A stretch of DNA of 63,450 nucleotides, the filler included, from Hausera hauseri (taxonomy: Eukaryota): the NCBI GenBank assembly GCA_046269625.1. It is 13 parts of 13 records of this genome, joined end to end, with 100 filler letters (N's around TTAATTAATTAA, not from the genome) between each part and the next. Parts side by side here need not be neighbours in the genome. Positions count along the whole stretch, not along the records: positions 49,457 to 54,756 come from JBJURY010286058.1; 12 more parts are not named here. One strand, given 5' to 3'. The notes beneath the pieces were generated by a model that had not been told where the DNA came from, did no database searches, and saw nothing but the letters and a program-made list of their open reading frames with translations. This document shows positions 1-63,450 of this stretch, in pieces. Position 1 is the stretch's first letter, and the number at the start of each line of letters is the position of its first letter. Position numbers and translations under genes: made by a program.

Positions 1-253
1 GTACGGGTTGTCATTGACACGAATTGTGACTGATAAGATTTGTCATTGACACGAATTGTGACTGGTACGAGTTGTCATTGACACGAATTGTGACTGGTAC
101 GGGTTGTCATTGACACGAATTGTGACTGATAAGATTTGTCATTGACACGAATTGTGACTGGTACGAGTTGTCACTGACACGAGTTGTGACTGATAAGATT
201 TGTCATTGACACGAATTGTGACTGGTACGAGTTGTCACTGACACGAGTTGTGA
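1..253. repeat. Minisatellite: 32-bp unit built from two 16-bp subunits (e.g. gtacgggttgtcattg + acacgaattgtgactg), about 8 units
   Basis: Direct tandem repeats read in the sequence; the variable half alternates gtacgggttg / ataagatttg / gtacgagttg. Confidence 0.9.
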
Positions 254-499
254 GGCCGCCTATTGCCACATCTAAAATTTTTGCCTTATTTTTAATAAAT
301 CACAATGAATGTTGGTAGCAAATTTTCAGTTAATCTGATTTGTTGCAGTTTTTAGTGTTCCTATCAGTAACCAACTAGAACGTTTAAGAAGAAGTTTATA
401 ATCAATCACTTTCTTGCTTTTTCCATCCTATCCCACTAAGAAAACACTAAACAATATAAGGCCATCCAAATATGCAATATTTCAAACGCTTATCCTCAC

Positions 500-1100
500 C
501 TATATTTTTTACAGCACATTTCATCTGGCCAATCTGACGACAGATGTTTAGAATTATCAACAGGTTCGGTAACGAATTCGGAAGATGAGAAAACGAAATT
601 ATGGTCATCGAAGCTGACCGGATCCATCGACATGTAATGGGGAATTGTTGGAAATGCCGTCTCATTTGACACATTGTTGAATTTTAAATCATCACCATGA
701 TTGGACGTCAGAGACAGTAAACCTCCTTCAGTACCGAAGGCAATGAATTTAGAACTAAACTCCGGGAATTTGGTTTTTTTAATTACAAATTACTTCGACG
801 ATATATCGATGGACTTAATTGTATCGTATTCATTGATACGGTACGCTTCATCCATCGGCACACCGAGCATGTTCTGACCGAAATTTGCCACTTGAAACTG
901 ACCAGTTTTCGAAACAACAAGAATACTGTCGTTGAATACCGGCATAAATCGCACGAACGCTGGATGCATCTCTACTTTAATTGGACACTGAGACTTTTTG
1001 TATCGAAGATCATACACCTATTAAATAATAAAGTATACAGTAGGGTTCTGACTTTTAAAAAATAAAACCCCATAGGTGCATTTGGTGAACATTTGCATAT
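500..1100 (-). pseudogene. PAN2: Fragment of PAN2 poly(A) deadenylase (end of WD40 region and linker); 3 exons, partial or pseudogenic
   Basis: Splicing GT-AG introns 1052-1018 (35 nt) and 793-755 (39 nt) gives FLK|VYDLRYKKSQCPIKVEMHPAFVRFMP...VVSKTGQFQ...IDISSNSKFIAFGTEGG...FNNVSNETAF...LSSDWP. This matches the recalled PAN2 pattern FLKVYDLR...DPAFLRFIP...SKQALAFGDSEG...LLSDWP. Flanking exons could not be put in frame. Confidence 0.8.
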
Positions 1101-1267
1101 AAAATGAGAAAACCGCAATTGTTTTTAATTTTCCTGGAAAAACCACCCACGAACTCAAATGGGTAAGAAATCCATATTAACGTATTATTACAACGCGTAA
1201 CTAATGATTGAAAATTTAAACTTATTACATATGAAGTTGCTACAAAATATGCTTGTTGTATTTTGTA

Positions 1268-1852
1268 CATGTTTGGGCATAATTACGGCAACCAGTATTT
1301 TAACCGAAATGAAGAGCGGCCTTGACAGAAAAGCCAAACAAACATTAAAATTTTATTTTTCTGATAACATAACAAATTACTTTAAATCTTCAAAGATATC
1401 TCCATGAGCAGCAACACAGACTCTAAGGTGTTACGGAAATGTATCGGAAAGGTACACGACGTTCAACTTGTCCCATGCTTTCTCAAGAGATTTCTTGAGA
1501 GATGATGCTAGAATGAGGCTTATTGCGTACCTTTGAATCAAGGACACTCCATACAGACTAATCCAGCGGATTCAAAACCTTTTCATCGGTGAACAAGATA
1601 TTTCGATAACCATTACCACTGAAGCAATACAGCAAGGCCTTCGAGCGATCTTCTCGTTTCTTTTTGGCAAGATTCGTAAGAAATCGCCCCTTTGAATACT
1701 TGTAAGACTTCATTTTAAGCTTTTTCTTGATAATTCGTCCAATGGAACGTCTTAAAATCTTCACATCCGCTGCGATTTTGATTTGAGAATGGAAGCACAA
1801 AACTGTTAGAAACGACCTAGCGCGCTGGTCGCCGTAATTATGCCAAACCCTG
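1268..1852 (-). mobile_element. Internally deleted Tc1/mariner (maT-like) element with about 28-bp TIRs and TA target duplication
   Basis: Left TA|catgtttgggcataattacggcaaccag matches the reverse complement of right ctggtcgccgtaattatgccaaaccctg|TA. The transposase remnant KLKMKSYK...ILFTDEK is joined directly to LNPLD*SVWS, so the catalytic middle is deleted. Confidence 0.85.
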
Positions 1853-1921
1853 TAGATTAATCTGGTTCAAGTTTGCATTTTATAATTTGTTATTGGAGTA
1901 ATTATTATTTTATTACATCAA

Positions 1922-3780
1922 ATGTCTTTCCGGAAATTAACCAAAGCGGTATCAGTAAATCAGAGGACATGGAAGAAAAATCTCACAACATTCAGTCAAT
2001 CACTAAAGAAGCGACAGCACAAGATCAGATATATTGTGGATTCACTGAAATGTCTTTGTAAGCTGCCAAAGAAAGTGATTATTGTAGGTCGATATCCAAC
2101 TTTAGCTAATACTGAGAAATCGAGAAAACTAAGAATAAAACTAATTGGTAACGAAATTACACAATTGTGGCAGAAAATAAATTTTCCAATTTTGTCAAGC
2201 CAAGAAAAACGTTATTAGAATTATTAACAAAATACAAGTTTTTGAAAAGGTCAACAGCCGAAACAAAAAAATCGTATTCAAATTTATATGATGTAACAAA
2301 ATCAGACGGAAAATGGCTTTGTACAGAAGACAAAAACGTGTATTACATATTACTACAATATAAAGATGAAGTAGGATACACTAATGAGAAACAAACTGCT
2401 AAGAAAACCATTCATCCGTCAAAAAGAATGAAACTTGCGAAGTAAACCACAAGTAAATTTTCAGATCTTCAGGAAACATCAATCGATAGCAGTGAAACCA
2501 AAAGCAATTTAATCGAAGTAGAAAGTAGAAACCAGTTTTCAAAGAAGCAAACCAGGTACAAGTTATATGTTAAGAGCTTGAAAAATGAAAATTGGTCTCT
2601 ACATTTTGATGGAAAATTGATAAATAACAAACTACATCAAGTAGTAGTGCTTAAAAATGAAAAACAGGAAATTTGGCTTGTTGTACTGGTTTTACCAGAT
2701 GCTAAAATCTCAACGTATTGCAAGTGTTTTAAGCAAATACGATCTGCGGCAGGCAATAAAAATGATAGTATGTGATACAACTGCTACCAACAGTGGAAGA
2801 AAAAATAGCGTTGTCATGCGATTGCAACGTAAATTTCAAGACTGCGGATTCGAAAAACCAGTATATATCGGATGTCAACATCATAATTTGGATAGAGTAT
2901 TAAAGCATGTACTTGATCACTATTTTTTGGAATCCAGCAAATCGCCTAATATTGATTATCCATTCGTAACAAACCTATTGAAAAACTATTAACAATGGAA
3001 AGAAAACTCTAAGGTCCAAACAGTAGATAACATGGACTTTGAAGAACAACGATGATGGAGAGATGCCGTGAAATTTTTGTTTCATCTAGTAAAAGTATTT
3101 AATCATTATGTACTGTTTAGCAAGATTGTCAAAGTGAGGTTTAGGCATTAGCAGGTTTGTCCAATGCGCGTTGGAATTCTGGAGCAATTTTTGCATTGCT
3201 ATCGTTCATTCTCGTACCTGAATCTCGGTCCCAGTTACATGACATGTAGTTTTATTTGTGGAAACTGGTTCAGTGTGGTTTGGTGAACAAATGTTTAATG
3301 AAAAAAATTATGAAAAACTAAGAACAAGTTAAGAAGTACCCGAAAATAGCTATCTGCTTAGAAACACTGGTCTAGAAACCCTTCGCCTCTAAATACACAG
3401 CGCAGTAACATATGTGCTGAGATCAATCAAAGTATTGCAGGACTTGTATTCACTGTGTAGGGGCGTCGAGAAACTGAGTTTGCGTTTTCTTTGAATAACG
3501 AATAACTGGCATTGATTGAAAACCAATGATATCGGTAATTATTATTCTGTATCATATCAATGTTTGGTTGTTATTATATACGAAAAAACAGAGTTATGGA
3601 TAAGTCTTTCTGTATTATAGCAAAATCGATGTTACATATATGTACGTAGAAAGTGAAGTGGTGGTTGAGGTTATTTTTATAAAATTTTGCATCTGCTGCT
3701 TTTTGGAAACTAAAAAAGTTCATCAACTTCTGATATGGGAATCTTAAAATTTACGCTTCTGTAAACTATAAACCACCCTG
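1922..3780 (+). mobile_element. Decayed DDE DNA transposase, Sola2-like motif pattern
   Basis: Frameshifted ORFs carry LHFDGK, CDTTATNSG, IGCQHHNLDRVL and SNARWNS; possible terminus CCACCC near 3774-3780. The family assignment rests on motif memory. Confidence 0.6.
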
Positions 3781-4012
3781 TATGACACAATTTTCTATGA
3801 TGTCGATTTATAATATTTTCCAGCTTGTCTAATAGAATATTAATGTATTCATGTGACAATTTCTGTTGTTTTGTCGGACTTCGTTCTATTTTCGTTTTCT
3901 ATTTCTGTATTCTATTTTCATGTTCCTAATTAGATTGGCTGACTTTACTTATACCCATACTTGATATTGTACCTGCATTTAAATGTAGTTTAACTTTGCG
4001 ATATCCCATTTT

Positions 4013-4112
4013 NNNNNNNNNNNNNNNNNNNNNNNNNNNNNNNNNNNNNNNNNNNNTTAATTAATTAANNNNNNNNNNNNNNNNNNNNNNNNNNNNNNNN
4101 NNNNNNNNNNNN
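4013..4112. other. Artificial contig-joining linker (N44-TTAATTAATTAA-N44). Also at 8745-8844, 13125-13224, 17195-17294, 23399-23498, 27792-27891, 33536-33635, 39347-39446, 44815-44914, 49357-49456, 54757-54856, 59224-59323
   Basis: The same 100-bp block with a six-frame stop 12-mer occurs 12 times between unrelated sequences. Confidence 0.97.
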
Positions 4113-4700
4113 ATAAAAAAGAGCTGCCTTTGTATTTCCTGCTTCATTATTGCTACATTGTTGATATTCGAACGCAGGTTAAAATGCAAAAAATCTCATT
4201 AGTCAAAGGAATCAAAAATGTAATAAAAAATAGATAAAATAGAAAGATCCAGTGAAATTGTAGCAATCAAAAAGGAAACATTTGCATCGATGTTAAAGAA
4301 AAAGCAGGATTTGCACCACGTAAAGCGTGACTACTATCCAAGCAGAAGAACAGATAACCGAATGAATGGAACAAGGAAAGCATTACAAAATCCGAAAAAA
4401 TCAATCGACCAGAGTTTCCCAAGACATTGGTATATTGGATATGTTCTGATGAGGAACACATAAATCGAGAATGTCCTAAACAGAATATCAGATATTAGTC
4501 TTGTCAGAAAGAAGGTCACTTTAGTCGAAATTGTTAGAATAGATGCATCAGAATATACCATGCCTGCAAAGGAAGAAGTTATTTCAGATCAAATTGTCCG
4601 TATGTCGATGTTCCACGTGTAACATGAATGGGCATTTTGGATACAAATGCAGAAGGAAAATATCAGTCATCAACCACAAACCCCGAAGCTGTCAAGGATA
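4113..4700 (+). pseudogene. Decayed retrotransposon Gag C-terminus with four CCHC zinc knuckles
   Basis: Translations WICSDEEHINREC, SCQKEGHFSRNC, HACKGRSYFRSNC and CSTCNMNGHFGYKC between about 4435 and 4655, with stops and frameshifts. Confidence 0.75.
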
Positions 4701-5059
4701 CAGATTTCCCAGATGATTCCTATGAATTTTGTTGTTATAATCATTCGACAGACAGATATCAGAATTGTTTTGATTGACGCTTACTTTCGCTTCGATCATG
4801 TTTTACAAGATTCAAAATATCGAAATTAGGTTCATTTCGTTTTTTGGTTTCGGTTAGTTCGAATATTTTTAGGCAGAATTTGACTGGAGATTGAATAAAT
4901 TTATAATTAAATCCTATATGAATAATTTGATCGAGATCCAGAAAATTAGAAGTCATAAAAGTGTTATTTAAATCTCACACCTATATGTTGAATATTCAAA
5001 CAAGGAAAATCACTATATAATTTACAAATATTTTCTGAAATTTTTAGATGGGCCAATGT

Positions 5060-7260
5060 GGGCACCACACCATCTATCCAGATTACTGTCCTTGGTATTA
5101 CTTTACCACCGTCTATAGTAGTTATCAGAGCTTCTTTTGGAGTCGAAAAATAAAACATTAGTTTCATGTTTCGAATCATAACTTTCTACTTCACCAGGAT
5201 AGTATATATCTACATAATTGTTGGTAGTGAATTGTTGTTGTTCTATTGGATATTCATTCCATCTTTTTACTTGAGGAATATCTGCTAACAATGTCCTCCG
5301 TTTCTTGCTTCGAACGGTGATTAAACTCCGTATCTTTTTTGTATTCAAGGATGAATTTGATTGAGACTTAGTTTTCTTTATTTTCTGTATTGGAGGTATA
5401 TCTTCATCATCATTAGAATTTTTTTGTTTCCATTCAGCGTCCTTCTTTATTAGGAAACAACTAGCTAAGAATGGAATCAGAGCATACATGATTTTACATG
5501 TTCATCCGGCAGCCTGTTTTATGCCATAGCCTTGTTTTATGATAGTAAGAAGATAGCTTTTACAAAGGATCCTAGCCATCCAGAGTTAAATTGACAAAAC
5601 CACATGTACCATCCCCGTTCGGTAACAAATATATCTCTAGTGATTCGTTTTGCGTAGTCTGGTCCCACTAGGTTTTCCCAATTAGCTTTTTCGTCATGGT
5701 CGGCTGGTACTTTCATAGCTATTTCTGTTAGGACTTTTTGTTTCTGCTGAGGGAACATCATCATTCTTCTGTGATTTTTCATATATTGTTCAGTATATAC
5801 GCCCATCTTTACCAAGCCTGTGAGTCGCTTATATGTTTGTTCGGTCTTTAAATTGAATAAGCTGACTTTTCGAGACGGTGAAATCTGCTCCTATTTAGGC
5901 ATTCGCTCCCAAAAACTGTCGCTCGGTCGAAATGTTGGCCACATGGTATACGTACAATTTTAGTATAAGTATGGTTTTTCAATAGGGTCCAACAATATTC
6001 GAGTAATCGGTTGTAAAAATCTTGGCTTTTTATTATACCAAACTGGTAGTTCCATGATACAATCATTAGTTGGTCTTAACTTGATAGTTACTCTCGTACA
6101 TTCAGAAGTTACAAGGATTTCTCCCACTGTTCGCGCAAATTTTCCTTCTGCACCAGGTAATTCATCTGGATCCTTTACTATTCCGTTACTGTGGACAGAT
6201 ATGTTCTGTTTTTGATTATTTCTCTGTTTGGTTTGCAATCGTTTAATATCATTTCTCGATACATTGTATAAATATTCTCTTGTTGACAGTGATAAATGAA
6301 ATTAATCTTGTTGTCAAAGTATCGGTGTGGCTTTACTTCCGATTTATAAATTTTCTTTATTCTTCTTTTATTTCAAAGGCGAATATTCCTTTCTAATTCG
6401 TTCAATATACCACTTTTCACACATTTTGGTATCATTTTCTATTTTGAATCTCATTCCTTCACTTGGATCTTCTGAGTATACTATAGTTGAAGTTTCGATC
6501 GTATCCGATACTCGATCCAATGTGCTTTTTGATATTTCTTCTTTTTACATTCGTCCTTTTGTTTCAAAGAATTTTTCAGTTCTCTATAAGGCTAACTGAC
6601 ATTGATCCTTTTCAACTTCATGCGCCATTATCGATTCACCCGTATCACATTCTTTACTTTAATGACCACATTCAAGGAATATCATCATTTTTACTGATGA
6701 TAATTCAAAAAGAGCATTATCTTCACTTAGCTCGACTTGGTAGTCCTCAATGGCTATTACCTTATCCAAAACTTCACCGTTTATATTGTAAGATTCTCCC
6801 TTACAATAGCCTGTCTTATCAATTGGTCCGGCTATGAAAATTCTCTTGCTGCTAACTTTTCGTTTTTGAGCCTTTAACCGAATGCCTCCTATGTTAATTT
6901 GTTTCATCACAAAAGCTTCTATGCACATCCATTTACTTATCAGAAGTGATTAGTATGGGGTTGATGGCTCCACTATGGCTGAGTTTGTGCCAGTAGCTGT
7001 AAATAAAGTGGAAGTAGTTTTTTCGCACAAGGCATTCTTTCACTTTAGTTTTTACAAATTCTGATTCTTGGTAAACATAATATTCTTTATGGGTTGTTGC
7101 AGTTAATGATGTCGGAGTAGCGTACGGGCATTTTTCTATATCCTACAGAGAATGTCGGACCTTCCTTAGCTTGACTACAGTCATAAGCACAAAATTAAAT
7201 TGAAGTAATGGTAGAATTTTAATTACCCGAAACAGATCAATATCTGACTGTTGATTCTGC
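5060..7260 (-). mobile_element. Retroelement copy 1: decayed class III (chuvirus/gB-like) glycoprotein, TM region, cytoplasmic linker and start of protease (truncated)
   Basis: AYDCSQAKEG...EKCPYATP...YQESEFVKTKVKECLVR; IAGPIDKTGYCKG; GKFARTVGEILVTSECTRVTIKLRP..CIMELPVWY...PITRIL; GVY...MMFPQQKQ; ALIPFLASCFL. Colinear with the copies at 18595-20409 and 46836-48600. Confidence 0.85.
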
Positions 7261-7299
7261 TATCTTGTTTTACCGGGTGGAGTGTAGACCTGCAGCTTG

Positions 7300-8290
7300 G
7301 GGCGCCACCACAATTTTCTCGTTTAATTTTAGCGCTCAACTCTTTTTAGACAATGGTCTTTGCCTCCCAGTCCTTGTTTGCTGTTCCCGCGAATCTGGTG
7401 GTCTGTCGACCCAATTTTGCTTCGATTTGCATCATTATCCTGATCGCAAGGATAAAAACCCAGATAATCCTGACGTGTTCAGAACTTCTTGACAATCAGA
7501 TTGAATACAGCAAATCAGATGGCACAACAAATAAAACTGTTGGAGATGTAGTATTCAATATAGAATTAATGCGGGATTCACAAAAGGAACCTGATTTAAA
7601 ATCAAGAAATAATATGAAGCCACTAAAGAAGCTAATAAAATAAAATTCTGAAGAAGCTCTCGACAAAATTTTAATGTCATTCAAATCCACCGTCTTTCGT
7701 TACATTTCATCGGAAACCTTCAAAATGCGTCAAATAGAACAGGACCCGAAACTGTTTCTGAAATGATTTATTCGCGAGACAACGGTCGCGAAAAAATTGA
7801 CAAAGCATATCCAAAATAATAAAAATAATTGCCAAATTTGCTGTTTGTTGCCGAGGAAAACAGATTTCAATTCCAGTTACATTTATCTGGGTTTGGTGAA
7901 CGATGCGGTTACCGTTTTCGAGGTGCCAGTTTTTTCGACCACGTTTGGTCGAGATTGGCACCACAATTTGTACGTATTTGCCAAAATGGAACCGAAAAAT
8001 GTTACCTGACAGCAATAGAATTCTGATGATTTGACAACTGCGTTTTTCGCACAATACGGCAAATGCAACGATGGGAGGTAAACACGGGCATCGGCGGTTG
8101 ATTCTGTAACGAGAAAGCCCGTACTTGTTTTTAATGAATTATAAGCAGAAGAATGGGCAACTTCTGTTTTGGAATATAGAACACTGGAATCATCTTCATT
8201 TTCATAATCATGAAGTAATCTATCAAGGTCGCTAACAAATTTTTCCATATTTAAAGAAATCTGCGTGTCTTTTTCTGGCACCAATTGTAA
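7300..8290 (-). pseudogene. Possible decayed host gene with a Rubicon/DEF8/PLEKHM-like Cys-rich domain
   Basis: Weak colinear echoes only (AVVKSSEFYCC..NCG, VTGIEICFP..ANLAII, YALSIFSR, RKTVDLNDIKIL); many stops. Confidence 0.25.
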
Positions 8291-8844
8291 ATTGATATAA
8301 ATATATCAGTCGACACGAGACGAGAACAATGCCGGTATAATTCAAAAAGTGATGCCAGATCCAAACAACTAATAGAGAAGTATCAATCTCGAAATCCACA
8401 AATCGAAATCGCAGTAATAAATTCAAAATGAAGTCGATTATTGTATTCAATATTAAATTACAAGTTAAAAAAGCAAAACACATTTACATTATTCAAACAA
8501 AATTTTTTATCTATATACATATACAGCATAATACATCGTAAAGTTCTTAATCCGGCAATGCACTAGAATGGAATCCGTTAACGATATTTTGGAAATGGCG
8601 TTGGAATCTATTTCCAAAAATTTATCGTTCTATCGACAATTGGAAATAACAAAATGACTAAACAATTGGAAAAATAAATATATCAACCAAGATATAGGAA
8701 ATACAATGGCAAGAAAATTTTGAATCATTAGTGTTTCAGAACAGNNNNNNNNNNNNNNNNNNNNNNNNNNNNNNNNNNNNNNNNNNNNTTAATTAATTAA
8801 NNNNNNNNNNNNNNNNNNNNNNNNNNNNNNNNNNNNNNNNNNNN

Positions 8845-11800
8845 CCTCAAAGAACTGAATCGATGTGCCGTTGGAAAGTTTGTGCTGCCTTCTTTAAATC
8901 AAACGGCATGAATGCGTATTCGAAAAGACCAAAAGGTATTATAATGGTAGTTTTTGGGATGTCTTCTAATGCTACGGGTATTTGGTGGTAGACGTCTTCA
9001 AGATCTATAGTCCATAGATTGTTGTCTTGTGTAATGAATGTAATATATACTTAATCAAAGATAGAGGATAATTGTCCATGGTAGTTACGTTATTAAGTTG
9101 GCGATAATCGCCGTATGGGCGCAATGTGCCGTCTTTTTTGGGACGACATGGAGTGGTGATACCCAAAGCGATTTCGAGCGTTTTATGATTCCAGCTTGCT
9201 CCAGTGCAGAGAATTCCGCTTGTATTACGTGTCGCCGGCGTGGTGAAAGTTGGCGGAGTTTCTGCCTAACGGGCTTAGGATTTTCTGTGATGATATGATA
9301 AAACGTCGTGTTAGCCGGACGGAATGGTGGATCTTTTTTAATTGTATGGAAACAAGACTTGACTAAATATTGTTTCATTTTCTGGCTAAGTGTCGTAAAG
9401 GCTGTTGTTGTTACGGCAGTGGAGTGATTGGATTTTGTGTGAGAAATGCTAGAATTCGGGTCGCCTAAATCGTCCTTGTCAACTCTTTTTGTTACTCTAT
9501 TACCGGACTGCAGAAAAAACGTTGGATTGTTTATATTGGTATTAATGGCGTTCTTATTTGCGTTGGCTGATGGTTCTTTTAATATCGATTTTATAGGCGA
9601 GATAGGTTGCATGATTAGTTGGTTATTTGCATAGGTCGGTTTTGTTGAACTGCTTTTGATGATATAACGTTGACTACAATCTACAAGGAGGTTGTAGAAA
9701 GATAATAAACCAGACCCAAGTATTGGAGATTGTGTGTCGGCAACGATGTATATCGAATTGATAATGTCGGAGAATGGTGGTAAAGTGAATGAAACTTTGG
9801 ACGTGCTGAAAATGCGTAAAGCTTAGCCATTAGATGTGTACAATTTGGTGTTAGGTGGAGAAATGGATATTTTTTATGGATGGTGGTAATAAAGAAACAG
9901 CTGCCCCAGAGTCAATTAAAAAGTTGATTGATTGATTGGATTAGGAAGTTAAAGAGGTTTTTAATGTAAAAACTGCATAAGTACGACTATTATGAAGAAA
10001 ACCTTTGCCCGTGTGAGCATATGCCGAAACATCTGACGGCTTTATGCGTTTTTTGGAGGCACGGGATTTATGTTGTTGGAAGGTGTATGATGTGATGGAT
10101 TAAATCTGTTAACAAATGTGCAACCTGTAACGCAGTTCTGTGCTTTAAAATTAAAATTATTATGATATGTGCAGATAATATCGTATCGTTTGAAACGGAG
10201 AGCATAAAATCTGCAACCTAAGATCATTTAGTCGATTTTCTTTTGAATTTAGTGTGGTAGTAACAACCATTGATCGTGTAGGTGACCTTGCATGCCTTCA
10301 ATTTTGAGATGAAATGCGGCTATGGTTCGCATCGAAACGATTTCGTCTAGGCGTGGTCAAAGCTTCGATTTTTGACGTGAGTGCAGAAATTGCTTCATGT
10401 ATGTTGGCGTTTTCGGCACGTAAAGAATTTCTGTGAGTTCAGATTAGATATGTTGCTAGATTGTTGAGTTCTAGGTGCTTGTAACGTAGCGGCTACTAAT
10501 AGGGATGCATGTGCATGTAACATTTCGTGGCTTTTGTCACCAAGTTGTGCTAATTTTTGTAGTGATGATGTGTCCTTTACTATGGTCAGCAGCGCACGTA
10601 TGTTTTTGGGTAAAAACCGCAAACAATACCTCTGTAGTAAATCGGCGTTATTTGCTTGATTAACGCTAAGAGTACTCAATTGAGTTAGTAAGATTTGTAG
10701 AAATTCTGAGGGTTTCAATTTGCATATGGTGTTGTCGTTAAAATATTTATCGATGTTATCCAGAGATGGTTCGGTGATTTTTAAAATTGAGTTAAAAGTA
10801 TTTTGTATGGGTCACTACTTTGGAAAATTTCCGACAAATTGGGAAGCTGCGACTAAATGTTGGAAGGCAGAAGTATAAGAAAGCTGTTTGCTTTAAGAAA
10901 CCAGTCGACAATATTATTTGACTTCAACCAAGCCGCATGAAGGTCCAACCACGTCCGGCTGGAGTGTTGCTTGTCGACGAAGTATTCTACACAAGGTAGA
11001 TTTACAGTAGACGACGGAGGTAGAGGTGAATTTAACGGTACACTTACAGTAGGAATGTCGGAAAAGTTCTGTTGGTCCTTAGACGATGCTTTTGAATCAG
11101 ATTCACCTAGCAGACGGTAGTGTACGGTGAGTATAGGTGTTGAAGATGACTGGGTATAACTTGTTATAGTGTCGGATTGTCGGAGAAAAAATCCATTATA
11201 ACTAAGGCGAAAATTAGCGAGAGTTGTTTGTCGCCGTAACGTGTCTGAAAAATTTGCAATTGTTGTTGATTTGTGTATGTAGTAAGTTTGCGTATGCTTA
11301 TTTTCGAATAAGACGAGAACGAAAATGTCACATAGGTTGGGCGTGCAGTGTGGTGCATAAGACACGGGGGCGCCCAAAATCACTGCATTGTAATGACCGA
11401 TCTTACTGACCTGGGAGATCATAGGCTTGATTTGCGATGATTCAATTGATATATTTTAACCAACGGTATAGTACCAATTTGTCTACCACAGACAATAGGG
11501 TAATTCGAATAAGAATCAGAAAGTGATGTATTGACTAAAATAGGACATAGGTTTGATAGTTTTTCGACAGCTTTGTATGTTATACATTTGGAAGTGTGCG
11601 TAAAGGGTTCTTTGGTTTTTCTCACACATTCACAGTATAGAAGAACAGTTATCGCGTGGTGTATATCATTACTTAGTTTATTAGGTACAGTCAAATTTGT
11701 AAAACGTAACTGAATTAACTACGCTGAGAGATATTGAGTGCAGCGATTAAACTACTTTGGTCGGCATTATTTTACAAATTGTTACGAAATAGAAATATAA

Positions 11801-11990
11801 CAAATTCACTGACCTATTTGTTGATCCAAGGCAGATTGTCATAACGTTGTCACTGGAGACACCCACGGGTAGCAATAAAATTATGAATTGACAGGATACT
11901 TTTATTTTGGTGCGAGACGTTTTCGGTACACTTTTATGACTCGGAAAATGTACCACTCGTTCGCTAAGTTCTCCGGGTCTTCGTATGTGA
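8845..11990 (-). mobile_element. Decayed Ty3/Gypsy LTR retrotransposon (Gag, protease, RT N-half)
   Basis: Gag KPSEFL...FLPKNIRALL...LAQLGDK; knuckle CTYHNNFNFKAQNCVTGC; protease FLIDSGAAVSLL (about 9900-9930); RT KSLWVSPLHVVPKK and YHQIPV..EDIPKT..IIPFGLFEY.FMPF. Confidence 0.9.
11102..11332 (-). CDS. Ubiquitin-like domain fused in frame to the N-terminus of Gypsy Gag (within ORF 10853-11422)
   Basis: DIFVLVLFENKHTQTYYIHKSTTIANFSDTLRRQTTLANFRLSYNGFFLRQSDTITSYTQSSSTPILTVHYRLLGE is 76 aa and aligns by eye with ubiquitin (IFV...TIENVK...RLIFAG..L....T...Y......LHLVLRLRGG). Confidence 0.7.
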
Positions 11991-12269
11991 TTTAATAGTC
12001 GATTTTGGTTAACGTGAATTGATGTAATGGAATACGAAGTAGCCCAGGTCCATTAATTGGCTAATTTTTGCTAAATTCATCTAGAGTAATTTGATGAGTT
12101 CCTGATGCAATTCCATTTGTCTACTAGTGGCTATTTGTTCCATAGCATTAATTGTTGCATTAAGTCTCTCTTCAAGTTGGCTATGTTCGATAATCGAAGC
12201 TAACACTCGGGAAGCCGTATCCTGTGTAGTTTCATCTTTAACACCCAACATAATCAACATCCGTTAATG

Positions 12270-13124
12270 CAATATCGACACATTATAATTCAGCAAAATA
12301 CTGTCTCTATCACATTGGAAATAATTCAAGTAAAAAGAAATAGGAACACGGTGACCCAGCAGAATGAAACATTTTCAATTCAGTTTCCAATAAAACATTT
12401 ACAAATATTTCATTGGGTTTTTATGTCTTTGTTCGAATTCGGTGTTCGTTCGAGTTTTAGACAAATGGAATAGACCTCTTTTGGACCGATTGTTATCGGT
12501 TTAATAATATTATAATCATAAAGCCGCCTACTCAATCGTAATGACCTACTGACCGATGTTATCTCATTAATGTCGAATTCCGTTACCGAAGTATCCGATG
12601 TATGGTGTTGATTTTCAATTTTCAAATTCATTACGTAATTCAGATTATGTAATTCGGTTTGACAATTTGCCCATGTAATGATATGGACGACTGGAAATCA
12701 ATTTTTGATTGATGACGTAATAATCTGTACCTAAGATTCGGAAGTTCCACGACAAATTCGTAATAGAACAGAAATTTCATGTCTTGGTGTCATAGGATTA
12801 GTTATGAAATCGTATTCACATTGGAGTAGTCTGTGTCTCTCCAGGTTTCATACAGTCGTCTTTACGGAAAACTAACTTACGACAGAAACTCGAACAGACT
12901 TTCTTTATGTCGCTATTGAAAATCTCCTTAAAACATTCGGTATTGTCATGTCTAAATTGATAGATTTGATCGGTGGTTGATGGGGAGAAATCGTCAAAAC
13001 CGAATGTGATGCGATCGTGCGGATTCACCGATAGATAAACATTGGTCATCGATTCTTTGCCGATATTCGATACGATGAGATTAATTTGGCAGACTTCGTT
13101 GATAATAGCGGATTTTGGAAATTC
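12270..13124 (-). pseudogene. TRAPPC8: TRAPPC8 (Trs85) central-region pseudogene fragment
   Basis: FPKSAIINEVCQINLIVSNIG...RITFG; PGETQTTPM*IR; YRLLRH; LKIENQHHTSDTSVTEFDINEITSVSRSLRL. These follow the recalled TRAPPC8 order (FP..LLCGE..., PG.SVQLPMWLR, HRILRH, VDVEN...EFHIVQVSSSSKHWKL), with in-frame stops. Confidence 0.65.
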
Positions 13125-15191
13125 NNNNNNNNNNNNNNNNNNNNNNNNNNNNNNNNNNNNNNNNNNNNTTAATTAATTAANNNNNNNNNNNNNNNNNNNN
13201 NNNNNNNNNNNNNNNNNNNNNNNNGAAGGGCGGAAGCAATAAACAACAACAATGTATTTCAAATTGTAATTTTCCTAATCGTTGTTGTAACACTTTGTTA
13301 CAGCAATGTGCAGGACATTACGCAGAAATAGACAGTATTAGACTACTCTTAACACAAACATAAGCATCATCTTTCGGTTTCAACAGGACGAAAGCTGACA
13401 AAGCCTTCGCTATATGTTTGTTTCACATTCTACACACATTCAACAGAATATGCAACGGAATGTACCTTACAGATCATGTGGCATTGGCAGAATGCATTTG
13501 GGGGCCTTCTGGATTATATCTGACTTTTCACCATCTCCTGAAGTGATGTCATACCACAGTATGCTAGGGGTGGTAATTTGTGAACGCTGTAATATGTTCT
13601 CTGTGTGTTCTGCTTTCTTGCTGAAGGTGACCTGTAGAGAAAGTAACTGGTTGGGCTAATGTGCAAGAGATTAAGTATAGACAACGTGAAATCTGCTTCG
13701 GATAAACAAAGGTAGACGGGGAATATTATAAATAGTTGTGAACATTTCATGCGTAGACTATTTTATTATTCATTTACAGTAATATTTTTCTCCTTGTAAA
13801 ACTAACTGAATTTTCTCACGATTTTTATCAAGAATTCTGACTCCTCGCCCTCCCCAAAAATGCATGGAATAGCAGTTGTAAGCATGTCAAGAAAAGTGGA
13901 ATCGTATTCGCCATCATGATAAAACTTTCTTCGATTTGTACTACGACATAGAACGATACCAACTCGATATTTACTAACCTTAAGAAGGTCGAGTTTTCCG
14001 AAAATTTGATTAATAAAATCTTCAACTTTTCAACCATACGTTTTGATACATTAGTTCCCATAGTGTGAGGGGGTAAAGATAAACAAATGCAGTTAGGTCT
14101 GAGAATATTCAGAACATCAAACTATTCGACTTCAAATTTAATGAAAATTTATTAAATATTAATAAAATATTAAAACCAATAACAAATTACCTCGTAAATA
14201 TAACCATTGTCACTTCCAATAAGTAAAATAGTATATTTCTGATTGACGGAGAATACGGACAGAACGTTCACTCGGAAACCATTTTAAACGAATACTTCAA
14301 TCCCATGTCCTACGAAGCTACCAAAAGCTCAAAGTAAACTGGAAAAAAGAGCTACATGCAAAGCCTACGAAAAGAATTGACAAGAGTACTGTTCAAGCGT
14401 CCACCTTAGTTGTGTTTGAATTCCTGCTTTATTTTGTTGTCACTAAGATGGCTTAGCTGTTGGAACTTCTTGCCAATTTACAAAACAACAGCAATGAACA
14501 GTAACAAAATATAGAAAATTAATTTCAAATTTTGCCCTGCACATGGGATTCGTCGTCTAACTGGAAGTTCTTTGATCACTTTTATGTCATCAACTAGCAA
14601 GGATATTAGAGTACTTTTCACTTTCAGGAATATATCGGTAGAGGTAAATTAAGCGCTACAGATGATAAGCATCCATGTAATACTTTATCGAGTACCAAAT
14701 GAAACATATATCAGTAATAGGTAAGCAATATAAGTTCTTTGGTAATCGACGTGGTTGATACATACAAGCAAATGATTCTATCTGTTGCCGTGAGCCAACG
14801 CAAATATATAAAAACGACCCGGGTACTTTTTAAAAGTCCTTCTGACACCTCTCCAATCTACCCTCCATTATACATACAAATCGAATATTTAAAATTCCTG
14901 GGTTAACAGTTTGACAAAGCTCACGACTAAGCTCACGTCCATGACGATAGAATCAAATAATATAATTACAATTTATACAGGGAAGTACAGAAAAATTCAG
15001 ATTTTACAAAATTATTGTCATTTTGCCAACCAATATTATCTGACTCGTAGTGTTCTCTTGATGTTCAGTCGAACTAATTAGTACCCGTTTTATAATTTCT
15101 CTGTCCAATTTAGATTTCATTCTTTATTATTTTCATAAATTCATTGTTTCATTTATATAAAATAAATAATAATAACGAACAACATTTAAAA

Positions 15192-15832
15192 TCAAAATCC
15201 TTTATTCAAATGAAATGAAACGCTAATTAAAGGAATTCCATCTTTTATGTCATTTATTTCCATAACTGGAGTTGACTTTCCATTTGAATTGGTTTTGTAG
15301 CCCATTATTTTAATTTGAATTCTGGCTCTGAATTCATCTGGAGGCGTTTTCATCCGTTGCCCATTGAATTGAATATGCTCCATTTATTAAACTTCTTGAT
15401 GGAAAAGCTTTCCAGATCGATTGATAGGCCGTTCTGAAGCACTGCGTTGAATGCTTTATCCAATTCTGACACATCCTCATCGCAAATGTCCTTGATGAGC
15501 AGGCCGAAATTGCACGTTTTCAACGTTACTTTTCTTTCCAGTCTGACCATGATCGGCTTTCGTAGAAAATTGATTGTATAGCCCAAATAGGTAATTGACG
15601 GCTTGAGTGTTTGTGGTTCATACCAGACAGGTGTCGGTGGTGTTTTGACTGTCTTCTCAATCTTGATGGGTACCATTTCGGTATCGAATGGACAATCAAC
15701 TGTAGTAGATGCTAGTTCGGCATCCCATTGTGCTGTTGTTTCGGCATAGCGAGATTCAGGTGACTCCCATTCCTTCTTCTTCGTCGTCGTCATCGTAGTC
15801 GTTGTTGCTGTCGGGTTGATAGTTGTTTCCAT
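15192..15832 (-). CDS. Intronless ORF of unknown function split by one frameshift; divergent from the penton genes and probably part of the Polinton-like element
   Basis: ORFs 15350-15832 and 15192-15383 overlap and read as one protein; Thr-rich N-terminus, C-terminal FRARIQIKIMGY..PVMEINDI. Confidence 0.5.
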
Positions 15833-16273
15833 TTCTTTTTTGGTTCTGGTTGATAATGATTGTTAATAATTTAACTGAATATTCAATCTACTTATATACC
15901 TATTTAACTCTATTTGACACGTTGAATGTCCACCGTTTATTCGGTTATAAACCGCAACGTAAAATATTAAAATTTTGTGAAAATAATTTCCTACAAATTT
16001 ACCACTTCGATGGCAACACTTTTTACAGTGTATAATTAAAATCTTCAATTTGGCGGAACTGAAAATCACACGTTTCATACTTCTTCATTATTTGTTCAAT
16101 TGCATCACTGATTACAATTGTGTGATTTATTTGAATTGTTCATCAACAACACCTTTATATTTCCACTCATGCGTGTCAAGTATTTGTTGGCAGAAAAGAA
16201 AAACATTTTATCGAAAAAATGATAACAAATTATGTTTGTTTCTTGCGAGCCGATAATTCGGTATTCATGATTA

Positions 16274-16592
16274 GGTGTTTCCACTAAAATTGATTAGTGC
16301 ATTTAATCAATTCTACATCTATTTGAGTACGGTTCAGCCAATAATGGTCGGATCCGATCGAGTTCCTTTTTTATGATGTGTTTGGGTAAATGGTTCACAA
16401 TTCAAATATGGTTATCAAGTATATATTGCACCGATAAATCCAATGTATTTGCCTGTTTCATCAACAAACAAGCAAAATTAAAGTTCATATTCGTGATGAT
16501 AGTGGAAAACCAATAGTCTAGTTTTGGAGCAGACTATATTGACTCTACATTTTAAGCAAATACAGAATACAAACAGTCCAGGTAATATGTAA
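16274..16592 (+). pseudogene. Polinton/Maverick minor capsid (penton) C-terminal fragment
   Basis: NQFYIYLSTVQPIMVGSDRVPF...NPMYLPVS...VHIRDDSGKPI...LHFKQ is the typical penton C-terminus (YIY.DIV.P..VGD..PLL...NP.Y.PV...I.IRDD.G....LHF); frameshifted. Confidence 0.8.
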
Positions 16593-17194
16593 TGTCAATC
16601 AAGCATTCATTTTATATGGTGTTACCAAGCAATAGTTTTCCAGATACTCAACCGAATAATAATGCTAGATAATATATCGTAGACTATGTGAATAGTATTG
16701 ATCTTCGTGGAGAATGGCAAGTAGCAATGACAGATGTATTACTGTATTATAGTCCTGCAACCATTCGAAAAGGTTCATACATCCGCTATTTAAAACCGAT
16801 TAATGGAGATCAAGTTGAAAAAGTTGTCATTTCACGTTATAGAGGGGAGTTGATTGTGGAAAATAAAAATGACAACGTTAAACCATGGATAGCGTTTGAA
16901 GTAGGTATTGACAGACAACTGAGTATGAAATCAAAATTTGAATTTGACATTACATTCTTATACAAGTCTAATGCTAATGATTGGGCTTTCGAAGAGATAA
17001 ATACAAAATCGGTGAAAGTAGGTGATTATTATGAAATAAAATCAGGTCCATTAAATATCGTTTGGGATCATTATAGATCAAGAGTTACATTAACAATCAA
17101 AGTTGTAAATGACTATAGATGGTACGACTACAAATTTACTGAAGATGTAATACTGCCTAGTTGTAATGAAATTGCAAATTATCTTCAATCCAAA
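16592..17194 (+). pseudogene. Second Polinton/Maverick minor capsid (penton) gene, N-terminal part, runs off the contig
   Basis: MSIKHSFYMVLPSNSFPDTQPNNNAR*YIVDYVNSIDLRGEWQVAMTDV matches the penton N-terminus (FY..LPSNS....P.N....Y......I.L.GEW.V); one in-frame stop. Confidence 0.8.
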
Positions 17195-18594
17195 NNNNNN
17201 NNNNNNNNNNNNNNNNNNNNNNNNNNNNNNNNNNNNNNTTAATTAATTAANNNNNNNNNNNNNNNNNNNNNNNNNNNNNNNNNNNNNNNNNNNNGAAAGG
17301 AGAAGAAAAGAGGAAGAAAGAAGAGTAACCTCAGTACACCCTCATTTGAAGGTCAAACTACACCAATATTTAATGAAGCTATATTAGAAAAAGTAATAAA
17401 GAATCCAGGTGTATATCTAGACGAAGATGGTATTATTCAAGCAGTAATGACTGTCATTCCAAATAATATAATTAATATAGACAAAATGACTGCTGCGATG
17501 TTGAAGGTAATTACTAATAAAATAACAGCGGAAAGGATAAATGAAATTTTGGCACAATTGGTATTATTAGCACAAGATACTAGTCCTTAGAGAAATAGCA
17601 AGGACAGTGTTAACCAAAACTGCTGAAGATGAGATAGAAAGAAATGAAACTATCAGAATAACGGTGAAAGAAGGAAACCAAGATATGAGGGTCATCAGGA
17701 TGAACGAAACAGATTACATACAAACTCTACGAGAAAAGATAGAAGAGTTGGAACCATTTTAGCAAGGGAGTCCTAATGGATAAAATTATTATAGAAGGAA
17801 ACTATATAGCTATGATAAACTATTGAAAATTGGATGCAGAAATGAGAACTACAATCCGAAAGCGATAACAGAAAAACATCCAGAGGAGAAAATACAGGCA
17901 ACAGTGGATAATATACTAAGAGAAATGGAACCGCAAGTAGGACCTCCCCCAGGCGATACACGCAAGACGTTACAGTCCAAACAGAAGTTAAGAGAAGAGG
18001 TAGACCAAAAGGAACGATGATACGTGACATTCGCAACAGAAAAGACCAAAACGAAAAAATAGTAAAACGTTTATTATTAGAAGGAATAAACGTTACTCCC
18101 AAATCGGTGGATATAGACCCATTATTAAAAACTCTACTAGCTAAGCTACATACGTCATTTGCCTCATTTGATATGCAGGTAATAATCCCAGACAAATTAT
18201 TCACAACATTACGTAATGGTATGCTACGAATAAGTAGAATCTAGACGAAGAACGGATAAATGAAATACATGAATTGGATATTTTAGAAAAGATGATGGCA
18301 ACCGGAATCACGCGAGAGAAAGCTCAAACGGCTATATCCTATCTTCTATACAAAATAATAGTAATTAATTACCAAACTCAAAATCTAGAAATTGAGAGTA
18401 ATATGAAGACAGCCGTAAAGATTTTGAAAGATACGTTAGGAAATTGGGTTGAATGAAGAGGTGGATGGCTGACCAGCCTAATGACCTATATATTGAGGTC
18501 AGGTGAACGAGAAAGAATAATAACTACGCCAACTGCGACGCAACCAAAAACCTCCAGACAAGGTATAACAGGCATGTCAATAATGGAGATTCAA

Positions 18595-20409
18595 TAACGT
18601 CATTATTAATGCCAAAGGCCGTGGGAGTAGTGGCTTACGATTACTCTAAGCCTAGCGAAGGACAAAAATATTCTCTAGTTGATTTAGAGAAGTGTCCAGA
18701 AGCCGACCCGCAACAGCTAACAACGACAAGTGGTCCTACATACTGTATATATCAAGAATCTGAATTTATAAAAGCGAAAATTAGAGAATGTTACGTAAAG
18801 AGATAATTCTTCCTTTTTAATTGTGCCTATTACTCTGGAAATTCGGCCATAATCGAACCCACAACACTTTTCGAACCGATAATAATATCACGAGCAAAAT
18901 GCCAGGATGCTTTTAAAATTGGCATAATAACTATTCAAAACGCGCATATATCGGCAGTTCGAAACAGAATAAAATACACCAGGATTTTCAGGGCAGGAAG
19001 AATAGATAAAACGATGCAAGGCACCTGCAAAAAAGTAGATTATGACGTTGGAGGTACCATCGCACCTAGAACGGTAGCCATAGAAGATTATCAAATCCAA
19101 ATGAAAGAATATGAAGGATTATTTGACTAACAAACGAATTTGATGACGACTATGGGTGAGTGTGAATATGATAATGGTGAATGCGATACTGGAGAGTCGA
19201 AAATGACATGGGGAACCTCTGCAAGTAAATGTCAGTTGACGCTATTAAAATAAGGAAAATGTAATAAAACAGTAGGAAAAACGGCGAAGAGACAGCGACA
19301 TATAAAGAAGGAATAAAGGAAGTCAAGATGACGGAAGTGGCTACAATTGTATACTCAGAAAATCCAGAAGAAATGATGCGATTCAAAATCACTGGAATAA
19401 TAAGTGTAGCGAAGAAATATCGAGAACAAACTATACGGGTATTTTCTTATCATAAAAAGAAATACCTGGAGCAAAAACGAAGATAGATAAGAAAGATATA
19501 AAGCTAACGCAATATTTCGATAATAAAATTGATTTTTTAATCAACTATGTACAAAAAGAGATTAGAGGTTTATACCGAGAAATAATAATAAACGAATGAA
19601 AATTAAACTACGAAATAATACGAAATAAAATGGCCCTGATAATAACAAACCCCGACATGGTAGTGCCAGTTATGCCCTTTGGCGACGGAATTATTGGAAA
19701 AGTAATGGGTGAGGTATTGATAACAATAGAATGCAAGAAGGTAGAAGTATCAATCAGGCCAATGGACGAATGTACAATAGAGTTACCCGTAGTCTATCAT
19801 GCAGAAGCGAGATATGTGATGCCAGTAACCAGAATACTATTAGATATTAATGTGAAGCCTAGTCCACTATACAATTGCACCTTCAATAGGTCGCCAATGT
19901 TTAAGATCGATAACGGCAAATGGATTAGAACACCAAAAAGAGAACCAGTGTCCAAACCGGAGATATTAAACTTGATTAATTTGCAGATGAATCAGAAATT
20001 TGAACCGTTAACAGGAATATCACAGGGAGGAATTTACAGACAACAAAATCTAGAATATTACCGACGAATGTTGTTGTTTCCCCAACAGAGACAAAGGGTT
20101 ATAAAAGAATTAACCAGGAGAGTAATGTAGGACGGAAAAGGATCACCATAAAGGGAAAATCTAATGGGCAAGGATTATTTAAAGAAAGTAACAAGAAACG
20201 TTATGAAGATGTGGAGAAAATTTTTATATTTTGGTAAAGCAGCATCCGGTTTTCTAGCCATATATTTTATTATTAGCGCAATACGGACAGTATTTACGGC
20301 ACTAGGTAAGGCATATGTAATACATGCAGCAATAGGATGCTCATGGAAAATTCTAATAGCCGTAATACCGGCAGTAGCGAGTTGTTTTCTAGCAAACGAG
20401 GCACGATAA
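18595..20409 (+). pseudogene. Class III (chuvirus/herpes gB-like) envelope glycoprotein
   Basis: ITSLLMPKAVG|VVAYDYSKP..QKYSLVDLEKC; GIIGKVMGEVLITIECKKVEVSIRPMDECTIELPVVY...PVTRIL; GGIY...LLFPQQRQ; hydrophobic ASGFLAIYFIISAI and WKILIAVIPAVASCFL. Confidence 0.85.
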
Positions 20410-20642
20410 AAAAGAAGATATTTCAAAGGAAAAACAGAAAAAATTCCCCGTATAGTATACCTGATAATAACGATATCGAACATGATCAAGTAAAAGTAAA
20501 GGCAAAGCACAATCGAATAACTAGTATTAAACAACTAGCACTGAAGTCACGAAAACAGAAGTACAGACAAAAGTTTGTAACGGAGTTACCACATCTAAAT
20601 CCCGCAGATGAATATCATTGACAATTATATAAGGAACAACCG

Positions 20643-23398
20643 TTGGTGAACCCCTCAGCTTCTCGATACGTAATGTATACAGGATTGTACCCTATACATC
20701 AAGTACAACAGATGAAACAAAGTGTTGACTTGACACCCTATAAATACGAACCTACATGTAAAACTGATAATAAAGGCAAACGGCATCTACTTATAAGACC
20801 AGAAATAGAAATAGAGGTGAATGGATATCCAATGATGGCCCTGTTAGACACTGCATCTACAACAACGATAATGGGAAGGAACCAATTACCAAAGGAGTTA
20901 AAAAGAAAATTACGAATACCGACAACTACATTAATAAATGTAGGAGCATTCGGCACAGAAGAGGAAATTAAGATGGTCTTAGATGCCTGAATTAAGATCG
21001 GCAAACAAATTTTGAAACATACTATAAGGATAGCAGATAACTTGACTAATGAAATTTTAATCTGGTGTGATATATTAAACCAATTGGAAGATGTCTACAT
21101 AGATGAGAACATGCCAACTTAAGATGTTCGATAAAGACCGAACTGAGGGAATGGTTTCACTAAAAATGGACATCACGATCCCACCGCGATCCGAGATAGT
21201 GGTACCCGGAAAGATAGAAAGTCAAGCATTACCGGAAGATATTCACTTTGAACCATTCCCACAAGTTATGGAAAAATATGAAGCCCTAATCGCCCCTCAT
21301 GTAGATAAAGTAATGGATGAAAAAGTCCATTTACGAATTTGTAATACGACAAACAAAGAAAAGCAATTACAAAAGAATACTAGACTGGGAAAAGTAATGA
21401 CCATCGAAGAAATAATAATACAAGAAATCTGCTCGACAATTTCAGACGTAGATAAAATAGAAAAAATAATGACAGAAAAACTGAAGAGGGAACCAGATGG
21501 AGATAAAGCAAGAAATAAAATCACAAGTATTAACTGGAATGAAAAGTTACAGAAATGCGAAATCTTACCTAAGTAAGAGAAGAAGATGCTAATCGAATTA
21601 CTGGAAAAGAATAACAATCGATTTTCTCAAAATGATTATGATCTGGGTACAATGAATATAATACAACATACCATTAAGTTAAAGGATGGACAAGATAAAT
21701 CAATCAAGAAAAGACCTTATCGATTAGCATACGATAGAAAACAGGAAGCACGAAAAATAATAAAACAAATGAGAGAAAACAAGATAATTCGACCAAGTTG
21801 TTCCTCATGGACAACTCCAGTGGTGATGGTAAAAAAGAAAGGTGGAACTGAGATTTTCTATAGACTATAGAGCATTAAACGAAATAGCGAAGACAGATAC
21901 GTATCCATTACCAAGAATTGACGAAATACTAGATAAAGCACATGGATCAACAATATTCTCAACGATTGATTTACAAAAGGACTACTGGCAAGTGGAGGCC
22001 AAAGAGGAAGATAAACCAAAGACGGCGTTTTCAATCGTAGAAGGGCTATGAGAGTTTAATAGAATGCCATTTGGATTAAAGAACGGACCGCTAACATTCT
22101 ACAGAGGGACAGAACTCCTGCTATTATATGCCCCACATGACATGGTGTATATTGATGACTTAATAATAGCATCACCGAATTTTCGACAACATCTAAGGGA
22201 TCTACAAGATCTTTTTGATAGATGCAAAATAATGGGTCTAAAGATAAATCCAAAGAAATGTTCATTTGCTCACGCGGAAGTAGATTTCCTCGGACATAGA
22301 GTAGACAAACATGGTGTAAAACCCCGGAACAGACTTTTAGGAAAAATAAGAGACTTTCCGAAGCCAGGTACAGTTAGGGAGTTATGTCGATTCTTAGGTT
22401 TGGCAAACTATTATCGACGGTTTATAAAGGATTTTAGTAAAATTGCGAGACATCTGTACGAACTATTACAAGAAGACCTAGACAAAATTATCTGGACGAA
22501 TGAATACCAGAAAACTTTTGAATATTTAAAGGATAGACTATTAACGGCCCCATATTGATCTATCCTGATATGACCAAACCATTTATCGTGGCAACAGACG
22601 CAAGTGATTACGGAGTAGGAGCCGTATTATCACAAAAGGGCGAAGACGGAAAGGAACACCCAGTAGCTTATGCTTCACGAAAACTCAATAAACACCAGAA
22701 GAAATATGCGGTGATAGAAAAAGGACTATTAGCAGTAATATTTAGCTATAGAAGTATTTTCACCGTATATCAGCGAAAATAAACCACTTTTAATTTATAC
22801 AGATTACAGGCAGCTTTAATGGCTAAAGCAGCATGAGAATCCGAATAGCAGACTTCTACGATGGGCTCTAAAGTTACAGCCTTTTACGCTTAATTTCCAG
22901 TATAAACCTAGATCACGAAACGCAAATGCGGATTGCCTATCTAGAATACCTAATAATCCAGAAATAGAAAAAGCAGTAGTTGCAGCCGCATTCAGCATTG
23001 ATGGATTCGTAGAAAAAATTAAGGCGAATCAAAATGAAGACGCTGAAATAAGGGCCATTCGGAAATACATAAGGGACAAAACCATACCGGATGATAGAGA
23101 ATTAACCCGCCATTTGGCCCGATTCAGTGAAGCTTACGAAGAAAGAGAGGGATTTTTATATTTTATTCATCAAAACGGACCTGCCTTAGTAATTTCTAAG
23201 AAAAATAGAGCAGATCTATTGACCCAATACTATGACGGACTACTCGGAAGACACAAATCAACCAGTAAGACAATTAATAAACTGAAACGTAAATACTTTT
23301 GGCTGACGATGACAAAAGATGTACAGGAATGGTGCGACAGTTGCAAATTATGTGCTACCCGGAAGAACACGGGATCAAAACACAAAGCACCACTTAAA
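20643..23398 (+). pseudogene. Ty3/Gypsy Pol: aspartic protease, RT, RNase H, integrase N-terminus
   Basis: ALLDTAS; SSWTTPVVMVKKK, IDYRALN, YPLPRIDEILD, MPFGLKNGP, VYIDDLII, FLGLANYYRRFI; TDASDYGVGAVLSQ; integrase H..KYFW..M..DV...CDSC..C. The RT-RH-INT order is Gypsy-type. Confidence 0.95.
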
Positions 23399-23557
23399 NN
23401 NNNNNNNNNNNNNNNNNNNNNNNNNNNNNNNNNNNNNNNNNNTTAATTAATTAANNNNNNNNNNNNNNNNNNNNNNNNNNNNNNNNNNNNNNNNNNNNTT
23501 TTAATTATAACTCCTATTGTAAATAATCAATTCATATTTTTGTGATGAGGAGTTGTA

Positions 23558-24217
23558 TGTTGTGAGACTTATCAAATGTTAGACAATTTATTTCATTTTT
23601 GTGATGAGCAGTGTATAACCTGTATAGATTAGTCCAAAAGCAGAAAGGTAGAGTTATAAATTTATTTCGTTAGTAGAATCATAGATATTTAGAAATTGTG
23701 TAGCAAATATAAAGACTATTTGGACAGTTCTCTTTAGTTCGAGCCATAAAGTTGCTAAGGCACAATTGTTGGTAAAATAGTAAGAGTTCTTGTTATTGTA
23801 TTTGTGCAGTAAGCGACATTTTTACTGAACAAGTGGGATTTGGTTATTCTTTTTTGTTTTAATTGTCATTTATTTATTGTAGCTAACTGTTTTAGTAACA
23901 AGCATATTAATACAAAAGGGCTATAAACGCTTTGCATGGCAGATCATTTGTTTGAAATAAATATGGTGTAGAATACCCAGCGGGTCGCGTGATAAAATCA
24001 TTTGGTTGGATTGATCAAGAGCCCTGTTTTCTTTTTGCTTAGTTGTGGGTTTACTATTGCTGGGTGCGGAGTGGCTTACAGTAGTAAAGAAGGATTAATA
24101 TAAAAAGAAAAGGAGAGAGAGATAAAATTAAATCAATAATTTGTTTTCAGGCAGTGAACTTCCTTGGTTAATAAATAATTAAGGAAACCCCAACAAATTT
24201 GGCGACCACACCAGGAC
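23558..24217 (+). mobile_element. Probable LTR (TGTTG...CAACA, 23558-24195) followed by a primer-binding site TGGCGACCACACCAGGAC
   Basis: 5-bp inverted termini, AATAAA near the 3' end, and a TGG-initiated PBS 4 nt after the CA (tRNA-Arg-like by eye). Confidence 0.55.
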
Positions 24218-24899
24218 GAACATACAAAATTGAAGTTCGTAAGGGTTGACTGATTTAATAATGGCTTTGTATTAAAATTAGCCGGTTTATTTAAGATGTG
24301 TAATTTTAAGTTTTACATGTGACTATTCCTGATAGTGCCAAAAAAATTTTAATTGCAATGTTGGAAAAGATTGTAACACGCTAATGGACATTCTATAATG
24401 TAAAACCTTCACATTTAGAAATATTACTAAGTTGATGTCATAAGGAATTTTTTCAATTTGAGGGAATCACATTTATCAATTAAATAAAGTTACCAATATG
24501 AAGTGATAATACATCATACCAAGTGAATTTAGTATCTGGTATGTATAGCAGGTATAATTATTGTTAGTAGAAACTGAGATCTTGTAGAGTTCCACAATAT
24601 AAAGTTTGCAGGAATAAGAAAACTAAAATGTAACGTTTACCAGTTTAATTTCATGCCATAATATTAGTATCTAAAATAACTAAATCAGTTATGAATTACA
24701 TAAATTTGATATATTCCCTTACATTTTACAGATGTACACTGGCAAATTATGCTTATTACGGATAAATTCAATGATGTATGACAATTAATATATGGTAAGT
24801 TGAGCATACTCCTCAAGTGAATGAGTGGCTTATGGTTCGTGTAAATTGGGAACACATTTCCTTCGAGAAAGTATCTGAAATGTTTGACGCTGAGAATTA

Positions 24900-27580
24900 T
24901 AGCTAGTAATTCTCAATTCGAAAGTTGAGTAGCGTTGCTCAGCCTAGTTGAATTTTGTGGGAAAAGAATTCAATCGGAGCATTTTTGCCATCGACTGATT
25001 AAGCTCGCGTGGAGCCTGCAGCTATTATGGATGCATCTATCGTTAAAATAAACGGTGCATCTCGTTTCGGACAGTCTGGTATAGTATAGTGTAGCATAGA
25101 GTCTTTTCATAAACAAATGCTTGTTCAGCCTTATTTGTCTGGTTTATCTAAAATTTCTTAGGTCCCTGTCTTAGAGCAAACAGAGGTGACAAGATTTCCG
25201 AGCAGGGGAAATGTAGGGATGGCAGAAATTGATCGTGCCAAGGAAGCTGCGGATTCCAGTCACGGTGGATGGCTTCGGTATTTGTTTGATGGAAGAAGAC
25301 CGTGACCACGTGGTGTTAGTTGAAGTCCGAGAAATACAGCTTCTGTTTTGAGAAATGGACATTTGTTTGTTTTCACCTGTAGGTTGTTTTCATTCAATCA
25401 ATGAAATGTGTGTTGAAGGTGCGTTTTATGAGTCGCTTCATCAGATGATGCAATCAATATGTCATTTATATATGTAATTCCATACGGCATATTTATGAGG
25501 ACTTGGTCGACGTGCTGTTGGAATGTTTGACTTGCATTCTGTAGACCGAATGTCATACATAGGTATTCAATCAATCCAAAAGGCGTTATGACGATTGTTT
25601 TTGGAATGTCATTGGTGGCGACGGGGGTCTAATGCTATGCTCTTTCCAGATAAATTGCGCTGAATATTACTGCGCCGTGTAGGCGATGAAAAATATCAAT
25701 TACCAACGGCGTTGGGTATGAGTCTTTGACGGTGACATTACAAGGCCAGTACGAATCGTTATTTGTGAATGACATGTGCAGTGATGATGCCCATGGCGAT
25801 GTAGAACGGCGTATGATACCTGTTTCTTTTAGGTGTCGAAATTCAGCTTCAACGGATACTCAGTTGACAGGGTTAAGCTCCGTTCGGGGTTGTCGAATTG
25901 GACAATCACATAATGTGACAAGAAAGTATAATGTTATCACACCTTTCTGTGTTGGTTGTGTTGATCGTTTCAACAAGTTTTGGTATTGCAGTTTGGGATT
26001 TGAAGTTTTGATACCAGTGGCAGCGTTTATGGTTGGTGTGAATGCAGGTGGAGGTAGCGGATTGCTCCCGCTGATGAGCTGTTGATTTCGGCAATCGACA
26101 ATTAAATCGTAATGATCTAAGAAATCGGAATAAATAATTGGTTGCGTGACGTTGGCCAATATGAATAACCAAGTGTATGGTCGGTTATGTATACACTTGT
26201 ATAATGTACCTGTGGTTGTCTTTCGTGTGCCGTTGGCAGCTTTGAATGATGCGCGGGAGACCATAGTAGGTCTATGGTATGCGCTAAGTATCAGCGATAA
26301 AGCTGCACCAATGTCGATTAAGAAATCGAGTGTTTTCGGGATGTCAGAGTGTTATGGCTCTGCTCATGACGCAAAATAACATTCTCGACGTGATCGCTAT
26401 TTTTGTGCGGCAGTTGTGGTGATTTGGTTCCCAGCCGACGTGCTGGTGGTCGTCTGGGCTCTTTTACTTTTTAAGGGCTTATTAAATTTGCAGCCGGGTC
26501 GATAGATTTTTGCATCTGTATTAAAATTATCCTGATAAATGCAAGTGTATTGCATTTTTATACTTGCGAACGGTTTGTCTAATAGACAACCATAATAATT
26601 GTGACGATATAATCGAAAACTGAAACTTTGAATTTAAATTAAAAGCAAATTTAAAATTTAAATAGAAACAAACCACAAATTTAATTTAAAAGTTTAGTTT
26701 TAAAAGTTTAATTTAAATTGAGTGTTTCAGTAAATTTCTTTTGAAATGAGAATTTTAAGATAATAATCAAATTTTCAACAACTGGTGTTATCTTTCCAAT
26801 GAGTAATACAAACGGTCAAATTCGGCTTTTGCGGATATATCAGGGGGCGAGAATTTTTCAACCAAACCCAAGCTGGGCAACGAGGTTGACGGAGTGGACG
26901 CGCCCGCTGCTAACAATATTATTTTTTACGGACTAGCAAAATCGTGTATGAAAGTAGCAAATTTATAAAACTTTGCCATTTTAAAAATTTGCTTTCGAAA
27001 TTGACGTCGAGATGACTGTTTGTCCCTGGTCAGCAGATTCTTGTGCGTTACAAGTGCTTGCAGGGCAGCAATAATTGTGTACAACTGATTTTGCTGGGTC
27101 GATGTGACGGAACTGATTTTTCCGCACGTGTGTATATGTGGATGCTTCGGTGTTTTTAGTATACTCATATATTTTATCGCCTTTCGATACCATATGGTTT
27201 AATATGGTATCGGACGGTAGTAACACAAGTGCCTCTTAGATTTTGCTTAATATGTGCTGGTTGTTTTTAAGATCCAATTCAGCGTTGCCAAATCTGGGCG
27301 CAACATTTGAAGCTGAGCACAAGGTTTAATGTTCCTTGTTTGTCGCTTGGTGAATACCAGGTTGAACTGGTCTTGTTGTGATGGCAGATATGCTTTGCAT
27401 ATGGCTTCCTTGATTTTCAAACGGCTTTTCATTTGACAGCAATGTGTAGAGATCCATTACTGCTGCAAGCGTTGTTGGTTGGAGGTATTGTATTAGAGTT
27501 AATGTCAAATTCAGGATGTTCTGACAAGGATGAATTGTTTGCTGACTGAAAATCGTTAATGCGGGAACAACCCTCAAAAT
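24900..27580 (-). mobile_element. Decayed Ty3/Gypsy retrotransposon (Gag, PR, RT, RNase H start)
   Basis: Gag KPCAQLQMLR; protease FLIDIGAALSL and FILANVTQPII..DFL; RT SPWASSLH, PFGLIEYLCMTFGLQNA, YINDILIAS; FLGTINF; IDASIIAAG. Confidence 0.9.
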
Positions 27581-27891
27581 TTGGTGAATTGGAATTCAAC
27601 AGGTGTAACTCTTAAAGATTAATGTCGTTCGTCGAAATGCAAGAAAAAAAATTCTGAAAGTTGTGTTGAAAGAATAAACTAAAATACTCTCTCGTATAAA
27701 GTAGAGTCATCTGATGTTACATTAAAATGTTTGATGACCACGAAACCGAATAAAGAAATGTCAAATTAGAAACAAGAATTGTAGACTAAAGNNNNNNNNN
27801 NNNNNNNNNNNNNNNNNNNNNNNNNNNNNNNNNNNTTAATTAATTAANNNNNNNNNNNNNNNNNNNNNNNNNNNNNNNNNNNNNNNNNNNN

Positions 27892-30283
27892 TCATTCATA
27901 CCGACACCTGCAGCTCTGTAGCAGTCTCTGGCAGTAGTGAATGTAAAAAATAATAACGATGAATACTGTTTTCTTTACAGTATTCTGGTGGTACTGAAAT
28001 ATGACAAAGTGGACAGACATAGTGCATCTTGTCCAAAACAGCGTCAGAAATATTTTTCCGAATTGGATTTCGATGAAAGCTGGATGCCGATGAAACTAAA
28101 ATCCATTTCGGCTTTTGAACGGCATAATCCGACATTGGCAACCAACGTGTTCCTGTACAACACAATAGCAGAAATACCGGCAGATGAAATTTACAAAAAT
28201 CCTCATAGAGATAACCTATCGTAGTCGGAACCCAAATGGCCGCTCAGTAAACTTGCTGCTACTGGAATAAAAAAGAAAAGTACCATTATGTTGCAGTGAC
28301 AAATCTAAACAGACTACTGAACATGGAGCATGACCATTTTTTCCAAAAACGGATATAGTGTAAATGATGTCCTGTATGTCTTCATGGATTCAGGTCGGAA
28401 ACAACATGGGCGAAACATGTAACTCTGTGCAGACAAAATTCGCCAGGAACCAAAATGTATGTTATGCCCGTCAAACAGGAACTCAGGTTCACTGATTGGT
28501 CAAAAACAGACAGTTCGGCATATATAGTATATGCCGACATCGAAGGTATCTTACCACGGCACAATATATATGACCAAAAACATGTTCCAATCGCCGTCGG
28601 TATGTTGGTTGTACCAATAAAAGCCGCAGGTCAACCTCAATATTATGTTTTCCACGGATGGGATTCTGTACGCGATTTCTTGCAGTAGTTGCAAACCATA
28701 GTGGAAACTGAAATCGCACCCTGGTACAGTAGAAATAGCAATAAACCCTTGATGTGGACAGATGAAGATGAACGCCTGATGTTTGCAGTCACAGATGAAT
28801 GTTACCTGTGCCACAAAATATTACCGTTTGACGCACTGGAACGGCTCGTACAGGATCACGATCATTTTACTGGTCAATATCTCGCAGCAGCATGTAATTC
28901 ATGCAATTTGGCAAGGCGTGTGCGGCCATTCTTACCGATGGTATTTCATAACTTCAGGGGTTATGATTGTTACCATATTTTGAAATGGACAATAAATGGA
29001 CTTCCGCACTGGTAACTATCCATAATTTCGACTACGATGGAAAAATACCTGTCACTGTCTGCTCGTATAACCCGGTTCCAGGTACGCTTGCTTAATTCAT
29101 TGCAGTTTCTCAATGAATCATTGCCTTGACAGATTTGCTGATAGCACTAACGCAGTTCCAGCACATATTGCACGCATCAAAGGCATATACCCATATGAAT
29201 TTGAAACATCGTATGAGCGACTCCGGACAGCAGAGGAATTACCGCCGCACTGGATAAGTATCGCAGAGGATGAATACCGGAAAGCACAGAGGTGTTGGAC
29301 AGAACTCGGCTGTAGAAACATGTTAGATTACATGCTCCAGTATCTTAAACTGAACGTGTACTTATTAGCCGATGTGTTCCAACCCTTTCGAGAGAAAGAG
29401 TTGACTTAAGATAGGCTGGAGCCACTGAACTTTTATTCCATACAGGGAATGAGTTGGGCGTCAGCTCTAATATTACTGGATCGAGACACTGAGCTGCTAC
29501 AAAACCCGGAAATGTGTCGGCTGTTTGATGTTGGTATTCGTGGTGACATGACATTTGTCAACAAACATCAGGTCAGTGCTTCCGATACTACATCACTGCT
29601 GTAGACTGATATCAATCTGTACGGCTGGGCGCTTTCGCAACCCTTGCCGTACAATTCATTTGAATGGGTTGTCGACAGACAAGATCTGGGCGACACAATG
29701 GTCAACCTACTACGATCAGACATGGCAGACTCAGTCGGATACCTGATGCAAGTCGATCTCGTGATACCAGATGAGCTGCATGACGTTTTGGACGATTTAC
29801 CGGTCGCACCATTTAACCAATGTTCGCCAGGCTCAAAAATGAAGAAACTGCTCACGACGCATGAACCGAAGCTGAATTACATGGTCCATTGGCGTCTGCT
29901 ACAGTTCTACATGCAGCTCGGTGTACACGTCACACAGGTGCATCGTGCAATCCGATTTGCTCAGGCTCCAATATTGAAGGTGTGCATAGATGGAAATTCA
30001 GAGAAACGAGCCGCAGCTTGTGCAAATTTCGAAAAGGACTACTACAAGCTGAAAAATAATTCTCTGTACGGAAAAACAGTGAAGTATCTGAAAAAGCGGC
30101 TAAATGTACGCATATGCAATAGCGAAAAGCGGTTGGTCACGTACACGAGCAAGTCACTTTGTACACGTTGGTCACGTACAAACACGTATACACAAGATAT
30201 CGACCGTCATGTCAGGTGGTCAATGCACATTGCCTATGGATTGGTTGCGGTGCTGTTAAACAGAGAATAAATCGTTCTGGAAC
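27892..30283 (+). pseudogene. Polinton/adintovirus-type protein-primed family B DNA polymerase (with endonuclease VII-like insert), copy A, 3'-truncated
   Basis: NVKNNNDEYCFLYSIL; ExoI VYADIE; EndoVII-like DHDHFTGQYLAAACNSCNL; ExoII FHNFRGYD; KGIYPYE; motif A region NLYGWALSQPLP; motif B KLKNNSLYGKT; many stops. Confidence 0.9.
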
Positions 30284-33282
30284 CGCCGAAACTGCGCCTT
30301 GCTGGTGTATATAACCAGACACTTTTCACTGTTGCACAGGCGCATATTGAGCCGCTTTTCAGATTTTTCACCGTTTTTCCGTACAGAGAACTGTTTTTCA
30401 TCTTGTAATAGTCATTTTCGAACGTTGTACAAGCTTCGGCTCCTTTCTGTGAATTTCCATAAATGTACGCCTTAAATATAACCTATTAATTGAATCGGAT
30501 AGCGCGATGTAATTGTGCATTGTGTACACCGCACTGCATGTAAAATTGCAGCAGACGCCAATGAACTACGTAATTCAGCTTGGGTTCATGCATCATAAGC
30601 AGCTTCTTCTCCTTTGAGCTCGGCGGACATTGGCTGATTGTTGCGACTGGTAATTTGTCCAAAACGTCGTGCAGCTCATCTGGCACTACGAGATCGACTT
30701 CCATCATATAGCTGATTGAGCTGTTTAATGCCGTAACTGCTTTCGAAAGATTTTCCATTATGTCGTACAGTTCTTGTCTGTAGACTATCCATTCGAATGA
30801 ACCGTACGGCAAGGGTTGTGAATGTCCCAGCCGTACAGGTTATTAATATCAATATACAACACTGACGTTGTATCATCACTGGTTACGTTATCATTGTTGA
30901 CAAACGTCATGCCGCCACAAATACCAACATCGAACAATCGGTATATTTCCGGGACTTGCAATAGCTCAATGTCCCGATTTAGTGACATTAGTGCTGACGC
31001 CCAACTCATTCCCGGTATAGAGTAGCTCGAAATGTCTGGAACACGACGGCTAATATGTACACGTCCTGTTTCAGATACTGGAGCATGTACTCCAACAAGT
31101 TTTTTGCACCTGAGCTCTGTTCAGCATCCCTGTACTTTCTGCCATTCCACTTTTGTTATAGCAGAGCATTGCGGCGGCAATTCTTCTGTCATCTGAAGTG
31201 GCTCGTACGATATCGCAAAGTCATACGGGAATATGCCTTTGCTACGTGCAGTATGTGTGGGGAACTGAGTTGACGTTATCAGCATATATAGTAAGGCATA
31301 TACTAACTTTGCCAGTGATTAATTGAAAAGTTGCAATGAATCAAGGAATCGTACCTGGAACCTGTTTATACTAGCAAACAAGGACAGGTACTTCTCCATT
31401 GTTGTCGGGATTACTGATAGTTTCCAGTGAGGAAATCCATTAATGGCCCACTTTCAGATCTGCTGACTGTCATAATTTCTGAAATTATGAAAGATAATCG
31501 GCAGGAATGATCGCACAGGCCTTGCTAAATTGCATGAATTACATGCTGCGCTCAAGTATCGATCGGTAAAATGATCATGGTCCGGTACGAGTCGTTCCTG
31601 TGCACCAAACGACAATATTTTGTAGCACAAATAGCATTCATTGGTGGTAGCGAAAAGCAACGGTTCATATTCGTCTGTCCAAATCAATGGCTTATTGCAA
31701 TTGTTGCGATACCACGGTTCGATTTCCGTTTCTACTATTGCTTCCAACTGGTGCAGGTAATCGTGTATACAGTTCCAACTGTGAAACGTGTAATACCATG
31801 GCTGTCCTGCGGCTTTTATTGGTACAACTAACATACCGACGGCGATCGGAACATATTTTTGGTCGTATATATTGTGCCGTGGTAGGATTTCCTCGATATC
31901 TGTATACACCACATATGCCGGACTGTCCGTTTTCGACCAGTCACTGAATCAGATCTCCTTTTTGACTGGTATGACGTACATTTTTGTTCCTGAGCAATGT
32001 TGTCTGCATAGCGTCACACGTTTGTCCCATGCTGTTTCTGACTAGAAACCATGCAAACATATAAGACACCATTTACATCGTATTTGTTTCTGGATGAACT
32101 GATCATGGGTCATGTTCAATAATCTGTCCGAATTTGTCACTGCCACATAATATTTTTCCTTTCTCTCTAACAATAATAAATATATTTGGCGTCCATTTGG
32201 GTTCCCACTTCGGTAAATTATGTCCACATGTGGGTTCTTGTAAATTTCTTCATCCGTCGGTATTTCTATTATTGTATTATACCGGAACACGTTTACTGAC
32301 AGTGTCGGATTACGCCGTTCAAATGTCGGAATTAGTTTCAATTTCATCGGTATCCAATCTTCGTCAAATTGCAATTCGGTGAAATACTGTCCATACTGAT
32401 TTGGACGATTTGCATTGTGCCTGTTCACTTCGCTTTACTTTAATACTGCCAGAATACTGTAAAGGAAACAGTATTCATCATTATTTTGTACATTCACTAC
32501 CGCACAAGACTGCTTCAGAGCTGCAGGTGTCGGTATGAATGACCGGCCAGACAAGTAAATTATGTCATTCGACTTTGTAATGATAAAGCCGAAAGTGACA
32601 ATTTTTATAATTTGCTATTCACTACCCTTTTCGGTGTAGTTGACAATTTTTCATCTAGCTTTTCGCCTACCTCTGTGATAAAGTCTTCTGAATACTGCAC
32701 GGTTGGATGTGGCAGGTACCACTGTTTCCTGTTACCTTGTAGATTGTCGAATTCTGAAAGTGCGTAATACTTCAATTTACAGTGTTGCTGTTGATGTTGG
32801 AATTTCTTCACTTCAGATTCCAACCGGTGGCTTACACTGGACGGTACATGCCTCAATTCTGTTTTGTTCATGCTGACGTACAATCTGTTCAGAGCGTATT
32901 TAACAATAATGTCGGATTCCTGCTGCTGTTGTTTCTGTTCTTCTTCTTGCTGCTCGGTACTGGTTCGGGTGTATTCGTCAAGACTTATTGAGGCCTTACG
33001 TTTCCTACTGGTTGTTGAGAGGATGCTGCTTTTTGTTGCATCCATTAGTACTTGTTTTTTCGACCGCTTAAACTGGTTTAAGTGGTTTTTGTGCTCGTTG
33101 AAAAATTGTACATAGTTAATTTGTTCATTAAGTATTGAACAACCGGGGAAAATATAGGCCCGTTTACCGTGCGCCGTTGTGACGCTATTGTATTGTTCTA
33201 TTCTATTATGGCAATCATCAACGTCATACACCTTACCACTAGTGCAATACTGTGGACATGTAGGGCAATGCACAGTCATCAT
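30284..33282 (-). pseudogene. Polinton/adintovirus-type pPolB, copy B (with N-terminus), convergent with copy A, 3'-truncated
   Basis: Same motifs on the minus strand: SFIPTPAAL, CFLYSILAVL, VYTDIE, DHDHFTDRYLSAACNSCNL, FHNFRNYD, LYIDINNLYGW, SLYGKT. Confidence 0.9.
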
Positions 33283-33635
33283 TTACTTGGACCGAGTAAA
33301 CGAGCCAAGATGATGCTTGTGCTTCGTACAAAAATTGGATATGGACACTGAGTTGGAATATTACACGCCAGACAGAAATGTGTCCTTTGCCACGTTGTAA
33401 TAGTTCTCTATTTGCTGGTGACGTCAAATCGCAAATTACAAGTTAAATAAATTAAAATACAGAAAATCGTAAAATACATTAAACATTATCCAGGTGGTCT
33501 GAATAACTGCTTACTCTGTTATAAACATATATTCANNNNNNNNNNNNNNNNNNNNNNNNNNNNNNNNNNNNNNNNNNNNTTAATTAATTAANNNNNNNNN
33601 NNNNNNNNNNNNNNNNNNNNNNNNNNNNNNNNNNN

Positions 33636-34269
33636 ACAACCTTCATCATTGGAACACATATCAAACAAAGTCAACGGTATAAAAACCTACGACAAACCAA
33701 GAACGAAATTTCGATCAATAGACTCAAAAGACGAAACCATATCAGTAAATACAACCAATGACAATTCCGACGATGATACAACAAATTTACCCAGTGAAGC
33801 AGCATCAACCGTCATGAAGGACGAAATGATAAAAACAGAACCATTGTCCGTACCGGCATTAAATTCGTCCATTCTATCACTATGGCAACAACAGGCATCG
33901 GATATAAATTCCATGAGCGCAATCAATTGGAGTCAGGCTATAATAGCTGCCCAATTAGCCCTACTCCAGTACCATTCGTTATCGTGTCTGGGACAAACCC
34001 TATGGCCTGGTCAGGTACATACATTAATTGAACATGGCGATAATGTCGATGTAACAACGGATGAGATAGATAAACAACAAAATTGCGGGAAATCCAATCA
34101 AATGACTTGCCGACCAATTGTTTATATTGGCAACAATCAATGGCAATTAAAGACGCAGAATTATGTTTACCCTACAACAAATGGCTGTGAAAAATCTATT
34201 GTTAATCTGGCACAGACAAATGGTAACCAAGTGACACAGACAGTTGTTACAACTTCTATGTCAGAATAA
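33636..34269 (+). CDS. 3' end of an unidentified host gene (low-complexity S/T/Q-rich C-terminus)
   Basis: Open frame from the contig start to TAA at 34269 (over 200 codons); no recognisable domain. Confidence 0.5.
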
Positions 34270-34958
34270 AGGAGGAGAAAATTGTATAGCTTATTTAACA
34301 ACCTATTCCTCTGTGTGCGTGTGCTTTTTGATTTTATCTGTTGTACTATAAATCTACATCATGACTACTGTCTATGATTTTGATAGGCAGTTGTTGTCCA
34401 TGAAATTTCAATTATAACTTTTTTATTTCTCTGATGAACTTATTTTCCCCCCAACTGATTGGCTATTACGATCATTTCACTAAAATTTTCCCACAACCCC
34501 CCCCCCTAGAAAATGATGTTGGGCAAAGAGGTTTGGACCAGGTAATACCGATAGCGCGTGATGAAGTGAGCAAAAGTTAATAGCCGTGCGACTTACAGAA
34601 ATGTAATGGAGTGGCGCTAGAAGAGGAAGAATCAAAACAGGAAATGCTCCACGCGTAACGAGAAACGTGCTGCTAGCACTGAGAAAATGTGTACAAAGGG
34701 TATATCGGTGTTGTCGAATCCAATGGACACGGTTGGAACTTAATCAGACCATGGGAACATGGGAAACCTATGGAAAAAATTCAAACGGCTAAAATTTCTC
34801 CTTACACAAGTCAAACGGCAGTGGAAATGGGTTGAGCTCATAGCCCATCAGCAGTTGAGTATTTCATATTATAGCCGCCTCACGATCAGACCAAAGGATC
34901 CGGGTGAAAAATGCAACCGAACGAACAAACGAACCGAAAAAACGCATTGTTATAAGTG

Positions 34959-37461
34959 TCCGTCTACTTTAAAACTTTATCTTTAAGCGGTATGCATAGT
35001 CATTACTTCGGTGACAATAGAGGTAACTTTTACCATGAATTATATGAACTCAATAAATGCATGATTTCTGAAAAGGTACAACAACTAATTCTATGCAAGA
35101 ACATGCAGCTTATCCAAGATAGCGCTGATCCCCAAGTATGAAGCAGGACCACAGCATATCTGGGTAGTAAAAATATACGATCGTTGACATAGCCGCCTAA
35201 TGTCCCGATTGGAATCTGTGTAACGAGCATATTTTCCAACACAGAAGCATTAAGAAAAGGATACTTTGACAAAAATGAAGCTATTGCAACATTTCTAAAC
35301 AATGAATCGCGTCCGTTTACTGTCAAAAGAATGACTACTGTTCAATACAAAATGCAGTTTTAATATGTAACAGATAGTGCAGATTAGTAGAAACAATTTG
35401 CATTATTCTATAAGAATGATAACAAATTTTGCCTGGAACAAAACACAATGAACATCAACAAATTTTATCGGTATGAATAGTTTGCCTCTTTATGCACTTT
35501 CATATCTGTCCTGAATTTAAGAAATCCGGTTTATATTCGAACACCCTCGTATTAATTTTTCTGCGATTTCTTTTATCACTCATGTAACCTGATTCAACAG
35601 TGTTCGCGAATTTCGCTAAATTAATTGTAGAATATAGCATACTAATAAGAACCAGCACCTTATTTCTAGTCAGGGTTTTACAAGTTCTATAGGTTCACAA
35701 GTATAAAATGCTATGCTGATTAATAATATGAAAAAATGTTTACAAACAAAACTTCTAAACTTTACGTCATTTCCCACTTCTTCAATTTCCCCTAATAAAC
35801 AGAGGACTTTTGAAATATTTTCAACCGTTTTTTTTCCAATTTGTCATCCATGATATGTCCAAGTAGAATGCAATCATCTAATTGTTAGTCACATGAAAAT
35901 GTTTCTTCCTTCTACATAGGTTTTAGTGATACACATTTGAACAATGACATGTTAATAGCCAAATATTAGACGGATATTTATTAGGTCGACAATACGTCTA
36001 GAAAACATAATTTGTCAAATATTAATGGTCGAAAAAAGTGCAAAAATGTTGTTAATTCTCAAAATTCTTCTGCATGTTTGGGGAAATTTGAAAGATGAAA
36101 AAACGAAGTAACACTAATGAAGTAATATTAAACAGCATAAAATTTTGTACTTGTCGAACCTGTTGATCTTGTAAAACTCCGGTTAGCAGTAAGTTAATTG
36201 TTTCATAAATTTGGAGGACTGTCGTAAAATTTAGAGAAGGCTGTAATTAAACATGTCATAAAGTTTACATCATGAAATATAATTATAAGTATAATTAGAG
36301 ACTTCACAAAGAATACAATGTCGCTTCAATAGACGTATGCCAAGAAAACCCCAAAAACTATTACTTGACACTAAACAAAATTCAATTAATTAAAACAATT
36401 ATATTGCAACTCTAATAAGATTTGCCATTTTTTGAAAATTTGAGTCAGGCTAAAAACAAATTCCAGAAAATTCCACTATCACTAAGCCCGGGTAGTATGG
36501 TGTTATTATTAGAAAAATTCGAATGATAATATTTTTAATATAAAAAATTGAGTTAGAAGTGCTACGGAATTGAAGGAATTCAAACAGACAACCAGTGAGA
36601 AAATCGTTCGTTATTTTTGTTATGATGAATTTTCATACTGAATAAACATTTCGCTCATATTAAAGATAGTGATTGATACAATTCGTGAATTATGGTTTAT
36701 CGTTTATCGGTTACAGTAACAGTAAGTTGAAAACATTCGGAATCAATCAAAATCATTGATTAATTCATAAAATAGTTACAATTATATTTATGTATTAAAA
36801 ATGTCAGATTTTGTTAGTGTAAGTAATCACTCGACAAAGGGAAATTAATTGAATTAAAAATAAGAACATAGAAAACATGCGGATGATCGTGCAGTTAGCA
36901 TTCTACAATTTTACAATTAAAATCAATTAAGAAAAGACGCTGAAATATCGGCATATCCGTGGAGTAAATTATAATAAATACACAATAGATATTTCTTTAA
37001 TAAATGACTGATAAATATTATGTGAGAATGATTTTTGATGCACATAGAATTCATTATGGATATAAATTGAAAATATTTATTTTCTTAACATTGTACTATG
37101 GAGTTTCAGGCAAAAATTAAACGATGTTTCAAATATGTAAACACACTGGACTGTGTAGCACATTCAGTACCCATTTGTTAAAAGTGCACATGATCTTTAA
37201 AATAAAATAATATTTCAATGTTTCCAAAATTTTGAGATTGAGACAACCAAGTTATCAATTATGCTAATTTCAAATCCGGAGTTTATTTTTAAAGTATGTT
37301 TGCGTTCATGAAAAGCTTCACTTAAATATCAGTGGAAAACAAAGCTATACGTTACTAATACCTTGAAATAAACAAGAGATTCAGAATCAGCACGGTCAAA
37401 AACCTATGCAGAACAAATGAGTACGCATACCGCTTAAGGATAAAGTCTTAAAGTAGACGGA
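34959..37461. mobile_element. 2.5-kb segment bounded by 46-bp inverted repeats, containing a mariner-like transposase remnant
   Basis: 34959-35004 and the reverse complement of 37416-37461 differ at 4 positions. Inside on the + strand: LIQDSADPQV*SRTTAYL...LT*PPN. Confidence 0.55.
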
Positions 37462-37789
37462 AAAATTTATTGTTTGGAACCTCAGCTCTGTGTGGCATAG
37501 TAGAAAGTCATTACGATGAGTCATACTGACTTTGAGTCTCTTATTGCCATTGTTAGTAGATCGCGTATCTACCATTCCGACCTCAACGTCATTAATTGAT
37601 TGTAAGATTGAATTATGCATTAGAAATTTATTATAAAAGTTTGATTAACAATTATCTCCTTCACTCATTAAATGAGTCTTATTTTCATCCTTTTTTGAAT
37701 TTCTCGACTTTATATTGGCTATTTATTGAATTGACTTTGAATTAAATTTAAACATTAATATTCGTTAAAATTCCTCCTCACGGTATTAA

Positions 37790-38622
37790 AGAAGCTCAAA
37801 TGTCGTCCATACAAAATGAGAGAGTGTCAGGAACTTACTCCTAAAATACAAATGAAACTTGAAAGATGCCAAGCTCTTACGCAATCAGACTATCTCAAAA
37901 ATTTGAATAACATTTTGTTCACAGATGAAAATCTTTTCACTTTAGAACAATTCTTTAATCTGCAAAATGACAACATACGGGCAACAAGCCAATCAAAAGA
38001 GAAAGCAATAGTTGGCCGAATCCAAAAACCTCTGTCTATTATGACATCGGCAGGCATCACTAATACATCAAAAACACCTCTGATGTTCATAGACGATGGT
38101 GTAAAAAGAAATCAAGTGGTATATCAACGAATGTTAAATGATTCTGTTCTACCGTGGGAAAATGCTATATTTGGTGCTAGTAACTGGATATTTCAACAAG
38201 ATTCTGCTCCAATACATAGAGCAAAATTAACACAAAAATGGATACAAGAACATTTTCCATCTTTCATCACTGCTAAAAAATAATCACCTTACTCACTAGA
38301 CCAAAACCCTATGGACTTTTTCATTTGGAAAATTTTACAGCAGAAAGCAAACGTCACAAAAGTTTGAAGTCATTAAAAGCGTCACTTCAAAAAGCGTGGA
38401 ATGAAGTTGACGAAAATACATTGAGAAGAGTTACATCAAAGTTCTCAAAGTTCTAAGATGCTTGTATTCAAGCAAACGGTGGTTATATTGAATAATTTTT
38501 TTGTAAATTTATTTGAATAAAACGTTTATTATTTTATCATTTAGCTTATTAACATGCTATTTTACTTATATTTTTATAAAACTATTTTTTGAAGTGGTTC
38601 AATTTAAAATTGTTACCCTGTA
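37790..38622 (+). mobile_element. maT-type (DD37D) Tc1/mariner transposase remnant with 3' end CCCTG|TA
   Basis: ILFTDENLFTLEQFFNLQND; FQQDSAPIH followed 37 residues later by the D of NPMD; one stop before SPYSLDQNPMD. Confidence 0.9.
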
Positions 38623-39939
38623 TACTTCAATTATTTTATGTAGATAGTGCTGATCATTGGTATGTCGTTACTTGGTTTCTAGAAAGTCAGTCTACGTAGA
38701 CACAGACTGTCCGGCTAGGGTCGCCGAATGTCATGTTTCGGTGGACCCTATTCAACACCCAATCTATAACAATACTTGTTTAGGTTAATATAAATTTAGC
38801 ATGAGCATAATATTTTTACAAATTCAATTACTGTGTGCCGTCCTGTGTTAACGTTTAATCAAATCTCGTCTTAGCTATATAATTTATAGTAGATTGTAGC
38901 CTAATTGATTCTGAAGTTTCCATTAATGGGTGGTGGAAAACTGTTAAAATGTTTTTGTAAAATACAAATTTATTTTAATAAAACAACCAATATTGACGTA
39001 CAATGTCAAGGTTTTTCTCGGCAAAAATAACAAGTGCCGCAGTTTGTGGGATCAAATCACGGTATATGATTCAACTCCAAAAATTTTCCAATAAATCGAT
39101 TTTCAGCGTTTTGACACTTCGATTCTACTGTCTATTCGCGCCTGTCTCATTTGATTTTCTATCTGGTTTATATACTTGATTTTAGCGAACCATCTCCATG
39201 ACGGAATTTCTATAAATATTTTGACGTTTTTTCTTGTTTGCTGCCATTAATCAATATTATGGATTAAGGCATTAGTCACCGTACACAAAAAAATAAGTTT
39301 TGCCGATATATTTTGTTTTCCCGTGAGTCCATCGGAAACTGCGATTNNNNNNNNNNNNNNNNNNNNNNNNNNNNNNNNNNNNNNNNNNNNTTAATTAATT
39401 AANNNNNNNNNNNNNNNNNNNNNNNNNNNNNNNNNNNNNNNNNNNNTAATCCTCTATGCGCAGTTCTTATAAGTCGCTGTCTACTGAAGAACTACATCAA
39501 TTTGTCGTGGGAAATTAAGGACCTAATAGCGATAAAATATGTCATATCAACTTGAAACATTAAAATATTATATATTTCAGATCTTACTTCAAAATATTAA
39601 GAAATAATCGAAAAAATACTAATTAAATATTACTGTCTGACAAGGTACCTTATATTGAAAACTAAACTTAATACAGTATTCTTAAATGATTGGAACTATA
39701 TATTTTGATTTTAAACGAAAGTATTACACTATGAAATTTTACAGATTACATGAAACGGTAAATACATCAAAAATAGCTCGGTAGTAGAAAAGAATTGTAT
39801 TCAGTAGTCAGTAAGGATATCATAATTAATTATTTTAACAAGTTATATCCCAATTATCCTTTTCTTCATTGATTTAAAATAACTAGTTAAAAACAAAACG
39901 AAAATAATTGTTGTCAATTATTTTATTAAAGAATAATAA

Positions 39940-40650
39940 TTATACATTAAAATCTAAAGAAAAACGTGTTTGTTCAAAGTGTTCATTGTGGGTCATTTTT
40001 AAAATTTCAATGGTTCGGTTGGTCACTGATTTTAAATTTTCTATTGTATCTGAAAATATGCGAACAGTTCCAACAATGTGAAACATCACTGCTTGAATGT
40101 ATTGATCATTTTTGACACCACTTAGTTTACTATTTGGATAGTAAACAAGTGTACCTTTGTCTTTACCTCTATCTTTCGTTTGTCCATCATCATCATTATA
40201 TTCCATATATTCCTGATCGTGCCAATCACCGTTATATATATTTTGAAGATTTAATTTAAACGGCAATCTAAAATATCCAAAAATATTGAATATTTTGTAG
40301 CCTTTGAATTTTATTTTATAGCCACGCTCAGATACCTTTTGTATTTTTCTAGCAATTGCTCTTGCACCCATCTTTGCATCAGCAATTGACTTTGCTCCTC
40401 TTATTAACATTTTCCCATTGCTAAATATTTGAGCCTGTTTGAAGCGTAAACCACTTTGCTTAAATTTTTTCGTAATGAGTGGTTCACGGATTTCTACAGA
40501 AACGTATGAACCGTAAATTCCATCGGAATGTAATTCCGTATTGGCTAATTTAAATGCCAGTTGTTTAATGTTAATTGGGCAAGATAAATTGACGCTTGCA
40601 TTTACATTACAAATTTTCAGCTTTAACGTATCTTCACTGTTTTGATTCAT
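39940..40650 (-). CDS. Intronless divergent TATA-binding-protein family member (TBP/TRF-like), 236 aa
   Basis: ICNVNASVNLSCPINIKQLA...IREP...AQIFSNGKMLIRGAKSIADAKMGARAIARKIQK...KFKGYKIFNIFG...PFKLNL aligns with TBP core repeat 1 and the start of repeat 2. The ORF is intact from ATG to stop. Confidence 0.9.
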   Translation of the reverse strand: MNQNSEDTLKLKICNVNASVNLSCPINIKQLAFKLANTELHSDGIYGSYVSVEIREPLITKKFKQSGLRFKQAQIFSNGKMLIRGAKSIADAKMGARAIARKIQKVSERGYKIKFKGYKIFNIFGYFRLPFKLNLQNIYNGDWHDQEYMEYNDDDGQTKDRGKDKGTLVYYPNSKLSGVKNDQYIQAVMFHIVGTVRIFSDTIENLKSVTNRTIEILKMTHNEHFEQTRFSLDFNV

Positions 40651-40949
40651 TTATGTCTATTCTACTTATTTATTTATGCATTATTCTACTTAAATGAATA
40701 TCAATTAATTATTATGTATATTTTATTTAAATAATATTGGATAAATATTATTTTGTAAGTAATTACATTTATCAAAATGGTATAGAAGTATATTATTGAA
40801 AATGCATATAGATGTGATGTAGAATATTTATTCTTAAATTAAAAATTCGTGTATACATTTATTTAAAATATATCCCATTCATTTTTATAACTTTAATTTA
40901 AAACATTCTGCTTAAAACCATATGTGCATATATCTGTATATGTGAATGT

Positions 40950-41640
40950 GTACGTATATTTATAAGTTAAACACAGACATCAGTCTGGTTTTATCTCAAC
41001 TGAATTGGTTTACATACACATGATTATGCCATGCTGTCTCCCGCTTTTATTCTATTTTTGTATAAACACTATCATGACAAATACACATTTCTTACTTCAC
41101 TTTTTGGTGTAAAACAGTTGTGTATTTTATTTGTTCCTTTTTATTGTTACTGGTATTTTCTTCTTAACCTTTTCATGCGCAATATCTTTTAATATAATCT
41201 CCATCAGGCTATAAAGATAATCACAACCACGGTACTTGGATAATTCTTAGATGAATTTAAAGTTTAATGAGTTAAAAGATTATTTGAAATATTTTTGCAG
41301 GTCGTGGCCATTGTGGATGTAGTGGCCCTATAAACAGTTTTTAACTTGTTCTTGCATCAAATAATACTCGATGAGTGGTGGTGGGTGTTCATACAATTTT
41401 GCACCTACATGTCTACATATTCAACGATTGCTATTTTGGTGGCATGACAGTACATCAAGCCCAGCATGAACTGCTCAGTGGTCTTCATCCACATGCATCA
41501 TGTATTGTGATTCTGAAATATCTACATAGTTCTAAAAGTCATTGCTTTCATAATTTTCACTGATTTTGATGCTTTAAAATTTCCATTTTAATTGAAATGA
41601 GAAAGAACGCGTTGTATACGTGACCAATATCTCATAACGT
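40950..41640 (-). mobile_element. Possible highly decayed piggyBac 3' end
   Basis: DIGHVYNAFFL (cf. LD.AV.NA..L) followed by a broken Cys-rich tail KCVF...KRETAW...C.CKP; very fragmentary. Confidence 0.3.
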
Positions 41641-44600
41641 GTTACATTATAAGTAATAATAATTATTTGAATGTCACACATATTAATGACACACTAAGTT
41701 CAAACAATATATGAATAGTTTGATACAATGGTTAAATTTAGCAACAGCTACATAACAATCCAAGACAATAAATATATAGTAAATTATATAGTTGATAATG
41801 TATAGCAACAGATAAATGGCTAAATTAAGCATTGAAAATTGATAGCTATGCAACAATTAAAAATCAGCGCTGATTACATGCTAGGTGTCTTTTAACATAT
41901 AATACATTCAATGAAATAAAATAACTTTAAATGTAAGATCTTATTCGAGACACTGAGAACGTACATAATACGATCATTTCATGCATACATTCACGAAAGA
42001 TAAGATAACCATTTTATTGTTACTATTATTAATTTACTGTTATGTTTTGTCAATATCAGAAAAATAGCAATTCAAAATAATTGTGTTTATCAAGTTAAGG
42101 TGCAAAAGCATTTTCCCTATTACAAATATAATTGCGTTGAACTAAATGTTATGTATTATTGATGGAATTTTCTATTTTATATTGTTTCTGTTTATATTTT
42201 ATTTAGTGTAAAAATATTTTTTGTTGGTTTTTAAAACGTTATATTGTGGAACAATGTTATTATTATAAAAACAAGGTTTCACAAACATGGTATAAATATG
42301 CCAACATTTTCACTTGTTACTAAGACATTTGGAACTTGCTTCTTGTACTGCAATATGAGCTGTAAGTTTATTCTATTTACATTATCATTTATTTTGTATA
42401 TTTTCGTGTTGCTTTCCGATACAATTGTTAAATTGATAACTAATTAATTAATCATTTAACATCTCTGAGTAATTTATCAGTGGACTCAACATATGGTCGG
42501 AACACGTCCTAAGTAATTTCAATAAAAAAGAGCCAAATAATTATGAAGGTTTTAACAGACCAAAAAACACTAAAATCCAAAGTCTACAAATTCAAAAATC
42601 CCGATCCAAAAAACAACAAAGATAAACCCAGAAATTCTAGTTCGAACTGAAACCAAGATAAACTCAAAATACCCCGATCAAACCGTAAAAGAGGACTGAC
42701 ATTTATCCTGATCTAGAAAATTAACATTGACAATAAATTGTGTGATCGAAATTGCACAGTTCAGAAAATTAACAATATTTCACAATATAATTTCCTATTT
42801 CAAATTTTTCAATTCAATTGAAATTAACTATCACTGTGTGAATATTTTTTAATAAATAATAATAAAACTCTGTGTACAAATGTCTGTTTGTTCTTGTTTG
42901 TCAAAGCCTTTGATCGAGTGTCTCTACCATACCTGTTTATGTACAAATATTGTTAACCAATACGGCTAAAGTAATAATTAATCAAATTAATAATTAATAG
43001 ATATATAAAATAAAACTATTAGAATTAGTCAATTATTTTAACCCAGAAATTACCCCGGTTACGGTAGAATTAGCAAGTTACGTTATCAGATTAGAATTTA
43101 AATTGGAATTCCAAATACCATGCAATTAAAATTACGTGATCAAAATAGAATTTGAAAAACACCCACTAGTAGAACATACTTGAAGTCTGCCAATCAGCGG
43201 CATTTCAGAAAATAAAATTACATAATCAAGTTGGAATTTTAAAATACCAATTAGCGGGATTTATCAATGGAATTTCACAAATCTGTTGTCGAATTTTCAG
43301 AATCCGGTCAAATTCAATTGTCAAAATTGAACAGTATATAAACAACTACCATAATCACAAATTAACCATAAATTCTAAGAACCATTCTTTGCAAATCATA
43401 ATTTTCAACTCAAATTTTAACAGAAATCAATTCCTAGATTTTGAGAAGAATTAATTATTGTGCACTGACGAAGGTAACGCTGTTTATAAACCATTGTAAT
43501 TATTAGATATAATCTATAATTAGCCTACCCGATTTGATTGAATATTTCCAATAGAATTCGTCTTACGTCGAAACAGCAATACGATCATTCAAAAACATCC
43601 CGAAAAAATTTTACGATATAGAAAGTTAATTACGGTAAATATACGTTATTTACTTGAAAAGAAATTTCATTCGTTACATCAATCAAAATATTGTTAAACA
43701 TATTCAAATTGATAGGAACTGGAATACACAATATACTATGTCGACAGATGTCGAGAAAATTCAATATTTCAATTTGTATTTATATCAAATTTATTAGATA
43801 TTTCATGACAACATATAGTTAGTAAATTTCTTTACACCATACACAAATAATTTTTACAACTTTAATTTAAGTTTCTTAGGGTAGTTCTTTGAGATTTGGT
43901 GTTTTCTAAAATAAGTTTTCGACATCCTTTAAACTTCTTGTAGTACGAATTCACAGTATTTTACAGCGTGTGCCTCTTCAAGTGCTACGTTCCAGGACTT
44001 TGTTTATATTACTAATTTATATCGTTTCTAATCTATACAATACAAGGCCCTGTAATAGACATACAATAATATTCAAATTATGGTATATTATTTTGCACAG
44101 TTTGAATTGGATTAAATTAGTAATTTAAAACAAATATAATTCTTGAACGTAGCACTTAACAATATATACATTGCATGTTTAATTTCTCAAATCCCTTAAG
44201 GAAAATGTAAACTTTTAAATAGGCATTTAATGAAAGTTCTTTTATTTGCACATACAAGAAAATCACTTGTAGTTTACTGTGAAACAAGTGTATATATACA
44301 TGTCGTACATTTTCATTTAATTCCAATGTTTCAATCAATCAAAACATTTTTCTCATATAGCATGGCAAAATTTTCACTGACATTGAGATCTATTTTACAA
44401 TATATTAATAATATACATAACTGATTCCGAGTAGCATGTAGTTTTAATATAGTATAATTATTAATCTTTCTAAAATTGATTATCAATGGTACATTATTTT
44501 AAATTAAAGATGAGCCATATTAGCATTATAATCAATGATGTAGCTGGGTGTGCTTGATTCTTTAATACTGTAAAATTATATGGAATTATTTAAACAAAAT

Positions 44601-44914
44601 TCTTTTATGCGCATTTAAATATACAAAGTTGTAAATGTTTACCCTGTCATATGCGGAGTTTTACTATATGTGATTCGAAATTATATGCATAACTTAAGGA
44701 AAAAATTGGAAATTTTAAACCGTTCTTATAATCGGAATAATCCTCTATGCGCAGTTCTTATAAGTCGCTGTCTACTGAAGAACTACATCAATTTGTCGTG
44801 GGAAATTAAGGACCNNNNNNNNNNNNNNNNNNNNNNNNNNNNNNNNNNNNNNNNNNNNTTAATTAATTAANNNNNNNNNNNNNNNNNNNNNNNNNNNNNN
44901 NNNNNNNNNNNNNN

Positions 44915-47900
44915 AGCGATCTTCCTCCTCTATCTCTACTTGCCAATAGTCAGATTGCAAATCGAGCGTAGTAAACCATTTAGCTCCCGAAAGTCTGTCT
45001 AAGGCTTCCTTTAATGATGGTAACGGAAAAGAGTCCTTCATCATAAGTGTATTTAGTGCTCGACAATTGATACAAAATCGGTATTTACTGGTACCTTTCT
45101 TCTTAACCATAAGTATAGGCGAGTACCAAGATCGGTAGCTTGGTCTAATTATGTCGGCCATTAACATTCGTTCAACTTCCTTAGTTATCTCTGGCCTTAG
45201 CGAATGTGGAGAAGGATACCATTTCGGCATCTTTTGATCCTCTAAGTCTATTTCGTCGTTAGTTCCCGGCTTTTTCTTCAGTGGAATCGTGAGCCTTAAG
45301 GTTTTGGCTCGATCAATATCTTCCTCATTTTTCGCGATAATTGAGCTATAGCAACAAAGTAGTTCGTAGAGTCGACAATATGATTCTGGTGAAAATCTAG
45401 TCTCGACATTGGGTGGAAATTCAGCACCCTTATATGGTTTTTCTTCTATAGTAATGGACGGTACTCTATATGTGTGCCCTAGAGTAGTACTGGCGTACAG
45501 TTTGGTTGGAGTAAGCGCATTATTCGCTATTTTGATTGTCACGCGGCTTGTTGATACTCTTGTCAAAACATTGCTGAGCACAAGGTTTGGATCGAGCGAT
45601 TCCTTTGATTCGAAGTATATTGGCTGATAGTCATCCTGACGTATCTAGACGTATTTCTGTTCTGGGTGGTATGGTCTCGTCCACTGGAATCCATACATGT
45701 CCAAATTTTCTGTCTTTAGTGGTTTTAACTCCTTTTATTGGGCCAAGTACTACCAACTTGCCTGCATTGAAATTAATTGCTATATTAGGTAGTTGCCTCA
45801 ATAGATCGCACCCTAACACTACGTCATCCGTTAGCTGCTCCATTACTGAGAATTCGTGATGAAAAATTTGTCCCATTATGTAAATTTCTGGTTTCCAACG
45901 GAATTTACTTTCGACGATTGCCAGAAATCTCCAATGCTTTTTGGATCTGTCGTAGGAGGTGGATATAATTGTTTCCGTAAGAATTGTAGTATCGAATCAT
46001 ATTTTATCAGTGATATTTCAGATTCTGTATCTATTAGTGCATAAACCTCCGAATCTTCCAATTGAATCTTCGCGAAGGGCCTGCCTTTAATTACCGTACC
46101 GTAATAGTTCGGTGCTATTTTGGGTTGTCGTATGGTAGACACTTTATAACCGTTGATGGTAACTTCAGTGGTTCCAACTGGCTGTTCGACTAATTGTCTT
46201 AACTCTCCAATTGGGTATAGTTCGTTATTCGTACCGTTCGCATTTTCTACTCCTTGGCTTTTAACTGGCGGCTGAACATCTTGATTTCGGAAATTGCGTG
46301 TCTCACAACTTCTGGTAAATATTGACTGCACTTCATTTGGTTTAGGCACTCTAGGCGTGTAAATTATACCATGGTCGTCAACTGCTGGTCGACGATGTGG
46401 AGCAGACGTCTTTTCCGTTCCACGGATCTTACGCAATATCCCGTAGCGTTTGGTTCCTTCGTAAGGATCTTCTAGATTGAATGGCTTCCGATAGATGTCT
46501 GTCTGGCACGAACTCATAGATTGTTTCTCGCAATCTTCATACATAGGTGCCGTTGGTGGCAGTATCGGTAATGGTAGTTTCATAACAGAGTAATTTTTGT
46601 GCCTACCTGGCCTGGAGAAGACATCCCTACCTTAGGCTCGTCATCATCAGAATTATATCTTCGCGTCTTACTTTCTACGCATTTTGCCTGTAATCAAATA
46701 TGCGTCTTTTACGTTTTCGATTATGGTAGCCAACATGTCGTTCTACCTCTATTTTCCATTTACTCTCTTCATAAGCCTTTAAGAATTTTCCAAAAGGATT
46801 AATAATGGCCGTTAAAATTTTGCACGAAAATCCTGTCAAGTAAATATCTCGTATCTATTTATAACCGCTTGAATTATCGCTTTTATCAGTTGCATTAAGA
46901 AATATATCGGTACAAATCCTGACACGGCTTGTCCGAATATCAGGAATCTTCCCCAAATTTTGTATAATATTTCCGTAGTTACCTTCTTATAGTAGCCAAC
47001 ACCAAGTAATGACTCCAATTTTGCCAGGTAACGTGAGTCCTCTAGTATTGTATGCATCGCCCTATTCAATTCATGTGTGCGCTGACGAGGAAAAGCGAGA
47101 AATTGTCTAAACGCCTCTACTTCTTTTGGTCGGTAAATACCCTTAGCGGCTGTATCTTGAAACTTATCATCGGTTATTCCTTTTATTAGATTTGTACCTG
47201 TTAGCTTTGTAGGTGGTGCAATAATACCACCATTTGGTAAACTTACCCAATCGGTTTCGCTGCGTCTAAACATCGGCTCTCCTAAACTAGTTTTACAGTC
47301 TGTCGAAATAGTTGGTTGAGTGGCGTTCGTCAACAATACTCTGGTAATTGGTGTTGCTAACCTCGGTATATCTTGATATATTACCGGAAGCTCTTGTATA
47401 CACCTCTTCTCTTCCACATTAATCGGTACATCTTTCTTCTCGCACTCATACGTCAATAACACTTCTCCGGTTACTCGTCCAAAAACACCTTCCTTCATCG
47501 GAATTATTGGTGATGCCAACTCGAGGTTTGCGTATATTAGAGCTAATTTAGTTCTCATGATTTCCAGATCCAATTTACAGTCGTTTGTTATTATTTTACG
47601 GTATAATTCGGCTATTCCGGCTTGTGCCTTATAGTAAAAATAGTCGTCTCTGTTCTTTAAATAGTCTTCAATCCGGATGTCCTGAGTCTCGAGTTTGAAC
47701 GTTCTAGCGTTTATTTCCGTTTCGGCTACGAAAAATGCTTCGTAGTTGGTGGCATATATTACGACGTCGCATCTAGAGAGTATGTCTTTCTTTATAAATT
47801 TTAATCCGTGATCATCAGAAATCAGTATTGTAGGTGTGGATTGTTCGGTCACATCCTCTCGCGTTTTAGAGTTAGTTTCCGGGCTACTTATGTACCGTTT

Positions 47901-49356
47901 TCCCGTTGTCTCGTTGAATTTCAGTTCTTTAATTCTAATAAAATTACAATCACTATTGGCTGGGGGTTCCCAAATTACTACGGAATTTCAAAATTGGCAT
48001 GCGCCATCCTGAATATGGCATTTGTGGTTCTCCGTGTAAAGCTTAGTAACACTATGGAACATTACTTTCTGCATACGCATTTCAGTTTCGTAAAAATCTA
48101 CTACTACGACGTTCGGCTCTAATCCCTTTCCGGTATCGTATTCCACACCTTGACAATGTCCCGTGTGCATGTCTAGCCTTCCGGCCGCTATTTTGTATAC
48201 TCTGACTATTTTTCCTTTCTGTATCTCTAGTTCCATGCCACCCCACTTTATTCTTCCCGTCTCTCTTGCTTGCTTACAATGTTGTCGTTCTAAATTCATC
48301 GGAATTGGTGGAGTCGTCGGTTTGATTATTGATAAGTGTCCATGTATCAGCCCACAAAAGAAGATGTTGCGAAATCGTCGCAACATGCATTCCACCCCAT
48401 CTAATGCAATTAGTTTACGTTGTTGGTATAATACGTAACTCTTTTCTTTTGTTTCTAATTTGTGTGGTCTCGCGTCCTCACACATTTCCAAGTCCATTAG
48501 AGAGTACTTTTGTCCAAGTCTAAATTTGTCACAATCATATACCGTGACTGCACCCATTTGTTTTATCAATATCATCATGGTCAAAAAGTTTATTAACCAA
48601 TTCGATTCATTTCCTCTGTAATTCCCAGTTACATTTCGTAGCAGGTCTCCGAATCCATTGCTATCGAAGGAAAGTCTAGCTTGATGCTCTTCTTCTTTTT
48701 CAAATAACTTCGTCCAGTCCACTTCTCGAGGCAGTTTCCTGGCGGCCTTCCTTGCTAAGCTAGTTGCCTTGTTAAGTTTATTTTCTTTATTCGGGTTAGT
48801 TTTGATGGCCAGATATAGCAACACCTTCCTCAGTTCCTCCGTGGTGTTTTCTACCATAATTTTCTGAATTAACATTTTATCACTCAAGGTTCTCTTGGCT
48901 AGTTTGCACCGGAGGCCTTTCATGGCTTTGGCGGCATTAAATATGGCCTTCTCTTTCTCATCTAACATATCACTGTTTAGGTTGGAGTGGCTTACTATTC
49001 GTATCAAATCCTTCATTAGTTCCTTCACTTTCTCATTATCTGCACTGAATGTTACTATGGACATTTGCCTCAATTCTTTAATCAGGTCTTCATTGTAGTC
49101 GTTCTCCTCTCATACCCTCCGCGGTCTACCGACCGGATGTTTCTGTTTTGTTGCGATAGGTGCGTTACCATGAAGGGGTCCTAAATTCTTATCGTATTGT
49201 TCATTATCTTCATCTGTATGTAGATATTCGAAATATACTACCCATCTCGGACTCCTATTATTTGTCCTACTTGCTGCTGGGCTTTAGCCTTCCTTATAGC
49301 CTCTTCTTTTGTCTCGTCGATAGCTATGGTCACCACTAATCGATTTATCTCGTCTG
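44915..49356 (-). mobile_element. Retroelement copy 3: helical domain - internal signal peptide - gB-like glycoprotein - TM - linker - PR - RT (runs off the contig)
   Basis: ORF 47988-49073 contains WLINFLTMMILIKQMGA|VTVYDC..KYSLMDLEMC...CMLRR..FFCG..HGHLS...CKQARETG...AAGRLD...CQG. It continues in frame past one stop into 46836-47852 (GRVTGEVLLTYEC, CIQELPV, TM). Then ALIDTES and VLGCDLL (PR), and SWYSPILMVKKK...FTTLDLQSDYWQV (RT). Confidence 0.92.
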
Positions 49357-49456
49357 NNNNNNNNNNNNNNNNNNNNNNNNNNNNNNNNNNNNNNNNNNNN
49401 TTAATTAATTAANNNNNNNNNNNNNNNNNNNNNNNNNNNNNNNNNNNNNNNNNNNN

Positions 49457-52400
49457 TGATAAACAAAAACACGGATGTCATGGCCAGAAGATTGATCGAC
49501 GACGAAATATTTGAATATAGAGTGCCAAGGACAATGATATCTGACAGAGGAAGTTATTTTTGCAGCGAACTTATGGAAAAAGTATTGGAAATATTAGGAG
49601 TTAATAATAAATTTACATCGCCTTACCACCCACAAGCCAACGGCACGGTAAAAGCTTTTAATAAATAATTTTCAATTATAATATCCAGTTATGCATACGA
49701 TCACCCGACTGATTGGGATCTATATATAAAACCCTGTGTATATACTTACCACCAAAGTCCTCACACGACAACCGAAGAATTACCCTTCTTTTTAATATAT
49801 GGCAGATGAGACATTATGCCAACTGACCTCAAATATAGACCACCACAGTCACAATTGATAGAGGAACCGGATTATGCAACAATTCTACAAGAAAGATTGC
49901 AAGAAGCATGGATCAGAGCAGGGTTAAAAATTAAATATCACCAAGATAACTACAAGGATCAGTACGACAAGAAAACAAAACCCCATGTGCAACGAATCGG
50001 AGACTTGGTTAATATACTGGATGAGACATGTAAACCCGGTGAAAGCCCGAAACTGAAATTACCATACACAGGACCATATAAGATATTACAAATTACTGAA
50101 TCAAGAGTGGAATTACAAAACCTCTCCAACCCGAGTAAAACCTTTTGGATGAGTGTGCAGCGATGTAGACCAGTAGCTAAATAGCGCAAATTGGAACAAA
50201 CATCACCTTGCAAGTGTCCATTAAGGAATAGAATGCAGTTGGAAGACGAGAAGATGGAACTGACAGAACCTTGTAGGTACCAGTTGAGGAAAAGAATACA
50301 GTCGGAGGACAAAAGTACAATGATGGCATTCATAGAATACGGATCAAATAATATCGTAACCACAACTATAACTATAAATAAAGTTAAAATTGAAGCCACA
50401 ATAGATAGAGGAGCAGCAAAAAATTACTTAAGTAAGACTACAATAGAAATTTTCAAACTGAAATTGAGTGAAAGTAACGAGATAAACCACAAACTAATAA
50501 ATGGTAATCAGCTAAAGGTGATAGGCGTGGTCATAGCCTTGACCAAATTAAAAAATAAACGATCAAAGATTTTGTACCACATATTAGAAAATTCCACCAT
50601 CCCTTGTATTATAGGTAGAGATACGTTAATGGATTATGATATAGTAATAGACGTAGCTACAAACTCGCTGGAGAAAACAAAAGACCTGGAGAAATATCGA
50701 AAAAGCGTGAACGAGCTAGAGGAAGAAATAAAAAGGTTAGAGTTGTTATATAATATGCATTATCGTCAGATTTATAACGATTATCCTCTATTGATACCAA
50801 TATTGGTTAAGGTGTACGGTAAGTATGTTAATGCGGAACTTGATACCACTACTCCCTGACACGTATAAATTTGCGACTGTATAAACGAATTACACATTAT
50901 ATACCTGAGGCATGCGGAAAATTGAATTTAACTATAGGGTGTATTGATGTTACCTGTTACGCCAACCCACAAGAGTCGTAATTTGATCTTATTATTGGTT
51001 TAGACGTACTATACAAACTGACGGGTGCAGAACTCAAAGTTATCGGAAGATCAATAGTATTCAACTGCGAAGGTTACCAAGATACCAAGCCTCAATATAA
51101 TGATCAATGGTGGTTCGCGCCAGGAGAAGAGACTGTTTCACCTTCATTAAATTATGTTACATTAAAGCAAATGAGCGAACATGATACAGAATCTACATTA
51201 GCAAGAAAAATAACGCAAACAAGGATAATAGAAATGCCTACAATTAATACTCCACCTACAATTTTTGGAAATCCTTTTAAGTTGTCTACAATAACCTTGT
51301 TAACGTTAATATTGCTTATAATATTCGGATGTGCGGACGCCCAACCAACGCACACGACCACTGCTGCAAATACGTGGAACAGTACGGTCATATTAATGTT
51401 GATATCAGTATATTATGTGTTTAATAACCGTATTGTAATTGATGATGAGGAAACAGATAATCTCTCCTTGAATGGTCAAGCAAAAAAATGAGTACCTTTA
51501 CCCTCAATAACCGACATAGATACTTGTTCGACAAGTAGTATAGCAGGCATTCCACAAAAACCACCACGAAATTCGTTGCAAGATTTATCAAGACCTATAT
51601 CAACAACCTCAATATATCCTGACTTAATAGAAATTCAGACTTCAAGCGAGTTGCAGTCACCCGTAAATTATACTGTCTTAAGCAAGAAGTTAGAAGAAAC
51701 AGAAGAGAATATTAAAGGTTTGAGAGACGAAATTAAAAAATATTAACCGGAAGAGAGTTCAAAATCGGTAATGTATAACGAAACTAAATTAAGGAAAATA
51801 GACACTACTAAGCAAATGCAACGTAAAGAAGTCAAACCAATTGAGCAGAATTATTTTGAATTGCCTCCAAAAAAAGGGAAGAACCTGCCACCACTCCCAT
51901 TGACCAGAGAGGCAGCTAATCGACACCGGCTGGAGAATTTCCTGTTGACTACACCAGAACGCATAAATCATACACAACAACTACTCAAAGGACCTATAAA
52001 TAGTATAACGGAACTAAGAGATTTCCTTAGCAAATACCACGAAAAGTGCGGAATAACGGACGAACAATATAGACCCATAATAAAATTAATTTGTGAAGAT
52101 CTAAAATTGGATTTCAATACATTAACCACTCTGGATAAACTTTTTATAAAGTTAAGCTGAGAGGAGATATATTATACGATTCCTGATTTAGCTAGCCCAG
52201 GAAAATCGCAACACCATGATTACGTAGCTGCTAGCCGAGCATTAAAAATTCATAAACATTACAATATAATCATAGGAGGTCGAGAACTTATTAATGGAGT
52301 AGAGGAAGTTAAACTAGTCTGGAATATAAGAATGGGACAGCCCCTAGATAGTAATCTTCCTCCTGAACAGTGGATGAAAATAGATCGATTACAATTTGCA

Positions 52401-54756
52401 GGAAATAGCATTAAATATATGGACGAGATCGCTAACGAAACAAGAGCAATGCACATCCAAGACCTTCAAGAAAAGGATAAAAAGCGAGAATCATCAGGTA
52501 TCAAGAGTTACTCCACATTTTCACTGGGAACATTATTCCTTATGGGAATATGCCTACTCTCCATGATTAGTGTAACAGAAGCAGTTGAGACTACCCCTTA
52601 TCGCTCCAGCTCCTCATGGACTTCGATGCTATTATATGTATTTTCACTATTGATGATGGGTAAGTTCTTATGCAACGACAAAGTTGAAGGAGAAGATGAC
52701 TTAAAGGAACTCAACGGTAAAATTTATATGGAAACGTATGAACAAGGGGAGCCAAAAACCCCATAAATATTGATCCAGTATCCAATAAAGGCCCATGTAT
52801 TCTAACTAGTACAAAATTCCTAAGGATGGTATGTGCCACAAATTTTCATTGGAATAAACGTTTTGGTGAACAAAGGGTTGTATGCGCCCCAAACTTCAGT
52901 CGGGATAGATGGTACGGCAAGCAAAAACATGAAATGCCTGAAAATATGGATAACACAATCCTCATAATTGATGACCCTAAACTAAGCGCAATGGAATCCC
53001 CTTTTCGATTTAACTATGGCTATCAAATGATTAGAGAATGTATGAATTATGACAAATTAGTGGAAATATTAAGGATGAATAGTGGAACACGAGTAAACCG
53101 AATTTCTTCTAATCTGAAGACGACACATTATATGTACAATAATGATCATGAATTACTTAGTTATAAATCCACTTGCAATAAGGAAACTACACCTACGTCA
53201 ACCTATCCTGATTATAGGAATATAGGAAGATATGAACCCTTATTCATTGGTAGTGTACAAGACAGAATTCTTTTCACTAATGCTCCAAGTGACAAAAAGA
53301 TGCAATTACCCAACGTGGATATGTTTATGCTATTACGACAAACATCTCCATCATGCGAAAAGTTCATAACTCAGGAGAAAGCTAGGAAAATAGGAAAGAA
53401 ATGTATTGGCCTGTACAAAAATTTTGGGGGAGAATTGGTAGACAAGACAACACCCGATTTATTTATGGTCAACTGTTGGTTGACTTACGTATTAATGACA
53501 ATAAAGGACGAATTAACAAAGGAAAAGATAGAAGAAATGGAAAAAGAAGAAACTCGAATATTATGGAATGGTTATTTACTTAGGAACGAAGATACACCCT
53601 TAACAGAAGAAGATAGTATTGAAATTACTCGACTGGAGCAAGTAAATGAAAAAGGGTTAACAGGCAATCTAAACGCCTTGCGATATCGAATGTTATTTTG
53701 TATGTTGAATAATGATCAAGTGTTAGCGGAACCTTTCAAAAGGGAGCGTGAAGAATACATTTGTAACCAAAAAATACAGGAAGATGAGTCGTCGCAAGAA
53801 ACTTTCCGCATAATAACAAAAATAATAAATTCTTTGGGAAGAAATAAAGAAACAGACAATGAAGTCAACAATAATGAAGTAAATCACACTCAAGAGGTCC
53901 ATTCGAGTTTTCCATCCGAGGAAATTCACCTAGACCCTTCATCCAATCAACGACTACCTGAAAAACAATATGAAGAACAAATACAATTTGAAAATGATTA
54001 TTCTAGTCAAATATATGTAATGACAGAACATAGGAAGGTGAATATACTCCATGAATGCACTTTCAACTTAGGAAAAAGATTACCATATCCAAATCAAAGA
54101 GCAGGTTGGAAGGACATTAATTCTACATATAAAGCTCCTTTGAAGAAAGGGAGATATAGTTGTCCTAAAGGAATAGTACAGAAGAGCTATGCTGACATTG
54201 AAGAATGGGGAAAGTTACCCAAATCACTAAAGGAAGTTATGGAAGAATTAAATAAAAATGGGTGTGAGTGGGAACCATATAAAATTAATAAGCATGTAGC
54301 ACCAGAACTAATAGAGGCAATACGAGAGGATATTAATCTGATACCAAAAGTAACGACGCACGAGACAAAGACAATTTTAGCTATCATAATGAAGGCGTTA
54401 TACCCCAAAGGAGTACATAATTATACAGTGGCCAATGAAGTAATTCCCTATTTTAGATTAGTAAATATTTAAGAATAAACCCAGAAAATCTTCCATCATT
54501 AAGGGAAGAAATGAACCAAGTGTTGTATAGACTGGTATATCAACCACTACACTTTCCGGTAAATTCAACAAGAATATGCCCAGAAGAAGAAGATATCTCA
54601 AATACTATAAAGGAGTTACGTATTATCGCCGACAGAAACGAACACTGGTTGGACGATATTGAACCAAAAACCGAATATGTCGCTCTACTTTTTCCTGATT
54701 ATCCTGACACAAAACTTTGTACATATGGGGAAACACCTAGAGTACGATGTAGAGAT
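49457..54756 (+). mobile_element. Gypsy integrase core and C-terminus followed by a decayed extension of about 1,500 codons (two protease-like domains, two signal/TM modules, long unknown region)
   Basis: ISDRGSYF, SPYHPQANG, DWD, PFFLIYGR, YTGPYKI (INT). Then in frame ATIDRGAAKNYL...IIGRDTL, followed by AELDTT...DLIIGLDVL. Hydrophobic pairs at about 51280-51425 and 52520-52670; 548-aa ORF 52826-54472. Confidence 0.8.
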
Positions 54757-54933
54757 NNNNNNNNNNNNNNNNNNNNNNNNNNNNNNNNNNNNNNNNNNNN
54801 TTAATTAATTAANNNNNNNNNNNNNNNNNNNNNNNNNNNNNNNNNNNNNNNNNNNNACATTTTGACAATTTTTGTTTACAATGACACAAGCGTATTTATA
54901 TGCAAAATTTAAACAAAATTTAAACAAAATGGC

Positions 54934-55154
54934 GGTGGGAATAGTGAAACCACGACTACGGCAATTGATTTTTGGGGGTGGGAATAGTAAAACCACGACT
55001 ACGGCAATTGATTTTTGGGGGTGGGAATAGTGAAACCACGACTACGGCAATTGATTTTTGGGGGTGGGAATAGTGAAACCACGACTGCGCCAGAAATTCC
55101 TATATAAAATATTGATTTTGGGGGTGGGAATAGTGAAACCACGACTGCGGCAAT
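54934..55154. repeat. 43-bp tandem repeat (ggtgggaatagtgaaaccacgactacggcaattgatttttggg), about 5 copies, the last preceded by a short insertion
   Basis: Directly visible in the sequence. Confidence 0.9.
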
Positions 55155-55527
55155 CAATATTATTGATTTCCAAAATTTCCCCATATAAAATTATTGATTA
55201 TCGATCCTGGGGAGGGGGGTCTCGAGATAGGAAATTTATATGGGCGCAGTGTCCTCCATTCCCCTTACTGATATGTAACCTTAACTCACTTTGAAAAAAA
55301 TTTAGGTACTCACTAGTTGGAGTATCAAATAAAATGCATATCACCATAAATACTTTTATGACTCTTGAATTCAGGCTAACTTTTCATTTTTCAAAGAATA
55401 GTCCAAATTATAAAACATGTTATATTTTATGAATTTTAATATTAATAATTTAATTCAGACGATATTAATGCAACAAGATTTTTCATAATGGTAACAAATC
55501 GAACAAAACTAGTCGTAAGTCTAGAGA

Positions 55528-57086
55528 CTACAGTTCATCATGAGCTTTTTCGTGGATACTATTTAAAACATTTGCAACTTTCTGAAGTTGACTCGCCGGT
55601 AGATCTTTAATTTGCTTTACACTGATGAATCCTTCGCCTTTTGTATCCAAATTATTGAAAATCACTCGCGCAGTCGGCATTTTTTTCTTCACCTGAAAAT
55701 CATTTTAAAGGTGCAAAATCCTATGATAACTGAGTATACCTTTCCAATTGCTATATTATAAAAGTATTGAAATCTTTCATACGGCAACACAGATGCCCTT
55801 CGTAGTAATTTAAATAAAATATTTCTCATATTATCGGCTGTTATTTTGGTGTTTTTTATTTGCTAAATTTGTGATTTGGAATTTTATACGAAGAATGAAT
55901 TTCAAAAATACTTCAACTCCATTTTTTTCTGTATAAATAAAATCACACTGATTCAAGGATGTTTCAGTTAGGCTTGTTGTTGTTTCCGATTCACAGTTTC
56001 CCGTTGTGTTGCTATGTGTTGGGGCAAACTGTATGGTATAGGATAAACTTCTGCCATATGACCTTACCTGATGAATGTAACCTTTACGAAAATGGGGTAA
56101 TTCCAAGCACCTATTAAAACAAACCAGCTGGAATGAAAAGGCAATCACCGGCAAGCAAAGTCGTATAAATCCAAGGAATTTCGGCAATCTTTTTCTCCTG
56201 AAACATATTTATCATTTCTGTATTAATGGTTGAGTATCCTTCTCCCGTGAATGGATGCTATTTAGATTTTTGTAAATTGATATTTTCAATTGTTTACCTT
56301 TTCAACCATTTTCAATACTTTCTTATATTTATTTTCCATAAGAATAAAATCTTTTCTCCCATCTGCCAAACAGTGTACTTGATGGTCTCCATGGTAATGA
56401 AGATAGGATCCAGTTCCACCGTAAGCCATCCATAATTCTGCTTCGACCAAACTATTTCGAAAATATTCACAATCGAGAAAATTAGGATACTAAATTTAAT
56501 GAACAATTTAAAATGACAAATCTCCAAAAAAGATGTTTTACAAATATTTCAGGGAGTAATTCGTCTGGAATTGTGGATGCTATGTAAACATCCTGTAGTT
56601 TGTAAAACTTAAGAAACCGTTCAAGGGTTATTTTTGTCGGATTTTTGCTGGATCTTTCATGTCTCTTTATGACCCAGACTTTTGACGAGCCATGTCTAGA
56701 AATTTATTTGTAATTCATAATTTGTTAGTGGATAACAAACATTTTGTTGAGTCTTTCGTCGTTCCACGTTGATCTAATAGGATGTTTTTCAGTAACAATA
56801 TTTTTCAACTTCAGAGGAATATTTTTAACAATGTGATTCAAGTAAAATAATTTGGGACTGATTGGGTTTTCTGCAGTCATTATTGGACCTTCGGGAGGCC
56901 TTTGGAAACCTAAATTTAATGACTTTTAATTCTATTGATTAGGATAGCGTTTCCCAAGCAGGGTCCATATAGATCCGAGGGTTTCATATACGTTTTGAAA
57001 GGTTCGTAAGAACAAAATGGTATTTCTGGGCACATAGTAAAATATGATTAATTAAATAATTTAATAATAAAATAAATGAATGTCAT
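55528..57086 (-). CDS. Multi-exon JmjC (cupin-8) 2-oxoglutarate dioxygenase-like protein with a C-terminal EF-hand and HDEL ER-retention signal; first exon unresolved
   Basis: Splicing 40-50 nt GT-AG introns gives FQRPPEGP...WNDERLNK|...DVYIASTIPDELL|...LWMAYGGTGSYLHYHGDHQVHCLADGRKDFIL|...WIYTTLLAGDCLFIPAG|YIHQVRSYGRS...|FNNLDTKGEGFISVKQI...KAHDEL* (stop 55530-55528). Confidence 0.85.
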
Positions 57087-60000
57087 AGAAAAGTTCAAAA
57101 ATTTTCAGTTAGAATTTTTTTTTTGAAAACTATCTGTTCATAAAAATTCTCCACGAAGAAAGCATAATTTGAGTTCCAATTAATTTACAAGGTATACTAC
57201 GCACTGTACATCAGGGTTTTTTTGTAAGAAATAGTCAGAGACATGTAAAATATGGTGCTTTTAAATGTGACATCATATCGCACTTGTGCAGGTCGCCCCA
57301 CTACATTTTGGAACTTTGAACTTTGACAATATTTTCGTTCCTTTTCTTGAGTTAACGTCCTTCTCCTATTCGATTTATAGTGTCTTCTGGAAGTTCTGTC
57401 AATCTCAAATTAATAATAGAATTTGCTATCATGAATAAATTTCGGCAATTCACATGAGTGACCACAGACTATAAACAGATATTCTCTTGTGAAAAGAACG
57501 AATATTTTATTAACATTTAAAATTTTGATACATTCAACAAGTGCGTAATGCTGTCATATTTAAATGCTTCAATCGCGATACTTTCACCTAGTTGGCGAAA
57601 AGTTTTTAAATTTTGTTAATCAGCATTGTTTTTCATGTCTCTTTGACCCTGATTTACGGTATGTACGTTTCTCTTGTTAGAAAAGATGTTATCGGTTCTA
57701 TTAGGAATAATCGATATAGTTTTGGTGAAATTTTGTTTTTGTTATTGAACGGACTTGTTCTAATGAATTTACTAGATTGTTTTTAAGACAAATACATATT
57801 TCATTTAGAAATATTACATGCCTATAGGAGGGTCCGCATACTTAAAGCCAGGATTCAGGGGATAGACAAACAAAAAGGGTTGGGCACACTGGGATTAAAA
57901 GAAATGCCTTTATAGTCTGTGACTAATATTGAGAACTCATTTGCCGTTTTCTAATTTTTATATACATGAATATAAGTCTGATGTTTGACATAGCAGTTAC
58001 GTTTCACCTTCAAAACTGCCCCGATAAAAATGTCAATAACAACACTGAACTATATTCCATTTTTTTCAATATTAAATTTTTTTATTTTCTAATTATGAAA
58101 AATTATTAAAAATCTTATTACTAAATATACGAATAGGGTTATTCGTATTTTTCAAAAATCCACCGATTTAAGAGACTGAAAACGGAACATCTCCGAAAGA
58201 AAGATATCTTCCTATGATGAAGTGATGGATCGGTAGAGCAGAATGAAATTTTAGCAAGTTTTGAAGTGAAATTAAAGTATGAAAGTCTGCTATTCGAAAC
58301 AACGCTGAATCGAAACAAGAACATCGACGGTCAAAAAATAAAATGTGCCCCAAAAGCTAGACTTGTTCGTGATAGAAATAGCAAGCAATTGATCGGTATG
58401 AACTTTATTCAGCTTAGCATGCGTCAATTTTCACCATTTTTCTTTTTTTAAAGGAAAAAGTTGTCAGGACATTATCTTAGACATGATTCACCACTTTTTA
58501 ATTTGTTGGCTTTCACTTCTAAGAGAAAATTATGAAAACGCTATAATTTGACATGACAACTGGGTATTCTAATATCGCTCATATGAAAATCCAAAATTTA
58601 TGCATAAACGATGAAGCATTAGCTAATACATTGTTGATCAGTAGGACTGAATGGGGGATACTGAATAAGTATAGAATGATTGTGCAATGTTAGCTTTGTT
58701 TATAAACCATTTTTCATACAATTAATCAGCAAAAATTTCTGTAACAAAATGTATCCTCAAAATATTTATAACTTATTTCATTCGTATTTATCAAAAGGTA
58801 CAATACCTTAAATGAAGAAACCTCAACTGTAGAGAACACATTTTTACAGGCAATCTTTTATTCGTCTGCATCTAATTAACTGACAGTTTAGTTTTTCTCA
58901 GGCGCTCATGGTTAGAGATAGTGTTCCTGCTGTAGGAGTCACTCACTGCACCCACAATTACGCCGATACAGTAGGGCAGACTGTCGGTATTTAGTCAATA
59001 TATTTTATAATTACACTCTAAAATAGGCTTTGCAAAAGCAAGTGTGAATTTTAACGATCCAAGTTCACCAAAACGTGACTCAAAACAAATTATTGTAATT
59101 TTATCTCTGATAAGTTTTAGAGGTCGGAAAACGGTTTCGGTCTTTCGACCTTAAAACCCAAGCTTTATTTATCTATTATTCCTTATTCTTAGTTATAAAT
59201 ATAAAATAAATAATAATAATAAANNNNNNNNNNNNNNNNNNNNNNNNNNNNNNNNNNNNNNNNNNNNTTAATTAATTAANNNNNNNNNNNNNNNNNNNNN
59301 NNNNNNNNNNNNNNNNNNNNNNNGGTATGGGAAAAATTATGAAAAGCAATATACTCTCATGGTTACAATGACTTTAAAAGTGAGGAATATGACATTTGTA
59401 GATAATTATTATACAAAATACATATTTATTTTGCCCTTTAAATGCCAGTTTTTATATCCTATGCTTGATTTATGTGAATGAAACAGTCAGTCAAAATATT
59501 TTATTTTCCGTAAATCAATTGCACACTTCCAATCACGGTAAATATTTATTTAAGTGATGAGTTTAATAGTCTATTATATTCCTTCCTACTGTCTTATTTC
59601 GATATTTATTGATAAAGTAAGATAATGATGATTGAAATGTGTTTTTAATTTTAATTGTATAACCATATAAATGTACTTTATAATTGGTTGATTCTGTATT
59701 AGAATACACCTAAAATATTTTGTTTAATCGGTAAAATGAAAAATATGTGTAGAAGGCCACAGCTTAAATTAACTATCCATATCGTATAAAATCACACTGA
59801 CTAAAATCTGACCATTAACCGAATAAATTAAATAATTGGTACAAAATTTAAAATTCGTATTATGAGAGCATAGACATCATGAGCACTACCGAAGATTCTG
59901 AAACGGGAAAGTAGAGTTATATGGAACATATAAAAAATTTCCGTGTAGAGCAGTTGAATGTGAGTAGCACACAATCAAGGACATCAGCATTGATGTGTGC

Positions 60001-60375
60001 GAGCAGAACAGGTGCATTCGTTATGAGTAATGATGCCATCGAACAGATACATCGTTATCAGTGTGATGTAATCAAACATGCGCATCGTTGTCAATGAGAA
60101 TGTATTCAAAATAAATCGTCGTGTAGAAATTGAACGATATTTACTGACAAAATATTGAAATTCAACTATCTTGCACAGGGGATGCTAATTATATAACATA
60201 ACATATATCGAGTTTTAAATTATCCAACTAGAATTCACTGTGCCTTTAAAGCAATATTGGTTATTTATAGTAATTAACGATCAATAAAATATAAGCCATT
60301 TATTTGTTATCACGAAATCCACCAAGTTTGACAATAAAACAAGTAATAGTCATATACGTTTTAAATATCAAATGA

Positions 60376-62074
60376 TTAATTTCGATTTTGAACTCTCTGA
60401 ACAACTGTATATCCCGTCATAAGTTTTGTAACTGTTCTACCAACCATTTGATTGTTTACAATGGAAGTCTCACGGACATTTACTAACGCATTTTTCGGAA
60501 CAAGACCGAGTTGCTTCAAAGCATTTTCGATTGATAACCATACTCCATTTATCGAAACAAGCCGAGAATTTCCTGACATTTTCATTGGGTACCACTGATT
60601 ATTGATACTGATTGAATAGTCATTTCCTTGTCGCTTAACTTGAAAACGGAATTTTTGACCATTTATTAAGGATGGACCTTGATTTACAACTTGTTTTGTT
60701 GCAGTTATTGTTGGAATTATTCCTTTACTGGTGGTTGGAATGATTCGTTTACTGGCGGCTGGAGTGAATCGTTCACTGGTTGTTGGAGGGATTCGTTTAC
60801 CCATGGTAGGAAGGGTTGGTTTACCCTTGGTTGGAGTCGTTTTTCCTTTAATTCCGGGTGCTCCGATTTTGACGATGACACTCTGTACGGTTTTGATTTG
60901 ATTTCCACGAATGAATTGAATGGTGTTTCCTGATTTTCTGAGTTTCCACCAATACCCATCAAAGAAGGTGAATAAATCGGTTTGATAGAAGTNNNNNNNN
61001 NNNNNNNNNNNNNNNNNNNNNNNNNNNNNNNNNNNNNNNNNNNNNNNNNNNNNNNNNNNNNNNNNNNNNNNNNNNNNNNNNNNNNNNNNNNNATACCCAT
61101 CAAAGAAGGTGAATAAATCGGTTTGATAGAAGTCGACTACAATCCAATAGTCGTAGATGTAGAGATAGATGGTATTTTCAACGTATATAATGGAGTACCA
61201 CTCATTCAGCCAATAGATTTGGTTGTTGGTTGCTGTGAATTTGAATTGGAATTTGTTATCTGTCAGTTTTTTACGTATCGGACTCTGTAGCGGAATATTT
61301 TGGAGTTTCGATTGGTATTGTAGCAAAATGTTGTTCGTTATTTTGGTTTTAGAAGGTTTCGAGAGTGGAACATCAATTGTTGGTTTTGGTTTAGTTGCCT
61401 TTGGGGTTGGTTTTTGTTTCTGCGTTGTTATTGGTATCGTTTTTGTTTTTGTCGTTGTTTGTGAAATTTTCTTGGTTTGTTGTATTTTTTGGCTTGTTCC
61501 TTCCATTGTCATGTTAACCACTTGTGTTCCTGTTTCCATAGTTTCCGTAATTTGAATTTTGCCATCTGTTTGTGCGTAATCTGTCTTATGTAGTTTCCAC
61601 CAACCATAAAAGTCGACGCTGTAGTAGCATGCGATTTTGTTTGGTAGTGGTTTCTGATTAACACATTTGGTTTGAAGCAGACATATTACCACAGTTTTGC
61701 ACGTTTCTGGTGGTTTTATCCGATAAAGAACTTTCATGTGTTTTGGTGCTCCGGTTTGTTTTGTCGTGCAAGATTGAGAACAATGTTTTTGTCCATCTAT
61801 TGTTTTGCATGTGTTATTGCACACCTTTGTTGTGTTGCAAATTATTACGTCTTTCGATGGAACTGATTTCAATTGACACGGTGAACCTGACAATTATTTC
61901 GTAAGGAATTGTTAACACAATGTACTTACTTATTGCAAAGAATTTGTTTAACCAATAATCCCAGTCATCTACTTTCTTTCCTTCATCAATAACAATACTT
62001 GAATATTCGTCCAATGATTGAATTGAATCGATTGCTATGGAGCAGAGTAATGAAGCTACAAATAAGAGCTTCAT
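60376..62074 (-). CDS. Secreted protein: signal peptide, Cys-rich domain, T/K/P-rich linkers and aromatic beta-rich modules; 2 exons, spans an assembly gap
   Basis: MKLLFVASLLCSIAIDS signal; a 43-nt GT-AG intron 61929-61887 joins ORF 61814-62074 in frame to ORF 60376-61893. Confidence 0.8.
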
Positions 62075-63450
62075 TTGGAATATTCGATATTTTACATTGT
62101 GTTAGGCATTGTTTAAATAGGTATTTTGTGACCATACCCCATGTGAATTATGCGTGTAGTTTTCCCGACATTACGTTTGGTTGTTCTCTCCCAACTTTGG
62201 TGAATACGGATCTGTCAATTTTCAATTTATGACATGCGTTTATTGCCTTTGCTTCTTGACACATGGCTGGACTACCTTGGCCATTTAATGGTTCTGTGTG
62301 CGGGGCATTCGTGTATACGGATCTGTCAATTTTCAATTTATGACAGTTCGTTTATGGCTATGGTTTTGGTAATTACTTAAATTACCTTAGGTTAATTGTG
62401 GCACCATAAATACAGAACATTCGTATTCATGGATCGGTTAAGGTTTCTTCATCAAAGTCGTTAGGGTTCGTGGTCAAATTGTGGCGCCTTCTTGCAGTAG
62501 TGCTCGTACACTGGCGTCATTTTCAAACTGTCAATTTATGAAATATCATTTTATTATCCATTAGATCTATGGCCATATTGGAATATTGCCCATTTGCCAG
62601 CGTGGAGGTTTTAGAAAAACTTATGCCATATTTTGTGGGTTTATTTTATTATTGTATTAATATATTTAAATTTCAAAACATATTCGGGGGATTCATATTT
62701 TTATATGAAACATTTTTGTAAAGTGAATCGATTATATTTACAAATGTTGCTGTTGTGATTTGTTATATAGTCCCATTTTTATGTATATTTTGAGGCAGTT
62801 CAGTTGCATATTATTTGTATCCATTACGGTCACATCAAATAATTAATATTTGTAAACTCATTACGCATGCTTAGTCCAAGAGAACAAGTTTAGTAGAATT
62901 AAATGACTTTAAATGAGTAATCTCAGCTTATTTTGCATTTTTTAAACATGACGGATCTTTTCTCAGTATTTCTACAAGTACTGTGCGTGAACATGTACAT
63001 TAGGATTTAGCATGTATTTTTGCTTTCTAGATCCTGACACTTACANNNNNNNNNNCTAGAAACTTTTGTTTTTCTCGTGAGGCGCTACCTGGGAACCTTC
63101 AGTACATTGCATGCAAATAACCGGTTATGCAATGTGTCTAAAATGTACTTTGATGCATATATCTTTTGCCCGACTTTGAAAATGGTATACATTCAGATGA
63201 TTCGATTGTGATGAAGACAAATTGTGGTGATTTACAACAACAAAAACAAACTTAGTCATTATTTAATTTCATCTATACCGTTATTCAATCACAACTTTTT
63301 CTTTCAAAAACAATTTACATTTGTTTTTCTTTTATTACAAACTACGTTCTTAAATTTCCATTGAATTATTAACTATTCAATTGATTTTATAATAATATTT
63401 GTATTTAATTTACTATTAATTCGATAAGTTTACCTGAGAATAATAACGTT

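Follow-up and report, generated by a model that had tools for sequence, protein, structure and literature searches.

Three fragments in the Hausera hauseri assembly (GCA_046269625.1) raise the question of whether an envelope fusogen is encoded upstream of, and once in frame with, the enzymes of a Ty3/Gypsy retroelement, and whether such an arrangement is new. The window (the whole stretch of DNA analysed, 63,450 nucleotides) is a series of short contigs with stretches of N between them, and each copy of the element occupies a separate contig: copy 1 at 4113-8744 on the minus strand, copy 2 at 17295-23398 on the plus strand and copy 3 at 44915-49356 on the minus strand. These copies are very probably decayed Burro-like Ty3/Gypsy retroelements, likely of a planarian, in which a gB/chuvirus-type fusogen lies 5' of protease (PR), reverse transcriptase (RT), RNase H (RH) and integrase (IN), and which, like their intact relatives, likely encoded a single polyprotein. 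What is shown directly is the order of the domains, the class III fold of the fusogen, the Bcl-2 fold that the closest relative has in its upstream domain, and uninterrupted ORFs in relatives. The three copies are diverged dead members of a published layout, broken and inactive.

Domain order in the three copies

The most complete order is read on the plus strand of copy 2, where the glycoprotein (18609-20394) is followed by the protease (20799-21101), RT from ~21830, RNase H at ~22570-22880 and an H2C2 finger at 23195-23368. Relatives used for comparison, given here by P-numbers, are metagenome-contig proteins found by HMMER search. On the Gag side, a decayed spacer with a possible ubiquitin-like region (17411-17927) is colinear with residues 378-549 of P0016 at 28-32% identity; P0016 473-522 itself matches ubiquitin weakly (E 0.03), and the colinear stretch of copy 2 is 32% identical and contains stops. 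The Bcl-2-fold domain (17975-18483) occupies two frames, has a BH2-like end, and shares 37% identity with P0016 578-666 and 57.5% with P0016 674-753. Next comes an internal signal-like segment (18555-18632), recognized by translation and placed as is the hydrophobic segment of relatives before the mature Env start, and then the class III (chuvirus G/herpes gB-like) ectodomain (18633-20238), which has several stops and frame changes and is identified by PF24664 on two pieces (E 1e-30 and 1e-3) and by tblastn to P0004 and P0016. Translation of 20239-20400 gives a TM helix (~20239-20301) followed by a further segment that is only weakly hydrophobic (~20341-20397). A linker of ~130 codons (20401-20798), interrupted by a stop and a change of frame and free of internal repeats, leads to the retropepsin protease (Pfam RVP E 7e-5; relatives' profile E 4e-16). 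The broken PR-RT spacer, RT and RNase H (21115-22880) are matched by RVT_1 (E 3e-15) and by tblastn to P0004 1188-1726; the spacer aligns with relatives, and a dUTPase-like region sought there with Pfam gave no match. Of the integrase reported by the first-pass annotation, the H2C2 zinc-binding domain is present (PF17921, E 1e-16), but the integrase core lies beyond the contig, which ends at 23398.

Copy 3 preserves the order from the upstream domain to the start of RT, as had been claimed for it. Its helical upstream domain (48600-49109, minus strand) is in frame with the signal segment (~48545-48599) and Env within one open frame, 47988-49109, so that the reported opening from upstream domain to glycoprotein is confirmed; this domain has no Pfam match and is 17% identical to that of P0016. 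Signal segment, class III ectodomain (interrupted by a single stop; PF24664 E 4e-15 and 2e-37) and TM (~46863-46928) together span 46863-48599, and the linker, a protease in two frames (46079-45775), spacer and RT start fill 44915-46862 up to the contig end (RVT_1 E 8e-8; tblastn to P0004 1212-1456). The signal peptide described earlier is clear in copy 3, but in copy 2 it is degenerate and split across two frames.

Copy 1 was said to show the same order, but holds only signal segment, Env, TM and linker (5103-7292, minus strand), heavily decayed, with PF24664 on two pieces and 54-71% identity to the P0016 Env. The relatives' protease profile finds no match in it, and homology to P0016 begins only at 7292.

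As described before, the copies are clearly diverged: BLASTN between them yields only matches of 40-90 nt, and they represent separate subfamilies. Gag, LTRs and integrase core lie outside the 4-6 kb contigs, and no LTR pair is present in copies 2 and 3 because self-BLASTN of each gave no internal repeat. Matches of at least 85% identity to copy 2 occur in 17,814 contigs of one run, a figure that fits a large family and is not a copy number.

A class III glycoprotein

The glycoprotein belongs to Pfam Monjiviricetes_fusion (PF24664). A model of the copy 3 ectodomain (pLDDT 88) was compared with known folds by Foldseek against BFVD and by a wide VIA-align search, and matched both chuvirus G (E 5e-34) and HSV gB (Z 10.2, rmsd 9.8, 433 aligned residues), the comparison that the first-pass annotation had proposed; all 37 of the 37 PDB matches to Env are herpes gB. 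A baculovirus F-type env was considered and rejected. The position of a class III fusogen 5' of PR-RT-RH-IN is thus borne out by the ordered matches and the fold comparisons together, and the model places a gB-like ectodomain between the signal segment and the TM. One strong TM follows the ectodomain in each of nine relatives scored; rough insertion energies lie between -0.1 and 2.3 for this segment and between 5.7 and 13.9 for the one after it. These rough energies, available for 9 of 12 relatives, led to the rejection of a second true TM, which would have placed Pol in the lumen.

A Bcl-2-fold domain before Env

The domain upstream of Env, formerly listed as unknown, is assigned a Bcl-2 fold through a model of the close relative P0016; the copy 3 domain has no such match. 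In the fold search with the P0016 domain, ranks 1-30 are all taken by Bcl-2-family chains, the best at Z 10.0 (rmsd 3.4, 114 aligned), and the first unrelated row stands at Z 5.7; the model has a pLDDT of 67, its Z of 10 is lower than the ~13 below which the tool advises caution with helical folds, and it is a model of P0016 and not of a window copy. Pfam Bcl-2 is matched by five of seven aligned rows, all below the curated cut-off. Copy 2 itself has its BCL2-like domain directly before Env, where a piece reaches E 0.04 against Pfam Bcl-2 and the 57.5% identity is to P0016 sequence with the modelled fold. Judged from the model, the upstream domain corresponds to the Bcl-2-like motif already published for Burro. 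Further homologs were sought by word-based searches with the Bcl-2-like alignment and with the Env piece against longer proteins, both of which returned nothing; an Atlas search with the Bcl-2-like domain gave no usable match, and a metagenome locus scan with P0016 confirmed 0 loci among 43 pattern matches. A search for RNA holders likewise listed none, a result without bearing on expression or splicing.

The Env-to-protease junction and intact relatives

The proposal that the ancestral element was a single ORF is supported by intact relatives, in which Env, PR, RT, RH and IN share one uninterrupted ORF (P0002, P0004, P0013, P0017 and P0152); the window copies are all broken. A protease follows Env in the same ORF in 10 of 19 relatives scanned, with P0008 as an eleventh at E 0.002, and the distance from TM to protease motif in relatives is 117-366 aa. 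Gag or a CCHC domain precedes Env in P0007, P0015 and P0016. The same Env family also occurs at the usual post-Pol position, as in three of the 19 scanned (P0028, P0046 and P0064; E 1e-19 to 1e-24). An Env tree made by a quick method groups the three copies with the polyproteins (SH-aLRT 86), apart from glycoproteins of ~650 aa; it comprises 56 rows, drawn from the 131 of 151 matches with enough coverage by keeping all top matches and every third of the others, and leaves out P0016 and other short fragments. The label 'Flavobacteriaceae MAG' on P0004 was rejected as a sign of bacterial origin, being likely binning contamination.

Within the window, the whole Env-to-PR span is open in none of the three copies, and P0016, to which copies 1 and 2 are most closely related, ends inside Env, so that the intact junction of their subfamily is not represented. 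The order could also be read differently, with Pol produced by programmed frameshifting or readthrough after Env and Env made in excess of Pol. The frame shifts in copy 2 on the way from TM to protease, and in copies 1 and 3 it likewise shifts near the end of Env. The frame changes, however, fall at differing places, and breaks differ among copies as had been noted, with no stop position common to all three when measured on P0004. The linker and protease start are open at 20622-20990 in copy 2 and 45876-46631 in copy 3, in agreement with the earlier description. That description was partly right for copy 1, where the second hydrophobic segment runs open through the linker but the true TM is separated by a frame change, and for copy 2, where the reported stop between TM and protease is accompanied by a frame change as well. 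This stretch of copy 2 corresponds to coding sequence in copy 1 (E 1e-5 across the stretch, E 0.09 for the linker beyond). With Env open into protease in at least 10 relatives, and Burro reported to be in frame (PMC6431247), recoding after Env appears improbable, and the single polyprotein is preferred.

Published elements of the same layout

Arkhipova and Yushenova (2019; PMC6431247) described the planarian Burro/GYPSM1 as one ORF of 4,873 aa with Gag, Ubl, BCL2, Env, PR, RT, RH and IN, and named it the first case of in-frame env between gag and pol; they cite Grohme 2018 and Jurka 2007, and report decayed fragments with stops and frameshifts for Dugesia japonica. Compared by this description, the window copies resemble Burro/GYPSM1 in the BCL2-like motif, an Env related to mononegavirus fusion proteins, and then PR, RT, RH and IN, and a Ubl may precede these as it does in Burro. 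The Gypsy-type PR-RT-RH-IN order is found here (integrase as the H2C2 finger only), and in copies 2 and 3 a PF24664 Env lies 5' of the protease. They differ in that Burro has Gag, LTRs, MATH, BIR and ankyrin domains and extends up to 30 kb, whereas the window copies are fragments on 4-6 kb contigs. Chary and Hayashi (PMC13524379) surveyed GAG-ENV-POL elements of gB type in flatworms, nematodes and bryozoans. Their Smed_errantivirus_1-6 share the order and the gB-type Env, and the Env domain-I motifs of the window match the Schmidtea rows by eye; those elements are intact, with 1-215 copies, unlike the decayed window copies. In PMC8532177 Burro does not occur as a whole word.

The first-pass annotation regarded the design as undescribed, and itself held that a catalogued architecture would overturn this view. 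The claim of novelty fails because the architecture is catalogued, as GYPSM1 in Repbase (2007), as Burro (PMC6431247) and among the GAG-ENV-POL elements (PMC13524379). The layout was published in 2019, and a further survey followed in 2026; what the present fragments contribute is three diverged, dead copies of subfamilies, together with structural evidence in support of both the class III and the Bcl-2 fold.

Sacco and colleagues reportedly found, in 2022, a continuous gag-env-pro-pol ORF in nematode ERVs. Those non-canonical ERVs, with ENV and POL flipped in order, are cited in PMC13524379 (Sacco et al. 2022), and the ten Env rows inspected there lack the motifs of the window. They bear on whether the Burro-type anatomy belongs here to a host other than a planarian, through independent origin or a wider GAG-ENV-POL lineage like that of nematodes, bryozoans and other flatworms. 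The GAG-ENV-POL elements are not monophyletic (PMC13524379), and the relatives stem from metagenome contigs. Against this, the Env motifs fit Schmidtea rows by eye and not the inspected nematode or bryozoan rows (PMC13524379), and of the 229 Env rows in its supplement the 4 that contain YQES are all Schmidtea; a Bcl-2 domain ahead of Env characterizes Burro (PMC6431247); and the non-element contigs at 39-45 kb of the window have 25-28% GC. A non-planarian host seems a shade less probable even than recoding, and the Env motifs suggest that the host is likely a planarian.

Anakin-type BEL/Pao elements carry env 3' of pol, an order seen in P0028. Anakin and other BEL/Pao elements with a chuvirus glycoprotein share the PF24664 family (PMC7642597, PMC12440569, PMC13524379), but they have a BEL/Pao backbone, whereas the window has env 5' with Gypsy-type RNase H and H2C2. 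A BEL/Pao identity was rejected on the position of Env 5' of PR and the Gypsy-type Pol domains. Chance juxtaposition, of a chuvirus-derived fragment or one element's 3' env ahead of pol from another, nested or tandem, element, might be suggested by copies that are all broken and short and by the elements with Env after Pol, but two diverged copies show the order, the linker between them is short and free of internal repeats, colinearity of copy 2 with P0016 extends from the spacer on the Gag side through Env, and single-ORF relatives effectively refute it, so that nested or tandem elements are rejected as exceedingly improbable.

A proposed membrane-threaded polyprotein

The layout departs from the usual rule of a separate env, since capsid, fusogen and enzymes would derive from one membrane-threaded chain. 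Synthesis of Gag, the ubiquitin-like domain and the Bcl-2-fold domain would take place in the cytosol; the signal segment inside the polyprotein would then thread the ectodomain into the ER, where signal peptidase likely cuts. By way of its single TM the chain would re-enter the cytosol, and there Gag, RT-RH and integrase would likely be released by the retropepsin. With Gag first tethered via the signal segment and Pol via the Env tail, all parts would be at one membrane for budding. Equal amounts of Env and Pol, anchoring of Pol and processing by signal peptidase may be expected from this topology. A more speculative extension, which we consider rather doubtful, is that the Env signal segment doubles as a tail anchor for the Bcl-2-fold domain, such that signal-peptidase and retropepsin cuts would release a membrane-anchored Bcl-2-like protein in step with the fusogen and spare the infected or fusing cell, the wider lineage then being an enveloped virus group with flavivirus-like polyprotein processing. 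The Bcl-2 cargo itself is published; the signal-anchor topology and processing model were not found in the literature searched. Intact Schmidtea elements are better material for study of particles, infectivity, processing and the role of Bcl-2.

As a separate observation, ORFs of the wider lineage contain from 1 to 7 retropepsin domains, and a second TM-bounded domain is seen after integrase.

Domain order and condition of the copies

The env gene precedes pol in two of three decayed elements, the third keeping no recognizable pol. The first-pass annotation had proposed the order unknown domain, signal segment, Env, transmembrane segment (TM), linker, protease (PR), RT, RNase H (RH) and integrase (IN), with partial repeats elsewhere. 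Copy 2 (17295-23398, +) bears this out as far as the integrase H2C2 finger: a helical region is followed by a degenerate signal-like segment, a glycoprotein (a Pfam Monjiviricetes_fusion match), TM, a linker of about 130 codons, retropepsin, RT, RNase H and the finger, and the contig stops ahead of the integrase core. Copy 3 (44915-49356, -) repeats the order to the start of RT, as claimed. Copy 1 (4113-8744, -) holds only signal segment, Env, TM and linker; the protease start also claimed for it gave no protease match. The observation of an Env-before-Pol order largely holds.

The window joins contigs of 4-6 kb, with N spacers in between (GC about 34%), and since each copy lies on its own contig, element ends, LTRs and Gag fall outside the sequence covered. 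No stop position is common to copies 1, 2 and 3. The frame changes between TM and protease in copy 2, and between TM and the second hydrophobic segment in copy 1; self-comparison of copies 2 and 3 revealed no internal repeat in either. One public run, which may be the source sample, matches copy 2 exactly over stretches of 344 and 296 bases; it also contains 17,814 related contigs, most of them 85-95% similar. The latter figure is not a copy number; it fits an old, large family and is not independent support.

A class III glycoprotein

The glycoprotein had been called a class III fusogen, and both profile and predicted structure agree. When a profile of copy 3 Env with 78 homologues was searched against PDB sequences, all 37 matches were herpesvirus gB (best E 5e-4). 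The copy 3 Env model (pLDDT 88) retrieves chuvirus and related glycoproteins from BFVD (best E 5e-34), and among solved chains gB occupies ranks 1-5, with the next non-gB row at Z 6.2; HSV gB itself aligns over 433 residues (Z 10.2, rmsd 9.8). The protein belongs to class III.

Single-ORF relatives

A HMMER search of 1.84 billion proteins with the Env query gave 670 matches at E ≤0.001, many of the top ones long proteins. Among 19 matches scanned, a protease lies downstream of Env in the same ORF in 10, five of which continue into RT, and Env is downstream of Pol in three more distant ones. Env-PR-RT-RH-IN is unbroken in the relatives P0002, P0004, P0013, P0017 and P0152 (4,844 aa), while P0007, P0015 and P0016 carry a Gag or zinc-knuckle domain upstream of Env. 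A quick Env tree groups the copies with Env-first polyproteins (SH-aLRT 86, short of the tool's mark of 95). The proposed ancestral single polyprotein is thus well supported by these unbroken ORFs; the design is established for the lineage, and we infer it for copies 1-3.

Retropepsin domains number 1-7 per relative, with arrays in one ORF in P0152 (7), P0007 (4), P0002 (3) and P0003 (3), some past integrase; P0152 additionally has ankyrin repeats and a C2H2 finger. A second domain between hydrophobic segments, 3' of integrase (P0002 2485-2738, P0004 2254-2568, P0152 4361-4735, P0013 from 2775), suggests that the polyprotein includes another membrane protein. The database entry for P0004 (HBK71150.1), a polyprotein with the complete Env-PR-RT-RH-IN series, names it a hypothetical protein from a Flavobacteriaceae MAG, a label that likely reflects eukaryotic contamination of the bin.

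The upstream Bcl-2-fold domain

From the Gag-side spacer through mid-Env, copy 2 aligns colinearly with P0016. The segment preceding the signal sequence ends in what we take to be a BH2-like motif; the BH1 signature is not visible in its alignment. The Pfam Bcl-2 family matches, below cut-off, five of seven aligned rows, and a profile of the segment finds Bcl-xL at E about 0.01. With the P0016 segment model (pLDDT 67), ranks 1-30 of the fold search are Bcl-2-family chains (best Z 10.0). The domain is accordingly predicted, on the P0016 and copy 2 side, to have a Bcl-2 fold, any Bcl-2-like function being putative; the copy 3 domain stands outside that assignment. Because no such segment is seen by eye in P0002, P0006, P0007 and P0008, it looks like variable cargo.

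Topology and putative processing

Hydrophobic segments were scored on a rough scale in the 9 of 12 relatives that allowed it; all nine have one strong TM past the ectodomain and only a weak second segment. The eight with an N-terminus share an internal hydrophobic signal segment and 14 ectodomain cysteines, and none of these eight has a furin-type site. The pattern fits a chain that is cytosolic, then lumenal, then cytosolic again: Gag, Ubl and Bcl-2 parts would be cytosolic, the Env ectodomain lumenal, and PR, RT, RH and IN back in the cytosol after the TM. The Env N-terminus would arise by signal peptidase cleavage, and the cytosolic parts on either side would be processed by retropepsin. 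With a single ORF, Gag, Env and Pol would be made in equal amounts, barring changes through splicing, internal starts or turnover. Such processing and stoichiometry, and any particle formation, are putative. In the published literature searched, no proposal was found that the Bcl-2-fold domain is anchored by the Env signal segment.

Relation to published elements

The Env-before-Pol design, which the first-pass annotation took to be undescribed, is already published. Burro, previously GYPSM1 in Repbase, is a 4,873-aa ORF with Gag, CCHC knuckles, MATH, Ubi/SUMO-like, BCL2, Env, PR, dUTPase-like, RT, RH and IN domains, its Env matching mononegavirus fusion glycoproteins (PMC6431247). GAG-ENV-POL elements whose ENV is of gB type are described from Nematoda, Bryozoa and Platyhelminthes in PMC13524379, which cites Sacco 2022 for the nematode case. 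Of the 229 rows in its Env supplement, 4 contain the YQES motif, all of them Schmidtea; by eye, the window's Env domain I is similar to that of the six Schmidtea rows. The available portions of PMC10084718 and PMC12440569 hold nothing further on env-before-pol order. The published design includes the Bcl-2 cargo. Copies 1-3 are new but dead members of this known, Burro-like kind.

Other features of the window

The stretch 49457-54756 (+) contains a decayed integrase and, downstream of it, a protease-like domain (50359-50631), a possible second degenerate one and hydrophobic segments. It is colinear with P0152 3072-3367 and P0002 2030-2401, and is therefore likely, by sequence, to be the 3' region of an element related to these copies. 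Its 576-aa ORF (52742-54472) has weak, helicase-like Atlas leads, all under 0.85. Two further decayed Gypsy RT fragments, at 8850-9390 (-) and about 24800-25990 (-), are not linked to Env. A 505-aa open frame at 60376-61893 (-) gave no convincing Pfam match. A large inverted duplication at 27952-32485 (76-85% complementary), with a weak DNA polymerase B2 match (E 0.009) and an endonuclease VII match, is possibly Polinton-like. An unbroken 236-aa ORF at 39943-40650 (-) encodes a divergent TBP domain (E 6e-16).

What the first reader, a model, noticed from the sequence alone, without database searches (positions are those of the whole stretch)
44915..49356. Best-preserved glycoprotein copy shows an INTERNAL signal peptide preceded by a conserved non-Gag-looking domain
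In ORF 47988-49073 the cleavage-like site (LINFLTMMILIKQMGA|VTVYDC) lies about 175 codons into an open frame. The preceding helical, basic region (LIQKIMVENTTEELRKVLLYLAIK...REVDW) resembles the region before the glycoprotein in copy 2 (ILEKMMATGITREKAQTAISYLLYK...NWVE). No capsid or CCHC motif is recognisable in the 0.7-1.3 kb available upstream. Gag is therefore either further 5' or replaced by a matrix-like protein (inference).
Basis: partly seen in the sequence, partly recalled or inferred. Interest (0 to 1): 0.7.

Follow-up and report, generated by a model that had tools for sequence, protein, structure and literature searches.

The report
Decayed Burro-like envelope retrotransposon
This is a broken copy of a known kind of invertebrate jumping gene that writes capsid, accessory domains (one related to the cell-death regulator Bcl-2), envelope and enzymes as one long protein, which is why the envelope's signal peptide sits in the middle of the reading frame.

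Summary
The internal signal peptide is real. It ends 175 codons after the TTG at 49073 and precedes a class III, Monjiviricetes-type glycoprotein (Pfam E 3e-57), followed by a protease-like motif and RT. All 12 long relatives examined also carry it internally. Six of them have Gag zinc knuckles 233-625 residues upstream in the same frame, so Gag most likely lies beyond the contig end; nothing points to its replacement.

The upstream domain is Bcl-2-like in copy 2 and four relatives (Pfam, PDB profile, fold search: top 22 matches all Bcl-2 family). A weakly supported ubiquitin-like domain precedes it. This Gag-Ubl-BCL2-Env-PR-RT single frame is already published for planarian Burro retrotransposons.

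Copy 3's own domain could not be shown homologous. Direct alignment to copy 2 is at chance level, a forced profile alignment is only suggestive, and its model is low-confidence. Position, helix register and the Env tree suggest a heavily diverged Bcl-2-like domain (about 60%).

Verdict: a new, decayed member of a known kind. One inferred, untested point remains: the cleaved signal peptide may double as the Bcl-2 domain's membrane anchor.

The parts
44915..49356 (-). Copy 3: contig-bounded internal fragment of a Ty3/gypsy Gag-Env-Pol (Burro-like) element; both ends are contig ends at N/linker joins
49119..49130 (-). AT-hook-like GRP motif, 196 codons before the mature Env motif (224 in P0016, 190 in P0007); a stop at 49110-49112 separates it from the open frame
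   Evidence: Pfam AT_hook only E 8.4 in P0016
48684..49040 (-). Basic, predicted all-helical domain in the position of the Bcl-2-like domain; probably a strongly diverged homologue (BH1/BH2 signature mostly lost); homology not shown
48661..48675 (-). Splice-acceptor-like site (9/11 pyrimidines + YAG), 64 nt before the signal; no counterpart in copy 2
48549..48596 (-). Internal signal peptide / signal anchor with small-residue cleavage-like end
46839..48548 (-). Env: class III (gB / Monjiviricetes-type) fusion glycoprotein, broken by an in-frame stop at 47988-47990; TM about 46860-46916
   Evidence: PF24664 E 3e-57
45760..46070 (-). Degenerate aspartic protease-like region (recognised by motif only, no Pfam hit; frameshifted); linker 46632-46838 carries many stops
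45430..45700 (-). PR-RT spacer, dUTPase-like in Burro; weak support here
44916..45107 (-). N-terminal part of reverse transcriptase, cut by the contig end
   Evidence: RVT_1 E 7.6e-08
17646..17861 (+). Copy 2: ubiquitin-like domain (contains stops)
   Evidence: Pfam ubiquitin E 0.07-0.12; same place in P0016 E 0.031; PDB profile top hit UHRF1 UBL E 0.016
18101..18498 (+). Copy 2: Bcl-2-like domain (two frames; stop inside BH2 at 18454)
   Evidence: 57.5% identical to P0016 674-753; Pfam Bcl-2
18560..23398 (+). Copy 2: signal remnant, Env, protease, dUTPase-like spacer, RT, RNase H, integrase N-terminus (many stops and frameshifts)
5525..7292 (-). Copy 1: Env remnant, 56-71% identical to P0016 Env; nothing upstream matches

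Best explanation
Copy 3 is a dead fragment of a Ty3/gypsy retrotransposon of the Burro-like Gag-Env-Pol kind. In intact relatives one reading frame runs Gag (capsid, CCHC) - accessory domains (ubiquitin-like, AT-hook-like, Bcl-2-like) - internal signal - class III Env - TM - protease - dUTPase-like - RT - RNase H - integrase.

SHOWN: the domain order; single-frame continuity in relatives; the Bcl-2-like identity of the pre-signal domain in copy 2 and four relatives.

INFERRED from established membrane-protein biogenesis: the internal hydrophobic segment acts as a signal anchor that threads the Env ectodomain into the ER lumen, signal peptidase cuts after it, and the Env TM stops transfer. Gag plus accessory domains and Pol then both stay cytosolic and membrane-tethered until the element's protease frees them.

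INFERRED: the signal left on the N-terminal product sits 49-79 residues after BH2 and would anchor the Bcl-2-like domain much as a cellular Bcl-2 tail anchor does.

Copy 3's helical domain is most likely (about 60%) a heavily diverged version of this Bcl-2-like domain. Its Gag lies 5' of the contig end.
Confidence: 0.8

Rival explanations
1. Env is expressed mainly from a spliced subgenomic mRNA entering just before the signal (as recalled for Drosophila errantiviruses), so the signal is effectively N-terminal and the upstream domain is only the tail of Gag.
For: An acceptor-like site at 48661-48675 lies 64 nt before copy 3's signal. Only 2 such sites (>=9/11 pyrimidines) occur in its 4442 nt, and 5 in 12,847 nt over the three copies.
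Against: None at >=6/11 in the 250 nt before copy 2's Env, and only a 7/11 site in copy 1. The frame runs unbroken through the signal in 12 of 12 relatives, and Pol translated through this frame must pass the signal anyway. The site was noticed post hoc. This rival can coexist with the best explanation.
Confidence: 0.15
2. Copy 3's helical domain is not homologous to the Bcl-2-like domain of copy 2. It is an unrelated helical insert or replacement at the same position.
For: All local sequence tests are at chance. Reversed copy 3 scores like the real one, and unrelated decoys reach z about 4. The cassette varies among relatives (P0004, P0007 and P0013 differ).
Against: The forced alignment lands helix by helix in register over 119 residues and beats 2338 of 2340 natural decoys. 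It has the same spacing to the GRP motif and to Env and groups with Bcl-2-bearing elements.
Confidence: 0.4
3. The element has no Gag and the upstream domain is a matrix-like structural protein replacing it.
For: No Gag is detectable in the window; the domain is basic and helical.
Against: Only 808 nt (copy 3) and 1332 nt (copy 2) are available 5' of mature Env, while Gag knuckles sit 613-625 codons upstream in P0016 and P0007. Copy 2's domain is Bcl-2-like.
Confidence: 0.04
4. A free endogenised chuvirus/mononegavirus glycoprotein gene that happens to lie next to a gypsy pol.
For: The Env family is that of Monjiviricetes.
Against: The same Env-PR-RT order occurs in copies 2 and 3 and in one frame in relatives. 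These Envs form a clade apart from the more distant, mostly stand-alone glycoproteins used as outgroups.
Confidence: 0.01

Closest known systems
Burro / GYPSM1 giant gypsy-like LTR retrotransposons of planarians (Arkhipova and Yushenova 2019, PMC6431247; section 7 read whole)
   Same: Single frame Gag(CCHC) ... Ubi/SUMO-like - BCL2-like - mononegavirus-like Env - PR - dUTPase-like - RT - RH - IN, with Env in frame between gag and pol. Decaying fragments with stops and frameshifts are reported in Dugesia japonica.
   Different: Burro ORF1 is about 4,900-5,100 aa with MATH, BIR, ankyrin and Smc or midasin domains. P0016, the closest intact relative of copies 1 and 2, goes from Gag to Env in 810 aa with none of these detected by Pfam. 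Element length, LTRs and host could not be determined here. Copy 3's Bcl-2 signature is not recognisable.
GAG-ENV-POL errantiviruses with HSV/gB-type Env in Platyhelminthes, Bryozoa and Nematoda (Chary and Hayashi, PMC13524379; Results parts 1-3 of 5, Methods section 14, Discussion part 1 of 2, supplement rows)
   Same: Gene order and Env class. The paper notes ectodomains flanked by a signal peptide or by two TM segments. By eye (not computed) the Env motifs resemble the six Schmidtea 'Platyhelminthes_C1a' sequences more than the nematode, bryozoan, tunicate, insect or branchiopod ones seen.
   Different: That study covers intact copies. Its 7 supplements have no occurrence of Burro, Bcl, GYPSM1 or ubiquitin (main text not searched for these terms).
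Nematode NERVs (Sacco et al. 2022; not held; known from its citation in PMC13524379, continuous gag-env-pro-pol frame recalled)
   Same: Env placed before pol.
   Different: Nematode Env sequences in the eLife supplement look unlike these by eye; not tested directly.
Cellular and viral Bcl-2 proteins (Bcl-xL, BAK, A179L, BHRF1, KsBcl-2)
   Same: Fold, and BH1/BH2-like region with W-x4-GGW, in copy 2 and P0003, P0005, P0014, P0016.
   Different: Only 7-19% identity in the structural matches. The NWGR of BH1 is replaced, the domain is embedded in a polyprotein, and BH3 binding is untested.

Membership tests
Ty3/gypsy LTR retrotransposon | pol order PR-RT-RH-IN with gypsy-type RT and H2C2 integrase zinc finger | tested here: met
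   Copy 2: RVP, RVT_1, Integrase_H2C2 in order; colinear with relatives carrying RT_RNaseH and rve. Copy 3 is cut within RT.
Ty3/gypsy LTR retrotransposon | Flanking LTRs, PBS, target-site duplication | not testable with these tools
   Contigs end inside the element; no eukaryotic genome collection was open.
GAG-ENV-POL errantivirus (gB-type) | gB/chuvirus-type Env between gag and pol | tested here: met
   PF24664 5' of the protease-like motif and RT in copies 2 and 3; gag 5' of Env in 6 of 12 relatives.
GAG-ENV-POL errantivirus (gB-type) | gag present in this copy | not testable with these tools
   Only 808 nt and 1332 nt of upstream sequence.
Burro-like | Env in frame between gag and pol (single ORF) | tested here: met
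   In relatives P0004, P0017, P0007, P0008, P0015. In copy 3 the upstream domain, Env and the protease-like motif share one frame but are broken by stops.
Burro-like | BCL2-like domain just before Env (copy 2) | tested here: met
   scores shown are below Pfam's gathering cut-off
Burro-like | BCL2-like domain just before Env (copy 3, the finding) | tested here: inconclusive
   low-confidence model
Burro-like | Ubi/SUMO-like domain before BCL2 | tested here: inconclusive
   Weak but concordant in copy 2 and P0016 (Pfam E 0.03-0.12); 7 of 10 PDB profile rows are ubiquitin-like-domain proteins, best E 0.016; would lie at or beyond copy 3's contig end.
Burro-like | dUTPase-like region between PR and RT | tested here: inconclusive
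   1 of 6 aligned rows hits Herpes_ORF11 dUTPase at E 0.0077; 0 PDB hits.
Burro proper | Giant size (about 5,000-aa ORF1, up to 25 kb internal) with MATH/BIR/ankyrin domains | not testable with these tools
   Window copies are fragments; the nearest intact relative P0016 is compact between Gag and Env, which argues against Burro proper for that lineage.
Burro proper | Planarian (Dugesiidae) host | not testable with these tools
   Host not determined; AT-rich DNA and by-eye likeness to Schmidtea Envs are only leads.
Functional anti-apoptotic Bcl-2 | BH3-binding groove that binds BH3 peptides and blocks BAX/BAK | not tested
   No binding test run.

The most novel reading that the evidence does not exclude
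In these elements one hydrophobic segment does three jobs: it is the Env signal, the tether that holds Gag at the ER for envelopment, and after cleavage the tail anchor of a retrotransposon-encoded Bcl-2 protein with cellular Bcl-2 topology. The Ubl-Bcl-2 cassette is not confined to giant Burros but occurs in compact elements (Gag to Env in about 800 aa). In copy 3's lineage the fold has lost its BH1/BH2 signature and been repurposed, possibly as a basic membrane-binding, matrix-like module. I found no paper stating the anchor idea (searches; Grohme 2018 and Sacco 2022 could not be read).
Probability: 0.3. Interest if true: 0.65.

Novelty: new member of a known kind. Interest (0 to 1): 0.35.

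Why it matters
The architecture is published (Burro; GAG-ENV-POL errantiviruses), and the window copies are dead, so this is not a discovery of a new system. What it adds is profile and fold-level support that the pre-Env domain is a full Bcl-2 fold in several divergent elements, apparently including compact ones. It also gives a testable topology in which the Env signal doubles as the Bcl-2 tail anchor. If that holds, these selfish elements carry a membrane-anchored apoptosis-family module, a possibility the Burro review raised but left untested.

Tried and rejected
Homologue searches. Copy 3 N-terminal frame against longer proteins: 0 of 3789 candidates. P0016 residues 380-790: only itself among 5821. 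The Bcl-2-like profile: only its own 4 members among 7991 scored. No intermediate for copy 3 was found. The read-through had 0 PDB sequence hits. ESM Atlas gave no usable hit for the P0016 domain or the copy 3 domain.

Pairwise tests. Global tests of copy 3 against 4 members were reached by 36-226 of 500 shuffles, against 0-14 of 500 for member-member controls. hhalign probability 0.2%.

Interpretations rejected: matrix replacement of Gag, a chance neighbour viral insertion, and internal Met initiation (no Met in residues 86-177).

Rows dropped. Of the 16 best hits, P0009-P0012 were left out of the 12 'long relatives' because they start inside Env.

Not available. Cluster membership and source names of the relatives could not be looked up, so their hosts are unknown. 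Sacco 2022 and Grohme 2018 were not held. One literature search was swamped by an ambiguous term. No complex prediction was run.

Full report
Setting. The window is a string of short AT-rich contigs joined by N runs and a 12-base linker, so neighbouring contigs are unrelated. The finding is one whole contig, 44915-49356, read on the minus strand (copy 3). Related fragments lie at 17295-23398(+) (copy 2) and 5525-7292(-) (copy 1).

The observation. The frame 47988-49109 is open for 373 codons and continues, past one in-frame stop, into 46836-47987. Read through with X, residues 173-755 match Pfam Monjiviricetes_fusion (E 3e-57, from profile position 6). The only two strongly hydrophobic windows are residues 172-190 and 732-750. 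No in-frame Met lies between residues 86 and 177, so initiation just before the signal is not available. A degenerate protease motif and the start of RT (E 7.6e-08) follow. The copy is dead: there are stops at 49284, 49110, 47988 and many between 46632 and 46838, and frameshifts between protease and RT. The claimed likeness of the upstream regions of copies 2 and 3 is not significant on direct alignment (528 of 1000 shuffles for the quoted frame).

Relatives. A search of 1.84 billion representatives gave 670 hits at E<=0.001. The best are long polyproteins, 25-34% identical. Of the top 16, four begin inside Env and were set aside. All 12 others have a hydrophobic stretch before the conserved YDC-type Env start, 149-1365 residues into the protein. 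Six of the 12 carry CCHC knuckles 233-625 residues upstream, and P0004 and P0017 run CCHC-Env-PR-RT in one frame. P0016, whose Env is 56-71% identical to copy 1, is colinear with copy 2 from residue 378 to 753. Copy 2's contig therefore starts about 130 codons short of the knuckle. Copy 3 has only 808 nt upstream of mature Env. Gag is most simply off the contig.

Copy 3 itself. Its domain has no Pfam hit, scores 1.8 bits on the profile (418 of 1985 shuffles), and is not significant pairwise. However, its reverse scores nearly the same, and true members reach z 8-13 against 2.9. Its single-sequence model is seven helices at pLDDT 49.5 with no Bcl-2 match, which is uninformative at that confidence. 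Circumstantial support: its last Trp is 58 residues before Env (49-79 in members), a GRP motif precedes it as in P0016, and its Env groups with copy 2, copy 1 and P0016 (99/97) within a clade holding the other Bcl-2-bearing elements (long branch, partial rows). Against: P0004 and P0007 in that clade lack the domain. I put homology at about 60%.

Mechanism. Shown: the domain order and single-frame layout in relatives. Inferred from general knowledge of signal-anchor and stop-transfer topology: the internal segment translocates Env into the ER lumen and is cut by signal peptidase, and the Env TM returns the chain to the cytosol. Gag-accessory and Pol products then stay tethered on the cytosolic face until the element's protease releases them. 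The residual signal would give the Bcl-2-like domain a C-terminal anchor. A function in blocking apoptosis is conjecture. A spliced env RNA remains possible: an acceptor-like site lies 64 nt before copy 3's signal (2 such sites in 4442 nt), but none is seen before copy 2's Env.

What is known. Arkhipova and Yushenova (PMC6431247, section 7 read whole) describe planarian Burro elements as one ORF with Gag, Ubi/SUMO-like, BCL2-like, mononegavirus-like Env, PR, dUTPase-like, RT, RH and IN. [quoted passage not shown] Chary and Hayashi (PMC13524379; sections and supplement rows read) report GAG-ENV-POL errantiviruses with gB-type Env in Platyhelminthes, Bryozoa and Nematoda. By eye the Schmidtea Envs resemble this clade. 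Passages of PMC9094657 show Env inside a single Gag-Pol-Env polyprotein in nematode belpaoviruses; passages of PMC11410931 only mention Burro. Sacco 2022 and Grohme 2018 were not available. The element works like a Burro and meets the tested features of the GAG-ENV-POL kind. Membership in Burro proper (size, extra domains, host) could not be tested, and P0016's compact Gag-to-Env span argues for a smaller variant.

Verdict. The internal signal peptide is real and explained. The 'non-Gag' domain is Bcl-2-like in copy 2 and probably in copy 3. The architecture is already in print. This is a new decayed member of a known kind, interest 0.35.

Noticed in passing
window 49457-54756 (+): Separate contig with the integrase C-terminus (matches P0004 1948-2203 and P0002 2030-2401), then an extra protease-like domain (Pfam Asp_protease E 7e-06 at 50185-50856), signal-like hydrophobic segments at 51276 and 52518, and a 576-aa ORF of no known family (52742-54472). 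It resembles the post-integrase extensions of P0002, P0004 and P0013 and may be the 3' part of an element of this kind.
   Followed up: partly
relatives P0002, P0003, P0006, P0007, P0015: Two to four aspartic-protease motifs in tandem after Env.
   Followed up: no
relative P0013, residues about 110-290: By eye, an exonuclease-like (DEDDh-type, recalled motif) domain stands before the signal instead of a Bcl-2-like domain, so the pre-Env cassette looks exchangeable.
   Followed up: no
window 49300-49356 (-): The first codons of the contig, in another frame, look like the last strand of the ubiquitin-like domain of relatives; too short to test.
   Followed up: partly
window 39940-40650 (-): Divergent intronless TBP-like ORF (Pfam TBP E 5.7e-16) on a contig whose two ends share an identical 77-bp sequence (39447-39523 and 44738-44814), possibly a circular element or assembly overlap.
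   Followed up: no
window 27892-32542: Inverted duplication of about 2.3 kb, 74% identical, holding decayed ORFs that look by eye like Polinton-type DNA polymerase B fragments.
   Followed up: no
window 8845-11455 (-) and 25011-26351 (-): Other decayed gypsy-type RT fragments with no Env match.
   Followed up: no
window 1-253: 64-bp-period tandem repeat, about 94% identical.
   Followed up: no
whole window: Contigs are joined by N runs with a TTAATTAATTAA spacer, so adjacency across these joins is artificial.
   Followed up: yes

Follow-up and report, generated by a model that had tools for sequence, protein, structure and literature searches.

A long coding extension with retropepsin-like and membrane-cassette features behind a Ty3/gypsy-type integrase in Hausera hauseri

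The Pol polyprotein of Gypsy elements normally ends at or soon after the integrase, and additions at that point are small (a chromodomain) or are encoded by separate ORFs. The planarian element Burro (GYPSM1) encodes one very long polyprotein (4,873-5,140 aa) that includes env in the same frame and carries numerous accessory domains (MATH, BIR, ankyrin, BCL2, SUMO-like, AAA and dUTPase); Gag is N-terminal, env lies between BCL2 and the protease, and the gag, env and pol parts share one frame in that order (PMC6431247). An order with env upstream of PR-RT has been reported for errantiviruses in Nematoda, Bryozoa and Platyhelminthes (Chary and Hayashi, PMC13524379), and those listed there with LTR coordinates measure about 9-13.5 kb. 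LTR elements of bdelloid rotifers have extra coding sequence downstream of pol, some of it for small membrane proteins with two helices (PMC5408684), and in Ginger1 a Gypsy-like integrase with GPY/F is fused to a C-terminal protease (PMC2836005).

The window analysed was a stretch of 63,450 nucleotides made of 13 joined parts of the H. hauseri assembly GCA_046269625.1; an Rfam search of the whole window gave no match. The finding concerns one 5.3-kb contig (JBJURY010286058.1, positions 49457-54756), which starts inside the integrase core and is flanked at both ends by N44-TTAATTAATTAA-N44 assembly spacers. The assembly is fragmented, and this contig is one of its short unplaced pieces. RT is absent from the contig, so that its status as part of an LTR element is itself similarity-based. 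Inside the contig we found no polypurine tract or target-site duplication, the contig ends being cut by the spacers, and no LTR or other long repeat, including at the junction of integrase and extension, where a nested element at about 50190-50330 had been considered as an alternative.

Coordinates of the features discussed, in positions of the window
Feature	Position	Strand	Remarks
Copy 2, separate contig	17295..23398	+	decayed env-PR-RT-RH-integrase zinc finger
env-PR-RT copy, separate contig	44915..49356	-	env matches Monjiviricetes_fusion, E 3.7e-57
Ty3/gypsy-type integrase, C-terminal half	49459..50181	+	core, GPY motif, SH3-like tail
TAG	50182..50184	+	37 residues beyond GPY; lesion or natural Pol end
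Linker, open, in frame	50185..50355	+	Met codons 50233, 50254, 50320, 50323
Retropepsin-like domain 1	50356..50676	+	D-R-G (non-canonical) and IIGRD
Retropepsin-like domain 2, degenerate (weak candidate)	50785..51090	+	ELDTT ... LIIGLD
Membrane cassette 1	51258..51488	+	signal-like helix, A-x-A site, second hydrophobic helix, acidic stretch, LNGQ
Ser/Thr/Pro-rich, then charged linker	51492..51899	+	Met-free open run after stop 51489; stop 51744
Probable helical domain, no family match	51900..52499	+	52107-52388 matches fragment P0001
Membrane cassette 2	52497..52727	+	signal-like helix 52518-52574, T-x-A site, acidic stretch, LNGK
576-codon stop-free frame	52742..54472	+	no significant match
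Last 100 codons	54457..54756	+	open at contig end

The coding extension and the possible end of Pol

The integrase matched Pfam rve (E 6e-4) and Ty3 Gag-Pol (E 3.7e-15), and its combination of a DDE integrase with GPY/F is that of Ty3/gypsy elements (Metaviridae). The copy is decayed: stops interrupt the frame at 49666 and 49807, and the position of the third catalytic acid is substituted. Behind it, 4,572 bases could be read with seven breaks (four stops and three shifts), against 54±4.5 expected for simulated DNA (mean 54.3, minimum 44; 200 Markov simulations), and the longest ORF was 576 codons against a simulated maximum of 223. The path comprises 1,524 codons from 50185 to the contig end, where the frame remains open, and codon-position composition is uniform from the integrase to that end. 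The coding extension behind the integrase is real, as the first-pass annotation had proposed; its figure of about 1,200 further codons, interrupted by scattered stops and shifts, compares with 1,252 counted from 51000.

After the stops at 50979, 51489 and 52158 the frame stays open for 63, 84 and 57 codons, respectively, before any Met (chance 0.002, 0.0002 and 0.003), and the homologous fragment P0001 reads on where the contig has the stop at 52158; the extension was therefore internally once one ORF. Programmed -1 frameshifts were considered and rejected, the canonical slippery heptamer being missing from all three shift windows. Decay was estimated at ~2.3% per site, corresponding to a missense chance of ~5% per codon. 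At that rate, and with a catalytic position of the integrase already substituted, a stop and a D-R-G arisen by chance are both plausible.

The TAG at 50182 may nevertheless be the natural end of Pol. The database Pol P0003 stops 38 residues past its own GPY, within one residue of the TAG, and P0002 ends 10 residues earlier than the TAG position. The chance of a random stop landing as near the P0003 end is ~0.04, and that of a separate ORF sharing the Pol frame up to Met 50233 is ~0.07. Given the placement of the TAG where one database Pol ends, frame statistics give a fusion and a separate ORF about the same likelihood. A GPY/F could be scored in 12 database Pols, of which 11 are not cut short at this position and 10 extend 51-629 residues past GPY/F, counts that are rough for Pols whose sole match may lie elsewhere. 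A protease after the integrase occurred in 0 of 15 long Pol relatives (~30% identity), and no stable RNA structure or readthrough hairpin was detected downstream of the TAG (z 0.41). The earlier statement that the integrase frame continues past one stop thus stands as to the frame, which is the same and open for 224 codons after the TAG, with IDRGA...IIGRD within them; that the integrase itself was 'running on' is put in question by the possible natural Pol end.

Protease-like domains, membrane cassettes and remaining segments

Domain 1 scored 50.2 bits against our own retropepsin profile, a value reached by 0 of 1000 shuffles, and hit Ddi1-like PDB chains (E 0.0013) and Pfam Asp_protease (E 1.4e-5, below cut-off). 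A sequence match of ~100 residues together with a hydrophobic-hydrophobic-G motif places it with the retropepsins of clan AA and bears out its initial description as retropepsin-like; the canonical catalytic triplet is replaced by D-R-G in this copy. Domain 1 is not close to the pre-RT proteases of the window (z 0.7-1.1), nor to domain 2 (z 0.8). The latter is broken by a stop and a shift at ~50844-50859 and a stop at 50979: the ELDTT frame ends at the stop at 50857, and LIIGLD lies in the next frame, after the stop at 50979. Both motifs are as first described, but with 4.9 bits (2 of 1000 shuffles), 6.2 bits for the best break (0 of 150 simulations) and no Pfam match, domain 2 is a weak candidate for a second protease.

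Two membrane cassettes, which the earlier account did not include, follow further downstream. They are homologous, with an alignment score of 59 against a shuffle mean of 23.8 and maximum of 49 (n=2000), which suggests membrane-linked processing of a polyprotein. In cassette 1 the signal-like helix spans 51276-51332 and the second hydrophobic helix 51384-51440; in cassette 2 the second hydrophobic stretch was assigned by eye and did not pass the hydropathy cut-off. A profile built from the two found nothing beyond them in all six frames. The combination of an acidic stretch with L[NH]G[NQK], a motif defined post hoc, occurs in each cassette and a single time ahead of env (at 49175, in the copy at 44915-49356). 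Three of six open-context L[NH]G[NQK] matches in the window carry at least five acids, and the acid-rich form was found 0 times in 21,157 residues of database Pols.

For the rest of the extension, P0001 (95 residues, 55%) was the sole homologue found. A guess by eye that 51900-52499 is a capsid found no support, a profile of six database capsids scoring -0.3; across the extension this profile gave -0.3 to 1.4, against 16-72 for leave-one-out controls. A two-sequence model of the helical domain had low confidence (pLDDT 47), and searches with this low-confidence model gave a best Foldseek E of 0.97 (PDB) and 0.58 (viral). VIA returned a generic helical bundle (best Z 6.0) with no capsid among the matches listed, and for P0001 Atlas was uninformative, its top feature score being 0.86 with a TM under 0.5. 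The 576-codon frame had no homologue by word-based search (316-1008 residues), a best E of 0.93 against PDB and no significant match in phages, prokaryote genomes, Pfam, PHROGs or NCBIfam; its single-sequence model was also of low confidence (pLDDT 33). A resemblance of the end of the extension to the pre-env regions, likewise guessed by eye, was not significant (best 2 of 300 shuffles, 25 pairs).

Relation to the env-bearing copies and possible origin

A gB-type env was found on three other contigs of the window. As the copy at 44915-49356 has only 8 breaks from its contig start across env, PR and RT, single long frames are the style of the window. There is no overlap between the contig and copy 2, which ends just past the integrase zinc finger, and copy 2 is about twice as decayed (4.1 against 1.9 breaks per kb); it is thus unlikely that the two belong to the same copy. 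The first-pass annotation suggested that the contig may show the 3' half of the copy-2 element type. Base composition agrees with this, in that all four contig segments scored best under the copy-2 model and next best under the env-bearing contigs, whereas there is no sequence overlap with the env-pol copies, and the score profiles of the integrase and copy-2 Pol gave rho 0.43 (p 0.11). On the basis of composition and one short motif, membership of the env-pol family is a possibility. No intact and long env-pol relatives were found at 1471-4200 residues, a weak negative.

The explanation we favour, at a little under an even chance, is that the contig holds the decayed remains of the 3' part of a giant, errantivirus-like Ty3/gypsy element, in which the Pol frame once read on beyond the integrase into an accessory polyprotein at least 1,520 residues long. 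The polyprotein would be synthesised as a single chain, from which the integrase would be freed by aspartic proteases, namely the pre-RT one and/or the post-integrase pair. Each cassette would thread the chain through the ER membrane, the signal-like helix being cut at its small-residue site by host signal peptidase and the second helix returning to the cytosol after a short luminal loop; a further cut near the LNG end of the cassette is possible. The products of processing would be a protease pair anchored in the membrane, a helical domain (~250-340 residues) and a larger domain of at least 670 residues, and protease 2, adjoining protease 1, might act as an inactive dimer partner. We infer these steps from the anatomy of the extension and general knowledge of viral polyproteins. 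A wider proposal, which we consider doubtful, is that an enveloped Gypsy lineage carried a giant polyprotein past the integrase into a virus-like non-structural region, where an active and an inactive retropepsin form a tandem pair and repeated membrane-hairpin cassettes with an LNG self-cleavage end parcel out large unmatched proteins by the processing logic of RNA viruses, the cassette motif being reused upstream of env.

A credible though less probable possibility is that Pol of the same element has its natural end at 50182 and that the extension forms a separate, unusually large 'ORF3' with its own protease, expressed from a transcript that is spliced or subgenomic, or else by low-level stop-codon readthrough. 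The agreement of the TAG with the P0003 end and the Met codons at 50233-50323 fit this, a separate ORF would explain the need for a protease of its own, post-pol ORFs are common in rotifer Gypsy elements, usually as separate spliced units (PMC5408684), and SIRE1 is cited as having an in-frame stop between pol and env (PMC2194720). Against it, the extension keeps the Pol frame for 45 open codons as far as Met 50320 (chance 0.004 with a start there, 0.07 with a start at Met 50233), no readthrough structure follows the TAG, and the ORF3s described in PMC5408684 are ~210-600 residues, compared with at least 1,500 here. It is unlikely that a deletion, template switch or tandem insertion joined the integrase end of one element to the 5' polyprotein region of another giant element, with the env-PR-RT part of the latter beyond the contig end. 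Neither an LTR nor a frame break marks the joint, the capsid profile gave no signal in any part of the extension, similarity to the stretches ahead of env in the env copies was not significant and the cassette profile matched nothing else in six frames, even though the acidic L[NH]G[NQK] motif is shared with the region upstream of env, the database Pol P0007 has tandem proteases (but ahead of RT) and Burro places Gag, accessory domains and env ahead of PR (PMC6431247).

The missing RT would also suit a DNA transposon resembling Ginger1, whose transposases carry a Gypsy-like integrase and GPY/F followed by a C-terminal OTU or Ulp1 protease (PMC2836005). We consider this very unlikely: the proteases here are aspartic and retropepsin-like, no OTU, Ulp1 or PHD match was obtained, and strand composition agrees with the retroelement contigs. 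Moreover, Ginger1 transposases have ~500-800 residues, and the elements listed measure 2.6-7.1 kb (PMC2836005), whereas the coding path here, though incomplete at both ends, is already longer than 1,750 codons. Least probable of all is an assembly chimera or chance frame; an unplaced fragment of this size invites the suspicion, but frame statistics, the independent 55% homologue and uniform composition speak against it.

Comparison with known systems

Among the known systems closest to the favoured reading are GAG-ENV-POL errantiviruses with an env of the HSV/gB type, with which the other copies in the window share the placing of a fusion glycoprotein of Monjiviricetes type ahead of PR-RT. In the consulted part of PMC13524379, a chromodomain alone is reported C-terminal to the errantiviral integrase, in contrast to at least 1,500 codons here. 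The parallel with Burro drawn in the first-pass annotation holds for the very long polyprotein; otherwise Burro is a loose analogue, in that its named extra domains and env mostly precede the protease, and its description in the consulted part of PMC6431247 names no post-integrase retropepsin or membrane cassette. Pfam gave no match to Burro-type accessory domains in the extension as far as it is sequenced, the 5' half of the element being missing. The rotifer ORF3s, as far as described in the consulted part of PMC5408684, are separate, short (env, GDSL esterase, DEDDy nuclease and membrane proteins of 210-230 aa) and protease-free, and Ginger1 differs in its cysteine proteases (OTU, Ulp1), short proteins and terminal inverted repeats (PMC2836005). 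Troyka, which is without GPY/F and env, is not this element (PMC12440569). The cassette ends recall the NGN motif of IMNV and Omono River virus, which is repeated, has an LNG core and marks polyprotein cuts, but they are without its His (five residues before the final Asn) and the final Asn, so that the likeness is one of resemblance only (PMC7968656).

The post-integrase arrangement matched no described element. Surveys based on gag, pol and env have used 10 kb size limits (PMC13524379, methods), and a 3' region like this one would escape annotation by them. If the favoured reading is true, an extension of 1,500 or more conserved codons, with additional retropepsins and repeated cassettes and with ~1,000 residues of protein without a recognisable relative, would widen the architecture of giant, possibly infectious invertebrate retroelements.

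Coding capacity behind a Gypsy-type integrase

The window consists of 14 short contigs joined by spacers, one of which (49457-54756) represents the finding in full. Judging by the kinds of element present, the host is probably an invertebrate. The copy on this contig comprises 1,756 codons with 7 in-frame stops and 3 shifts, has a substitution level of ~2.3% per site and carries a substitution at the integrase's third catalytic position.

Features of the contig 49457-54756
Feature	Position	Observation
Integrase core, GPY motif and SH3-like tail	49459-50181	Match to Ty3 Gag-Pol, E 3.7e-15
Domain 1 (retropepsin-like)	50356-50676	Matches five aspartic-protease Pfam models, all below their cut-offs, best E 1.4e-5
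Cassette 1 (membrane hairpin)	51258-51488	77 residues, homologous to cassette 2
Helical domain (probable)	51900-52499	
Cassette 2 (membrane hairpin)	52497-52727	77 residues, homologous to cassette 1
576-codon frame	52742-54472	

The 4,572 bases behind the TAG at 50182 (the extension) were readable with 7 breaks; 200 simulations gave 54.3±4.5 (minimum 44), and the opposite strand gave 44. The longest ORF of 576 codons exceeded the simulated maximum of 223. The extension is therefore coding, which bears out the first-pass annotation in its description of a long open frame with few stops and shifts behind a Gypsy integrase. Of the four stops in it, three have 57-84 Met-free open codons behind them (chance 0.0002-0.003), which favours a single original ORF; the remaining one at 51744 is uninformative (chance 0.45). 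None of the shift windows contained a slippery heptamer. Among 1.84 billion representatives the sole homologue was a 95-residue fragment, P0001 (55% identity, E 1e-28), which runs through the position matching the stop at 52158, indicating that this stop is a lesion and that the sequence is conserved in another copy. Family, structure and Atlas searches gave no match for the helical domain or the 576-codon frame, and structure models of both were of low confidence; the lack of matches does not demonstrate a new fold.

Junction with the integrase and relation to env-bearing copies

The TAG at 50182 is located 37 residues past the GPY motif. GPY/F was scorable in 12 of 15 long database relatives, which end 27 and 38 residues after it in two cases and 51-629 in ten. 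The chance of a random stop this near to a natural end was ~0.04, and that of a separate ORF sharing the frame was ~0.07 if open up to Met 50233 and 0.004 if open up to Met 50320. No RNA structure was found behind the TAG. We lean towards integrase and extension having once been fused in one frame, for two reasons: the neighbouring env copy likewise forms a single long frame, with 8 breaks over 4.4 kb, and the linker behind the TAG carries Arg-Tyr-x-Leu-Arg, presumably a motif of integrase tails.

A Monjiviricetes-type fusion glycoprotein is encoded on three other contigs of the window, followed by PR and RT in two of them. Copy 2, one of these decayed env copies, stops after the integrase zinc finger and the contig 49457-54756 begins mid-core, giving zero overlap; decay of copy 2 is twice as high. 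In composition, the copy-2 model scored best for all four segments of the contig, usually followed by the other env contigs, and its score profile against 15 reference Pols correlated with that of copy 2 at rho 0.43 (p 0.11) and with those of the env-less copies at ~0. This is compatible with the contig belonging to the same family as the env copies, and proves nothing. A database search revealed no intact env-pol polyprotein.

Non-canonical triplets occur in the pre-RT protease of each of the two env copies, DTA at about 20850-20870 (+) and DTE at 46030-46020 (-), reflecting either decay or a family trait. The third glycoprotein copy, at 5560-7157 (-), is more decayed, with no pol after it in its own contig. 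Decayed Gypsy copies at 8845-11500 (-) and 24800-26550 (-) are mutually related, with no env seen. The database Pol P0007 has two tandem DTG protease motifs before RT and 275 in-frame residues after GPY, ending by eye in a hydrophobic env-like start.

Other features of the window

The contig 39447-44814 has an exact 77-base direct repeat common to both ends, as in a circular or tandem unit, and an uninterrupted ORF of 236 codons (39940-40650, minus strand) encoding a strongly diverged TATA-binding-protein-like polypeptide (Pfam TBP E 5.7e-16; PDB E 4e-11). The region 27892-33535, which we take to resemble a Polinton, contains two inverted arms of ~2.3 kb (74% identical), each with an endonuclease VII match, and a weak match to protein-primed DNA polymerase B. 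Tandem repeats are present at 1-253 (32 bases), 54930-55086 (43 bases) and 60710-60835 (24 bases). An ORF of 266 codons at 61095-61893 (-), Cys-rich in one part and then rich in Thr, Lys and Gln, had no significant match in a family search.

Protease-like domains and membrane cassettes

Two protease-like domains had been proposed after the integrase. Domain 1 stands: it scored 50.2 bits on a profile built from 12 retropepsin pieces of database Pols (equalled by 0 of 1,000 shuffles) and matched Ddi1-like structures with E 0.0013. Domain 2 scored 4.9 bits with breaks read as X (2 of 1,000 shuffles as high) and 6.2 bits when the break was placed at its optimum (0 of 150 simulations as high), which is suggestive of a second retropepsin and does not establish it. 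Domain 1 was nearest to two database proteases (z 12.4 and 8.4), compared with z ~1 each against the proteases of the env copies and domain 2, and hence did not arise by recent internal duplication.

No Gypsy element with its protease duplicated or placed after integrase was described in the literature listings searched, which left most subscription journals, Repbase and viral or metagenome contig collections outside its scope; absence of such an arrangement from print is thus not established. The coding region that follows the Gypsy-type integrase is real, large and unexplained. It is best read as the 3' half of an errantivirus-like element of giant size, whose accessory polyprotein the retropepsins and membrane cassettes would process. 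The claim is limited since the region is known from one copy, decayed and truncated at both ends.

The duplicated cassettes, unremarked in the first-pass annotation, aligned with a score of 59 (maximum of 2,000 shuffles, 49). In each, a signal-like helix with a small-residue site at its end is followed by a short loop rich in Ser and Thr, another hydrophobic segment, a run of acidic residues and LNG. Of the four helices, three were above the hydropathy cut-off and the remaining one was assigned by eye. Signal peptidase sites follow the (-3,-1) rule. An acidic-LHGN sequence also occurs upstream of env at 49175 (minus strand), where the cassette profile gave no match, and the acidic-L[NH]G-type motif, defined post hoc, was absent from 21,157 database residues. 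The OmRV/IMNV cleavage motif (PMC7968656) overlaps with the cassette ends in the LNG core only.
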